Source of the DNA: Heterodontus francisci
Lineage: Eukaryota
NCBI RefSeq assembly: GCF_036365525.1
Contig: NC_090377.1
Span: forward strand, 90,325,126-90,389,125
Direction of reading: 5' to 3'
DNA length: 64,000 nucleotides
Shown: piece by piece, positions 1 to 64,000 of the stretch
How the letters are laid out: every line of letters starts with the position of its first letter
Position numbering within the stretch: the first letter of the stretch is position 1
The notes under the pieces: model-generated
The model's database searches: none
The model's input: only the letters and a program-made list of their open reading frames with translations
What the model was told of the DNA's origin: nothing
Made by a program: the position numbers and the translations under genes

Positions 1-262
1 GCTGTCTTACAATTCCCCCTCAAGTGTCTATGTGAAATTATTTTTTCACTAGGACACTTCCAGCCCTCTGCCACAATTTTAACAGTATTTTTGCTTTCCT
101 TTTTGATTTCATTGTACCAGGTCAGTCAGTTAAAATACTACAATAACCAATGGATGACGACTATTCTTAACATATACTGGTGTAATTGTTCTTCTAACTC
201 ATCTTCTCCAGCGATATCGACTTGCTTATGTAAATTAGCAGTATTCTAACTGATCCTAACAG

Positions 263-603
263 GATGACACAGTGGTGAAGTGGTTAGCAAAGCAGCCTTA
301 CAGCTCCAGTGACCCGGGTTCGGTTCTGGGTACTGCCTGTGTGGAGTTTGCATGTTTTCCCTGTGACCGCGCGGATTTCCGCTGGGTGCTCTGGTTTCCT
401 CCCACAGCCAAAGACTTGCCGGTTGATAGGTAAATTGGCCATTGTAAATTGCCCCTAGTGTAAGTAGGTGGTAGGAGAATTGAGGGAAGGTGGGGATGTG
501 GTCGGGAATATGGGATTAATTAGGATTAGTATAAATGGATGGTTGATGGTTGGCACAGACTTGGTGGGCTGAAGGACCTGTTTCAGTGCTGTATTTCTCT
601 ATG
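263..603 (+). mobile_element. tRNA-derived SINE (HE1/V-SINE-like)
   Basis: A box (AGTGGTTAGC), B-box-like GGGTTCGGTTC, V-domain-like core and CR1-type tail; homologous to the copies at 2556 and 42200. Confidence 0.85.
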
Positions 604-724
604 ACTTATTAATTTCCTAATTAAGCACTTATCATAATCAGTAGCTGGTGAATATACTGGAGGACCCCCTCCCCCCCACGCATACACACACTCTAAATAC
701 TCCAACAAGGGCCACTAATTCTAA

Positions 725-1499
725 GGCCAAGATTTTTCTTGGTGGTGAGCTTCAAAAGAGGCGTGGCACACATGCAGACGTGCACCGTGGAGCCGACGCG
801 ATATGTCGCGTGGCGACTCATTTACATTGAGAGGGTGGACCACCTGCCCCCGATGACATAGAGGGGGAAGGCAATCCATCCGCAGCGATGGTGTCCGGTG
901 CCACTGCGCAGGCAATGCCATTTTTAAAGGGCTTCAGGCCCTTCCATTTCATTTTACTGTTTAAAGTCGCAGATTGATAAAAAAAGATTAAAATAAAAAG
1001 TTGGTCACACTTCCAGTCCCCTCTCCCACCCCCCAATGAATAATCAGTTTACTACTTGTTCTGTCCCACCCAAAAAAGTAAATTTTCGATCACGACCTTT
1101 CCCCCCGAACTTTCTTTAACCTTCAACCCCTTCCCCTCCCCCGCCCTGAAAAATTAATTCGTCCCCCTTCCCCACCAGTGTTCCGCATCGGATCTCCGAA
1201 TGGAGAATTGAAGCCGCGGGACTTCCGGCAACCGGCCAGAATATTGGCGTGCAGCGGCCATCGCGACGAGGTAAGTAATTATTCATTTACTAGCATTGAT
1301 TTAAATATGTATATTATTTTTTTTGCCAAGCAGCGGTGGGGCCTCCTTGAGGCCTCACCACTGTTGGTAAAATTGGGTGGGGACTTCCTGGTGCCAAGGC
1401 TCGTGGCAGGCCTCCCCCGGAGGTATTTTCCACCCCCCCCCCCTTCCCCGCCACAACCCCCAACATCGGGGGGGGGGGGGGTCTGGTAAAATTCAGCCC
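725..1499. mobile_element. Non-autonomous PIF/Harbinger-type MITE
   Basis: Imperfect TIRs GGCCAAGATTTT...AAAATTCAGCCC, TAA TSD on both sides, CpG-rich; inverted homolog at 50291-51136. Confidence 0.75.
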
Positions 1500-2555
1500 T
1501 AAGATATTACCATGTAAATGCATAAGTTTCAAGCAACAGCTAAATCTTGATTTAAAGGATTCTCCATCTCTCTCTTCACCTCTATCTATATTGTGGATAA
1601 ATCGTACTAAGTATTATTTCTCCCTCGCCTTTTACTTTAACTTTAGTCCTTCTGACCATTACCAGTGTGTTTAATTCTATCCTGATCTTTTTAAAGTAAG
1701 TTTCTCAATGGAGTATGTGTCAATGCCTTGGTGATTTTTTAAAAAGTTGTCTCAGTCTACTGGCCACATTAACCATTTCATGTCATGCTGTTTGTCAAGT
1801 AACTGAACATGTCTGAGACTTGTTCTTTGGTGCAGGTTCACCATGCAATTCCGCACATTAGTTGCTTCACATGAAGCAAATCACATCTACACACTCACAC
1901 AGGTATTCCAATACAATGCCACACATGCCATCTGATACAAGCCATTTTTGGGCTTTCAGGTGATCTCCTTAAAAGATCAAGGAGGGTGTCTGTCTAAAGA
2001 TCTTTGCTTGTCTCCCCCTGCATGGCCCCGATGTCTCAGGTAGTGGCCGAACTATCATCAAATGCAGTTATCTTAAAAAGTTCATAGGCATAGATACAAA
2101 CATCTCCAAGAGAAAGCTATCAATTTATTTATCTCATCTACACCTTCCTCTCACTAGAATGTACATTAATACCAGATTTATATACCCATTGAATTGCACT
2201 CTGGTGATATTTCCAATTCCCATTTGTTGGTGTTTTTTTCCCCTTTATCTCCTATCCTTGATCACTTCTTCTCATTCAATTTTACACATCCCATTAGTTT
2301 ACCATTCTATTTCATTCATGAGCGCTGGAGGAACTTTACTGCCCAATACAATATTCTCATAATATCCTTAAAACAGAAGTCAGACTTTCCCACTTGATTC
2401 CAGGAATTGATGCATTTTGTTTGCCTGCTCTTTATTTAGATAACCTTTTATTTTTCAAAAATAGCGGTGTTGTTGGGCTGACAGGGTTTGTCGATGTTCA
2501 ATTCATTTCTCCCCAAAATAAGCTTTATTTTGATACTCAGGAACTAAATACTTCA

Positions 2556-2850
2556 GGCGGCACAGTGGCGCAGTGGTTAGCACTGCAGCCTCACAGCTCC
2601 AGGGACCTGGGTTTGATTCTGGGTACTGCGGAGTTTGCGAGTTCTCCCTGTGTCTGTGTGGGTTTTCGCCGGGTGCTCCGGTTTCCTCCCACAGCCAAAG
2701 ACTTACAGGTGATAGGTAAATTGGCCATTATAAATTGCCCCTAGTGTAGGTGAAATTATTGTAGGGTTAGTATAAATGGGTGGTTGTTGATCGGCACAGA
2801 CTCGGTGGGCCGAAGGGCCTGTTTCAGTGCTGTATCTCTAAATAAATAAA
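2556..2850 (+). mobile_element. tRNA-derived SINE (HE1/V-SINE-like)
   Basis: GGCACAGTGGCGCAGTGGTTAGC head and (TAAA)n tail. Confidence 0.87.
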
Positions 2851-3654
2851 CTGCTTTTCCTTAGTTTTTTAAATGAAAATTTGATTATCCACTAAACTTC
2901 ATGTAAATTTCCCTTTGAGTTTTTTTTTATTCATTCATGGGATGTCGGCATCGCTGGCTATGCCAGCATTAATTGCCCATCCCTAATTGCCCTTGAAGTG
3001 CTTGAAATAGCAACTCATAGCAATTTATTTTATCAATTCCAATCTCAAAAACAATGATGCCCAGTTTGGCAGTTTTACATGATATTTTTACGTCAGAGAA
3101 AACAATGCTTGTAATCATTTTAAACATGGCTCCCATATCTCTCCTTCTGGAGCACTTTGCCTCAGAAGATAACGAATGACCTGAAGGGGTTAAGGTCAAG
3201 TCTTTAAAAGGCAAAGCCTTCAGTTCAAATTGTCACCATGGTGTGACACTTGATGTCTGCAAATAACTTCTTAAATTCTGAAAACAGCTATATCTCATAC
3301 TGCAGTAACCATGTGGGCCTGGAAAACATCGTCACCTGTTTAAAAAAAGAGTAAAGAATCGATTGTGACTCTGCCCAAGAGCCCAAGAGGTTAATTTGTC
3401 CAATCATATTCACCAATTTAGAAACTTAAAATTTAATAATGGCCAATATATAAATTTACACTCAGCTACACCAAAGTTATGCGGTGAATTAAATGAAAAA
3501 ATAACTGTCAGCAGAAAGGGTTAACTTTGCTGCTTGTTTGCAAGGATGTGGAGTAAAACATTAACAGATGCACATAATTGCATCACTTTAAGTAACATTT
3601 TTTTCCCGATCAAGGACGAATAAAACACCATTTTAAACATCTTTCCCACATCTT

Positions 3655-4483
3655 GGTACCTTTAAAAACTTGCACAAGTTTTTTTTTAAACCTTCAACAT
3701 TTTTACACCAAAAGTGTTAGAGGGCAGAGTTTCCCATAGCTTGTGAGCTCTGAAACATTCACACCAGCTTCTTAAAGAGACAACATGATAACCTTTCAGT
3801 TGTTTAACAGTAGAACTGGTGACAGAATCTTTCCCATATCTCCTTCATTTATCTTTTTTCTCCCTTAAACCAGTTGTCAATTTCTAATGTTTGTTACTTA
3901 ACCACTTTGAGAAAACAGTCAGTAAGACTTGTTTTTTATTTGATATCTGCAAAAAAGCAATAACAGTTTTGAAAAATCAATTCTAGTACAATGAAACGAA
4001 AGTGTTTTGAAAAGTTCAAATTCAATTTCTGCCTGATGTTTTAGCAAACATAACTTCAAGGCCAAGGCTTATCTTTTATAAAAACAAACTCTTCAGTGGC
4101 TTGCACAGTTGAAAAACCACATTTTCAACCAGTTACAAATAACAAACATATGATTCCAACATTGAAGGAAAGACTAAAAAGGGTTAACAACTTTTAGCTC
4201 GACAGAGAAGGGTGTACTCTGCTGGCAAACACATATTTTATTTAAAAGACAGATTTTCATTTGCAGGTTAGAAAGTTTCCTCATACTCACACACACTCTC
4301 AGAAACTGAAGACAAAATCCTGTTGCCTTTCTCTTAAAAACAGAACATGTCACAGCAGTTTTTAGCTTTTGTTGTGGGCCTTTTTCATTTTTTTCAGGTG
4401 ATGGTTCAGATTGGGGTCAGTTATGACCAGGCAGAAAATGTGGAAGGTTTAAAACAAAACTTGTGCAAGTTTTTAAAGGTACC
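3655..4483. repeat. ~49-bp inverted repeat pair (3655-3703 / 4435-4483) flanking ~730 bp of AT-rich DNA
   Basis: GGTACCTTTAAAAACTTGCACAAGTTTT(T/G)TTTTAAACCTTC(A/C)ACATTTT and its reverse complement, with 2 mismatches. Confidence 0.85.
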
Positions 4484-4514
4484 CCTTTCTGAATCTCTAT
4501 CTGACTCTTCTTCA

Positions 4515-6300
4515 GTGGGATGAGTGACCACATAAGTCACGGCAGCTAGCTCCATCTGCTAGGTACTCAGTAGTGGGAAAGGATATTGCTAATTCAACCT
4601 CCCTCTGCGGATCGTAAATCCCATAGCCTGTTTTCTTTTCTCCTTCTTCCACAAAACTAAAGCCATTTATATAGATATTTATATAAATATCTTGCCCCTC
4701 AGGGTAGATTCCTACCCTGAATTCCACCTCAGTTTCCCAAACGCCCATTCACTGTGCAAGTGTGGGGTTCTCTCAGATTGTTAATATTGGTGCGAGCTTA
4801 GGGTCATCCATTCTGTTTAACTTCATGGTTTTTCCATTTAATGATAAAGTCCGTCTGGTTATTCTGGCACTAGAAACTGTTCCCTCTTTGATTCATCCGT
4901 CTAACGAAAGAGAATTGGAGTGTGGTTGGTAAGTAGTGTGAGAAGCTGGGTGCCAGTGAAGACTGTAAAATGCACGTTTAGTGTAAACTGTAAAATTCCG
5001 TTTTTTGAAAGCTTCTTTGCCTTTGTCAACCCAGTTCCACTTTACCCCTTTCTTTAATAGTCTCAGCAGGGGAGCCACGGTTGTGGCATGCCCTCGATAA
5101 ATTCCCGATAGTATCCAGTCAGTCCTAAGAGGCTGTCAGTGAATCTGGGCAGGGTAATTCCTGTAATGTACACTCCAGGTTGAATAGTCAGTCCCAAGAA
5201 CTGGACCTGCTTCTGTCCTATCAATGGCTTTTTAGGATAACCTTAAAACTAGCTGCCTGGAGCAACTCCAGTAGCTCTACTAACAGTTCTCTATATTCCT
5301 CATCACTCTCAGAAGACAACAACGTGTCCTCTACATAGTGTATCAGTTGATCTTGGTGACTGAACTCCCACAGACATGTTGCCATACTCCGCTAAAAAAT
5401 TGAGGGGCTGTTATGGAACCCTGGGGAAGACACATCCAGGTATATTGTTGTCCCCCAGGTGTAGGGGAATTGACCAAACGCCATTTGAGATGTCTAAGGC
5501 AGTGAATACGGTAGCAGATTTTGGAATATCATTAATCAAGTCCATCCCTGCTGTTGGGGCACAAGCTGAAATGTTCCTATTGAGTACCCGAAAATTAATG
5601 ATCATTCGCCCAGAACTGTCAAGTTTCTTAACTGGCCAAATAGAGGAATTTACATGGGTTGCTAAGGGCCTCAATACTCCCTGTTCCACTAGGGAGGCTA
5701 CAGCCTTTTCCAGGATTTTCTCTGCTTCCTTAGGGAAAGTGTATTGTTTGGTGTCTCCCTCTAGCCTGACTTCTACACCAGTCACTTGTCCACAATCATA
5801 TTTGTGAATGGCAAAATCTTCCCTATTTTCTTCTACTACAGTCCTGGTTGTGGTGTCCTGGTTGTCAGAGTTTTTAAATTATAGGGCCCTATAATGCCTT
5901 GCCATGGTGTAGAAGAATAACTATCACCTTGTCCACTTTATCTATTTTGCCCCACAACAATTATTATGCATGCCTACCACGATGTTGTGAGCCAACATCC
6001 AATCTGACCCTAAAACTCCCATTCCAGGATGGTCTCATCTCACTAAAACACATGTTCACTTTGTTTGGAGGGGGTCCCACCATAAAACTTAAGTGTATGG
6101 ATAGCCCCAGCCACTGTATCACCTGTAAATCTTCTCAATACAAAGGATTCTCCCATAGACCATGGAGAATTCATAGGAGAGGGCGGATCTGCTACCCTGC
6201 TTGACACTCCAGTGTTTACTAAATAATTACAATCCTTTCCCTCCACTATAATATCTACAAATGCTCTATCATAATCATTGTAACTGAGTGAACACAGGTA
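4515..6300 (-). pseudogene. Frameshifted retroviral-type pro-pol (protease, RT, connection, RNase H truncated; no integrase seen)
   Basis: ORFs 6043..6246, 5411..5785, 4893..5078 and 4512..4748 carry PR, RT, connection and RNase H motifs in that order. Confidence 0.85.
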
Positions 6301-7419
6301 CTTGGGCGGGGTGTGGCCCCTTCATGCTGAATTTCCTGGGACACCCTTTTCCTGGGCGACATGGACCTGACCCTGTGGAGTGATTCCATGGAGACACCAT
6401 TTCATAAATCTTTGGAAGTCCTGGAAACTAGGGACGCTTGGCTTGGGTGTCTCTTGAGTCTGAGTCCCCTGACCTGGGCCCTTCTTTGGTTTTCTACACT
6501 TTTGGGCAAAGTGTCCACTTTCCCACAATTGAAGTAGGTAGGGATGATCTGCTTTTCCCCATGGGCCACCTCCATGGGCCCCATCATCAGTGGCTGGAGT
6601 ATACCTCCTCTGTACAAGGGGAGCTATAGGTTTTGGTGGATCAGGGGCTTCTGGCAGGAGTCACCAGTTGCCAGACTGGGTTCTAACTCAATATCCTGCT
6701 CCTCATACTTAGTAGCACTCACCTCTCCAAATAACCCTGGGGACACGGTACATACTATACCAAGATTGACCTGCACTTGGCTCTCTAACTCTCCAATCTG
6801 TATCTTACATTCAGCATGGTCCAAGTGCTCCCCTTCATGTAGCTGCTTGTTTCTGTACCAACATGATGGCAGCTTTTAAATCCTCATTTTCTCTCTTAGT
6901 AGTTTCTACCTCTTGTGTCTGACTGTATGCTTCCTCCCTTCAGACTTCTTTGTGCTTGTCTTTACATTGGCTCGCTAGGTACTGTTCTCTATTACAACAA
7001 CTTTCCCGTTCTCTGTCATATTTTTCTTTCTTCTTGTAATTCTTGTAGTAATCTATTAACCACTGCTTCCCTATCACTTGCATTAGTTTTTAACTGCTTG
7101 TTCTCTTTTCTTAGCTTAAACTTCTCAGCTTCATCGTTTTTGAACTGGCATTGATATGCCATGAGACATATGGTTTTCATCGCTACAGAACAACAGGTCA
7201 ATCCTGTATCCAGTTGTCTGCTTCACAGACTGGTCTCTCAGTATTAATGATATTTTGGACCCACCCATTCTTCAGCAGGGGTAATTTCCCTGAAGCGTAT
7301 GTACTAACCAATTAATTCATAGATTTTCCCTTAAAAAGACTTGATTGCACTATTATTCTTTACTCATGTCCCTTCACATCTTTGCCAATTAATCTGAAGA
7401 ACATTTTAGAGAGTGATGG

Positions 7420-8897
7420 AATCATAGAGTAATACTAGCACAGAAGGAGGCTGTTCAGCCCATTGAGTCCATGCTGGCTTTCTGTAGAGCAATGCAATCA
7501 GTCCCATTCCCCAGCTCTATCCCCATAGTCCTGTAAATTTGTTTTTCTCAAATACCTATCCAGTTTTCTTTTGAAATCATTCATCGTAGGCAGCAAGTTC
7601 CAGGTCATTACCACTCGCTGCATAAAAAAGCTCTTCCTCACATCCACCCCCACATCGTTTGCCCAAAACCTTAAATCTGTGTCCCATAGTCCTTGTACCA
7701 TCAGCTTTTCTTTGGCTACTCTATCTAAACTTGTCAGAATCTTGTACACCTCCATCAAATCTCCCCTTAATTTTGTTTACTCCAAGCAGAACAATCCCAA
7801 GTTCTCCAACCTAACCTTGTAGCTAAAATCCTTCATTCCTGGAACCATTTTGGTAAATCTCCTCTGCACCCTCTCAAGGACCCTCTCATACTTCCTGAAG
7901 TGTGGTGCCTAGAACTGGATACAATACTCTAGTTGTGGCCTAACAAGAATTTTATAAAGGTTCAGCATAACCTCCCTGCTTTTATACTCAATATCTCTAT
8001 TTGTGAAGCCCAGGATGCCATATTCTTTGCTAATTACTCTCTCCATATATCCTGCCACCTTTAAAGACCTATGCAAATGTAGCCCCAGGTCCCTCTGTCC
8101 CTATACATTCTTTAGAAGGTACCATTTAGTCTATATTGCCTCTCTCTATCCCTTTTGCCAAAATGCATCACCACACATTTCCCTGTATTAAATTCCATCT
8201 GCTGCTTGTCTGCCCATTCTGCTAGCCTATCTATGTCCTGTTGCAATTGATTGGTATCATCCTCACTGTTAGTCACATCTCCAAGTTGGTATCATCAGCA
8301 AATTTTGAAATTTTACGCTGTTTTCCAATATCCAAGTTATTTACATATATCAAAAAAGCAGTGGTCCCAGCACTGAACCTTGTCTACCATCCTCCAGTCT
8401 AAAAAACAATCATTTACCACAACTCACTGTTTTCTGTCCTTCAGCCATTTTTAAAATCAAGTCTGACGCTGACCCTCCTATTCCATGGGCTTCAATTTTG
8501 GTAACCAGCCTTTTATGTGGTACTTTGTCAAAGGCTTTCTTAAAATCCATATAGACAACATCCATTGCTTTCCTATCATCAACCTTCTTTGTTACATCAT
8601 CAAAAATCAATGAGATTAGTTAAGCACAATCTGCCTTTTACAAATATCTCCCTAATTAACACAAACCTCTCCAAGTGCCTGTTGATTTTTTTCCCATATT
8701 ATTGTTTATAATACCTCATCCACCACAGATGTTAAACTGACCGGCCTGTAGTTACTAGGAATGTCCTTATACCTTTCTTGAATAATGGTGTCACATTTGC
8801 CACTCTTCAATCCTTGTATCTAGGAAAGATTGGAAGGTAATGGCAAGCCCTTCTGCTATTTCCACTTCCACTTCCTTTAGCAACCTGGAATGCCAGC
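7420..8897 (-). mobile_element. CR1 LINE, decayed ORF2/RT 3' portion
   Basis: DVVYMDFKKAFDKVPHKRL (8410..8610) and CR1 C-terminal FFMQRVV motif. Confidence 0.9.
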
Positions 8898-9394
8898 CTG
8901 ACTTATTCTGATTCAGACAGGAGAATTTTAGGAAATAATGGAGTGCATTCAAACTTCTATATTTATTATTAAACTTTATTAGGTTCACTCAAAATGTATC
9001 AAAACATGCAATGTGAACCTATACTCTACGACATATTACTTAGCATTAACAATAAATTGATCAAAATGTGAAGCAAGGAAAATAACTATAATCACCTGGA
9101 GTGGTCAATCTTCTGGTGGATTTTACCTGCACGTGTATTGATGAGGGTGATTCAGGGCAGAAGTGTGTGCGTGCATATTGGATGCCATTTTGATCCCTGA
9201 GCGGCACAGTAGGACCAAAACAATGGATGCTACCGGGCCCAAAATCATGCCTGGAATATTTTAACTAAGCCAGTAGCTTCTATGGAGTGCTAATTGGTAA
9301 TTATCTATAAACAAAATAAAGTTTCTGTGGCTTGAAATGCAGGCTGTTAAAGCTGTAAATTAGATATGCCCTGGCAGAGTACATTAATGCATAG

Positions 9395-9811
9395 TAATAT
9401 AATAAAAGCAAAATATTGCAGATGCTGGAAATCTGAAATAAAAACAAGAAATGCTGGAAATACTCAGCAGTCTGGCAGCATCAGTGGAGAGGGAAGCAGA
9501 GTTAATGTTTCAGGTCAGTGACCCTTCATCAGAACTGTAATAGGTTTTAAGCAAATAAAGCAGGGGTGGGGCAAGAGATAACAAAAGGCAAGGTGTAAAA
9601 GAGACAAATGAAAATCCTGTCGGAGAGAAGAGCAGAACTTCTTCAAGGTAGGCATTCCTGGAAAAGAAGTGGTCGTGAATTAAACACTGAAATAAAAGCA
9701 AAATACTGCTGATGCTGGAATTCTGAAATAAAAACAAGAAATGCTGGAAATACTCAGCAGGTCTGGCAGCATCTGTGGAGAGAGAAGCAGAGTTAACGTT
9801 TCAGATTATTT
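9395..9811 (-). mobile_element. Penelope-like terminal fragment (tandem pseudo-LTRs)
   Basis: 15-bp TSD TACATTAATGCATAG (9380-9394 / 9812-9826); homologous to the end of the Penelope element at ~62900-63061. Confidence 0.8.
9497..9537 (-). ncRNA. Minimal hammerhead ribozyme motif
   Basis: cagtt-CTGATGA-agggtca/ctgacct-GAAAC-att-aact on the minus strand. Confidence 0.7.
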
Positions 9812-11003
9812 TACATTAATGCATAGCTTTGAAGAACCTGAGGAAGATATTCACAGTTCAAATTTAATGCAGAGAAGTGCGGTGTTACATTTTAGTAGGA
9901 AGAATGAGGAGAGACAATATAAACTAAATCACACAATTCAAAAGGGGTTGCAGGATCAGAGAGACCTGGGGTATAGGTGACAGGGCAGGTTGAAAGTAGT
10001 TAAAAAGGCATATGGGACCCCGGACTTTATAAATAGAGGCATAGAGTACAAAAACAAGCAAGTTATGAACCAACTCGGGAACAGGCTATTTTTGATTTAG
10101 TATTGTGCAATGAAAAAGGGCTAATTAATAACCTTGTTGTAAAAGAGCCTTTAGGAAAGGGTGACAAATTATGATAGAATTTTACATTACATTCGAAAGT
10201 GATGTAGTTCAATCAGAAACTAGGGTTTTAAATCTAAGCAAAGGAAACTATGAAGGTTTGAGGGGAAAATTGGCTATGGTAGAGTGGGAAATTAAGTTAA
10301 AAGGTTTGATGGTAGACAGGTAATGACTAACATTTAAAGAACTAACACATAGTTTACAGCAGAAATGCATTCCTTCAATGCACAAAAAACCAGCAAGGCA
10401 AGTGTTCCAACTGTGGTTAATCAAAGAAATCAAAGAGGTGGAAGTGTGAGTTGTAAGGAGGATGTAAAGACACTTCATGGGGTTTTGGAGAGGCTATGTT
10501 AGTGAGCAAATTTTGGCAGATGGAATACAATGTGGCGAAATGTGAGGTTATCCACTTTGGAAGGAAAAACAGAAGTACAAAGTATTTCTTAAATGGTGAG
10601 AGGCTGGGAAATGTTAAACTTCAAAGGGACTTGGGTGTCCTTGTTCATGAGTCACTGAAAGCTAACATGCAGGCAATTAAGAAGGCAAATTGTATGTTGG
10701 CCTTTATTACAAGAGGATTTGAGTCTAGGAGTATAGATGTCTTACTGCAATTATATAAAGTCTTGGTGAGACCGCACCTGGAGCATTGTTTGCAGTTTCA
10801 GTCTCCTTACCTAAGGAAAGGTATACTTGCCATAGAGGGAGTACAACAAAGGTTCACCAAACTAATTCCTGGGATGGAGGGATTGTGCTATGAATAAAGG
10901 TAAAATAGACTGGGCCTTTATTCTCTGGCGTTTCGAAGAATAAGAGGTGGTATCAGTCAACATACAAAATTCTTACAAAGCTCAACCGGATAAATGCATG
11001 AAG

Positions 11004-11428
11004 CAAAAACAAGAAATGCTGGATTCACTCAGCAGGTCTGGCAGCATCTGTGGAAAGAGAAGCAGAGTTAACGTTTCGGGTCAGTGACCCTTCTTCGGAA
11101 CTGACAAATATTAGAAAAGTCACAGATTATAAACAAGTGAGGTGGGGGTTGGGCAAGAGATAACAAAGGAGAAGGTGCAGATTGGACCAGGCCACATAGC
11201 TGACCAAAAGGTCACGGAGCAAAGGCAAACAATATGTTAATGGTGTTTTGAAAGACAAAGCATTAGTACAGATTAGGTGTGAATATACTGAATATAGAAC
11301 ATCAGCAAGTGCAAACCTGAAGAAAAACAACCTGAAAAAAACAGTGGGTAAGCAAACTGAACAAACTAAGATGAAATGAAATAAATGCAAAAAATGTAAA
11401 AAGGAATGCAAAAAAAAAGGAAGAAAAA
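11004..11428 (-). mobile_element. Penelope-like terminal fragment with hammerhead motif (11063-11103)
   Basis: 12-bp TSD AAATGCATGAAG; reverse complement closely matches 62650-63060. Confidence 0.85.
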
Positions 11429-11833
11429 AAATGCATGAAGGATGTTTCCCTTGGCTGGGGAATCTAGAACCAAGGGATACAGTCTCAGAATAAGGGGCAG
11501 ACTATTTAGGACTGAGATGAGGAAGAATTTCTTCACTCAGAAGGTGGTGAATTTTTTGAATTCTCTGCTCCAGAGAGCTGTGGAGGCTCAGTCGTTCAGT
11601 ATGTTCAAGACTGAGATTGATAGATTTCTACATATTTAAAACATTAAGGGAAATGGGGATAGTGCAGGAAAATGGTGGTGAAGTAGAAGATCAGCCAAGA
11701 TTTCATTGAATAGGGCAGCGGGCTCAAAGACCTACTCCTGCTCCTATTTCTTATGTTTTTATGTTCTTATGACTAACTTTTATAAAATACTAGTTTAGCC
11801 TCAACTGAAATATCGTGTCCAATTCTGGGCACC

Positions 11834-12683
11834 TGAAGAATTTTTAGTCTACTTCTTCTGGTTCAGTCATGAGAATTATAGGAAGTAGTGGAGTGTACTC
11901 AAACTTCTGGATTCACTACTCAACCTTATTAGATTCACACAAAATATATCAAAACATGCAATAAGTTTCATTCAAAACATAGCAAAACATGCAATTAGGT
12001 TCATTGAAAATATATCAAAACATGTAATACAAGCCTACACTCTACTATGAACTTACTTAGCACTAACAATAAATTGATTGAAATTTGAAGCAAGCAAAAT
12101 ACCTAACGTAACATGGAGTGGTCAGTTTCATGTTGATTGCAGTTCTCTAGTGATTGACACCACAGTTGCAATATTGAAGTTTCTTTAACGGTATCTTTTA
12201 TCCCCTAATTTTAGGGAGGGACAAGATAGTATCCTGACAGCGGCTTTAGTCCAATTAGTGTTTGTTTTAGGCCAATATACCCTATCACATGCTGATCCTT
12301 TTGTTTAAAAAAGCCTGCCCTGGTAGTGTCAATCTTCTTTAAACTTCCTTCAGTCAGTTTCCATCAGTTGGGGGTGCTTGGGGGCAGTTCCTCAACATCT
12401 GGTAGTTTTCCATATGTGCAACAGTTGGGGGTCATGGGATCGATTACAAGTCCCATCCATCTAGCTATAAGGTATTTGTTTCTTTCTGATAATGCTGTGT
12501 GGTTTCTTGCTCTTTTGTCACAGTTCATCAAATTTGATCTTAAAAGGCCAAAAGAAGAGCAAAAAAATGCTTTCTGCAATGTCCACCGTCCGACTCCAAG
12601 CATAATGGTATTTTTATGGTCAGCGTCAGCATGAGGTTAATTTTTGAAAAGCCAATTTTTAATAAAGACGATGCTGTCTTACA
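11834..12683 (-). mobile_element. Solo LTR of the same family as the provirus at 1-9110
   Basis: TGAAGA...TCTTACA termini; 4-bp TSD CACC splitting the CR1 sequence CTGGGCACC|ACACTTTAGG; homologous to 8900-9110 and to positions 1-11. Confidence 0.85.
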
Positions 12684-13361
12684 CACCACACTTTAGGAAG
12701 GATGTGAAGGCTTTAGAGAGGATGCAAAAAGATTTACTAGAATTGTTCCAGGGCTGAGGGACTTCAGTCACATGACAGACTGGAGAAGTTGGGTTGTTCT
12801 CCTTAGAGAAGAAGAGGTTAAGTGGAGATTTAATAGAAATGTTCAAACTTGTGAAAGGTCTGGCTGAGTAGATAGAGAGAATCTGTTCCCATTGATAGAA
12901 AGGTCAAAAACCAGAGGGCACAAATTTAAGGTGACTGGCAAAAGAACCAAAGAAGACATGAGGGAAACTTTTTACGCAGCGAGTGGTTACAATCTGGAAT
13001 GTACTGCCTGAAAGTGTGCTGGAGGCATATTCAATCATGGCTTTCAAATGGGAATTGGATAAGTACCTGAAGGGAAAAAAATTGCAGGACTACAGGGAAA
13101 TGGTGGGGGAGTGGGACTAGCTAAATTGCTCTTGCAGAGAACCAGCAAAGGCTCAACAGGCCAAATGGCCTCCTTCAGTGTTGTAACCATTCTATGATTA
13201 TAAATACTTCTGCTATAAAATGAAAATATTTTATACATATATTAGGTAATATATATGTATAACTTCTGCTGTTATTTTAACCTTAATTGTTTACCTTATC
13301 TCCAACTCATTGGACTGTGTGTAATTAAGCATCCTTGAACACTTGTCCTTTTGATTTTTAG

Positions 13362-13530
13362 GGTGCAATTCCTCCTCTGGTGAAGATTTTAAATTCTGAA
13401 GTTGAAGATGTGCTAGTCAATGTAATTAAATGCATTCGGATATTATGTCGCAATAATCCGGTCAATCAGACCTTAGTGGCTAATGAAGGAGCAATTCCTT
13501 TATTAGTGGAGCTGTTAAGTGTGGCATCAG
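13362..13530 (+). CDS. ANKAR: ANKAR internal exon (armadillo repeat), GAIPPLVKILNSEVEDVLVNVIKCIRILCRNNPVNQTLVANEGAIPLLVELLSVAS
   Basis: ttttag acceptor and gtaatt donor; 169 nt open frame ending in phase 1 and joining the next exon as G|AC (Asp); ARM GAIPxLV motifs; collinear with ANKAR as I recall it. Confidence 0.88.
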
Positions 13531-14551
13531 GTAATTTTTAAGATGTTTTTCCAAATTTAGGACTAGATTTTATGTTCAGGCAAAATCCTAAGTTTAAGTA
13601 TGGTTGGGGCATTTGTTTGACCAGGAGTGCACTGACCCCACTGTAGTTTCCAGGGACAACTTAATTTAAATTACAGCAGGGCTCCTGCATGACAGATGTC
13701 AGTAAATGGAAGCTCATCATTTTGGAGCAGGAATTAATTTGTTGCTGAAGAAAGTAGGATCCTTAATGGCAACACCAGCGAGAATGAAATTTACTTATCT
13801 TAAGAATGCATAAGCCTGCAGTGTTTACACAGGGTCCAGAATACCAAGGAACATTGGTAAATGTGTAGATGTCCTTCTGCATAAGTCAGGCACAGTAGGG
13901 AGACACTATCTGGCATGGGGATATGTATTATCATCAAAGAAGTAGCACAACAGCAGGAGGTGGCCAGGGCAGTTCAAGGCAACCCAATCACCTTGCGCAC
14001 AATATGGAAAGGTTAGTTTCATGCATCTGTCATCACTCTCATTATAGTTTGCATATGGACACCTAGATTTTACTGGATCTCATTGGTATTATTTTGTCTG
14101 GTTTTCCATTAATCAGTGGTCATGTAGAGACAGTGCCCAGTGCTAGTGGCCTGAGAGGAATAGGTGTGCGTGATGCTGGCAGCATAAATGAGACATTTGC
14201 CAGCTCTCTCCAATGGTCGCACATGTGACCAAAAAGGTTCAGGGTTAGGCTACCCATGCAACCACACAAGACGTAGTCTGCAGCTGGTCTATTGCAGAAT
14301 TTTTGGGTACTGTCATATTAATTGGCCTCAGATATTATGTTCCCTTTTCTAAGCTACCATATAAATGGTATGCAAGAGGAGCACACTATCTTGTAAACTT
14401 GTAAAGCTAGCAAACTTCCAAGCAGCTGTTTCCTTGAATACTGAATATCCTTACTTTGCCCCTCCCATTTTTAAGTAATTCTGTTTTCTCCCCTTTCCTT
14501 ATATCTTGAAGAGATGCTGTGCACCTAACCCTCTGTCAGTGCCATTATTGC

Positions 14552-14940
14552 ACAAGCTGTTAAGATACAAGTACAACAGCCTGAGATGGCTTTGCCCCCA
14601 TTTTGTTTCGTGTTTTTTTGCACTCAGACAGCAGTTATTCAGGATCCTGTCGTTCACACCTCTTCTTCACGCATTTTTTGTTTCTTTAGTTGTCCCATTA
14701 CCACTTCCTTTGACCTTGCACTATGAAACCATTTGTCATTTAATCTCCGCTGCCCTCCATCCTATCATAGACATTCCCTTTTGTTCTTCCCACCCTCCCC
14801 CCTCCACTTGCTCAAATCCTACAATATATCACATTTTTCCCAGTTCTGATGAAAGGTTAAGACCTGAAACATTAACTGTTTGTCTTTCCACAGATGCTGC
14901 CAGACCTGCTGAGTATTTCCAACATTTTCCATTTTATTAT
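14552..14940 (+). mobile_element. Penelope-like 3' terminal fragment
   Basis: Ends in the shared ...CCACAGATGCTGCCAGACCTGCTGAGTATTTCC terminus with a hammerhead motif. Confidence 0.75.
14841..14878 (+). ncRNA. Minimal hammerhead ribozyme motif
   Basis: CAGTT-CTGATGA-AAGGTT-AA-GACCT-GAAAC-ATT-AACTG; stem I CAGTT/AACTG is perfect. Confidence 0.72.
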
Positions 14941-15708
14941 CTGAGTTGGCTTGTCCTCTGATTTTCCCCTCCCTCCCAATAGGAATATGCTGGGTTTTAA
15001 TCCAGTAGTTTACCTTAACACCATGGCTGAGATCAGATAATTTATATGGAAATTGGAGAAGTGAATTTGTATCATACTATTGCATTGTGCAGCATCCTCC
15101 ACAGAGTTCTTGCTACAGCTGCAAAAGCTCTAGGATTGAGAGAGAAAGAACCTGAGAAACACCAGCATGGAGAACTGTTTGCTCTAAAGTAATGTTCCGG
15201 CTTTACATCATTTCATGATCATTTCTAATATATCTGCTTCACTGATAAAAGATGAATATATGAGGAGTGCTCGAATTGTATCGTGCAGAACAATTGGAAA
15301 AATGGTGTACATCTAAGGACAAGTAATTGGCAATTCCCTTAAATTTCTTTTTACTATAATCATTTTTTTACAAGTTTTCCAGGTACCGTTTTTCACTATG
15401 GTATCACAACCCTTACATACAATAACTAATTTTTACCATAAAAAGAAAAACGGCAAATGCTGGAAATTTGAAACATAAATAGAAAATGCTGGTCAGTTGG
15501 TATCTGAAAGAGAAAAACAACAGTAATTTGTCTTTCAGTTATTCACAGGCCTGCTGTGTATTTCCAGCATTTTATGTTTTTGTAGCTAATTTTATTTTCT
15601 ATTTGTGTGTTGTTGGATATGCAACCAACATTTTTAGTTAAATCATTTAAAGGTTGTAACAAGACTGAGAAGAGTCCTAACAGTTATAAATGTGCAATTG
15701 CCATGTAG

Positions 15709-15950
15709 ACGTTCTGCAGAGTGATGCTTCGGTTGCTTTGGCTGAAGTGGCTCGTGGACATAAGTGGAACCAAGATGCGATTGTAGCTGAAGGGGCAGTT
15801 GGCCCTCTGATACATATCCTCAGTGGACGGAAAATCAAGATGCAGCTGAAAGCAATAACAGCAGTGGAGGTTTTAGCTGAAAGAAATGCTGCTATACAAA
15901 AAGAATTTCTTGAAATGTCTGCTGACAAACATATTTTGAAACTTCTCAAG
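15709..15950 (+). CDS. ANKAR: ANKAR internal exon, DVLQSDASVALAEVARGHKWNQDAIVAEGAVGPLIHILSGRKIKMQLKAITAVEVLAERNAAIQKEFLEMSADKHILKLLK
   Basis: ag/gt boundaries; 242 nt, phase 1 in and phase 0 out; lies within ORF 15690..16046; ARM repeat. Confidence 0.9.
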
Positions 15951-16210
15951 GTATTTCACAAATATAACCTTATTCATGGAAGTTACATAATTTCAGTAAA
16001 ACCATTTATCAACAGCTGTGCACCATCAGCTGATCCTGAAAAATAGGAAAGGTTGAATACATGTTGGGGGAGAAATTAGTTCACATAGTGTTCTTCATCG
16101 ATATTTAAGAATGCCAAGTGGGCCATGCAGGTAGCAGCCTAAGGCGCTTCCTGTCCCCAGGGAATTGACATAACCTAGAAGTGGCACCACACAAATGAAT
16201 TTCTCTCATA

Positions 16211-16464
16211 TAATAAAAACAAGAAATGCTGGAACCACTCAGCAGGTCTGGCAGCATCTGTGAAAAGAGAAGCAGAGTTAACGTTTCGGGTCAGTGACCC
16301 TTCTTCGGAACCCGAAGACGGGTCAGTGACCCTTCTTCGGAACCCGAAGACTGACCCGGAATGTTAACTCTGCTTCTCTTTTCACAGATGCTGCCAGACC
16401 TGCTGAGTGGTTCCAGCATTTCTTGTTTTTATTTCAGATTTCCAGCATCTGCAGTATTTTGCTT
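16211..16464. mobile_element. Fold-back (inverted) Penelope pseudo-LTR pair
   Basis: ~70-bp perfect inverted arms (16213-16282 / 16363-16432) around a duplicated ~32-bp ribozyme segment. Confidence 0.85.
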
Positions 16465-16825
16465 GAATTTCTCTCATGTTGTTTCTACCGATTCTTAGAA
16501 CAATTAATAACATTTCTAGATCTTTTATGGAAAGAATTCTGTGTCACTGTTCTTATATTTACATCAGGTCTACAGCACAAAAACAGGCCATTTGGCCCAA
16601 CTTATTTATGCCAGCATTTTTCCTCTCTACAAGCCTCCTCCCACTGCATTTCCTCTAACCCTATCAGCATATTCATCTTTTCCTCTCTCTCTCAGACATA
16701 GCTAGCTTTCCCTTAAATGTATCTTGCTATTTCCCTCATTTGCTCCTTCTGATAGCAAAAATCGCATTCTTAGCAGTCTTTGGGTAAAGACGTTTCTACT
16801 AAATTCCCTATTGGATTTGCTTTTA

Positions 16826-19800
16826 TAAAATTTGTTCATGGGATATGTGGATCAGTGGCAAGGCCAGCATTTATTGCCCATCCCTAATTGCCGTTTGAGA
16901 AAGTGGTGGTGAGCTGCCTCCTTGAGCCATTGCAATCCATGTGGTCTAGCTACACCCATAGTGTGGGTAGGGGGTTCCAGGATTTTGACCCAGTGATGAT
17001 GAAGGAAAGGCGATATGTTTCCAAGTATGGATTTTGTGTGATTTGAAGGGGAACTTGTGGGTGGTGGTGTTCCCTTGCTCTTGCTGCCTTTGTTTTTCTA
17101 AGCAGTAGAGGTCGCAGGTTTGGCAGGTGCTGTTGGAGAATCCTTGGCTGGTTGCTGCAGTGCATCTTGTAGATGGTACACACTGCAGCCACGGTGCACT
17201 GGTGGTGTTGAGAATAAATGTTTAAGGTGGTGGATGGGCTGCTAATCAAGCGGCTCCTTGTCCTGGATGGTGTCAAGCTTCTTGAATGTAGTTGGAACTG
17301 CATTCATCCAGGCAAGTGGAGAGTATTCATTACACTCCTGATCTGTGCCTTGTAGATCATAGTAAGGCTTTGGGGAGTATGGAGGTGAATCACCTGCTGC
17401 AGAATATCTAGGCTTTGACTGGCTCCTGTAACCATAGCATTTATGTGGCTCATCTAGGTAAGTTTCTCATCAATGGTAACCCCAGGGATGTTGATGTTGG
17501 GGGATTTAGCAATGATAATGCCACTGAATGCCATGGGGAAGGTGATTTTACTTTCTCTTGTTGGAGATTGTCATTACCAGACACTTGTGTGATGCAAATA
17601 TTCCTTGCCACTTATTAGCCCAAGCCTGGATGTTGTCCAGGTCTTGCTGCATGTGGGCTTAATTCCCTGAATAGTTGCAAATGGAACTGAAGACTATGTA
17701 ATCATCAGCAAATGTCCCCACTTCTGGCCTTGTGATGGAGGGAAGATTATTGATGAAGCAGCTGAAAATGATGGGGTCTAGGACACTGCTATGAGGAATG
17801 CCTGCAGCGATGTCCAGGGGTTGTGATAATTAGCCTCCAACAATCACAACTGTCTTCCTTTGTCCTATGTATGGCTCTAGCCAGTGGAGAGTTTTCCCCC
17901 TGATTCCTATTGACTTCAACTTTACTACAGGTCCTTAATGCCACACTCGATCAAATGCTGACTTGATCTTAAGGGCAGTCACTCTCACCTCACCTCTTGA
18001 ATTCAGCTCTTTTAGCCATATTTGTACCAAGACTGTAATGAGGTCTGGAGCCAAGTGGTCTTGGCGGAACCTAAACTGAGCATCGGTGAGCAGGTCATTA
18101 ATGAGTAAGTGCCACTTGATAGCACTGTGGACAATGCCTTTCATCATTTTGCTGATGGTTGATCATAGGCAGTAATTGGCCCTTTTGGATTTGTCCTGAT
18201 TTTTGTGGACAGGACATACCTGGGCAATTTTCCACATTGTCAGATAGATGTCAGAATTCTAGTTGTACGGGAACAGCTTAGCTAGAGCTGAGCACTTCTT
18301 CAGCACTACAGACAGAGTGTTGTCAGGGCCTATAGCCTTTTCTGTATCCTATGCGCACCGATGTTTTTTGAGTGGAGTGAATCAAATGGCTTGAAGCACA
18401 GCATCTGTGACAGTGGGGATCTCAGGAGGTGGCCAAAGTGGATCACCCACTAGGCACTTTTAGCTGAAGATGATTGCAAATGCTTCAGCCTTGTCTTTTG
18501 CACTCAAGGGCAGGGCTCCGTCATCACTGAAGATGGCATGTTCATGGAGCCTCCTCCTCCTGTTAGTTCATGATTGGATGTGGCAGGACTGCAGAGCTTT
18601 GATCTGATTTGTTGCTTTTGGGATTGCTTAGCTCTCTCAATAGCATGCTGTTTCTGCTGTTTAGCATGCATGTAGTTCTGTGTTAAAGCTTCTTCAGGTT
18701 GGCATCTCATTTTTAGATATGTTTACTGCTGCTCCTGGCTTGCTGTCCTACACTCCTCATTGGACCAAAGTTGGTCCCATGGCTTGAGAGTAATGGTAGT
18801 GTGAGGAATATGCCAAGTCATGAGGTTTCAGATTGTTGTGTTGTTGCTGATGGTCCACAGTGTCTCATGGATGCCCAGTTTTGAGCTGCTAGATCTGTTC
18901 TGCATCTATCCCATTTAGCACGTTGGTAGATGGAGAGTGTTCTCAGTGTGAAGACGGGACTTCGTCTGCACATGGACTGCGCGCTGATCACTGCTGACTA
19001 TACTGTCATGGATGCGTCTGCAACATATAAATTGGTGAGGATGAGATCCAGTATTTTTTTCTTTTGCGTTGGTTCACTCATCACCTGCCATAGGCTCAAT
19101 CTGGCAGATATGTCCTTTAGGACTCAGCCATCTCAGTCAGTAATGGTGCTACCAAGCCACTCAGTGATGGAAATTGAAGTCTCCCAGCCAGAGTGCATTC
19201 TATGCCCTTGTCACCCTCAATGCTTCTTCCAAGTGCTGTTCAACATGGAGGAGTACGGATTCAACAGTTGAGGGAGAGCAGTTGGTGGTAATCAACTGGA
19301 GGTTTTCTTGCCAATGTTTGACCTGATACCATGAGACTTTACGGGTTCCGGAGTCAATGTTGAGGATTGCCAGGGCCATTCTGTCTCGATTGTATACCAC
19401 TGTGCCGCTACCTCTGGTGGTTCTGTCCTGCCGGTGAGACAGGACCTATCCAGGAAAGGTGGAGGAGGAGTGGTATGATTCAGTGAGTATGGCTATGTCA
19501 GGATATTGCTTGACTGGTCTGTGGCACAGCTCTCCCAGTTTTGGCACAAGTCCCCATATGTTAGTAAGGAGCACTTTACAGGCTGGATGTGCTCCTGTTG
19601 TGTCTGGTGCCAAAGTTGATGCTGACTGGTCCTTCAGTTTTATTCTTATTAATCTCTTTAGTAGTGGTTTAATATAAGTGTGTGGTTTGCTAAGTTATTT
19701 CAGAGGGCATTTAAGAGTTAACTACATTGCTGTGGATCTGGAGTCAAATATAGGCCAGACTGGGTAAGGATGGCAGATTTGCTTCCTTAAAGAACATTAG

Positions 19801-19965
19801 TGAACCAGATGGGTTGTGATGACAAAATGGTAGTTTCATGGTCACCATTATTCCATATTTAAATTCCCCAGCTGTTGTGATGGAATTTGAACTCATATCT
19901 CCACACCATTTGTCTGGGCCTCTGAATTACTAGTCCAGTAACATTACCACTATACTACTGTACCC
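16826..19965 (-). mobile_element. Near-complete decayed single-ORF LINE (APE-RT) with a tRNA-like 5' head; clade uncertain
   Basis: APE start TNIWGLVPKLGEL..PDIAILTES (~19480-19570); RT VTALKIKSAFDRVWH; 3' tail ..CCCATGAACAAAT; A/B-box head at ~19870-19965. Confidence 0.8.
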
Positions 19966-19988
19966 ATTAGTGACTATCTAATGTTTAT

Positions 19989-22900
19989 TGCTACGACCGA
20001 GGCAGGAGGAGTGCATTGTTTTTTCTAGTTCCACTTCTCCATAGGTCATTTAAATTTTTTCCGACTTACCGATACAGCCAGTCATAGACTTTTTTTATCC
20101 AAGAATAAAACATACCAACCAGGTTTCTTCAATAAACAACAACATTTTCAGTTTATTATAAAACAAGTCTTAACCAGTAATGCCGTAAAGCATAAACACA
20201 CAGATAGAAATATTAAAGTTCCTTCTTTTACCTTAGTTCCTCACACACACACATACATACACACATATACCGGTTAACTGGTGAAAAAGGTAATTTTGCT
20301 TTAGAGCTCTGTTATAAAAAAAAGACAAAAAAAACCCACTTAGACTGAATAGTTGCTCATTCTCGAAGAAAAAAGAGCAGATATGGAAAGATGTCCTTTG
20401 TTTTGGTTTGGCACCCCAAATGCATATAGATGGCTGTCACTGGGATCTTCCTAGAACAGTTCTTTCCAGGCAATGTTGAAGATCAGTTTGGGTAGGCTTT
20501 CCCAGAAATACAGCAACTGAGATTTCAGATAGACCTTACAGCAGAAATTTGGCAACAAGGGTTCAGTTCCCACACATTTGATACGCAGAGTTTCTTCAAA
20601 TACAGGAGGAAAGAGGAGACTAACACACTGGACATGCAGGGTTTCTTTCAAAGGGAGAGAAAGAGATAAGCTGGGTTTTCTTGGCAGGCAAAAACCAACT
20701 GTCTTTTTTAACAGTTCAAAGTGAAACTAAAAACATTCCAGAAGTCAAGCCTCCTGACCTCTATAAATCTCAACCTGCCATTTCTCTGTAAACATCTTCT
20801 CTATGTAAAAACAACAAGCTCCCTGCTGGTATATTATCTGGAAACAGGTGCCTTCAAGTAAGGGCTTGATAACAAGCCAAGTCCAGGAATCCTTCTGGTG
20901 ACCTCTGTTAAAAAACACGAAGTTCAGCATCTCTTCAAGCTTCGAGATGAATCAATGTCCTCAATTCAACCTTAAATCTTTAGAAATATATTTTACAAAA
21001 TAAAGAAGCACTTTCATTACACCTCCACCCGTGGAGAAATAAAACACCATTTTTAAATGTGTTTCATTACAAAGTGGAAAAAAACAAAAGATGGGAACAT
21101 TTTAAAACACATTTTCACACCCATCCCCATTCACCCTTTACCTGTAGTTAATACAATTCTGCTCTGTACCCTCTTTGCATTCAGATAACTCAAAACAAAG
21201 TTAGATTCTCGATAAAGCATCTGCAATAACATTATTTTTGTCCACAGTGTGGATAATCTTTACGTGATAAGGTTGCAATAGTAAACTCCATCAGAATAAT
21301 CAGGCATTTTGGTTTTTGAATTTTTCCACAAAATTTATCACTAAATCAGTCAACTGCAACCTTCCAACCGGAGCCTCCCAGTTGTTCCAAGTGGTCCTTC
21401 CAAGTGTCACTATAGACCAGCACATCATCAAGGTAAACCACACAGTTAGGAACACTGGCTACCATTTGGTTCACTAGTCTCTGAAAAGTGGCTGGGGCAT
21501 CCCCCAGCCTGAATGGCATCACATGGCACTGGAAAAGACTGTCTGGTGTTACAAAAGCTGATATTTATTTAGCCTGGGGTGTTAAAGGAACTTGCCCGTA
21601 TCCCCTGAATCTATTTTTGTAAGAAACATGGCACTGCCCACTCTGTCAATACAGTCTTCCAAGCGAGGAATTGGGTAGGAGTCTGTCTTTGTTACTGTAT
21701 TAACTTTTCTGTAGTCTATGCAAAGTCTAGTTGAACCATCAGGTTTAGGCACTAATACCACTGGCGAACTCCACTTGCTTTGACTGGGTTCAATTAGGTG
21801 GTTTCCGACATATATTGGACTTCTGCTTTTACCTGGCCTATTTCTCTGGACTTAAGCAGTAAGGATGTTGTTTTATAGGAAAGGATTCCCCTACATCAAC
21901 ATCATGTGTGGATAAGGTTGTACATACTGGCTGATCCCTACAGACTCTTTTAAATGCTGTGAGTAGCTTTGTTAGCTCTTCTAGTTGTTCTGCATCTAAA
22001 TATGAAAGCATAGTGTCCAATCTCCCTCACAATTCAGTATTAGCTAATCGGATAGGAGGAGGTTCAATTTGAGAATTGTCTAGGCCTCCTTCTGCCTCAG
22101 CCTCACTATCCTTTTCATCCTTCTCTATCCCTACTACTTGACACATCTTTGCTTGCTTATCCCACTCCCGGCAATAATATTGTTTCAACGTATTAATATG
22201 ACACAGTCGATTCTTTTTCCAGCGATCTGGGCGATGTCAATCAAATAATTTACTTTACCAATTCTCTTGACCACTTTATATGGACCACTGAACTATGTGT
22301 TCACTGGTTCACCCTAGAAAGGTTGAAATGTTCAGATCTTATCATGCTTGTCTGCCCATTTCTTCATAGTTGTTTGGAAAGCTTTAAGGTGTTCTTGTGC
22401 CACTTTGCAGGCTCTCGTGAGCCATTCCCGGAAAGCAGATACATAATGTTGCACAGAAGATTCGTTCTTCTGTTCTAAAAACATTCCTTTAATTAGTTTA
22501 GAGGACCTCCTATCTCATGTCCGTAAACTAATTCAAAAGGACTAAAACCAGTAGACTCATGAAGTGAATCCCTAGCGGCAAACAAAAGAAATTCTAGCCC
22601 TTTATTCCAAACATGGGGATATTCATGACAGTATGCCCTAATCATAGTTTTGAAGGTCTGATGGTAGCTTTCTAAAGCTCGCTGTGTCTGTGGGTGGTAT
22701 GCTGAAGACTTTAACTGTGTTATACCCAAATCAACCGTAACTTACTGAAATATTTTAGACATAAAATTGGAACCTTGATCCGACTGAATCTCAATCGGTA
22801 ATCCATATCTAGTGAAGAACTGGGTTAACTTCTCTACCACTACCTTAGCAGAAATTGTTCTGAAGGGAGTGGCTTCTGGGAACTGAATAGACATATCCAT

Positions 22901-25076
22901 GATAGTGAGTATATATTGATGTCTCACTTTTGTTTTTGGTAAAGATCCTACACAGTATACCAACACCCTACTAAATGGTTCCCCAGTATCTGGTACGGGA
23001 ATTAGAGGCGGCGGTTTTATGGCAGGTTGCGGTTTTCCCACAATCTGGCACGTATGCCATGTTTTACAAAACTGCACCACATCCTTGGAAAGACCTGGCC
23101 AGTAAAAATGTTGACTTATACATGATTTGGTCTTCTGGATCCCCACATGTCCCACTATCGGAATTTCATATGCTATCCTTAATAGTTCCCGGTGTTCCTC
23201 GGCAGTACCACTATCTGATGAACTATCGTCCATTCTTCATCTGAAGGTGTGTGAGGAGGTCTCCACTTCCTCATTAGAATCCCATTTTTAACATAATAGC
23301 CTTCTGGAACTCCTTTTGTCTCAGCTTCTGTTTGAGCTGATTGTGCCACTTTATTTAACTTTGGATCAGCTTGCTGAGCCGTGATCAGAGAAGACTTATT
23401 AAACATTTCCTTTAGATTATCCAAATCCCCAAAGAAAGGTTCAGATGTTCGGCTATCTGTCTGTGGTGCCATTTTTACCTCCAACAATGGAACATGTTTA
23501 GCCATGCTCGGGTTACTATACATGAAGGAAAAATTCCCTTTGTTTTGGTTAGGCATCCCAAATGCATATCGATGGCTGTCAATGGGATCTTCCTAGAACA
23601 GTTCTTTCCAGGCAATATTGAAGCTCAGTTTGCGTAGTGTCATGCAGACCCCCACCTACCAAGAATGAGGCACATTGATTTTGTCATAGGAACATTGATT
23701 TTGAACTGTGCTGGAGTGAGGAAATGACTTGTTGAACAGATCAGCTGTGGCTGGAATAAACGTTTGTATACTAACAGATGGTGCTTGTGTAGACAAAGGG
23801 CCATTCCCTGACACATTCAACCCACAATGGATGTTGATCACAGGACATAGAGGGGGTGGGGAAGCACATTCCAGGGCCTGCTGGGGTGATGCAATCCACA
23901 GGGGCCAGGACTGGTTGGACCAGCTGGTCACATGACTAACTGGCTGTTCCAGGGTTTTTTGAACTAGCCACAGAGAGTTTGAACTCAGTGTCCGTTTGCT
24001 CCTGGACTGAAAAGACCTTTCCTCGCTGGCTCGCCACAGCTCTCCTGTCTGCTCCCATCTCTTTCTCACAGAACTCCAAATCCACTGAAGATGCATGAAT
24101 CCCAAGAGAGTAAAGTCTCCTACCGTGAACAAGGTTTAAGAAGAATACTGGGCCCCATTGAAATGCAAGATCTATCTACAATCAAGGACTCTACAGTGAG
24201 CTCGAAGATCCGTAACAAAAACCCTCTTCAGAGATTGCCCCAAACTTTTACACTTTATTTCTTCTGCTCTGTTCTGTCCATATCTGCATGTGTGTATTGC
24301 TTATGCATACTAGCATGGGCACGTTGTGTATCCATAGGCATTAACCGAATTAGAGTTTAAGTTTAATAAATTTCAACCTTCTTTTTAAACCTAAGAAAAC
24401 CTTTTTGTGCTGGTTTCTTTGCCTTATAGTTGGAAAGCGCTGAACAAGGATTCACCAAGGGGGAGTTAAAAACACGGCATGCTTAAAATTAAACCCTGTT
24501 ACGGTAAGACCAGGTGAAGGCTGAGGTGAACCCCCAGACCCCTTTTTCACCTGGTCGTAACAGTAGGCTTTCCAAGAAATGCAGCTACAGAGGTCAAATA
24601 TGTATTACAGCAGGAATGCAGCAACAAGGTTTCAGTTCCACACATTCAACATGCAAAGTTCCTTTAAACACACAGGTTCTCTTCAAATACAGGAAACAGG
24701 AATCTGAAAAACTGGATGCAGGACTTGTTCTCAAAAGAGAGAGCTGAGCTGGCTGGGTCGTCTTCTATTGCAGGCAACCGACTAGCTTTTTAACAGTTCA
24801 AATTGAAACTAAAACATTTCAGAAAGCAAGCCTCCTGACAGCCATAAATCTTGGCTTGTCATTTCTTCATAAACATCTCTCCAAGTCAAAAACAACCCCT
24901 GCTGGTTTATTTGAAAACAGGTGCCTTCCAGTAACTGTTTACAGTTCAAACTCAGTCAAGCCTTCTGATGACCTCCGTTAAAAAAAAAACACCCAAAGTT
25001 CCAGCGTCTATAGAATCCTTTTCAGTTTTAAACACAAATTCTCAAAATTTAACAAAAAATGGAAACACTCGTAACA
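19989..25076 (-). mobile_element. Gmr1-type Gypsy LTR retrotransposon (IN upstream of RT); gag/PR deleted
   Basis: 3' LTR 19989-21021 (TG..CA) with PPT GGGTGGAGG; partial 5' LTR ~23520-25076; integrase HHCC, QSDQGSNF and SAYHPQT motifs (22493-23233) precede RT PIKQHPY and YLDDVLVYS (21400-22020). Confidence 0.88.
23638..24562 (+). mobile_element. Solo LTR inserted in the 5' LTR of the Gmr1-type element
   Basis: TGTCATG...CGTAACA termini, exact 4-bp TSD GTAG, AATAAA at ~24365. Confidence 0.88.
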
Positions 25077-25479
25077 CTACCAATAAAACAGTCCTCTGGC
25101 ACAATCTGTTGTCTGAGTCATACCACCAGTTTTACTTTGATACCTGGTGAACACAACTTTGGCAATATAGCAGTATAACTCCAGCCTTTCATAGACTACA
25201 ATTGGCTGTTTTGGAAAGTGACCTTGCAAAGCTGGAAGGAAACTTGCATTTTAGCCATTCATATTTGCACAAAATCGGGAAAAGAAATTACAATTATGAA
25301 GCCACAGTCCATAATTTTTAATTTAACAAGTACTAAAAAGAACTAAAATATATTTTCAAATGAATATTCATGGCAATTTTAAAGAAAAGTTGCAGACAAG
25401 TTAGAAATTTGGTCAACTTCAAAAATGTAGCTTGGAACTTCCTAGCTGTTAATTCAAAGTTTTAATACAAACAATAAGT

Positions 25480-26150
25480 GAAATGATTCCGAAGTTTGCT
25501 AGAAAAATCCAAATAACTTGCAACAGTTAATGTTTTGTGGTGTACGCTGCAGCTGGGCAGTGAAGTCAAGTGAAAATATCAGAGACCTTAAAGAGGAATT
25601 AAATAAAACCTGCAAATGGATAAATCAATGGCAGGTGAAATTCAGTAAAGGCAAATGCAAGGGACTACACAGTGTAGGAAAGATAGATGTCACATGTAGT
25701 TAATGGTGAAGGAGAAAGGCTCTCGGAAGTAACTAAAGGCAAAGCAAATAGAATGTTAAATTGTGTTGTTAGATCAGTTGAGTGCGAGTTACAGACTTCA
25801 TGCTAAATCTGTACAGTGCCCTATTGGACCACAACTCAAGTACTGTGTTCATTTTTGGTTACCAAAACATAAGACAAATATTCAAATCTTAGAGGCAGTG
25901 CAGAGAAAAACCACAAGCTTAATCCCTAGCATGAAAGGATTCAGTCACAAGAAAGACTGGGGAAACTGGGGCATTTTAGTCTTGAGGAGAGGCACTGAGA
26001 GGGAATCTTATACACTATACAAAATATTATAAGGTAGATAAGGCAAATCTGGATTCTACTTCAAGATACTAAAACAAGGAGATAACTGAATGATATGATG
26101 GGGGATTAGGTTTTATGTTCTGAATGGGTGAGCTGACATGAGGCATACAG
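25480..26150 (+). mobile_element. Old CR1 3' fragment
   Basis: WQVKFSKGKCK and PQLKYCVHFWLP motifs. Confidence 0.75.
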
Positions 26151-27314
26151 CCTCCATCATTTATATCTATCTTGTGATTTTTGATCATAAATGATGGTAG
26201 ACAATTAAGCAACAATTAGGAGAGAAGGCTCCATGAACAACTTCATCCTCAATAAAGGCAGAGACCAGCAAGGGAATGCGAAGAACCATCTTCAGCCAGA
26301 AGTGCAGAGTGGAAGATCCTTCTGAGCCTCTTCCTGAGGACCTGCTATCAGAGAAGTCAGTCTTCACTCAATTTCACTCACTTCATGTGATATCAACAGC
26401 AGAAATAACTTGCATTTCTATAGCTTCTTTAAAGTAGTAAAATGTCTCAAGTTGACAAAAACAGCTGAGTGCACTGGCCACTACAAATGTTATGGGACTC
26501 GACAACATCAAACTGTAGTGATGAAGATCTGTGCTCCAGAACTAGCCACACCAAGCTGTTGTAATATAGTTACAACATTGGCATTTGCCTGACAATTTGG
26601 AAAATTTCCCAGGTATGTCCTGTCCAAAAAAGGGAGGAAAAATCCAACCTAGACAATCTACTTACTCTCAATCATCAGCAAAATGATGAAAGGAGTCACC
26701 AACAGTGCTATCAAGAGGCATTTGCTCACCAATAAACTGCTCAACGATGCTCAGTTTGGGTTCTGCCAGGCTCACTCAGCCTCGGGCTGAATCTTAACTG
26801 CCAAGTGGAGGGGCGGGGTTGGATGCAGGCTGGGGGGATGTTAAAGCCCCAGAAACGCTGGGTCAGAACTCCAGCATGTCCTGACCAGTTCCAGGTTTAA
26901 CCAAGGTGTGTTTGAATGGGTGAGCTGGCATGAGGAAAATAGCCTCCATTATTTGTATCCATCTTGTGACCTTTGATCACAAATGGTGGTAGACAATTAA
27001 GCAACTAACTGGAAGAGGAAGCTGCATGAACATCTTCATCCTCAATAATGGCAGTGACCATCGTAGGTGTGCAAAGGACTATTTTCAACCAGAAGTACCA
27101 AGTGGTACAAGTGGGAAACCCCCATGGAGCTGTCAGGTAAGTAATTTCAATATTGAAATAGGCAATTAACAGTGAATTTAACTCAGCATTATGGCTCTAA
27201 TAGCCAGCGTATGTCTTTCCCAAGCTGTGTGGAACTCACTACGGTCAACAAGGAGAGAGAACAGCAGGAATTCAGGTTGGAAGGCCTTTAAACAATGAAA
27301 CTGCATAGCTGCAA

Positions 27315-28103
27315 TAAAGGCCTGCTCAGGTCAAGGAAAAAAAACCCGCCCCGAACCCAACAGAACCACATTGGACCTGAGCCAGAGCCGGCCCAGGTCC
27401 TTCCATTTTTTTCCCATGCCCGACCCGATCCGAGCCTGACACGACCTGACCCGACCTGAGCCCAACCTGACCACCAGAATATTCACTTTGCCTACCTTCC
27501 GGTTCCGAACCCATTTTTCACTTTTTCAGTTTGTGCAGATAAGCAACAAAACTGTAATTGGACTTGAAAGGTTGTTTAAAAAGATAAAGATTCGAGCCAT
27601 TAAGTCAGAGTTTGTTTGGTCACGAGTTAAACAGAAATCCATGGAGTTGTTCCCAGACAGGTTGTGCCAAACTGTACCAGTATCTGTATTGCTTAAAATA
27701 AACACAGCAATTGCCCGAAGGCTCAGAAAATATCATCATACATTACCTAGACTCCTGCTTTACAGGTTGAAATACTTGCTGCAAGTTTATCCAGTGAGTA
27801 GCTGAGATGCAGAGACCAGGAAGGTCCTGAGTGATTAATTATTATAAAATATACAGTATAAAAAATATAAAATGATCACTGCCAGGACTCTAGTCTACAC
27901 ACATACAGTACTGTACTGTCTTTTTAAACAATCTTTCAAGTCAAATTAATACTGTGTGTATCTGACCCGGACCCAGCCCAACCTGGACCCAGCCCAACCT
28001 GGACCTGGCCCGACCCAACCCGAGCCCGAAAGCCCGACCCGGAAGAGCGACCCGACACATGTCGTCGGGTCCTGTCGGGTTCGGGTTGGGTAGCAGGTCT
28101 TTA
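27315..28103. mobile_element. Non-autonomous hAT element with ACCCGA-type subterminal repeats
   Basis: TIR TAAAG(G/A)CCTGC; 8-bp TSD AGCTGCA(A/G); arrays of (A/G)CCCGA near both ends. Confidence 0.85.
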
Positions 28104-28244
28104 AGCTGCAGGCCAGCCTATGTGAAAGGCTTGTGCTCTCAGCAATTGTTGTAAAAGCCTGATTCCGCTGCTTCAAAGGTGATTTCCAATCTTTTGAAAG
28201 TCATTCACCTACGTTGGACTTTACTCACAGTGGTCTGAGCTTTT

Positions 28245-28612
28245 TAAAAATTCTTTCATGGGATGTGGACATCACTGGTGAGGACAGCATTTGTTAGCCA
28301 TCCCTAATGGCCCTTGACAACTGAATGGCTTGCGAAGGCATTTCAGAGGGCAGTTAAGAGTCAACCACATTGCTGTGGGTCTGGAGTCACATCGAGGCCA
28401 GGCTAGGTAAGGACAACAGATTTCCTTCCCTGAAGGGCATTCATGAACTAGATGAGTTTTTACGACAAATGATGGTAGTTTCATAGCACCATTATTGAGA
28501 CTAGCTTTCAATTCCAGATTTTTATTAATTAATTGAATTTAAATTCCACCAATACCATGGTGGGATTTGGTGGGCATTAGCCTGGGTCTCTGGATTACCA
28601 CTATGCCACTGA
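28245..28612 (-). mobile_element. SINE composed of the tRNA-like head and body plus the 3' tail of the tRNA-headed LINE
   Basis: Body matches 19670-19965 and 45930-46230; tail matches the LINE 3' end at 16830-16895. Confidence 0.8.
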
Positions 28613-28849
28613 CTGCCCATGCTATCAGCCTTCACTGCAGTATGGGAGAAACTTATACAGCTAAAGCATGAACCTCTAATGAGGAGCAACAAGAGCAGCC
28701 ACACCAACACCAGCAGCATCAGGAGCCACATAGACAGCTGCAGTATCAGCAGCACCAGGAGCAGCAAAAACACCAACAGCAACTGCCTTCTCTGCAGCCA
28801 CATGCCACTCCACAGGGCAGAGAGGATAGACACAGAGCTCCAGCTTGAA

Positions 28850-29180
28850 GGAGGCTATGCCTCAGCACAGGTTATACAGACAGAGGATCAGCTTCCTGCA
28901 CATGACAGAACAACAATGCTTCAGGAGGCTCAGGCTTTTGTGGCAGGTTGTTGCTGACATCTGCAGCCTCTTGGAACAAGACCTCCTTCCACAACCCTGA
29001 ATTTCTTTACCTCCAGCACCTTCCGGGGATCTGCCACATGACCACAAGGGCGATCAAAGCAAGCAGTGGGTTGCTCAAGATATGGTTCAGGTACCTCAAC
29101 AGACTGGATATTCTTCAGTATGCCCCATTTAGGGTATCCAGAATGGTTGTGGTCTGCTATGCCTTGCCAACATCACGTTG
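28850..29180 (+). pseudogene. HARBI1-like Harbinger transposase remnant with the catalytic core deleted
   Basis: N-terminal HRLYRQRISFLHMTEQQCFRRLRL..DICSLLEQDLLP fused to C-terminal HMTTRAI..GLLKIWFRYL..LQYAPFRVSRMVVVCYAL. Confidence 0.75.
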
Positions 29181-30404
29181 AAGTGAGGAATGGAGCTTCA
29201 GGAAGAGGAAAGTGCAGATTGATCAGCATCCTCTGGGGAGGAGGAAGACAAGGAGGAGGAGCCAGATATGGCCATGGTGCCTGCAGCTGCTCACCTGACT
29301 GCCAGGGATGTCCACGATGGCCTCATACAGGCACATTTCAGCTAATCTGTGTGTGAGGCCATCTGGAAGTGCGGTCATAAATCCTGTGCCATCTTCCCCC
29401 CGACCCCAACACAATTCATTCCAACTATCAAAAATCCAACCATCACATTCACACCCTTTTCTCCTCCTGCAACCTGATCATACCATTTACCTGAAGGCTA
29501 CTGTTCAAGTGGAATTCAGGATGCAACAAAGTAGAGGACAGAAGAATGAGGAGTTCAAATAAAATGTTTCATTCATTGAAATAAACATTAACATAATGCC
29601 ATGAATAGAGTCCCCCCAGCCATGTGCCTTTTCTCCATCTTCCTTCCCATGGCCCACCTGCACTTCCCTGCTAGCCAAGAGCAGGAGAGCATTTTGCTGC
29701 ACTTCAATGAAGCATTAAGCCACCAAGTTGAGCCTTTCCTCCATCCTGTTTAAAGTGGCAGGCTGAGTGTGCATGCAGTTGGTCTGGGCCAGCATGCACT
29801 TGGTTGCTTGCTGCATCTGAGTCTCCATTCGGTGGCCACTCTTTCCATGGAGGTGGACATCAGTGTAAATGCCTGAGACATCATGGCACTCATGCTAGAG
29901 ATGGACTAATCCAATCTCTCTCCAACATTGCGTAGTACCTATGGAAATGCTGACAGGAGCATACACATTTGCCATTGCTGCTCCACAAGTTCCCTTTTTG
30001 TGGATGACTCCCAAGGCTCAGAATCTTCACCAGCTTATCATTGCTTGGAGTGTCCTGCGCCCTCCAACGGGTGTGTCTCCAGCACCTGCTCCCACTCACA
30101 TGTGATATGCGCCTCACCAAGTGACAACCTAGCCATCTCTACTGCAGGAGCCACCGGGTGTGTGTTTCTGCACTGATGGAGGGTGCGCATGAGTCATGTG
30201 ACAGTGCATCCTCAGAGTGCTCACCCTCCTGTGAGGACTCCTCAGGCTTCTCTAGCTGCAGCTCCACTGCTACTCTTAAAGGACCTGTGGGAGATAAATG
30301 ACGTGATTTAATGCTGACATAGTATATATCTTGACATTTCAGTTAATAGTGACATCAATTCATCATGAATGATTCTTAAGTGCCAAGTGGCAGTGTGATA
30401 TCTA

Positions 30405-31079
30405 ATGCTCTCACCAGTTTATGGGTGACCCCCATATCTCTATTGCTGATGGCTAATATCTGTGCCACCCTGCCAATCTCCAAGGCATGCTCCTCTACTG
30501 TGGTCAGGATGGTTTTAGCTGAAGGTCCATCCCCGGTTCTCTGCCTCTCCCTGGAGTTGTGCGTTCTCTTCTGCAATGAGAGAAATTTGAGATATGAGTG
30601 TGAAAATTACAATGTGTCGAGAGGAAAAAATGAGAACATCTGTGACGGATGGATGCAAGATGGCAATAGGATGAGGGTGAGTGTGAGTATTGACTGTTTA
30701 GATGGTGATATGAGGAGGTGCCTGGAGAAAAAGGAATGTGTGGAGCTGCAAGGTGTGTTGGTCTGAGGAGTGCTGTGCAAGAGAATGCTCGGGAAGTCAG
30801 AGAGTGATGGCTGACACCTGAAAGTGGTATGCCACTAACCTTTTCTGACCTAATGAGGTCATTAAACCTTTATCGACATTGTATCCAGGTCATCAGCACC
30901 ACACTCCTGTTCCTGATAGCCTTGGCTGCTTCCAGCCTTGCCTGTTTCATCAGCATGGCTGGCTTCTTCCTCCTGTCCTAAGGAAACAGCATATCCCAAT
31001 GGGCCTTCATTATCTCTAGCATGACCTCCAGGGAAGAGTCAGAAAACCGGGTGGCAGCTTTCCCACGTCTTCCTTCCAT
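30405..31079 (-). pseudogene. Harbinger Myb/SANT DNA-binding gene remnant (2+ exons)
   Basis: MEGRRGKAATRFSDSSLEVML...WIQCR*RFNDLIRSEK|gttagt; next exon KRTHNSRERQRTGDGP..LTTVEEHALEI; internal stops. Confidence 0.75.
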
Positions 31080-32799
31080 TTCTTTACTTGTACAGGCCTT
31101 CACAGTAAAGGTTGCCTGCAGCCATTCTGACCCTTGCCAGGAAACCTAGAATCAGAATGCTGTGTTGTGGCTGAGTTAAAGAGCCATGGCAAAGTCCGCT
31201 GATGAAAAAAAAGTTTCCTGTCCCACTGCTGACCACCACCCTCTACCACCACTGTGAGCAGGTCAGTTCAGATAAAATTCCACTCCTCCTTACAGCCTTG
31301 ATCCAAAAATGGACAAAAGAACTGAATTCTGGTGGTGAGATGAGAGTGAACGCCCTTGACATCAAGGCCGCATTCGACCGGGTGCAAATGCCACAAAAGA
31401 GTCCTAGTAAAACTAAAGTCATTGAGGATCAGCAGGAAATTTCTCCACTGGTTAGTGTCATACTAGCACAAAGGAAGATGGTGGTTGTTGTTGGAGGCCA
31501 ATCATCTCAGCCCCAGGGTATCGCTGCAGGAGTTCCTTAAGGTGACTTTCTAGATCCAGCTAGCTTCAGCTGATAAACCTCTCCACTAACTACAAGGCAC
31601 AAGTCAGTAGTATGATAGAATACCCTTCACTTGCCTGGATGGGTACAACTGCAACAACACTCAAGAACCTTGACACCATTCAGGATAAAGCAGTCCACCT
31701 GATTGTCAGCCCATCCACCACCTTAAACATCCACTCCCTCCACCATCAGTGCACTGTGGCTACAGTGTATATTATCTACAGGATGCATTGCAGCAGCTCC
31801 CAAATTCATGACCTCCACCACCTAGAAGGACAAGTGTACTACACTGCATTGAAACACCATCACTTCCTAGTTTCCTTCAAGTCATACACCATCTGGACTT
31901 GGAGATATATTGTCATTCCTTCATGGTCGCTAGGTTAAAATCCTAGAACAACAACTACAATTCCAACTTACATTTACATAGCACCTTTAATGTAGTAAAA
32001 TATCCCAAGATGCTTCACAAGAGCATTATGAAACAAAATTTGACACCAAACCACATAAGGAGATATGAGAACAAATGAGAGGTAGATTTTAAGGAGCATC
32101 TTAAGGAGGAGAGAGAGGTAGAGAGGCAGAGAGGTTTTGCAAGGGAATTCCAGAACTCAGGACCTAGGCAACTAAAAGCATGGCACCCAGTGGTGGAGCA
32201 ATTAATCTCAGAGATGCGCAAGAGGCAGAGCTGAAGGAGTACAGAGATCTCGGAGAGTTGTAGGGCTAGAGCAGGTTGTAGAGATAGAGAAAGGCAAGAC
32301 CAAGGCAAGATTTAAAAACAATGATGAAAATGTTAAAATTGAGGTGTTGCCAGACACGGAGCCAATATAGGTCAGCAAGCTCAGGAGTGTTGGACAAACA
32401 GGATTTGGAGAAAGTTAGGACACAAGTTTCTGGAGGGTTGAGGATGGGAAACTGGCTAGGAGAATATTAGAATAGTCCAGTCTGGAGGAAACAAAACTCC
32501 CTAACAGAATTGTGCTAGTACCTTCACCACATGGACTGCAGTGGTTCAAGAAGAAGGCTCAAGGGCAACTAGGGATTAGTAATAAATGCTGGCTTTGCTA
32601 GCAAATCCCATATCCCTAGAATGAATAAAAACAATCTTGCTACTATAGATAGCAAGGTTTGAACTAATTAACAGGAAAGCAAAATATGTCTGAGAGATTG
32701 GTATATTTAGTGCCAGAATTTTGTAAAATACTCTGAAGTCTTTGGATGTACAGCATACAGGATGACACCACAACTGTTATTCTGCAATTATTGCTTCAG

Positions 32800-32953
32800 G
32801 TTTTTGAAATAGAAATCAGAGAGCAAGCAGCAACAGCTATGTGGGCACTAGCAGGAAAGACATTGACACAACGAGAAAAGATGGCCAAGGAAATCGGTTA
32901 TAGTTTGGTGATAGATCTTTTATTATCGTCATCTGATAAAATGCACAATGTTG
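32800..32953 (+). CDS. ANKAR: ANKAR internal exon, VFEIEIREQAATAMWALAGKTLTQREKMAKEIGYSLVIDLLLSSSDKMHNV
   Basis: cttcag acceptor and gtaagt donor; 154 nt, phase 0 in and phase 1 out; continues the frame of the previous exon. Confidence 0.9.
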
Positions 32954-33439
32954 GTAAGTTACAGTTTTATAATAAGTTTAATTTTTCATACATTGGAAAA
33001 TGTAATACTAAGAATAAATTTGCAACATTATTTAGCTTATGCATGGCCATTCAGGCACCAATATGCAGCACAATAGCAATTGGGATGCAGATTTTATTCT
33101 CTGTACAAATGAATTCCAAACCTCAGTCCTGTTTACAAGGGGAAGAGGGGAGAATTCAGAGGTAGAATGGCCCCATGTGTACTGCTTAGTGGCACTGACA
33201 GCCGCCTGGTTGCAGTTTACCAACTAATGCAACCCCAATTCCTCATTTACCACAGTCCAACACCTTACCTTCCCTTTGTTACTAACCATCACAGCATCCT
33301 CAAGCCACAATGCTGAAACAAAAGCCGCCACAAAACAAACATTGCAAATCAAATTTATCAATCAAACGATCCAATATTCCATATAAAATTTAACTGATCA
33401 CCCTTGTGTATTCCCTTGGTGCCTGCCTTCTGCGTACCT

Positions 33440-33800
33440 TTTTTTTATTCGTTCGGGGGATGTGGGCATCATTGGCTAAGCCAGCATTTATTTCCCATCT
33501 CTAATTGCTTATGAGAAGATGGTGATGCGCTGCCTTCTTGAACTGCTGCAGTCATTGGGGTGTAGGTACACCAACAGTGGAAGGGAGTTCCAGGATTTTG
33601 ACCCAGCGACAGTAATAGTTCAAAGTCAGGATGATGTGTGGCTTGGAGGGGAACTTGCAGGTGGTGGTGTTCCCCATGCATCTGCTGCCGTTGTCCTTCT
33701 AGGTGGTAGAGGTCACAGGTGTAGAAGGTGCTGTCGAAGGAGCCTTGGTGAATTGCTGCAGTGCATCTTGTAGATAGTGCAAACTGCTGCCTCTGTGCAT
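33440..33800 (-). mobile_element. 3' fragment of the tRNA-headed LINE family
   Basis: Shared tail GGGAAATAAATGCTGGCTTAGCC...CCCACATCCCC. Confidence 0.75.
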
Positions 33801-35864
33801 CTGTCCTAGTGCTCCTGCACAATGTTACCCCAGTGGTTGCAGCATAGCTGGTGGAATGCTGCTGACTTTCAATGGGGTTGACTGCAGATGGCCTTGCACA
33901 ATGACCTTGAATGGCTATGGCCCTGGAAGGCCCAGCTTTGGATTGCACCACCTGAGCATGGACAGCAGCAGTCTGGGCTGACTGACTGACAGGCAACAGC
34001 AAGGGCACTGGCTGAGTGTCAGTTGTGGGAGGACAAATGCTCTCATCATGAAAGAGGCTCATCTTCCACAGTGCCACTGCCATTCCCACATCAACCTCAA
34101 CAATCCTAGCAATGTGTTTGAGGACAGATTGCTGGAATACTGTGAGACCCTGCAAGCCCCTTTGCACACAATGTCCTCAATCATAGTGGCAGCATCTGAG
34201 CTTCCACTACAGCAGCCAGACATTGAGTAGTTTCTGCTAGTGCTGCAAATGAACCTGAGACATCAGCCATCAGACACTGCATCGTGGTTGTGTTTTCATG
34301 GAGTTGGCCACCACTTCCATGCTGGAAAGAATGGGCTCTAAGCTCTGTGCAAAGCCCTGTGCCAAAGTTGTTGACAGCCTCCTTGATTCCCCTTGACACT
34401 GTCTACAGGCTTTCTGGCAGGCCTGCCAATGCACCAAACACTTTAGTGTGCATACCCATCAGCCTTTTTCTGTAGGCTGCCCATTCAAAGTCCTCATCTG
34501 AGTCCCCTGCAGCGGAGCTTGTGTTCAGCCTCACCTTCACTACGCTGCACTACCCTTGTCCCCTGCCCTGGCTACAGGCCATTCATGCCTAGTGCCTCAC
34601 CATGTGCAGATCCTGCCTCCAAGTTACCCTCTAAAGTACAGGCAATGTCAGTATCTGAGATGGTGGATGTGAGTTTGAGAGTGACTGACAGTATTTCTTC
34701 TTCATCTTCTTCATCACTGTTTTCCTGCTCTTCCACCTCCTCCTCCACCACTGCCTGGCCGGGTTGCAGTTCTTGGGGATCTGAAAGGAGAAAGCACAAG
34801 GGTACAGTTGTGGTCAGGGGAGTAGGGGGGAAGCAAGAGGTTTGTATTTACACTAATTGCAAATTGTAAATAAAGATTGTGAGATGAAGGGGAAGTTGGA
34901 TGTGACAAGGATTAGATATGAACATACCATCATCTTTGATGGTTTCAGTCCCCCTGCTGGTCAGGGCCTCAGTCATGGCCACTCCAATGATGGCAAGCAT
35001 TGTCTCCTCCATGGTTCTGAGGACCTGCAGGCATGCCTTTTCCCACCGATTAGCTCCTGCTGCCTTCGGCTATGCACCGCGATGCATTGCAAAAAAGAGG
35101 GAAGTGTGTTATTGAGTGTGGTATTTGGGTCATGTGGTTGTCATGGTTGAATAGCTGGCAGTGTATGCAATCTGTGAGATGTGGGTGTAAGGGTGAGATA
35201 AGGCATATGAATGTTATGTTTGAGTTGTTATTGATTGAGATTGTTGGTTGTTGAGTGATGGGGGTGTGTAGCATTGAGTAAAGTGTGAGATTTGCAGGGC
35301 AATTGGTAAGATGTCGCATTTGAAGTTGAATTTTCTAATCTTGACCACTCTTGTGAGGTCATTGAACTTCTGACAGCACTGCAACCTGGTCCTTGTCCCC
35401 TGCCCTGGACTTTGGCATTGACCACCACAGCCATCTGTTCCCATTAGTTTCTGAGAATTTGGAGCAGTGGTTGGCAACGTATCCGTACACCAGTGTCCAT
35501 GGTAAAAATTTTGAGGTCCGTGACTGGCAATTTCAGGAATGAGAAATTTCCCATTGACTTCTTCTTTCCAGACAAGTCTGACTTTAAAAAAATTCACAGC
35601 CATCAGATTCAGTTTCACGCTGACCAGTGCTGGGACGGGAACAGCGGCTTCCGAAATCAGGACAAGTTCTGTTTTTTCCGGCAGGTTCTGATTGTTTTTT
35701 AGAAAGCCTGCCAAAAACCCCGAACCTGTCCAGAGCTCGGAAGCCACTGTTCCCGCTCCCAGCACCTTTCACTGTGAAAATGAAACTGACAGCTGTGAAT
35801 TTTTTTTTAAAAACTGACCAATCACAAAGCTGGTCTTGAGAAAGTTCCTGCTCTGTGCAACTGT

Positions 35865-36912
35865 CAGAGAGAGAGGCAGAGGGAGAGACAGAGAGAGAGA
35901 GAGAGGGAGAGGGAAGAGGACGAGGGAACAGGGAGGGGGAGAGGGAGGAAGAGGGAGAGGGGAGAAGGACAGAGAGGCAGGGAGATGGGAGAACGAAGGA
36001 AGAGGGAGAGGGAGAGAAAGGGGAAAGAGAGAGGGAGAGGGAAGNNNNNNNNNNNNNNNNNNNNNNNNNNNNNNNNNNNNNNNNNNNNNNNNNNNNNNNN
36101 NNNNNNNNNNNNNNNNNNNNNNNNNNNNNNNNNNNNNNNNNNNNNNNNNNNNNNNNNNNNNNNNNNNNNNNNNNNNNNAGGGAGAGGGAGATTGGGATGG
36201 AGAGCGAGAGAGAGGGGGAAGAGAGTGGGGGAATACGGATGGACACAGAGGAAGGGGGGGCGAGAAAGTGAGGGAGAGAGATGGACACAGAGGGGGGAGA
36301 GAGAGAGGTGAGAGATGGATTCAGAGAGGGTATAGGGATTGACACAGAGAGGGGGCGAGTGAGCGAGAGGGGAGAGAAAGAGATCAAGATCACACCTGAC
36401 ACTTGGAGAGACAGAGAGGAGAGAGAGGGAGAGGAAAAAGTGAGGCAGAGAGAGAGGAAAGAGGGAGAGGGGAGAATGAGGGAGAGAGAGGGAGAGGGAG
36501 AGAGGGGTGGGAAGAGCGAGGGGGAGAGAGGAAGGGGAGAGAGAGTGCGGGAGAGGGGAGGGGAGAGATAGGAAAGAGAGAGAGGGAGAGGAGAGAGTGG
36601 GAGAGAGTGGGAGAGAGAGAGTGGGGGAGAGAGAGAGGGGTGAGAGAGTGAGGGATAGAGGAGAGGAGTGAGGGGGAGAGAAGGGGGATGGAGGAAAGAA
36701 AGTGGAGAGAGATGGGGGCAAGAGAGAGGAGGGAGAGAGAGGAAGGGAGATAGGGATGGACAGAGAGAGAGGGGAGAGAAAGGAGGAGAGAGTGGGGGGA
36801 GACAGATGGACAGAGGGAGGTGAGAAGGGGGAGAGAGAGAGAGGGGGAGAGATGGACAGTGAGAGGGTATAGGGATTGACACAGGGAGAGAGAGTGAGAG
36901 GGGACAGAAAGA
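35865..36912 (+). repeat. Polypurine GA-rich low-complexity tract
   Basis: Directly visible; accounts for the long low-complexity ORFs here. Confidence 0.95.
36045..36178. other. Assembly gap (134 N)
   Basis: Run of n. Confidence 0.99.
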
Positions 36913-38185
36913 GATCAAGATTACACCTGACTGATGGACATCTCTCTGGATTCTCCGCATCGCTACATCAAGTGTGTGGGCAGACATTGACTACTGGTGC
37001 AAGCAAAAACAATGCCAGGTACTCATTAAATAGGGAGAAATGCATTTTAAATCAGATTGTGATTTGAAGGCATTAGGTTGGCTAGACACTTTATATACAA
37101 ATTAATTGTCCCCATGTCCGTGGCTGAGTCAATAATTTTGTCAAATGTCTGTGGTGCAACATGTTGGTGCCTATCCCTGGTCTTGAGGCCCTTCTGATCC
37201 CCTATGGATAGACAACATCTCTTCTCCTCTGGCCCTCCTTGTCCAATGCCTCCAGTACAGTGTCAGAAAGTCTTGAAACCTACTTTCTGCCATGATGTGT
37301 TATCATTCAGTGTTCTCTTGCTCACACTCTCTTCCACAACCAGTTCCTGCACCTGCTGCAGCCAGAATGCACCTTCCCTTTCAGAAGTGCAGACTGCCTT
37401 TAAGTAGTGCAGGCTAGCTTTGAGTGGTGCTAGTCTGTCATGATTTTGCATACTCTGGTCAGGCGTGCAGCCTCTCAACAACGCATTTAGCACTGCCTGC
37501 ATGTTGCAATCACTTAAATGAGCAGGCAGCACAAAGTGCACCCGTTTTAGGCCTTAGCGAATTTCGCGGCCATATTTTATTCATCGGCATGAAGATTATT
37601 TGCTCTGTAATGTAGGAAATCTTGTTTATTCAGTAGGATAAGGATTATTCCGTGTATAACTAGATGGAATTGCTCTTTATGCTGACATTTTACAAATAAC
37701 TGAGGTTTTGCAGAATGTAAATAATATAAAATGTACAGGTTCAGTTAAGTATAATGGGTAAACTGTGATCGTTTCCAAAATCTAACTAGTTTTGTAAATG
37801 TTGAGGTTACTAATTGTGTTCCTCAAACTGCCCGTGGTATCTCTGTAATTGTGAATCACAGCTCTCTTTTTCTTGCATCTCTACTATTACCATGCTGTTC
37901 AGTATAGTATGGATGATTGCCTTATGCTATTGCAAATTTCATTACTTTTACTCCAATTTTTATAAGGGAAGACATTATGAAGTATAATTAGGAAAATTAT
38001 AGGGCAAAATTTTTGACACTGTCACATTACTGCAGCAAATCTGTCAGCCTGAACATTTGCTAAACAGCCTGAGCATTTTTTCTAACATTGGGGGGGTGAC
38101 CTGCCATGCAAACAGGGAAACCCTGCTTTACTACTCTTGCTTTAAGAAGATCTTCAAAGAAGATTCAGAAAGTGGTGCAGACCTA

Positions 38186-38400
38186 AAATAAAAAACAGAA
38201 AGTGCTAGAAATACTCAGCAGGTCTGGCAGCATTTGTGGAGAGAGAAACAAAGTTAACATTTCAGATCTGTGACCTTACATCAGACCTGAAACGTTAACT
38301 GTTTCTCTCTCCACAGATGCTGCCATACTTGCTGAGTATTTCCCGCATTTTCTGTTTTTATTTCAGATTTCCAGGATCCGCAGTATTTTGCTTTTATTTT
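38186..38400. mobile_element. Fold-back Penelope pseudo-LTR pair
   Basis: Inverted ~70-bp arms with the inversion point at the hammerhead core (~38285). Confidence 0.8.
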
Positions 38401-38713
38401 AGTGGAGCAGACCTGCTCGTTTCTCCAGCCGTCATCTGTTCTTCACAACAACAATTCATATGGAATTGCAAACTCTTTAAATTGAACCCATTAAATAGCA
38501 ATTACAGCCTTTGAGCGCAGCAGTGCAATATTTAATCTCTCACTGTCAATGAACTCCTAGCATGAGATCTGTCATAAGTATTTTTTTCCCAACACTTTTA
38601 GTGTCAGAACTATACAATTTGCCTTAATAGTTTCTTTGCCTGGTCTGGCCTATATGTGACTCCAGACTCACACCAACATGGTTGACTCTTAACTGCCTTT
38701 TGAAGTGGCCAGT

Positions 38714-39495
38714 TCTTCTTTGGCCTCCTTGTCTCGAGAGACAGTGGGTAAGCGCCCAGAAGTGATCAGTGGTTTGTGAAGCAGAACCTGGAGTGGCTAT
38801 AAAGGCCAATTCTAGAGTGACAGACTCTTCCACAGGCGCTGCAGATAAAATTGGTTGTCAGGGCTGTTACACAGTTAGCTCTCTCCTTGCACTTCTGTCT
38901 TTTTCTCCTGCCAACTGCTAAGTCTCTTCGACTCGCCACTCTTTAGCCCCACCTTTATGGCTGTCCGCCAGCTCTGGCGATCACTGGCAACTGACTCCCA
39001 CGACTTGTGGTCAACGTCACAGGACTTCATGTCGCGTTTTCAGACGTCTTTAAAGCAGAGACATGGATGGCCAGTGGGTCTGATAGCAGTGACGAGCTCG
39101 CTGTACAATGCGTCCTTGGGGATCCTACCATCTTCCATGCGGCTCACATGGCCAAGCCATCTCAAGCGCTGCTGGCTCAGTAGGGTGTATATGCTGGGGA
39201 TGTTGGCCGCCTTGAGGACTTCTGCGTTGGAGATACAGTCTTGCCAAGGATTCTCCGGAGGCAGCGAAAAAGATGGTCTGCTCTTGGCTGACATACGTTG
39301 CCCAGGCCTCTCTGCCGTAGAGCAAGGTACTGAAGACACAGGCTTGAAACACTTGGCCATTTGTGTTCCATGACAGTGCACCATTTTCCCACACCCTCTT
39401 GGCCATTCTGGACATAGCAGCGGACGCCTTTCCCACGTGCTTGTTGATTTCTGCATCTAGAGACAGGTTACTAGTGATAGTTGAGCCTAGGTAGA
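38714..39495 (-). mobile_element. 5'-truncated RTE-clade LINE
   Basis: YLGSTITSNLSLDAEINK and RLRWLGHVSRMEDGRIPK motifs; (GAA)n tail; 13-bp TSD TGAAGTGGCCAGT. Confidence 0.9.
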
Positions 39496-40425
39496 TGAAG
39501 TGGCCAGTAAGCCATTCAATTGTATCAAAGTGCTTGACCAATGAGAGATCGGGAATAAATGCCAGCCTTTGTAGCAACGCTTACATCCCAAGTATGAATA
39601 TTTAAAAAGAGCCATTTCAATTATATCTATGATCTATATATTAAAAATCCTAATCTGCCTAGATTTCTTGACAACTTTTCTATTATAAATTCCAATGCCG
39701 ACATTTATAATGGGAAGTACTATGTAAGCTTGCCATGATATGATTACATTCTCTGGCCGGTAGTTCTGCTGTAGCTCCTCAATTTTGTATCTCGCAGCTT
39801 CTCAGTCTGCAAAAAGAAAGATTTGTATTTATATAGCACTTTTCATGACCTCAAGATGTCCTAAAGTGCTTTGCAATCAATGAAATTCTTTTAGAAGTAT
39901 AGTTATTGTTGTACTGCAGAAACATTCCAAAACTCTAACACTACTTCTCTGCTTCCTAAATTACATTACCTTGCGCTATTTAATTTTAAAAAACAAATCA
40001 AAGTACTATATAAAAATATGGACAGAACATATGGCTTTAAAATGGGGATTGAATTATGTCTCTGTACGCTGACCCAATTACCCTGTCCGCTAACCCTTCT
40101 TAGCTGAAAACAACACTTGACCTTTATTCCCTGTATGCGATGCCACGTACCAGAGATAAACTAGTACATATTAGAAAAACTGGGCTTACTCAGGTCCATT
40201 AGCTAATGTAATTTTTAAAAATGTTTTAACTTTACATTTCAACTAGAAAAATAATCAAATGGTATTTGCTTTTAATATAACCTTGCCAATTGTAAAAACT
40301 TATATATCAATTCAATTTTTGTCATCGTCATGTTCAAGTGAACGTGAGAATTTTTATGTAAAGTTAGAAACTTCATTATTCTAATACCAAATATTTGAAA
40401 CTATATTGATTGTTCATTTATTTAG

Positions 40426-40587
40426 CTTGCCAGGCATTGATTGCCCTGAGTGAGTGCAACAAGGAACAACAAGACAAAATTTGTGCAGAAAATGGAATCC
40501 CACCTTTGGTTCGACTTTTACGAAGCTCTAAAATATCTTTGCATACATTGCTGAGTGCCATCACTGCACTGGGTACTCTGTGCGTTG
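40426..40587 (+). CDS. ANKAR: ANKAR internal exon, ACQALIALSECNKEQQDKICAENGIPPLVRLLRSSKISLHTLLSAITALGTLCV
   Basis: tttag acceptor and gttagt donor; 162 nt, phase 1/1; G|CT joins as Ala; ARM motif NGIPPLVRLL. Confidence 0.9.
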
Positions 40588-41889
40588 GTTAGTATACTCA
40601 ATTATTTGATGCTACTTTAAGACAGAGGAAGAGATATACATATAGGATCTCTGCCGATAGTGTATTTATGAATTCATCTTGCATTGAAAATGACTCTTCC
40701 TTTTTTCACCAGTTTTCTCACCTCCCCGTCTGAAATGCTTTTCTCCGTGCTGGAGTTCTGTTTCATAAGTGCATGGCACTCTGATACTGCACACAAGTAT
40801 CAGACAGTGAGGAGCCTAGACAATGAGGATCTAGCATTACTCAATTTGGAATAAAAGTAGAGTGGTTTTCAAACGTTTAGCAGATACACTAACAAAATCA
40901 TTATAGTATGAGGCATACCTACCTGCTAACTAGAACTAACTAGAATAAATATGAATTTATAAGCAGCAACAAAATAAAAGCATCCCATCATGATACATCT
41001 GCATTAATTACACGTGATTCAGAAGTGGTGAATGATGCTACTTGACTTCTATTGGTTTTTGTAAAAGTGGAGTTTAGTCAGTTTCAGTGGGAAGGCTGTG
41101 TAAGTGCCAGTGGACATTGTTATGAAGAGGAAGAATGTATTTTTGTAATGAGGTGTTACAAACCTGGTTCTGTAACAGATAGATTCTCAGGTTCAGTGGA
41201 GTCCAGTTGCTTTCTTAAATAGTCTGTGCATCATTTGTGAGAGCTGATTCACACTTCCCTATATCTACATGTATGGTAGCATAACCCAGGGATGTAACAA
41301 TAAACAAACTGGACCAGATATCCATGCCTTTTGCACATGCATTTTTTCAATTGCTTTGAATTCAGACCAAGTTATCACTAGATGAGGCAATGTTTAGTTC
41401 AAATCACAAGTCATTTTATTCTACAGAAAGGTGAAACATACAGATCAATAGGTATGATCAGAGTCATTTAGTTCATTCAATATAATTTGGCTTTGTGTAA
41501 TGATGTGCATGGGACACTATCCCACTTTTGCAATGGTCTTACTTAATAATCCCTCTTTATTTCTTCCTGCAGTCCTGAGGTAGAATCCCTGCAGTCCCCT
41601 GCCTTTTGTACATTTTTCTGCCTGATTTTTTGTGAAGTCCTGTTTCCAAAAGTCAGACCACCGTTTGGTGTCTCTTTTAAAAGCCTCAATGCACTGTTAG
41701 AAATTAGACTAACCACTCCTTCACCACCACACATCCACATGCCCCCACCCCATACAGAGTCTAACTTGGCAATGACCCGTGCTAAGTTCAAATCACAGCT
41801 GCAATGAGTGAGTGTGAAAGATTGCTGGAATATCAAACTAACTCTCATTGCCTCCAGGATTCTGGTTTCAGCCTTGATCAGATCTCAGT

Positions 41890-42650
41890 TTAAATACTGG
41901 GCTCAATTTTAGGCACCAAAACCCAGGAAAGATATGTTGGCCTTGGAAGAGGTACAGTACAGGTTCATTAGAATAATATTGGGGCTTAAAAGGTTAAATT
42001 ATGAGGTGAGTTGCTTAAACGTGGCTTCTATTCCCTTGGGTTTAGATAGTTAAGGGATGGGCGAACTGAAGTATTTAAAATGATTAGGGAGTTCAATTGG
42101 GTAGATACAGAAAAACTACTTCCTCTGGAGGGGGACTCCAGAACAAGAGGGCATAATCTGAAAATTATAGCTAGGTCATTAAGGAATGGGCGGAATTAGT
42201 GGGTGGCACAGTGGCGCAGTGGTTAGCACCACAGCCTCACAGCTCCAGGGACCCGGGTTCGATTCTGGGTACTGCCTGTGCGGAGTTTGCAAGTTCTCCC
42301 TGTGTCTGCGTGGGTTTTCGCCGGGTGCTCCGGTTTCCTCCCACATCCAAAGACTTGCAGGTGATGGGTAAATTGGTCATTGTAAATTGCCCAAAGTGTA
42401 GAGAGGTGATAGGGAATATGGGATTACTGTAGAGTTAGTATAAATGGGTGGTTGTTGGTCGGCACAGACTCGGTGGGCCGAAGGGCCTGTTTCAGTGCTG
42501 TATCTCTAAATAAAAATAAATAAAAAAATAAATGAAAATGAGGAAGCACTTTTTCACACAAAATCTGGAACTTGCTCCTCAAAAGGCTGCAGATGCCGGA
42601 TCAATTGAAATTTTCAAGACTGAGATCAATAGGTTTTTGTTAGGTAAGGT
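41890..42650 (+). mobile_element. Old CR1 3' fragment hosting a SINE
   Basis: CR1 C-terminal nucleotide similarity to 10790-11640. Confidence 0.65.
42200..42531 (+). mobile_element. tRNA-derived SINE (HE1/V-SINE-like)
   Basis: A box, B box GGTTCGATTC and A-rich tail; near-identical to 2556-2850. Confidence 0.9.
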
Positions 42651-42659
42651 TTTCAATAA

Positions 42660-45600
42660 TTTTGTAATTTATTCTTGAGATATGAGCATTGCTGGCAAGG
42701 CCAACATTTACTTCCCATCTCTAACTGCGCTTGGGAATGTGGTGGTGAGCCACTGCCATGAACTACTACAGTCCATGTGGTCTAGGTACACCCAAGTGTT
42801 GTTAGGGAGGGAGTTCCTGGATTTTGACCCAGTGACAGTGAAAGAATGATAATATACTTCCAAGTCAGGATAATATGTGATTTGTAGGGGAAATTGTAGG
42901 TGGTGGTATTCCCACGCAACTGCTGCCCTTGTTCTTCTAGGTGGTAGAAGTCACAGGTTCGGAAGGTGCTGTCGAAGGAGCCTTGGCGAATTGCTGCAAT
43001 GCATCTTGTAGATCATGGTTGTCCAACATATGGTCAGAGTCCGGCCCTCTAAATGTTTCCATCCAGTCCGCCGATGTAAACTGCCGGAATGTCAGGAAAC
43101 CACAGCGGGTAGCTCTTGGTTTGTTAGGACCCTGCTCCCACACAATATGGCTGTGCCCAGCGGAGAGGTGGTGTTCACAGCTTGCCTCTATAATATGCGT
43201 TTATGGTGAGTGCACAGTGGGGGAGTGCGGAGCAGGGAGCGAGCAGTGGAGATTGAGGAGTGGGGAGCAGGCGATGGACAGTGAGGAGTGAGAGACTTAC
43301 ACTGAAAGAGGGGGAGGAGAGAGACAGAGAGATGGTGGACTGAGAGAGAGGGGAGAGAGAGAGAGGCAGGAGAGAGAGAGACGGAGGAGGGAGAGAGAGA
43401 GAGAGACATAGAGAGAGGGTGGGAGAGAAAGAGACTGAGAGACGGGGACAGAAGCAGACAGAGAGAGACACACACAGAGAGAGGGGGGAGAAAGAGATCA
43501 AGATCACTCCTGACAGATGGACATCTATCTGGAGTTCTCCACATCACTACATCAAATGTGCAGGCAGATGTTGAGTACTTACATCAGCAAAAATAATGTC
43601 ATGTATGACACTAAATCAGTGTTCAACCTCGTGGTGCGAAAGTAAGAATAAATTAGTTTTCTCATTTAAAGCTTCTTCACAAAAATGCACATTTGTTGTT
43701 TTGATAGTAAGATCATTTTTAATACCTTTATCTTTCTGAAATTTTCTACCAGCCCCCTGTGTAGGACAAAAATTGTAATGTGACGTCCCCCACACAAAAA
43801 GGTTGGACACTCCTGTTGTAGCTGCTACACACTGTTGCCGCTGTGCACTGGTGATGGAGGGAGTGAATGTTTAATGTTGTGGATGGGGTGCTGATCAAGC
43901 GGGCTACTTTGTCCTCGATGATGTCGAGTTTCTTGAGCGTTTTTGGAGCTGTACTCATCCATGCAAGTGGTGAATATTCCATTATACTCCTGACTTGTGC
44001 CTTGTAGATGGTGGACAGGCTTTGGGGAGTCAGGAGGTGAATTACTCCCCACAGAATTCCCAGCCTCTGACCTGCTCTTTTTTTATTCTTTCAGGTGATG
44101 TGGGCATCGTTGGCTAGGCCAGTATTTATTGCCCATCCCTAATTGCCCTTGAGAAGTAGGTGGTGAGCCGTCTTCTTGAACCACTGCAGCCCATGTTGTG
44201 TAGGTACACCCACAATGTTGTTGGGAAGGGAGTTCCAGGATTTTGAGGCAGTGACAGTTAAGGAATGGTTCCAAGTCAGGATGGTGTGAGCTTCGAGGGG
44301 AACTTGCAGGTGATGGTGTTCCCATGTATCTGCTGCCCTTATCCTTCTAGCTGGTAGAGGTCGCAGGTTTGGGAGGAGCTGTCAAAGGAGCCTTGGTGAG
44401 TTGCTGCAGTGCATCTTGTAGATGGCACAGATTGCTGGCACTGTGCGCCGAAGGTGGAGGGAGTGAATGTTGAAGGTGGTAGATGGGGTGCCAGTCAAGC
44501 TGGCTACTTTGTCCTGGATGGTATTGAACTTGTTGAGGGTTGATGGAGCTGCACTCATCCAGGCAAGTCGAGAATATTTCATCACACTCCTGACATGTGC
44601 CTTGTAGATGGTGGAAAGGCTTTGGGGAGTCAGGAAGTGAGTTACTCGCCACAGAATTCTCAACTTCTGACCTGCTGTTGTAGCCACAGTATTTATGTGG
44701 TTGGTCCAGTTCAGTTTCTGGTCAATGGTAACCCCCAGGATGTCAATAGTGCGGGATTCAGCGATGGTAATACCATCGAATGTCAAGGGGAGATGGTTGG
44801 ATTCTCTCTTATTGGAGATGGTCATTGTCTGGCACTTGTGTGACGCGGATGTTACTTGCCACTTATCAGCCCAAGCCTGAGTATTGTCCAGGTCTTGCTG
44901 CATATGGACATGGACTGCTTCAGTATCTGAGGAGTTGCGAATGGTGCTGAACATTGTGCAATCATCAGCGAAATCACCATTTCTGACCTTACGATGGAGG
45001 GAAGGTCATTGATGAAGCAGCTGAGATGGTTGGGCCTAGGACATTATCCTGAGGAACTCCTACAGTGATGTTCTGGGACTGAGATGATTGACCTCCAACA
45101 ACCGCAACCATCTTCCTTTGTGATAGGTATGGCTCCAGCCTGTGGAGAGTTTCCTCTCTGATTCCCAATGACTGCAGTTTTTTTGGGACTTCTTGATGCC
45201 ATACCCAGTCAAATGCTGCCTTGATGTCAAGGGCAATCACCCTCTCACCTCACTCTTGAGTTCTACTCTTTTGTCCATGTTTGAACCAAGGCTGTAATGA
45301 GATCAGGAGCTGAGTGGCCCTGGCAGAACCAAATCTGAGCGCCAGTGAGCAGTTTGTTGCTGAGTAAGTGCCTCTTGATTACACAGATGATGACACCTTC
45401 CATCACGTTGCTGATGATCAAGAGTAAATTGATGGGGCGGTAATTGACCGGGTTGGACTTGTCCTGCTTTTTGTGTACAGGACATACATGGGCAATTTTC
45501 CACATTGTTAGGTAGATGCCAGTGTTGCAGCTGCACTGGAACAGCTTGGATAGCGGCTAGCTAGTTCTGGAGCACAAGTCTTCGGTACTATTGCCAAAAT

Positions 45601-46232
45601 GTTGTCAGGACCCATAGCCTTTGCAGTTTCCAGTGCCTTCAGCCATTTCTTGATATCACATGGAGTAAATTGAATTGGCTGAAGACTGACGTCTATGATG
45701 CTGGAGACCTCAGGAGGAGGCCAAGATGGATCATCTTCACAGCACTTAAGCTGAAAATGATTACAAATGCTTCAGCCTTGCCTTTTACAATTTTGGCACA
45801 TGCCCCCAGAAGTTAGTCAGCAGGATTTTGCAGCGTCAACAGAGCTGACTGTGTTGTTATTGTTTCCAGTGCCTAGGTCGATGCCAAGTGGCCTGTCTGG
45901 TTTCATTCTTTTTAGACTTTTCTCTAGTGGTTTGGTACAACTGAATGGCTTGCTGGGCCATTTCAAGGGCATTTAAGAGTCAACTACGTTGCTGATGGTC
46001 TGGAGTCACATGTAGGCCAGACCAGGTAACGACAGCAGGTTTCCTTCCCTAAAGGGAACCAGATGGATTTACAACAATCGACAATGGTTTCATGGTCACC
46101 ATTACTGAGATGAGCTTTTTAAAAAATGTTTAAATTCCACCAGCTGTCATGGTGGGATTTGAACCCATGTCCCCAGAGCATTAGCCAGGCCCTCTGAATT
46201 GCTGGTTTAGTGGCATTACCACCACCTCCCTA
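42660..46232 (-). mobile_element. Two tandem copies of the tRNA-headed LINE family (42660-44077 fragment; 44078-46232 with head and internal deletion)
   Basis: ORFs 44382..44954, 44989..45240 and 45263..45505 (RT motifs); B box GGTTCAAATCCC at ~46154-46165. Confidence 0.85.
43014..43815 (+). mobile_element. hAT (Charlie-like) non-autonomous element
   Basis: TIRs CATGGTTGTCCAAC / GTTGGACACTCCTG; 8-bp TSD TTGTAG(A/C)T; GA tract and transposase C-terminal remnant. Confidence 0.82.
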
Positions 46233-48476
46233 CAATAGATACAGTATTTATAGATGGCTGGTCCAGTTAAGTTTCTGGTTATTGGTAACCCCAGGATATT
46301 GATGGTGGAAGATTCAGCAATGGTAATACTGTTGAATGTCAAGGGGAGATGATTAGATTCTCTTTTGTTGGATGTTAATTGTGTATCAATTGTTAAATTA
46401 TTACAGGTGGAGGGCGTTTTTTGGGGTCCTGCTTGAGCACTTATAAAGAGACACTTACTGAGACTAGTGGAGGTTTGAGTAAGGAGCTCCTTGTTTGTAA
46501 TACTTTTACTCTGTGCAATAAATGTGAAACTGAGTAAAGATAGGCTCCAGCATTATCATTCCACAACAAGCTTTCTGGAGTTTAACATGGTAGCAGAGGA
46601 TTGTTGCTTAAAGCTGAGGGTTGGAAACTAAGAATTTTTTTTTACATAGAAAACTAAAATCTCACTTGCTATTGTGGAAAATGTGGCAGAAAGCAAGTGT
46701 AAATTGTCAGGGTATGATTGCCATCCAATGTTCTGAGTCTGAAACATATGACCAGTGGAAGAATTAAGTGGATATGTGGTCACGGATTACGTCCCTACCA
46801 AAAAGGACACAAGGTATGGCCTTGGCGTTGTCACTTCCTACCAAAAGTAAAATCAGCAGTTAAGTGTTTTGTGAACTGGGTGCTTGTCAGTTTGATACTA
46901 ATGAAGATTTGAATCTTCTGTTAGAATTTTTGGTTGAATTTTACAAGAAAAATGACCTATTAAATGTATATGAGGCATGATAGATTTCAGAAAACAGATG
47001 GTTATTTAATGGAGGAATATGTCATGGACTTTAACAGACTGTATAGAAAATTGATAAAATTCAATTTGGAGTTTATCGTTGCTTCAGGTGTGACTCAAAG
47101 TATCATGATGCAATGCACTGCCCAAAGCGGATGGGCAGAATCCTTGAAAAACACATCACTCAGAGAATTCTGAAGCAAAAGAGGAAGATACTGATGAATC
47201 TGAATGAATTATATATATAGTCACAAGGAGTTTTAGTCCTTTGATGAATGTGTTTGTTGCGGATTCATTCAACTGTACTGTATTAGCTAGTGCTTGCACA
47301 TTGACAGTATGTGGAACTGATTGGTTACATTGTTCTCTGGATTCACTCAGTAGTGAAGATCAATGCAAGGTTAAGAAGTATAAAAGTCCTACCAGCTTTA
47401 AGTTTGGTGATGACAACACATTGAAGTCACTAAAGAGAGTAGTAATTCCATGTAAAATAGCTGGAGTAAGCCACTTTATCAGTACTGATTTAGTCTCTAG
47501 TGAGATACTTTTACTGTTAAGTAAACCTTCAATGAAAAAGGCACAAATGAAACTTGATATGGAGTGTTTTAAGGCTTTTGTTTTTGGAAAGTCAGTGAAT
47601 TTGCAGTTTACCTAGTCAGGGCATTATTGTATCCCCTTAACAAAATCTGATGTTTCTAGTCAGAGTGTGAAAGAAGTATTAATTGCATCAGGTGATAAGA
47701 ATCAGAGGGATAAAAAGCAAATTATCTTAAAGTTACACAGACAATTTGCTCATCCTTCTTGTCAAAGATTAAAAACCCTGCTAAAGGATGTAGGTGTGAT
47801 TGATGGAGTCTACGAGGCTATTAGAACAGATTAGTGAACAGTGTGAAACCTGTAAAAGGTACCGGAGGATGCCATCCACTGGCACGTGACTTTAACGAGG
47901 TAGTTGCCATGGATTTAAAGAACACGAGGAAAAGACAAGAATATTTTCATTATACATTTTATAGACCTAGCAACTAGATTTAGTCTTTCTACAAGAATAA
48001 ATAGCAAGGACAAAAGGATGATTATAGATAAAACCATGCAGAAATGGATAGGGACTGGATTTGGGGCACCAGCTATGTTTCTGACTGATAATGGAGGGGA
48101 GTTTGCCAATGACAAGTTCAGAACATTATGGATATGAATACTGCAGCTGAAAGTCCTTATGAAAGGAATTATGCAGTGATTGATTAAATGTTGCATAAAA
48201 TCTTAGCTGATCAACCAAACTGCAAGTTGACAACTGCCCTGGCATGGGCAGTTCATGCAAAGATTTAGCTTCATTTGGTTGGGGGATATAGTCCCTATCA
48301 ATTGGTCTATGGGCAGAATCCCAAATTGCCTTCTGTACTGTGTGACAGTCCTCCTGCTCCAGAAGGTACGACAATTAGTTCCATTTTTTCAGCAGATTTG
48401 AATGTGTTACATCCAAAGAGATGGGCTTTCATCAAGGCTGAGGTCTCTGAGGCATCATATAAGGCCATCTGAGGCA

Positions 48477-50088
48477 TGTTATGAAAGTGCTTCTTTTTTT
48501 CTGAGGACTCAAATTTTAGAATTATGGACATTGGTTAATTTGGAAAACTGAAAAGATTCCATGGATGTGTTTTTTTTTTACAAGGGTTTTGTTTGAAAAC
48601 AAATCTTTACTAGATGTCACATACCTTAAGCTAAATAAACAACAGTAGCCTTGTTGACTCAGGAGAGTTATTTACAAGAGAAGTGACATGTCAAGATTTA
48701 AGGTGCTCAAGAGTTGGTTGCACTTTTGGGATATTGGGCTGAATTTTACTCTGCCCCAGCGGGTCAGATGGTAGCATGGGGGCGGCATAAAATTGACCGG
48801 GAGACTCCGGGAGGCTTCCCGCCCTGCTCCCGCCTCTGGCCAACTTTATGGCAGTCGAGCGGGGGTGGGGGGGAGGGAAATGGCCTGCCCGCCTGAGGCC
48901 AATCAAGGCCCTTAAGTGGCCACTTAACGGCCACTTAAGGGCCCTCACCCACTTCCACTGATATTTTACCCATGGTAAGTGGGTGTGCTGGGGATGTGAA
49001 AGGCCGCCCAGTGATAGCTGCCGGCCTTTCCGCGAGCCGGTGGGGTGCCATGGCAGTCGGGCACAGGGTGCCCGATTGAGGACCACCCCCGCCTCCCAAC
49101 CCATCCCCAGGACCCAAGACACCACCCCCCACCCCAAACGAACACCCTAGCCTCACCAGGGCACGCCCAATCCCCCTGGTGAGGCATGCCCAACTTATCT
49201 TCACTCATGGCTCCATGTGGTCGGCTGGGCTGCCGTCCCACCAATGGCCACCGCTCCTGGTGATGCTGCTGGGACTAAGAGGCGGGACTTCCTCCCTCAA
49301 GCGGGTGGTAGACCCGCCTCGGGACAATTAAAGCCCGGGGACCCGTAGAATGTGGCGGAAGCGGGTTTGCCACCGAATTTTCCGTCGGTGGTGAATTCCC
49401 TTCTGCCTAAGGTAAAATCCAGCCCATTGTTTTGGTTCATTTGGAGTGTGGACTGTTTTGATGGGTTTGTAGCTTGCTGAAAGAAACACCCAACTGAGCT
49501 TTCCTCCACCTCTCTAACAGACCCTGAAAAATCCATTGTGTGAGAGCTAAAACCCCTGATGCCTCATTTCTCCTCAGAAGCTCCTGGAAAGCCTGCCAGA
49601 TTAATTCTCGACACTGCCTGAAAAAAACTGCTCCAGAAAAGATTGCAGTGACCCATCTACGTGTATTCAGATGCCAGACCGTATGCCATTTGGAACACAA
49701 CATAGCTTATCTTTTTTCTTCAAGAACTAACAAGTATTTGGCCAAAGTATTCTCTTTTGTCTTTTTTTTTGTAAAAGACCTCTGCAGAGAATTTTTTGTG
49801 TGTGTGCATGTGTGTTGGGTTTCTAGAAGGGAATATCTATATACTTTCATATTTCAATCTGTGTGTTAATGCTTTGCATCTTTGCTGGATAAGTCTTTTT
49901 TAAAATAAATTAATAATTTTGTTGTTTATTAAAGAAACCTGGTTGGTCAATTTTCTTCTGAAACTAAAATAGATAAAGTATATAATTGGCCATATCGGTA
50001 ACTGGTAAAATATTTACATATATGGTATGACCCATGGAGAAGTGGGACTAGAGAAAAACAGCGCACTCCTCCTGCCTCGGGCGTAACA
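48477..50088 (+). mobile_element. Solo LTR of the Gmr1-type family, with a MITE inside
   Basis: TGTTATGAAAGTGCTTC...CGTAACA; both ends are the reverse complement of LTR 19989-21021. Confidence 0.82.
48736..49425. mobile_element. PIF/Harbinger-type MITE
   Basis: TIRs GGGCTGAATTTTAC / GTAAAATCCAGCCC, 3-bp TSD ATT. Confidence 0.85.
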
Positions 50089-50290
50089 ATCAGAATTTAA
50101 TTCAGAAGGTTTGATGTCTAATAAAATAGAGGGTCATAGTGAATAGAAGGACCCTGGTAAGGTAATAGGTTGTGATGGTAATCAAATTTTGAATGTTCAT
50201 TCCTCGTGATTAATCAGGGTTGATTACAAAATCTTAGAATCTGAGCAGCTGATAGAGGGAGACAAGACACCTTGTACCTCAAATGAACAT

Positions 50291-51136
50291 GGTCTAGGTT
50301 TTACCAGCCCCTCGATGCCATGGGTCACGGCGGGAGGGCCCCTGGACAATTCTGCAGGGAGAGGCCCGCCTCAACCACCGACGTCAAGAAGGGCCTGCCG
50401 CATATTACCACTGGCAGGGGGACCTCGGTGCGGCCTCCCCACCTTTGCGCTTGGCGACGGGGCCTTCATCTAAATCATTAAATTAACAAAAATTAGATGT
50501 AAATGAACTTACCTGCTGGTGGCGGCCGACCCACGCCGATTTTACGGCCACCGACCGCACCTCGTACGCCTTCGGAACTCCATATGGAGTTCCGAGGCGG
50601 GAACCTGGTTGTGGGGGGGGGGGGGGGGGCGGGGGAGGGGAGGAATAAAATTTTCAGGCCGGTGAGGTGGTGGGAGTGCAGGGAAAACAATTTTTATTGG
50701 CTGTAGGGATGGTGGGAAGGGGTTGAGGGTGAAAGGGAACAGATTTTTGGGGGGAAAGTGTGGGATATCAATAACAGTTTATTATGGGGCGAGAGGAAAA
50801 TTTATATATATAAATTACCTATTGGAGGGTGGGAGACAGAATTTACAGTTGAAATAAACTTTTATTTTTATTTCCCGGAGACCGGGATCTTTAACTATTA
50901 AAATGCTACTGAAGGGCTTGAAGCCCTTTAAAAATGGTGCAGGCACCTGCGCAGTGGGGCCGGATGCTGTTGCCAGGGAGGTGGTGGCTGCCCCCTCTAT
51001 GTCATTGGGGCCCCTCTCTTTAAATGAGCCCCCGCGCGTAACATTGTGGGGGCCCGGCAGCGGCACTTCCGTGTCAGAAGGCTGCTGAGTTCAAAGTGCG
51101 TCGCCGCGGAGTACGGCCGCTAAGAAAATCCAGCCC
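50291..51136. mobile_element. PIF/Harbinger-type MITE, same family as 725-1499 (inverted)
   Basis: TSD CAT; TIR ..AAAATCCAGCCC; shared internal block AAGGGCTTGAAGCCCTTTAAAAATGG. Confidence 0.82.
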
Positions 51137-54100
51137 CATATATTTTGTGATGAAGGTCCTGAGGAACAGAATGAAGTAGCTCAAGGGTTGGATAGTAAGG
51201 TGAGCGATCATGACGCTCAAGAAAGAGCTATCACATCCAAAGGATGATTGCCCCGAGTAGGTACTTGGGTAACATATATTCCAGAGGGGTCTCATAAATG
51301 AAGGGATGCAACAATTGTGGGGCATGCAGAAAAATCTAATGCCAAGTTTAAATATTGGTTGAATTTTCAAGATGATGGCCCAGAAGCAAGGTCCATGGAC
51401 TGACAGAATGGGGTGAAAGAGTGGAGAGTAAGAAAGTGTAGTGCAAGTTCTAATGGTGGGTCTGGAATTGACTCTTGTGTCAGGGAACGATCCCGTACTG
51501 CAGAAACAGTCTCCAATGGTGCAAGAGGGAGATCTTATAGCAGTAGTCCCATAAGACATGAAAATACTAATAGAGGCCGTAGTTTAAGCAGATTCCACAA
51601 TGAAACAAAGGCTAGAGAACAGTCTCTAAATAGAACTAAAAGCATGACCATGAAGTTTTAATGACTGTCAATAAACTTGCGGATAAACTAATAAGAGAAG
51701 CAAATCATAAGGGGATAGAGTTGGTGTGAGTTTGGTGTTTATTCTGAGGTACCAGATAGGGGACAGCCATTTTTGTCACATAGATGGATTTGTATTGAAA
51801 ACGTTCTTCCCGATGGGACTTATAAGGCTAAAATAAGGCTAGTTGTGAGCAGTTTTGAAGAGCAACTGGGTGATACTGATGTTAGAGTGGACTCTCCACA
51901 GCTGGAAAAGTAATCTTGAAATTTTTTTTAGCTCTTTTGGCCACATATTCATGGGAGTGTAGATCTTTTGATATAAAAGCCATATTTCTGCAGGGTGATA
52001 CTTTTCAGAGAGAGAACATAAGAACATAAGAAATAGGAGCAGGAGTAGGCCATTCAGCCCCTCAAGCCTGCCCCACCATTCAATAAGAACATGGCTGATC
52101 TGTCCCAGTCCTCAACTTCTCTTTCGGGCCTGCTCTGCCTAACCCTCAACTCCCCGAGATTTCAAAATCTATCTACCTCCTCCTTAAATATATTTAGTGA
52201 CCTAGCCTCCACAACTCTCTGAGGCAGAGAATTCCAGAGATTCACCACCCTCTGAGAGGAGAAATTCCTTCGCATCTCAGTTTTAAATGTGTGTCCCCTT
52301 ATTCTGTAATTATGTCACCTAGTTCGAGATTCCTCCACTAGTGGAAACATCTTCTCAACGTCTACACTGTCCAGCCCGCTTAAAATCTTATGTTTCTATA
52401 AGATCACCTCTCATTCTTCTAAACTCCAATGAATAAAGACCTAACCTGTTTAGCCGCTCTTGATAAGACAACCCTTCATCCCAGGAATCAGCCTAGTGAA
52501 CCTTTTCTGAACTGCCTCCAATGCTAGTGTATCCTTCTTTAAATACGGGGACCAAAACTGTATGCAGTACTCCAGGTGTGGCCTCACCAACACCCTGTAC
52601 AGTTATAACAGGACTTCCCTATTTTTAATCCCCTAGCAATAAAGGCCAAAATTCCATTTGCCTTCCAAATTACTGGCTGCATCTGCATGCTAACCTTTTG
52701 TGTTTCATGCACAAGAACACCCAGATCCCTCTGTACTGCAGTATTTTGTAGTCTTTCTCCATCTAAATAATAATCTGCCTTTTTATTCTTCCTACCAAAG
52801 TGTATTACCTCATACTTTCCTACCTTGAACACCATCTGCCAAATTTTTGCCCACTCACTTAACCTATCTATATCCCTTTGCAGGATTCTTTGTGTCCTCA
52901 TCACAACATGCCTTCCCACCTATTTTTGTATCGGCAGCAAATTTGGATACATTACACTCTGTCCCTTCCCTAAGTCATTAATGTAGATAGTAAATAGCTG
53001 AGGCCCTATGACCGATCCTTGTGGCACCCCAATAGTTATGGCTTTCCAACCTGAAAAAGACCCATTGATCCCAACTCTCTGCCTTCTGTGTGTTAGCCAA
53101 TCCTCAATCCATGCCAACACATTACCTCCAATACCCTGAGCTATTTTGTGCAATAAACTTTTATGTGGTACCTTATCAATTGCCTTCTGAAAATCCAAAT
53201 ACACAACATCTACTGGTTCTCCTTTATCCATTCTGCTTGCTATATCCTCAAAGAGTAATATATTTGTCAAACATGATTTCCCTTTCATAAAACCATGTTA
53301 ACTCTGTTTGATTGCATTATGTTTTTCTAAACGTTGAACTATTTCTTCCCGAATAATGACTCAAGCATTTTCCCAATGACTGATGTGAAGCTAACCGGTC
53401 TATAGTTTCCTGCTTTCTGTCTCCCTCCTTTCTTGAATAGGCTTGTCACATTATCGGTTTTCCAATCCGCTGGTACCCTACCGGAATCCAGTGAGTTTTG
53501 GTATACGATGACCAATGCCTCCACTATCTCTGCAGCCACTTCTTTTAAAACCCTTGGGTGCAGGCCATCAGGTCCTGGTGACTTGTCTGCCTTTAGTCCC
53601 ATCAGTTTGTCCAGCACCTTTTCCCTCGTGATAGAAATTGTTACAAGTTCCTCCCTCCCATTTACACCTTGTTTATCTATTATTGTTGGCATGTTTATAG
53701 TGTCCTCCACCGTGAAGACTGATGCAAAATATTGGTTTAAATTATCTGCCAATTCCCTGTTCTTTGTTATTAATTCCCCATTCTCATCCTCTAAGGGCCC
53801 CACACTTACTTTAGCTACTCTCTTCCTTTTAATATACCCATAGAAGCTCTCACTGTTTGTTTTTATATTTCTTGCCAATTTACTCTCATAATCAATTTTT
53901 TCCCTCTTTATTAGTTTTTTAGTCATCTGCTGCTGGTTTCTAAAAACTTCCCAATCCTCTGGCCTACCACTTGTGTTCACCGCATTGTACGCCTTTGCTT
54001 TTGATTTGATGCTCTCCTTAATTTCCTTTCTTTTCCACGGGTGGTTCATCGTTCTCTTCAAGTCCTTCCTTCTGACTGGAATAAATGTTGCTGAGTGTTA

Positions 54101-55259
54101 TGAAATATCTGCTTAAAAGTCTGCCACTGCTCATCTACTGACTTCCCCTGTAGTCTATCTTCCCAGCCTGCTTTAGACAACTCTTTCTTCACACCTCTGT
54201 AATTGCCCTTGTTTAAGTTGAAGTCACTGGTCTGAGACCCATGTTGCTCACCCTCCAACTGAATTTGAAATTCTACCATGTTATGATCGTTTCCCCCTAA
54301 AGGATTCTTAACTATGAGATCTCTTATTAATCCTACCTCATTACACAATACCAAATCTAAAATAGCCCGTTCCCTGGTAGGCTCTGCAACATACTGCTCT
54401 GAGTAACAATCCCTGAGGCAGTCTACAAATTCGTCTTCCATGCTACCCTTGCCAATTTGATTTGTCCAGTCTATATGCAGATTAAAATCACCCATGATAA
54501 TTGCAGTGCCCTTCTTACACACCTGCATTATTTCCTGATTACTATCTTGTCCTACAGAGAGGCTACTCTTCAGGGGCCTATAGACCACCCCCACCCGTGA
54601 TTTCTATCCCTTGCTATTCCTTAATTCCACCCAAACTGATTCTACATCACGATCTATTACACCTATACCATTAATCACAACTGCACTGATCCCTTCCTTT
54701 AATAGCAAAGCTACCCCACCTCCTTTTCCTTTCTGCCTATTCTTCCAGAACGTTGAAAATCCTTGAACATTTAGATTCCAGTCCTGGTCATCCTGCAACC
54801 ATGTCTCTGTGATAGCTATCAAATCATATTCATTTATTTCTATCTGTGCCATCAGCTCATCTATCTTGTTACAAATGCTACGTGCATTCAGATAAAGAGC
54901 CTTAAGCTTTGACTTTTTACATTTTGACCTACTCCGGTTCTAATTTCTGCTGTACTCTTATGCTTGTATTCTCTGTCCCTTCCTGTCACTCTCTGATTAA
55001 TGTATGTTCCTTCACTATCCTGCACCTCTGCTCTCTCGTTGCTTTGCGACTTTTTAAACTTCCTTTCAATTGAACCCTCCCCCCACTATTTAGTTTAAAG
55101 CCTTATCTACAACCCAATTATACAATTCGCCAGGACACTGGTCCCAGCATGGTTCAAGTGAAGCCCATACCAACGGAACAGCTCTCTCTTTCCCAGTACT
55201 GGTGCCAGTGTCCCATGAATCTGAACCCATTTCTCCCACACCAATTTTGAGCCACACAT

Positions 55260-56045
55260 TTACCTCTCTAATCTTACTTTTACCGTATGCCAATTTGCAC
55301 ATGGCTCAGATAGTAATCTGGAGATTATTACCTTTGTGGTTCTGCATTTTAATTTGGCCCCAAGCTGCTCATAGTCCCTCAGCAGAACCTCTTTCCTAGT
55401 CCTACCTATGTCGTTGATACCCACGTGGACCACGACAACTGGATCTTTCCCCTCCCACTCCAAGTTCCTCTCCAGCCCAGAAGAGATGTCCTTAACCTTG
55501 GCACCAGGTAGGCAACACAGCCTTCCGGATTCTCTATCTTTGCTGCAGAGAACAGTATCTATTGCCCTGACTATGCTATCCCCTACTCCAACTACATTTC
55601 TCTTTTCTGCCCCCACTTGAATGGCATTCTGAACCACGGTGCTGTGGTCACTTTGCTCATCCTCCCTGCAGCCTGTGCCCTCGTCCACACCAGAAGCAAG
55701 AATCTTGTACCTATTGGATAAGGGCACTGGCTGAGGCTCCTCCAAAACTAAATTCTGGATCCCCATACCAGCCTCACTCGCAGTCACACTCTCCTGTCCC
55801 TGACCACGGTCCAGATTGGATGTAATTAATCTAAGGGGTGTGACTGTCTCCTGAAACACGGTGTCCAGGTAACTCTCCCCCTCCCTGATGTGTCGCAGTG
55901 TCCGCAGCTCAGACTCCAGCTCATCAACACTGAGCCGAAGTTCCTCGAGCAGCCAACACTTGCTGCAGATGTGGTCACCGTGAATCACAGCGGTGTCCAC
56001 CAGCTCCCACATGCTACAGCTGTAACACATCGCCTGCCCAGCCAT
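55260..56045 (-). pseudogene. CR1 ORF1: zinc-finger / coiled-coil / SGNH esterase, frameshifted near the C-terminus
   Basis: CxxC..H.CxxC, heptads, VGDSIVR, CLPGAKV, VHVGINDI. Confidence 0.88.
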
Positions 56046-56295
56046 CTCTATTCTATTTAATTATTTAATTTGGATCACAGTATTTAAGAAAAAAAACTAT
56101 TTAAGTGTACTCTTAACCTGTAATGACGTCGCCTGATTTAAATTACTTGGCCAAAACCAAAAAAAACCCCAAGAAAAACCAACATGAGACACGGAAGAAG
56201 GAAAGAAATACCCACTAATCACTTACCAGCCCTCCTGTGACATCACACTTTGATTTTTGTTGGTCAAGTAGGTCCACTGAACAGAACAAAGCGCT

Positions 56296-56460
56296 CTCAC
56301 CACCGCCTCCGCTGCTGCTTCTGGTCTCGGGCCTTGGCTCTCCGCTCCTTTTATACCCCGGCTCCTCTTACTGCCGCCGCCGCTGCTTCTGGTCTCGGGC
56401 CTTGGCTCGCCGCTCCTTTAATACCCCGGCTCCTCTCACCGCCACCGCCGCTGCTTCTGG
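56296..56460. repeat. ~63-bp GC-rich tandem repeat (~2.5 copies) at the CR1 5' end
   Basis: CTGCTTCTGGTCTCGGGCCTTGGCTC..ATACCCCGGCTCCTCT repeated. Confidence 0.88.
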
Positions 56461-57188
56461 TGGTTGAGGTGTTTCTGAAATCACCTAAAGAGGCAGCAGA
56501 TGCAGAATGTAAACTGTGGAAACTGAATAAATGTGTCTATGGCCTTAATGATGCTTCCAGGCTATGGTATTTCTCGGTGAGATTTGTTTTGTTGAAAATT
56601 GTTGTGTTTAATGAAGAGCAGATCTTTCCATGTTTTATGGATATCATAAGGAGAAACCTTCAGGTATCGTCATAATGCATGTTTATGATTTCTTATGGGG
56701 CTGTACAGTGGATGTTGAGAAATATGTTGCTAATAAGATTAGGGCAAAATTTAAGATTGGAGTCAGGCTTGTAGGGCATTTAAATATATTGGTTTAGATA
56801 TCAAGCAGACTAAGTCTGGAATAACTTTAAATCAACAATCCTATTTAGAGAGTGGTACTCACATGCTTGGTCATGGCAGAAAGATGATATATCTGAAGAA
56901 GAGGCAGAGCAACTGCGAAGCTTGAGTTGTCAATTAAATTGGTTGTGCTCTCAGACTAAACATGTTGCTAGTTTTGTTGTATTGGAGCTGAGTACGATGA
57001 TGAAATAAATACCTGAAAGTAGGGAATGTTTTAAGGGCAAATAAAACATTAAAAAAAATCAAATCTGGAGAAATGTGTACTGAAGTTCCCATTCTTAGGT
57101 GACCCAAAGAATATGAAGCTAGTCAATTTTGGAGATGCTTTACAGACTAATCTTCCTGATGGGTATTTGAGTGCTGCTGGTTTCATAA

Positions 57189-57876
57189 TGACCGGAATTT
57201 TACGTTGGGTGAAAAGTTGGGGGCGAGTCCCCCTCCACCGGGCCTGGGGAGGCAAGCTGGGATTTTTCGCTCCCCAGGCTCTTAATTGGTCTTGGGCGGG
57301 ACTTCCACCTCCTTCAGGCAGGAAGTCTTGCCTAATGGAGCTGCCGGCCAATCAGCAGCTCTTATTCCTAGCAGCTCCACTGGGAGTGGTGACCACTGCT
57401 GGGACTACACCCAGCCATCAGAGGCAAGAGGAAGGATGGCCCTGGAACTCAGGTAGGTTTTTAGGGCCTTTCTCAGGACAATTAGCTGGGCCCCGGTGAG
57501 GCAAGGGGGTTCGGTTAGGGGGTGGTGTTGTGCGTTGGGACGCAGTTGGGACTTCGGGGCAGCCTTCTGTGGGGCACAAAGTGGCCGTTCAGGAGGTGCC
57601 CCGCCACCCCCCCCCCCCCAGCCCACAAGAAGGCTGCCAAGGGTAAAATACCTGTCGCGGTGGGAGGAGGCCCTTAAGTGGCAGTTTGATTGGCCACTTC
57701 AGAGCCTTGATTGGTCTGGGGTGGGCAGGAAATTTCACGCCTCCGCCACCCCACACAAAATTGCAGCGGGGGTGGGACAGGTTCAGGAATGTCCCCCCTA
57801 CCTCCCACTCAATATTCTGCCCCTCCCCCCACCCCCACCACCAGCCCACTTGTTGAGGGGCCATAAATTCTGGTCC
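57189..57876. mobile_element. PIF/Harbinger-type MITE in the Copia RNase H
   Basis: GACCGGAATTT / AAATTCTGGTC termini; internal similarity to 48736-49425. Confidence 0.72.
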
Positions 57877-58954
57877 ATATCTCCGATAGGTGAAAATGGG
57901 ACATGTTGCCGTTTAGCTTGGGAAGCAAAGAAAATAAAAAGGATCTTTAAAAGTACTCTAGCTGCAGAAACACTGGGGCTTGTGGAGGCAGTGGTTATGG
58001 GGTTCTATTTGTCAAATATTTTAGGTGAAATTCTGAACAAAGAACAAATTGAAGATAGGATATCCATTGAATGTTATGTGGATATCGTTCTTTATGGGAC
58101 AATGTACACTATACAAAAAGTGTAAGTTCGAAAAGACTACATATTGACCTCATTGGACTGAAACAAATTCTGGAGAGAAAGGATATCTCCAAACTTAAAT
58201 GGGTAGATGCAAGTCTCAGCTTTCTAATTGCTTCGCAAAAAGAGATGCTAGTACAAAGAAATTGTCAAGGGTGCTGGAGGAGGGGCGTCTCGCAATGTTA
58301 ATACTTTGTACATAATATGGAATTTTTTTGAAATGTTGTTTGGGTATGGTAATCTAAGTTTTATTATAAAAGAAAGAAGGGAATCTGTTAATTGTGTATC
58401 AATTGTTTAATTATATGCAGGTGGGGGTGTTAAAATTGGGGTCTTACTTGAGCACTTATAAGGAGACACACTGAGACTTTTGAGTTTTGAGTGAGGAGCT
58501 ACTTGTTTGTAATCCTTTTACTCTATAAAATAAATGTAAAACTAAGTAAAGATAGGCTCTAGTATTATTCTTCCACAACAGGCTTTCCGGAATTTAACAT
58601 TGGAGATGGTATTTATGTGGCACAAATGTTACTTGCCACTTATCAGCTCAAGCCTGAATGTTGTCCATGTCTTGCTGCATTGGGACATGGACTGCTTCAG
58701 TATCTGAGGAGTTATGAATGGTGCTGAACACAGTGAAATTAAAGAACCATAGAAAAATTATGGCACAGAAGGAGGCCATTCAGCCCATCATATCTGCGCC
58801 GGCCGAAAAATCTAGCCGCCCAATCTATTCCCACCTTCCAGCAATCAGTCTGTAGCCTTGCAGGTTACAGCACTTCAGGTGCATGTCCTGACCTTATTTT
58901 GGAGAGAAGGTCATTGATAAAGCAGCTGCAGATGTTTAGGCTTGGGACAGTACG

Positions 58955-59522
58955 CCAAGTGCTAAAGTCAAGCATTTGGAGCAAATGGGAATTTGGTGCA
59001 GCAGGGGAAGGAGGCGCTGCTTTCTTTTGTTTTTGTTTTAGCTCCAGTAGCTGGTGAGTGTTCTTCTTTTGTCTCCAGGCTAGGAGACTGTAATTTGCTA
59101 TTACTTTACTAATCTAATAACTACTTAACCAATCAAATAAATAAATAAGGTTAGACAGACATAGCAGGGCAGGTGGTATGCCGGAACTGCAACATGTAGG
59201 AGTTTGTGGAAAGCATTACGATTCTGAACAACCATATCTGTGGTAAGTGCATCAGCTTGAGCAACTTCGACTCAGATATGTTGAGCTGGAGTCAGAGCTG
59301 CAGACATTGTGGAGCACTAGGGAGTGGGAGAGTTACCTGGAAACTTTGTTGCAGGAGGCAGTCACACCCCTTGGGTTAAGTAGAACTTTAGAGTTGGCCA
59401 ATGGTCAGGAACAGGAGGGTGTGACTGTGAGTCAGACAGGTATGGGGAATCCAGCATGCAGCGATGGAGGAGTCTTGGCCCTTGACTTTGTCCAATAGGT
59501 ATGAGGTACTTGCTATCTGTGT
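58955..59522 (+). mobile_element. 5' fragment of a CR1 (UTR and ORF1 N-terminus)
   Basis: LEQLRLRYVELESELQTLW..ESYLETLLQEAVTPL, homologous to ORF1 at 55260..56045. Confidence 0.8.
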
Positions 59523-60518
59523 GTTTTTCACTTTGTTTTTATTCAATCATGGGATGTGGGCACCACTGGCTCAGCTATCATTTATTGCCCATCCCTAATT
59601 GCCCTTGAAAAGGTGGTGGTGAGCTGTCTTGTTGAACTGCTGCAGTCCTTTAGGTGTAGGTACACCCACAGTGAGTTCCAGGATTTTGAGCCAGTGACAG
59701 TGAAGGAATGGTGATATAGTTCCAGGTCAGGATGGTGTGTGGCCTGGAGGGGAACTTGCAGGTGGTGGTGTTCCCATGCATTGCCCTTGTCCTTCTAGGT
59801 GGTAGAGGTTGCAGGTTTAGAAGATGCTGTCAAAGGAGTCTTGGTGAGTTGCTGCAGTGCATCTTGTAGATGGCACACGCAGACGCCACTGTGCATCAGT
59901 TGTGGAGGGAGTGAATGTTGAAGATGGTGGATGGGGTGCCAGTCAAGTGGGCTGCTTGGAGTTGCACCCATACAGGCAAGTGGAGAGTATTCCATCACAC
60001 TCCTGACTTGTGCCTTGTAGATGGTGGACAGACATTGGGGAGTCAGGAGGTGAGTTACTCGCCACAGAATTCCCAGCCTCTTACCTGCTCTTGTGGTCAT
60101 AGTATTTATGTGGCTGGTCCTGTTCAGTTTCTGGTCAATGGTAACCCCTAGGATGTTGATGATGGGGGATTCAGTGATGGTAATGCCATTGAACATCAAG
60201 GGGAGATGGTTAGATTCTCTCTTGTTTGAGATGGTCATTGCCTGGCACTTGTGTGGCACGAATGTTACTTGCCACTTATCAGCCAAAGCCTGAATGTTGT
60301 CCAGGTCTTGCTGGGACGCTTCAGTATTTGAGGAGTTGCAAATGGTGCTGAACATTATGTAATCATCAGCAAACATCCTCACTTCTGACCTTATGATGGA
60401 GGGACGGTCATTGATGAAGCAGCTGAAGATGGTTGGGCCTGGGACATTACCCTGAGGAACTCCTGCAGTGATGTCCTGGGACTGAGATGATTGATCTCCA
60501 AAAACCACAGCCATCTTC

Positions 60519-63061
60519 TTCGTTGAGCTCTTCTTCCATCGCCTCTGTCTCCGGGCACATTTCTTTGACCAGGAGTCCTCCCCACGATCAGCAGATCCAT
60601 TCACCCACCTCCAGCATTCTCCCTGTACCTGGACCCCTCCTTCTGGCCTCTTACCCGCTCTTGAGCTTTTCATTGAAAACTGTCGGTGAGACATTGGTCA
60701 TCTCAATTTCTCTGCCCCCCTCACTCACTCTAACCTCTCCCCCTCTGAACTTGCCGCACTCCTTACTCTCAGGTCTAACCCCGACATCGTCATCAAACCT
60801 GCAGACAAGGGTGGTGCTGTTGTTGTATGGTGTACCGACCTCTACCTTGTAGAGGCTCAGCGCCAACTCTCAGACACTTCTTCCTATTTCCCCTGGACCA
60901 TGATCCCACCACCGAACATCAAGTGACTGTCCACAGGAGTGTCACTGACCTCATCTCCTCTGGAGATCTTCCCTCTACAGCTTCCAGCCTCAAAGTCCCG
61001 CAACCCCGGACTGCCCACTTCTATCTCCTTTCCAAAATCCACAAACAGGACTATCCTGGCAGGCCCATTGTTTTAGCTTGTTTCTGCCCCACCGAACTTA
61101 TTTCTTCCTATCTTGACTCTATCTTTTCTCCGCTGGTCCAGTCTCTTCCCACCTACATCCGTGACTCTTCTGACGCCCTACTTAATTTTGACAATTCCCA
61201 GTTTCCTGGCCCCAACCGCCTCCTCTTCACTCTGGACGTCCAATCTCTCTACACCTCCATCCCCCACCAGGACGGTTTGAGGGCTCTCCGCTTTTTCCTT
61301 GAACAGAGGCCCAACCAGTCCCCGTCCACCGCCACCCTCCTCCGCCTGGCTGAACTTGTTTTCACATTGAACAACTTCTCATTCAACTCCATTCACTTCC
61401 TTCAAGTAAAAGGTGTTGCTATGGGTACCTGCTTGGGCCCTAGTTATGCCTGTCATTTTGTGGGATATGTGGAACATTCCTTGTTCGAGTCCTACTCAGG
61501 TCCCTTCCCCCAACTCTTTTTCTGGTATATTGATGACTTTATCGGTGCCGTTTCCTGCTCCCGCCCCGAACTGGAAAACTTTATCAACTTTGCTTCTAAT
61601 TTCCACCTTCTCTCACCTTCTCTCATAGTCCATCTCCGACACTTCCCTCCCCTTCCTCGACTTCTCTGTCTCCATCTCTGGGGATAGGCTGTCTACTAAT
61701 ATTCATTACAAGCCCACCGACTCCCACAGCTACCTCGACTACACTTCTTCACAGCCTGCCTCCTGTAAGAACTCCATTCCATTCTCCCAGTTTCTCCGTC
61801 TCCAACGCAACTGCTCTGATGATGCTACCTTCCATGACAGCGCTTCTGATATGTCTTCCTTTTTCGACAACCGAGGATTCCCCCCCACTGTGGTTGACAG
61901 GGCCCTCAACCATGTCCGGCCCATTTCCCGCACCTCTACCCTCACCTCATCCCCTCCCTCCCAGAACCGCGACAGGGTTCCCCTTGTACTCACTTTCCAC
62001 CCCATCAGCCTCCATATCCAAAGGATCATCCTCCGCCATTTCTGCCACCTCCAGGGTGATGCCACTACCAAAGGCATCTTCCCCTCCCTTCCCCTGTCAG
62101 TATTCCGAAGGGATTGTTCCCTCCGTGACACCCTGGTCCACTCCTCCATTACCCCCACCACCTCGTCCTGTTCCCACAGCACCTTCCCCTGCAATCGCAG
62201 GAGGTGTAATACCTGCCCATTTACCTCCTCTCTCTTCATTATCCAAGGCCCCAAACACTCCTTACAGGTGAAGCAGCAATTTACTTGTACTTCTTTCAAT
62301 GTAGTATACTGTATTCGCTGCTCACAATGTGGTCTCCTCTACATTGGGGAGACTAAACGCAGACTGGGTGACCGCTTTATGGAACATCTCCACTCAGTCT
62401 GAAAGCATGACCCCGAGCTTCCGGTTGCTGGCCATTTCAACACTCGCACCACCCCCCCCCCCCCCAACCCCCACCCTCGCCCCCGGCTCTCATGCTCACA
62501 TCTCTGTCCTGGGATTGCTGCAGTATTCCAGTGAACATCAACGCAAGCTCGAGGAACAGCATCTCATTTACCGATTAGGCACACTACAGCCTGCCAGACT
62601 GAACATTGAGCTCAATAATTTCAGAGCATGATGGGCCCCCCATTTTACTTTTATTTTTAGTTATTTTTTATTTTTTATTTTTTGTGTTTATTTTATTTTA
62701 GTTTGTTCAGTTTGTTTCTACTGTGCCTACCCACTGTTTTTTTCATGTTTGTGCTTGTGGCTGTTCAGTTTTTAGTCGATTAACACCCTATCTGTACTAA
62801 TGCTTTGTCTTTCAGCACACCATTAACATATTGTTTGCCTTTGCTCCATGACCTTCTGGTCAGCTATTCTGTGACCTTGTCCTAGCAACACCTCTTTTGT
62901 TATCTCTTGCCACCCCGCGCTTTACTTGTTTAAAATCTTTTACATTTCTTATATCTGCCAGTTCTGAAGAGGGGTCACTGACCTGAAACGTTAACTCTGC
63001 TTCTCTGTCCACAGATGCTGCCAGACCTGCTGAGTATTTCCAGCGTTTCTTGTTTTTATTT
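60519..63061 (+). mobile_element. Penelope-like element (RT + GIY-YIG endonuclease), 5'-truncated and frameshifted
   Basis: KPADKGGAVV, DVQSLYTSIPH, GVAMGT, YIDD, NVVYCIRC..LYIGET motifs; 7-bp TSD CATCTTC. Confidence 0.93.
62959..62999 (+). ncRNA. Minimal hammerhead ribozyme motif in the Penelope 3' end
   Basis: agtt-CTGAAGA-GGGGTCA-CTGACCT-GAAACGTT-aact. Confidence 0.75.
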
Positions 63062-63743
63062 CATCTTCCTTTGTGTTAGGTATGACTCCAACCAGTGGAA
63101 GGTTTTCCCCCTGATTCCCATTGACTGCAGATTTGCTAGGCTCCTTGATGCCATACTCATTCAAATGCAGCCTTGATGTCAAGGGCAGTCACTCACACCT
63201 CATCTATTGAGTTCCACTCCTTTGTCCATGTTTGGACAAAGACTGTAATGAGGACAGGAACTGAGTGACCCTGGCGGAACCCAAACTGAGTGGCACTGAG
63301 CAGGTTATTGCTGAGCAAGTGCTGCTTAATAGCACTGTCGATAACTCCTTCCATCACTTTGCTGATAGACTGTAGACTGATAGGGCAGTAATTGGCTGGG
63401 TTAGATCTTTTCTGCTTTTTGTGTACAGGACATACTTCGGCAATTTTCCGCATTACCAGGTAGATGCCAGTGTTGTAGTTGTACTTGGACAGCTTGACTT
63501 GGGGTGCGGATAGTTCTGGAGCACAAGTCTTCAGTACAATTGCCACAATGTTGTCAGGGCCCAGAACCTCTGCAGTATCCAGTGCCTTCAGTGGATGAAA
63601 ACAAGGACTGCAGGGTGGATGAGCAATAGCACCCTGGTGCAGGATGCCATTCAAGTAAAGGAGTGAAAAGGAATATGGTAATGATAGTGGACAGTTAGTC
63701 GTTTGGTAGTACAGAACTTTGTATTGCTGAAAACTGAAACATT

Positions 63744-63776
63744 TGTCGAAGCTTTTCATCTTGCACTCGTCAGAAG
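63744..63776 (-). ncRNA. Possible second-type hammerhead motif in a different (probably Penelope-like) repeat
   Basis: Minus strand CTGACGA-GTGCAAGAT-GAAA-AGCTTCGAC. Confidence 0.5.
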
Positions 63777-64000
63777 AATTTGCAAGAATACCAATGAAAG
63801 GGAAAGCAACAAATTTATAGTGTATGAGAAGAGAGTGCTGATTGGTTGGCAAGTGGACTCTGATTGAAGTGTTGCCATGGGGAATGCACCAGTTTATAGT
63901 GACTGGCAGTTAATTGCCAAGCTTTGTTCTGTAAGTTACATATATTAATACACAGGGCCCTGTTCTTTGCAAACACAAAGAACATGTGCACACATTGCTC

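Follow-up and report, generated by a model that had tools for sequence, protein, structure and literature searches.

A decayed, probably chimeric class III-like provirus and its non-coding partner family in the shark Heterodontus francisci

Retroviruses of the class III, snakehead-like grade have already been reported in a cartilaginous fish (Han 2015, PMC4422223), and the SnRV-like class III ERVs make up the clade Huo (Xu 2018, PMC6001957). The provirus described here lies in a stretch of 64,000 nucleotides of the Heterodontus francisci genome (NCBI RefSeq assembly GCF_036365525.1, contig NC_090377.1, positions 90,325,126 to 90,389,125), hereafter the window, and all of its features are on the minus strand of that window. 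SnRV carries an LDISNGFWSI motif identical to that of the window family, and its reverse transcriptase (RT) is 38% identical to the window copy and 49% identical to a relative of it, C30. Moreover, SnRV has an Arg primer site and a large Gag coiled coil. CmiERV lineage I of the elephant shark (PMC4422223) resembles the window family in its cartilaginous-fish host and in having a tether followed by RNase H and, as judged by eye from the supplement of that paper, in its DISNGFWSIPL and LPQGFHNSP motifs and coiled-coil-like gag. It differs in its primer site and in an env of gamma type, with an ISD and CX6CC (PMC4422223), whereas in the shark family the primer site is of the Arg type, the env has neither ISD nor CX6CC, and there is a non-autonomous partner. 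As for the suggestion in an earlier note on this DNA that the element might represent an undescribed chondrichthyan lineage, one of the same grade has already been published (PMC4422223).

Two further systems are relevant. Lokiretroviruses (PMC7947760) share with the window family a tether with a new RNase H and a coiled-coil gene or region near gag, and their env is F-related, as is likely also for the relatives of the window copy; Loki and Odin elements (PMC7947760, PMC9040795) are nevertheless unlike the family in RT clade and motifs, and a grouping with loki is rejected. There is no report of lokiretroviruses in Chondrichthyes. In the mouse ETn/MusD pair (PMC1331978), a non-coding family shares its LTRs with a coding family, as in the shark pair, and receives its proteins in trans from that family, as is likely in the shark pair too; MusD, however, is class II, env-less and still active, whereas the shark elements are ancient, class III-like and equipped with env.

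Anatomy of the decayed provirus

The provirus in the window is a dead, long-decayed copy from which no functional protein is possible today; it has neither capsid nor integrase, and its env is cut down to the tail. The earlier note had taken positions 1 to 9110 as one provirus. Its retroviral parts are real, but the stretch 12–4511 derives from an element of another, non-autonomous kind. At the 3' end, the start of the 3' LTR (U3) occupies 1–11, with its TG at 11 and 85% identity to a solo LTR at 11834–12683, and runs ca 400 bp to the left of the window, with one insert, before it is lost. It adjoins a polypurine tract (PPT) at 12–21, as had been proposed for positions 1–20, and the same tract is present in copies L201, L202 and L204. 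There follow a 3' untranslated stretch and an env-tail remnant (22–253, the remnant at about 170–253), which are 73–81% identical to family copies and overlap env tblastn matches in L211 and L220; the window env tail alone gave no significant match to an env profile. A short, ostensibly SINE-like repeat of family D17 (254–611, plus strand), missing from family copies, is a later insertion.

At the other end, the LTR sequence that had been noticed at ~8900–9110 is indeed family LTR (8899–9122, 79–83% identical to the solo LTR), although it is only the R/U5 side of a 5' LTR whose U3 side is lost and which really ends at 7395. The LTR is split by a LINE RT fragment at ca 7409–8898 (minus strand; RVT_1 E=3e-6, junctions mapped), which we take to be CR1/L2-type by subtype. 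The U5 end lies at 7395–7408 and finishes in CA, L208 matching across 7409–7203, and a decayed primer-binding site for the host tRNA-Arg(TCG) follows at 7368–7387, its score being reached by 0.7% of 3000 random 45-mers; in L061 the primer site matches tRNA-Arg at 17/18 positions. The solo LTR (minus strand, TG..CA) belongs to the same family, but cannot be the 5' LTR of the provirus, because it has its own 4-bp target duplication (CACC on the plus strand at 11830–11833 and 12684–12687). The two LTR remnants of the provirus cover different parts of the LTR without overlap, such that neither an LTR pair nor a target duplication is readable, and a single integration is accordingly a proposal. In the 26 kb to the left of the provirus there is no displaced integrase and no further LTR part. 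An integrase at 22.5–23.2 kb, considered as a displaced piece, belongs to a separate Gypsy element in which integrase precedes RT.

Between these ends, the coding remnants run from gag to RNase H, much as the earlier note had read them. The gag remnant (6320–7300) has a coiled-coil-like N-terminal part and a frameshifted CCHC remnant near 6530–6490, while the capsid region (~635 bp) is deleted at about 6570, the gap measuring 23 bp here but 658 bp in copy C1a and, in a second comparison, 200 against 826 in C1b. The protease remnant (5900–6320) aligns with residues 2–51 of relative P0007 at 6252–6103 (tblastn); alone it has no Pfam match, and its catalytic Asp is replaced by Asn. RT (5040–5750) contains frameshifts, stops and small deletions and carries TALDISNGVWSIPL. 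The tether, a degenerate RNase H (4835–5035), has lost ~185 bp near 4985. It is followed by the frameshifted N-terminal half of RNase H proper (4511–4700, tblastn with P0007), where the motifs IYINGFSF..GYGIY and QMELAAV are present but split over two frames. Relatives P0007 and C30 each contain both Pfam RT_RNaseH and RNase_H (the latter at 628–770 in P0007), and the window aligns to both.

The junction at 4511 and the non-autonomous partner

Within the RNase H gene, at 4484–4511, the coding sequence passes into the non-autonomous sequence through 2–4 nt of microhomology, both halves having the same orientation. None of 39 other matches spans the junction at 4511, which is thus unique among the 40 scored. 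The non-coding interior beyond it (612–4435, comprising 612–725 and 1499–4435) is colinear in 18 of 19 loci; in the window it is broken by later insertions at 726–1498 and 2545–2846, and has a deletion of ~550–600 bp at 3690. In this copy only, positions 4435–4483 hold a 49-bp inverted copy (96%) of 3655–3703, the source of which spans the deletion join at 3690. This rearrangement is younger and lies ~30 bp from the junction, which means that genomic repair has acted here. The inverted repeat prompted consideration of a DNA transposon (MITE) at 3655–4483, but the stretch is internal to the family, and other copies are without the second arm.

The interior 1499–4435 recurs widely in the genome (40 of 2858 candidates scored in one search, and 40 of 1620 in another). 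In L201, L202 and L208 it starts ~100–190 bp after the LTR and leader, and no RT or RNase H precedes it in any of the 19 loci; behind it are integrase-tail remnants in five and env-tail remnants in three, from which it follows that the non-autonomous family descends from the coding one. LTR, leader, Arg primer site and PPT are common to both families. In other words, the partner has the shared LTR, primer site and PPT around a non-coding interior that define a non-autonomous element. The full LTR-PBS-gag-pol-env-PPT-LTR layout is found in other relatives and in copy C9, which has the same LTR, is 74–76% identical to the window copy both between protease and 4511 and over the PPT and LTR, and has integrase and env between those segments. 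As for the content of the interior, a captured host gene was rejected, there being no Pfam match in 15 frames from three copies; Rfam searches with two loci gave nothing convincing, the one match (E=0.056) being far under threshold. The interior has no period-3 signal, and gap lengths in multiples of three (52 of 231) are not favoured.

Taken together, these features make it probable that the provirus is a one-off chimera, with a capsid-deleted gag-pro-RT-RNase H 5' part from a canonical retrovirus and a 3' body from the non-autonomous family, probably joined by a template switch. The coding family would have been primed on tRNA-Arg and would have made 4-bp target duplications; copy number and the shared cis-signals suggest that it mobilised the partner family, the RNA of which was probably packaged and copied in trans, in the way that MusD serves ETn. 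On this reading, a helper would have co-packaged a partner RNA with one that was without capsid, and RT probably jumped between the templates at the 2–4 nt of microhomology. After an integration long ago, the copy acquired the LINE and SINE-like insertions, and both of its outer LTR ends were lost.

The same two parents could instead have been joined in the chromosome, by insertion of a non-autonomous element in or beside a coding provirus, followed by a microhomology deletion which removed the 5' LTR of the inserted element and the 3' half of the provirus. The uniqueness of the junction and its microhomology suit this course of events too, as do the nearby inverted templated copy and the ~550–600 bp deletion, both younger events at the DNA level, the LTR remnants that cannot be paired, and the local density of family LTRs, with a solo LTR only 2.7 kb off. 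It requires, however, that two elements inserted independently and in one orientation and that a deletion followed, and the 26 kb to the left contain no leftover integrase or second LTR, such that we consider it rather unlikely.

Placement of the reverse transcriptase and the env of the coding relatives

In RT trees, from which authentic rows for foamy viruses, Odin, lentiviruses and CmiERV are missing (protein searches returned no authentic foamy sequence), the window copy, other shark copies and P0007 group together (100/100). That group falls inside the canonical retroviruses (100/98 under LG+G4, 100/97 under a mixture model, 99 in a further tree), and the loki rows form a separate clade (100/100 and 100/99 under the first two). 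AU tests reject the family with loki (p=0.021), the wider clade with loki (p=0.044) and the family with Gypsy (p=0.024), but neither a grouping with SnRV (p=0.36) nor one with SnRV and ERV-L-like rows (p=0.39). By its RT, therefore, the window family is a canonical, non-loki, non-Gypsy retrovirus. The deep-branching position and separation from ordinary Gypsy elements proposed in the earlier note are thereby borne out; nesting inside a Gypsy clade is not seen, and relatives have a tether and second RNase H where Gypsy has a single one. After other shark copies, the nearest kin of the window RT are frog and coelacanth elements (40–42% identity), followed by SnRV (38%) and then by ERV-L-like, gamma and loki rows (loki 28–31%). 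Gamma and epsilon-like rows form starred clades of their own without the shark family, which thus lies outside class I. No tree has SnRV as the direct sister of the family or resolves the base of the canonical retroviruses, and a class III grouping of SnRV with ERV-L-like rows is not recovered; the grade is probably class III, or snakehead-like, as part of the reading given above. The DxxNG(F)W motif is found in SnRV, foamy viruses, loki and the elephant-shark lineage I, and is therefore not diagnostic. Likewise, the motif and tether-plus-RNase H layout previously put forward as retroviral traits are present, but occur equally in the snakehead virus, in foamy viruses and in loki.

In the coding relatives, env has a furin site and a long post-cleavage subunit, of about 415 residues in L094, and none of 29 env rows has the ISD and CX6CC of the gamma type with its short TM subunit. 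Env copies are numerous (130 matches among 126 scored candidates). Weak but consistent signals suggest that this env is likely of F type (class Ib, as in paramyxo-, baculo-, foamy and loki viruses): Atlas places it at 0.90–0.93 to Baculo_F/Fusion_gly clusters, with low recognition, and Pfam gives Fusion_gly (E=0.025) in 2 of 80 rows and Baculo_F (E=0.006) in 1 of 29. Structure models are of low confidence (pLDDT 51 and 40) and their Foldseek matches are weak, the top PDB row being a post-fusion foamy Env at a non-significant E=0.07. VIA searches gave helical matches only, the second model matched nothing in BFVD, and PDB sequence profiles returned coiled-coil matches only. Among longer database proteins no homologue of the env was found, and genome searches with PF12259 and PF00523 returned nothing, the controls being silent as well. 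Such weak or null structure and profile searches do not speak against an F-type fold, and the coding family likely entered cells through an F-type fusogen.

A basal foamy-like (clade Tu) retrovirus, for which an F-like env would be unsurprising given that foamy Env is F-like (PMC11468914), might account for that foamy row and for the top solved phmmer matches to a related RT-RNase H, which are foamy Pol chains (253 bits against 235 for MLV). The RT motifs, however, match SnRV and CmiERV lineage I, and the QY(H/R)INP and VYVDD of foamy rows are missing in the window family. Moreover, relative C30 has a CCHC knuckle and a one-frame gag-pol, both atypical of foamy viruses, and we hold this placement to be improbable. 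More improbable still is the loki half of the foamy/loki RT signature claimed earlier, or an Odin-like element, as a first for cartilaginous fish: the tether with RNase H, the likely F-type env of the relatives and a coiled coil at the start of gag recalling the loki smc-like gene (PMC7947760) are outweighed by the trees and AU tests, by the low RT identity, and by an LPQG where loki rows have P-F-G-Y-x-N-S-P-A-E/D-F. Indeed, no lokiretrovirus was found in the shark genome with a loki query (identity ≤42%, 52 scored of 44779 candidates), the ten best loci all having LPQG and QYVDD. Odin, the env-less sister of loki, is set aside likewise, since the family has env and its place in the tree is not on the loki side. 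F-type env is the one trait in which the shark coding relatives may be loki-like, at the level of the family only.

Implications for retroviral env evolution

The interest rests less with this decayed fossil than with its family, in which a non-coding partner of the ETn kind is seen in an ancient class III setting. As for env, it is possible, although we advance it tentatively, that an abundant shark family with a canonical, non-foamy, non-loki pol carries an F-like (class Ib) env, a close pol relative in the elephant shark having the gamma type. The literature searched, which lies outside subscription journals, Repbase and bioRxiv supplements, shows no class III or shark ERV with an env of F type. 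The family matters in this regard because Wang and Han argue for separate origins of the canonical and loki env genes (PMC9040795), whereas later work showed an F-like Env in foamy viruses (PMC11468914). If the shark env is indeed of this type, F-type fusogens would span loki, foamy viruses and the class III grade, such that F-type env would be either ancestral or repeatedly swapped, and this would tell against the idea of loki and canonical env having nothing in common. With more than 100 env copies, a third F-type group in the oldest jawed-vertebrate lineage would open the question of which fusogen was ancestral in retroviruses to tests on sequence and structure.

The window copy and its coding family

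The element lies on the minus strand of the window (G000:C7:90325126-90389125, within a genome of 6.0 Gb, shark-like by the earlier note's label), where a gag remnant, protease, RT, tether and RNase H pieces are broken throughout by stops and frameshifts, and its RT carries TALDISNGVWSIPL and TWMCLPQG. The PPT (12-21, minus strand) abuts a TG at 11, beyond which an LTR extends leftwards out of the window; this LTR matches at 85% a solo LTR at 11834-12683 (minus strand), which is flanked by a 4-bp target duplication of its own. The 5' LTR terminates at 7395 (minus strand) and is interrupted at ~7409-8898 by a LINE fragment, presumably of the CR1/L2 subtype; the window's two LTR remnants represent different portions of the LTR. 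The tRNA-Arg(TCG) of the genome matches the family's primer site, at 17/18 positions in the family locus L061; the site in the window is decayed, its score being reached by 0.7% of 3000 random stretches. An Arg primer site and a Gag coiled coil are also features of snakehead retrovirus (SnRV). From LTR end to primer site there are four to seven bases in the window (7388-7394) and in family copies; two bases are usual in many retroviruses. The window's gag is without ~630 bp present in the genomic copies C1a and C1b; the C1b version of this region matches the capsid-like part of C30, a copy of a related family. A separate repeat, inserted in the window copy at 726-1498, matches a stretch in the partner locus L215 at 64%.

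The coding family is abundant, with at least 150 matches to the RT piece (150 scored of 4556 candidates) and at least 78 to the LTR (40 scored of 211 candidates). One copy, C9, has its LTR in common with the window, matches it at 74-76% from protease to base 4511, and likewise over the PPT and LTR, and holds integrase and env between these two segments. RT, tether, second RNase H and integrase are all present in the natural pol protein P0007 and in C30. The C30 family (L032 609-9726, G000:C30) is younger, with an LTR pair divergence of 0.052; its gag and pol form a single long frame, and its env is broken and only faintly like that of the main family (iE 3e-4). Frog and coelacanth proteins annotated 'NYNRIN-like' (P0001-P0004, P0126) are whole pol proteins of the same retroviral grade. 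On G000:C3, between 182.7 and 185.9 Mb, over 20 similar RT matches all share one orientation at intervals of ~90-200 kb, which suggests a large tandem segmental array with a provirus inside.

Elsewhere in the window, a decayed Gypsy element (21200-23410, minus strand), with integrase ahead of RT, an order we take to be Gmr1-like, is ~50% identical to SCAN-bearing Gypsy proteins. An 84-nt inverted repeat (16212-16433; 98% complementary, spacing 54 nt) consists of two copies of a common repeat, and a low-complexity GA-rich tract at 35850-36920 includes 134 N at 36045-36178.

Placement of the RT

RT trees were built from 124 rows, from 66 of those, and from 32 rows, the last used also for AU tests; in broken RTs an X marks each break, and the window row fills 222 of 273 columns. 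P0011 was named SnRV by identity to the SnRV row in the supplement of PMC7947760, and six rows were labelled as lokiretroviruses from the motifs of published rows, P0280 grouping with these six. In these trees, which hold no authentic foamy, Odin or lentivirus rows, the window row, the shark copies and P0007 form one clade (100/100), next to which stand C30 and the frog and coelacanth elements (81/92; 89/96). This clade falls inside the canonical retroviruses (100/98; 100/97), and lokiretroviruses form a separate clade sister to them (100/100; 100/99). AU tests reject joining the family to Gypsy (p=0.024) or to lokiretroviruses (p=0.021), as well as joining the wider clade to lokiretroviruses (p=0.044). 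SnRV is the direct sister of the family in none of the trees, and its grouping with the family is not rejected (0.36), nor is that of SnRV plus ERV-L-like rows (0.39). The RT of the window row is 59% identical to P0007, 40-42% to frog and coelacanth elements, 38% to SnRV, 28-33% to ERV-L-like and gamma rows, 28-31% to lokiretroviruses and 25-28% to Gypsy. The earlier note's view of a deep retrovirus holds, and the trees place the element outside Gypsy; the note's lokiretrovirus-type assignment has to be given up. In the genome itself, identities to a lokiretrovirus query did not exceed 42% (52 scored of 44779 candidates), and its 10 best loci all carry LPQG and QYVDD.

At the window locus stands a decayed chimera; the shark ERV family it comes from is class III-like, an already known kind of element. 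In the parts of the literature consulted, clade Huo corresponds to SnRV/class III and spans all vertebrates (PMC6001957, PMC8922424), cartilaginous-fish ERV RTs are mostly of clade III (PMC11089739), the elephant-shark CmiERV lineage I clusters with SnRV (PMC4422223), and lokiretrovirus hosts are lampreys, ray- and lobe-finned fish, amphibians and reptiles (PMC7947760). Further papers (PMC9040795, PMC4977317, PMC12193657, PMC12583693, PMC11521997) and preprints (bioRxiv 2023.10.26.564294, 2024.03.17.585361) were drawn on in part.

The partner family and the junction at 4511

Bases 3000-4435 and 1500-2545 of the window recur widely in the genome (40 scored of 2858 and of 1620 candidates, respectively), and the stretch to which they belong is colinear in 18 of the 19 loci drawn from these matches. 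None of the 19 has RT or RNase H ahead of it; behind it lies an integrase tail in five and an env tail in three. In L201, L202 and L208 the order is LTR, primer site, leader and then, within ~100-190 bp, the partner stretch, and in L201, L202, L204 and L205 the 3' end is the same 3' segment and LTR as in the window. The stretch has a GC content of 37%, with no Pfam match, no convincing Rfam match and no codon signal, and no known source was found for the ~3.5-kb non-coding interior (L201-L220). The partner is a non-autonomous family carrying unrelated non-coding sequence in place of most of gag-pol, comparable to the ETn/MusD pair as described in the sections consulted of PMC1331978.

Partner LTR pairs diverge by 0.156 (L201, 256 sites) and 0.214 (L205, 784 sites); a third pair, at 0.053, was set aside because it covers only 39 sites. 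The window's LTR pieces diverge from family copies by 0.13-0.30. The pairs correspond to about 155-215 million years at an assumed rate of 0.5e-9, or about 355-485 at 2.2e-10, both rates being unsure and taken from the literature (PMC10699275 and PMC4422223, respectively).

The window's RNase H follows C9 and the family locus L222 up to base 4511-4512 and then passes into partner sequence, with 2-4 bases common to both. None of the 39 other matches to the junction query spans this point (40 scored of 60 candidates): 34 lie on the partner side, four on the pol side, and one is a local inverted copy. The last, 49 bp at 4435-4483 copied from 3655-3703 (96%), and a deletion of ~550-600 bp at 3690 (minus strand), are private to the window copy and younger. 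The most likely origin, and a fairly probable one, is that a helper packaged a partner RNA together with a coding RNA lacking capsid, and that a template switch then joined the two, giving a single insertion. Two separate insertions fused through a chromosomal deletion are an improbable alternative. The 26 kb leftwards contain no displaced integrase and no further LTR part, but no target duplication of the window copy is readable.

The envelope of the family

An env stretch from copy C13 gave at least 130 matches (126 scored of 5003 candidates). Of 14 other loci, 7 were matched by an env profile downstream of pol, among them C11, C1b and C8, which are not in the profile; the profile found no match in the window, and one match in C30 was discounted as it falls inside pol. 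In the family locus L094, ~415 residues lie beyond an RSKR site and comprise a long helix, a Cys-rich beta region, a second helix and a membrane helix. A CX6CC or ISD motif occurs in none of 29 env rows, and R-x-K/R-R in 11, many rows not covering the site. Baculo_F and Fusion_gly are the top-ranked Atlas clusters (0.93; 0.90), albeit with low recognition scores, and the ranking is therefore weak evidence; in Pfam, Baculo_F was matched by 1 of 29 rows (E=0.006) and Fusion_gly by 2 of 80 (E=0.025). Foldseek with an env model of pLDDT 51 returned a torovirus spike (E=1.4e-5, TM 0.13), and among its top PDB rows were, at non-significant scores, foamy Env, hMPV F and RSV F; neither a second model (pLDDT 40) nor either of the VIA searches gave an informative match. 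The signals agree on an F-type fusogen, none being decisive, and the family env is probably of this type.

In this regard, the consulted parts of the literature describe foamy Env as F-like (PMC11468914), lokiretrovirus env as related to PF00523 (PMC7947760) and a frog ERV of class III that has a class I env (PMC8278194); CmiERV lineage I differs in that its supplement DNA (PMC4422223), read by eye, contains gamma-type env motifs together with its RT motifs. The literature searched yielded no class III or shark ERV with an F-type env. It may be, tentatively, that a shark family with canonical, non-foamy and non-loki pol has an F-type env while its elephant-shark pol relative has one of gamma type. 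What is new in this ERV family is its likely F-type env together with its ETn-like partner.

Follow-up and report, generated by a model that had tools for sequence, protein, structure and literature searches.

A Catalogued Elasmobranch Zenon LINE with a tRNA-Related 5' Head, Its SINE, and a Sequence Signature of Probable Pol III Read-Through

Results

The window is the whole stretch of Heterodontus francisci DNA that was analyzed, 64,000 nucleotides of contig NC_090377.1. An initial annotation had reported two copies of a LINE in which a tRNA-like head, a body, and a linker run directly into the APE domain without an ORF1. Both copies were confirmed by alignment (Table 1), with the majority of 14 young genomic copies used as the reference. 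Copy 1 (19965 to ~16821, minus strand) formed one alignment block with reference nt 16-3284 at 77.6% identity, in the order head, body, linker, and then TNIWGLVPKL. It is an old, decayed full-length copy of a 3.28-kb single-ORF LINE. Copy 2 (~46230 to 44078, minus strand) keeps about 10 APE codons after the linker, and reference nt 473-1582 are then missing, a 1.1-kb internal deletion that removed most of its APE. The short element that had been placed at 28245-28612 is indeed the head and body joined to the LINE tail, and the alignment extended its bounds to 28241-28618. The body-plus-tail copy split by an RTE (38633-38713 and 39496-39600, plus strand) was also recovered, with no head. The inserted RTE fragment (38713-39499) is 86% identical to the young RTE of the genome and has the 13-bp duplication on both sides.

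Table 1. Coordinates of the LINE copies, the SINE, and associated features in the window.
Feature	Position	Strand	Basis or remark
Copy 1, tRNA-derived head	19878..19965	−	A box 19947-19957; degraded B box 19882-19894
Copy 1, non-coding body, common to LINE and SINE	19670..19877	−	Alignment to family majority
Copy 1, A-rich linker and basic N-terminal ORF codons, without in-frame AUG	19555..19669	−	
Copy 1, decayed single APE-RT ORF, Zenon type	16890..19554	−	Alignment
Copy 1, 3' tail: stem-loop, then A-rich end	16821..16889	−	
Copy 2, head, body, linker, first APE codons	45788..46230	−	B box 46154-46166
Copy 2, RT half and tail	44078..45785	−	Reference nt 1583-3296, 87.5%
SINE: LINE nt 1-323 joined to LINE nt ~3221-end	28241..28618	−	
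Headless short copy, body part	38633..38713	+	
RTE fragment inside headless short copy	38713..39499	−	13-bp target duplication
Headless short copy, body end and tail	39496..39605	+	

Further truncated fragments of the family lie at 2921-2996, 26190-27051, 31285-33804, 42660-43013, 43816-44079, 46241-46588, 58386-60518, and 63062-63592 of the window. Several window fragments abut end to end, which suggests insertion next to or into older copies. A likely host exon with an armadillo-like repeat was found at 15708-15950 on the plus strand (Pfam Arm, E 0.0017, under the cut-off), and copy 1 apparently sits antisense in the intron next to it. Positions 36045-36178 are 134 N.

It has been reported that Zenon elements in five elasmobranchs lack ORF1, end in an A tail, and are still absent from repeat repositories (Stuart et al. 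2026, PMC13343379, available text). The family in the window has the Zenon traits of a single APE-RT ORF without ORF1 and an A-rich 3' tail, and Pfam Exo_endo_phos, Exo_endo_phos_2, and RVT_1 were matched on young family copies. A 21-nt motif of the body matched seven supplement rows of that article. All seven elasmobranch Zenon consensuses start with the head, as judged by eye over their first 400 letters, and these headed consensuses span five species, including sharks and a ray. On this by-eye match to the published consensuses, the window LINE is elasmobranch Zenon. The initial annotation could not tell whether the family had been catalogued; the supplement of PMC13343379 already holds it under this name. 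In an RT tree that contained no labelled Zenon reference, the family grouped with invertebrate-type ORFs at 43-44% identity and stood apart from the vertebrate CR1 of the genome (26% identity). Vertebrate CR1 proper, which has an esterase ORF1 and a microsatellite tail, was rejected as an identity; the family did not cluster there and has no ORF1. A cluster look-up and the Atlas gave no clade names, and a whale shark preprint, in its available part, names CR1-Zenon-like LINEs only.

We determined the anatomy of the head in 101 heads of the family. The commonest A box was TGGCRTAGTGG (42 heads) and the commonest B box was GGTTCRAATCC (47 heads). The initial annotation had assigned both boxes to the window heads. 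Both are found across the family, whereas in the window each head has one good box, the A box in copy 1 and the B box in copy 2. In the window SINE the B box is mostly deleted, and ARAGORN found no tRNA in the window. The family head scored z 7.3 against shuffles when aligned with host tRNA-Thr, in a comparison of 11 distinct tRNA-like sequences whose top score was the head of another SINE. Rfam returned a weak tRNA-clan match on the family copy L036 (19.5 bits, E 0.35); over the 5' 640 nt it gave a sub-threshold tRNA-Sec match only and no ribozyme. Judged by these likenesses, the head is tRNA-related, with A and B boxes as in a tRNA-derived SINE (SINE2). It has a stem of 5 bp whose anticodon-like 7-nt loop reads CTAGTAA in 69 of the 101 heads. 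An extra hairpin lies between the boxes, and in an old clade two of its pairs change on both sides, in 5 and in 4 of the 101 heads (P about 0.002, for copies that are related and not independent). Many identical tRNA-Thr(TGT) genes are scattered on contig C35 and on unplaced contigs, an apparent expansion of these genes in the genome.

The body was better conserved than the head (0.92 vs 0.83-0.86), and its 3' 150 nt formed the best-conserved stretch of the 5' module. The fold of the body showed no extra stability over shuffles (z -0.03 and about 0), which leaves an IRES-like stable fold unsupported, while the 3' tail of the young copy L034 folded at z -2.45. The body showed no likeness by eye to the alignments of the Deu, Meta, and UCON3 domains printed in PMC7245038. 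Identity of the short form with Deu-SINEs or SacSINE1 was rejected by eye on the same alignments. A TATTTCT motif, of the partial-terminator type, was present in the head of 9 of 14 young-subfamily copies.

We investigated the relationship between the head and the LINE by searching the same genome with the head-to-APE stretch. Among the best 39 non-self matches, 25 started at the head and 36 reached the APE start, so the order seen in the window is beyond chance. From a biased pick of 20 fetched head-bearing copies, 14 ran head to tail in one alignment, three did the same but with an insertion, and three were deleted or cut. The 14 full-length copies were 90-96% alike and shared a sharp 5' start; none had an intact ORF. 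An unbiased sample was taken as 80 evenly spaced 10-kb stretches (800 kb), in which the family made up 8.7% of the DNA. This sample contained eight APE-start fragments, of which six ran to the head, one started in the body, and one inside the ORF. All seven sampled copies that extended upstream of the APE entered the head or the body, and neither an ORF1 nor any other upstream sequence was found in the eight fragments. The same 800 kb held 23 5' modules, 12 leading to the tail and 7 to the ORF, with 4 unclassified. Scaled to the genome, with Poisson error only, these counts correspond to ~53,000 (21,000-108,000) headed LINEs and ~90,000 (47,000-158,000) SINEs.

Target-site duplications (TSDs) enclosing head and ORF had been proposed as a check, and none longer than chance was found. 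The mean longest match was 3.5 in 17 LINEs against 3.4 for mismatched pairs, and 3.0 in 15 SINEs against 3.3; one of 18 LINE loci and 13 of 28 SINE loci had been dropped where the end motif was not found. Because neither the LINE nor the SINE has TSDs above chance, this test is uninformative on the unity of head and ORF. If a separate SINE had landed immediately upstream of truncated LINEs, or if the arrangement were an assembly artefact, a TSD around head plus ORF would likewise be absent. Yet the junction is constant in all copies and species examined, no tail stands there, and the SINEs also lack TSDs; we give this explanation practically no weight. Separate insertion is refuted by the unbiased count in 800 kb together with the published elasmobranch consensuses. 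The head belongs to the LINE, because neither a separate tail nor a separate duplication stands at the junction, which is identical in old and young genomic copies and in 7 of 7 consensuses. These results support the reading of the element as a "SINE-headed LINE" given by the initial annotation.

Several neighboring insertions were observed in the same genome. By eye, one full-length copy (G000:C11, flanks at ~32.046 and 32.050 Mb) lies inside a Deu-domain-like SINE with no site duplication, and short family forms are found within full-length copies or immediately upstream of them (L046, G000:C14 ~107.411 Mb; L050). Young Zenon copies differ by ~3% from their majority. A very young CR1 family (copies 99% alike, mostly with an intact ~992-codon frame) and a very young RTE family (99-100% alike, intact 1069-codon frame) are both younger than the Zenon copies seen.

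We then compared the short form with the LINE. The majority of 30 SINE copies, chosen by likeness to the window SINE, consists of LINE nt 5-323 (89%) and nt 3219-end (91%, 79 nt), including the last ORF codons. The short form, with 12 copies in the 800-kb sample, shares its tail with the partner LINE. SINE junctions were found at 321>3222 and 323>3221 and in longer old forms, and a junction at about 364>3152 retains the linker and ORF-end sequence. Contigs of other organisms showed additional SINE junctions and a bridged body-linker boundary. A tree built from 79 5' modules, in which 50 of its 76 inner branches stayed open, interleaved LINE and SINE heads with five label changes, at least two of them forced by strong branches. 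Two SINEs nested with LINEs inside a supported clade (97/82). Because there are several junctions and the heads are interleaved on the tree, repeated internal deletion is favored. The simplest reading is that the SINE arose by repeated internal deletion of the LINE, a pattern that recombination could mimic. In this respect the internal-deletion origin suggested by the initial annotation stands, although the data do not fix which form came first. The head itself may first have been acquired from a tRNA or from an older SINE.

Under the reversed direction, with either polymerase, an older tRNA SINE would have captured the whole Zenon ORF, and today's SINEs would descend from that SINE. In the supplement of PMC13343379, two hagfish Zenon rows and one coelacanth row have no head in their first 400 letters, so the head was gained once. 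The SINE heads also resemble the older LINE heads, and the open branches of the head tree leave room for this order. Capture does not account as well for the several SINE junctions or for the nested SINEs and forced label changes, and an unrelated tail on this body was not observed in any copy. We regard the reversed direction as doubtful but worth weighing, and keep repeated deletion from the LINE as the preferred reading.

A count of T4+ terminators in the consensus had been suggested as a further check. The coding strand of the 3.28-kb majority contains no TTTT, while the antisense strand contains 14. Individual young copies carry 0-2, and none occurs in the majority sequence of any of four age classes. 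Since the absence of T4 is weak evidence by itself (2.1 expected from the element's own codon use, P 0.09), the argument is carried by the avoidance of TTT and its controls. The ORF has 4 TTT against 12.9 in synonymous permutations, with 0 of 10,000 permutations as low, and these four runs are its four TTT Phe codons. Phe content is low at 1.85%, and only 3 of 77 relatives are lower. At synonymous C/T sites, T was used at 4 of 40 sites where TTT results and at 202 of 480 elsewhere (OR 0.15, P 3e-5). The effect persisted without CpG sites (1/35 vs 110/373, OR 0.07) and without Phe codons, where none of 22 TTT-making sites uses T; A-runs were unaffected in the same test (OR 0.84).

As controls, three other LINE families of the genome (two CR1, one RTE) gave TTT odds ratios of 0.9-1.3, with values of 1.15-1.28 in one set of tests. 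Their near-full ORFs carried 10-14 and 10-12 T4 in the two CR1 families and 4-5 in the RTE, whose T content is comparable (0.21 vs 0.197). Interrupted T-rich 5-mers outside the head were limited to two TTGTT, compared with 31, 27, and 12 in the controls. In the available text of Orioli et al., which ranks partial Pol III terminators, T2GT2 is almost inactive. Isolated T3 barely terminates in vitro according to the same text, and the reason why TTT itself is avoided is therefore our inference. In dead copies, new C>T mutations showed at most a mild bias, being a little less frequent at sites that make TTT (OR 0.75, P 0.058), so a small share of the TTT signal may be mutational in origin.

Among relatives, we examined 44 long related ORFs from 80 metagenome loci, which are 26-38% identical to the family; the closer relatives (43-44%) are protein-only. 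All 44 carry T4 runs (5-54 each), and some reach a TTT z of -3.1 to -3.3, yet have 12-18 T4. A search for tRNA heads on these ORFs gave a single B box with one mismatch, 2.4 kb upstream, and relaxed ARAGORN matches that were scattered noise. In 15 copies of the shark family, 4-497 nt separate the tail from the first flanking T4, which would end a Pol III transcript. Because the element combines a tRNA-derived 5' head with a coding strand free of TTTT, Pol III likely transcribes it as a whole.

Pol II could instead make the RNA, from a promoter in the head or body or by host read-through, with the head a captured relic and T-runs avoided on other grounds, for instance RNA stability or export. 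PMC5786205 states that LINEs are generally transcribed by Pol II, and butterfly Zenon has the same layout without a Pol III head, according to the available text of PMC6740152. The higher conservation of the body and the partial terminator in many young heads would also agree with Pol II. A relic head, however, does not explain why sharks and a ray alike retain both boxes and the exact 5' start, or why the T-run avoidance is absent from the three control LINE families. Nor are poly(A) hexamers depleted: the ORF has 2 where 1.1 are expected, and the first 350 nt contain three. Transcription by Pol II is on balance unlikely, and Pol III remains the preferred polymerase.

The majority sequence has a single 975-codon APE-RT frame that opens after a stop at nt 307. 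We found that the first in-frame AUG is codon 285, 3' of the APE domain. Selection was compared between the old and young majorities, the old one built from 4-5 copies and containing three decay stops. The APE stretch before the first AUG had a dN/dS of 0.24 (18 synonymous, 13 non-synonymous), the ORF parts after it had 0.05-0.07, and the two other frames over the pre-AUG APE had 0.78 and 3.5. The APE upstream of the first AUG is under purifying selection. An out-of-frame AUG near nt 354 followed by a frameshift was rejected as the start, since the old clade has ATA there and the frame shows no constraint (dN/dS 2.1), although 6 of 7 published consensuses have this AUG within their first 400 letters. 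Copies differ in the length of the linker upstream of this AUG, as do, by eye, the published consensuses over the same letters. Relatives share a basic N-terminal stretch like that of the ORF frame, and a Met occurs in the first 50 codons of 35 of the 44 long related ORFs. Because there is no early in-frame AUG, the APE is constrained, the frame of the AUG near nt 354 is not, and relatives share the basic N-terminus, the best inference is that translation would start at a non-AUG codon just after the linker.

The labor could also be split, with Pol III making the template RNA and the protein supplied in trans from capped Pol II read-through of intronic copies. Such an arrangement would account for the T-run avoidance without translation of an uncapped 3.3-kb RNA, and the copies are very abundant, with copy 1 of the window apparently intronic. 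Strong purifying selection on the ORF of the master lineage (dN/dS 0.05-0.24) nevertheless fits cis preference better, and the absent AUG would remain unexplained. We consider split labor quite improbable, and favor translation of the Pol III transcript itself.

Discussion

As a rule, LINE mRNAs are made by Pol II, and SINE transcripts are short, non-coding products of Pol III. In this study, we found a headed LINE that we think probably is an autonomous element, likely transcribed by Pol III, with predicted non-AUG translation and a SINE likely shed by repeated internal deletion. In the proposed mechanism, TFIIIC would bind the internal A and B boxes, and Pol III would initiate ~10 nt upstream of the A box, read through 3.3 kb without meeting a terminator, and halt, as in the case of Alu, at the first T4 of the flank. 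Translation of the uncapped RNA would begin within the A-rich linker or just behind it. The protein would then bind the 3' stem-loop of its own RNA and insert it by target-primed reverse transcription, and deletions that keep promoter and tail would be ready-made SINEs. Engineered Pol III reporters have been reported to yield protein, and more of it after TTTT removal (PMC8223928, available text). The wider proposal of an autonomous protein-coding retrotransposon that unites LINE and SINE in a single molecule, uses Pol III through a tRNA-type internal promoter and cap- and AUG-free translation, and sheds true SINEs by plain deletion, kept from sharks to rays, has in our estimate slightly better than even chances.

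If this model is true, a family occupying ~9% of a 6-Gb genome breaks the polymerase rule that divides LINEs from SINEs. The element would be a natural long Pol III mRNA and a test case for cap- and AUG-free translation. It would also provide a one-step route from LINE to SINE without capture of a new head, and the origin of a SINE body could be named as the LINE's own 5' region. In the literature searched, to which Repbase, Dfam, and most subscription papers did not belong, neither an autonomous LINE transcribed by Pol III nor the Zenon head turned up.

The closest known elements are the elasmobranch Zenon consensuses (CarCar, HypSab, RhiTyp, ScyCan, SquAca) in the supplement of PMC13343379, which have the same head, body, and linker and whose -1 rows measure 3.24-3.31 kb. 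In the main text of that article, the terms tRNA, polymerase III, and start codon have no match, and SINE appears in a reference only. The head, the T-run avoidance, the missing AUG, and the SINE are not described in that main text. What we add is the undescribed architecture of a catalogued Zenon, with a strong, controlled signature that points to Pol III read-through.

Lepidopteran Zenon/Persaeus is likewise a single-ORF LINE of ~3.3 kb in the CR1 group, whose two-end derivatives arose several times, as in the shark (PMC6740152, available text). In the same text Persaeus has no tRNA likeness or Pol III promoter, whereas the shark derivative is a tRNA-headed SINE. The bipartite SINEs Bov-tA, AfroSINE, and CoeSINE4, from RTE and Vingi, combine a tRNA head with LINE 5' and 3' parts, as here (PMC5786205). 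In those SINEs the head was joined to an already deleted non-coding LINE, whereas in the shark the coding LINE itself is headed. The same article lists such derivatives from RTE, Ingi, Vingi, and R2 only and states that SINEs are unable to encode protein. It also says, in its available text, that RTE-1_DAn and elements related to it are LINEs that hold a tRNA-like sequence, as shark Zenon does, but RTE-1_DAn belongs to another clade, and the article does not say where the tRNA-like part lies or what role it plays. SacSINE1/Deu-SINEs and CmiSINEs are tRNA-headed shark SINEs like the short form (PMC5499810, available text). Their partner is L2-2_CM in that source, and their Deu domain (PMC7245038 Fig. 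S4) is by eye unlike the shark body described here, which the SINE shares with its Zenon LINE.
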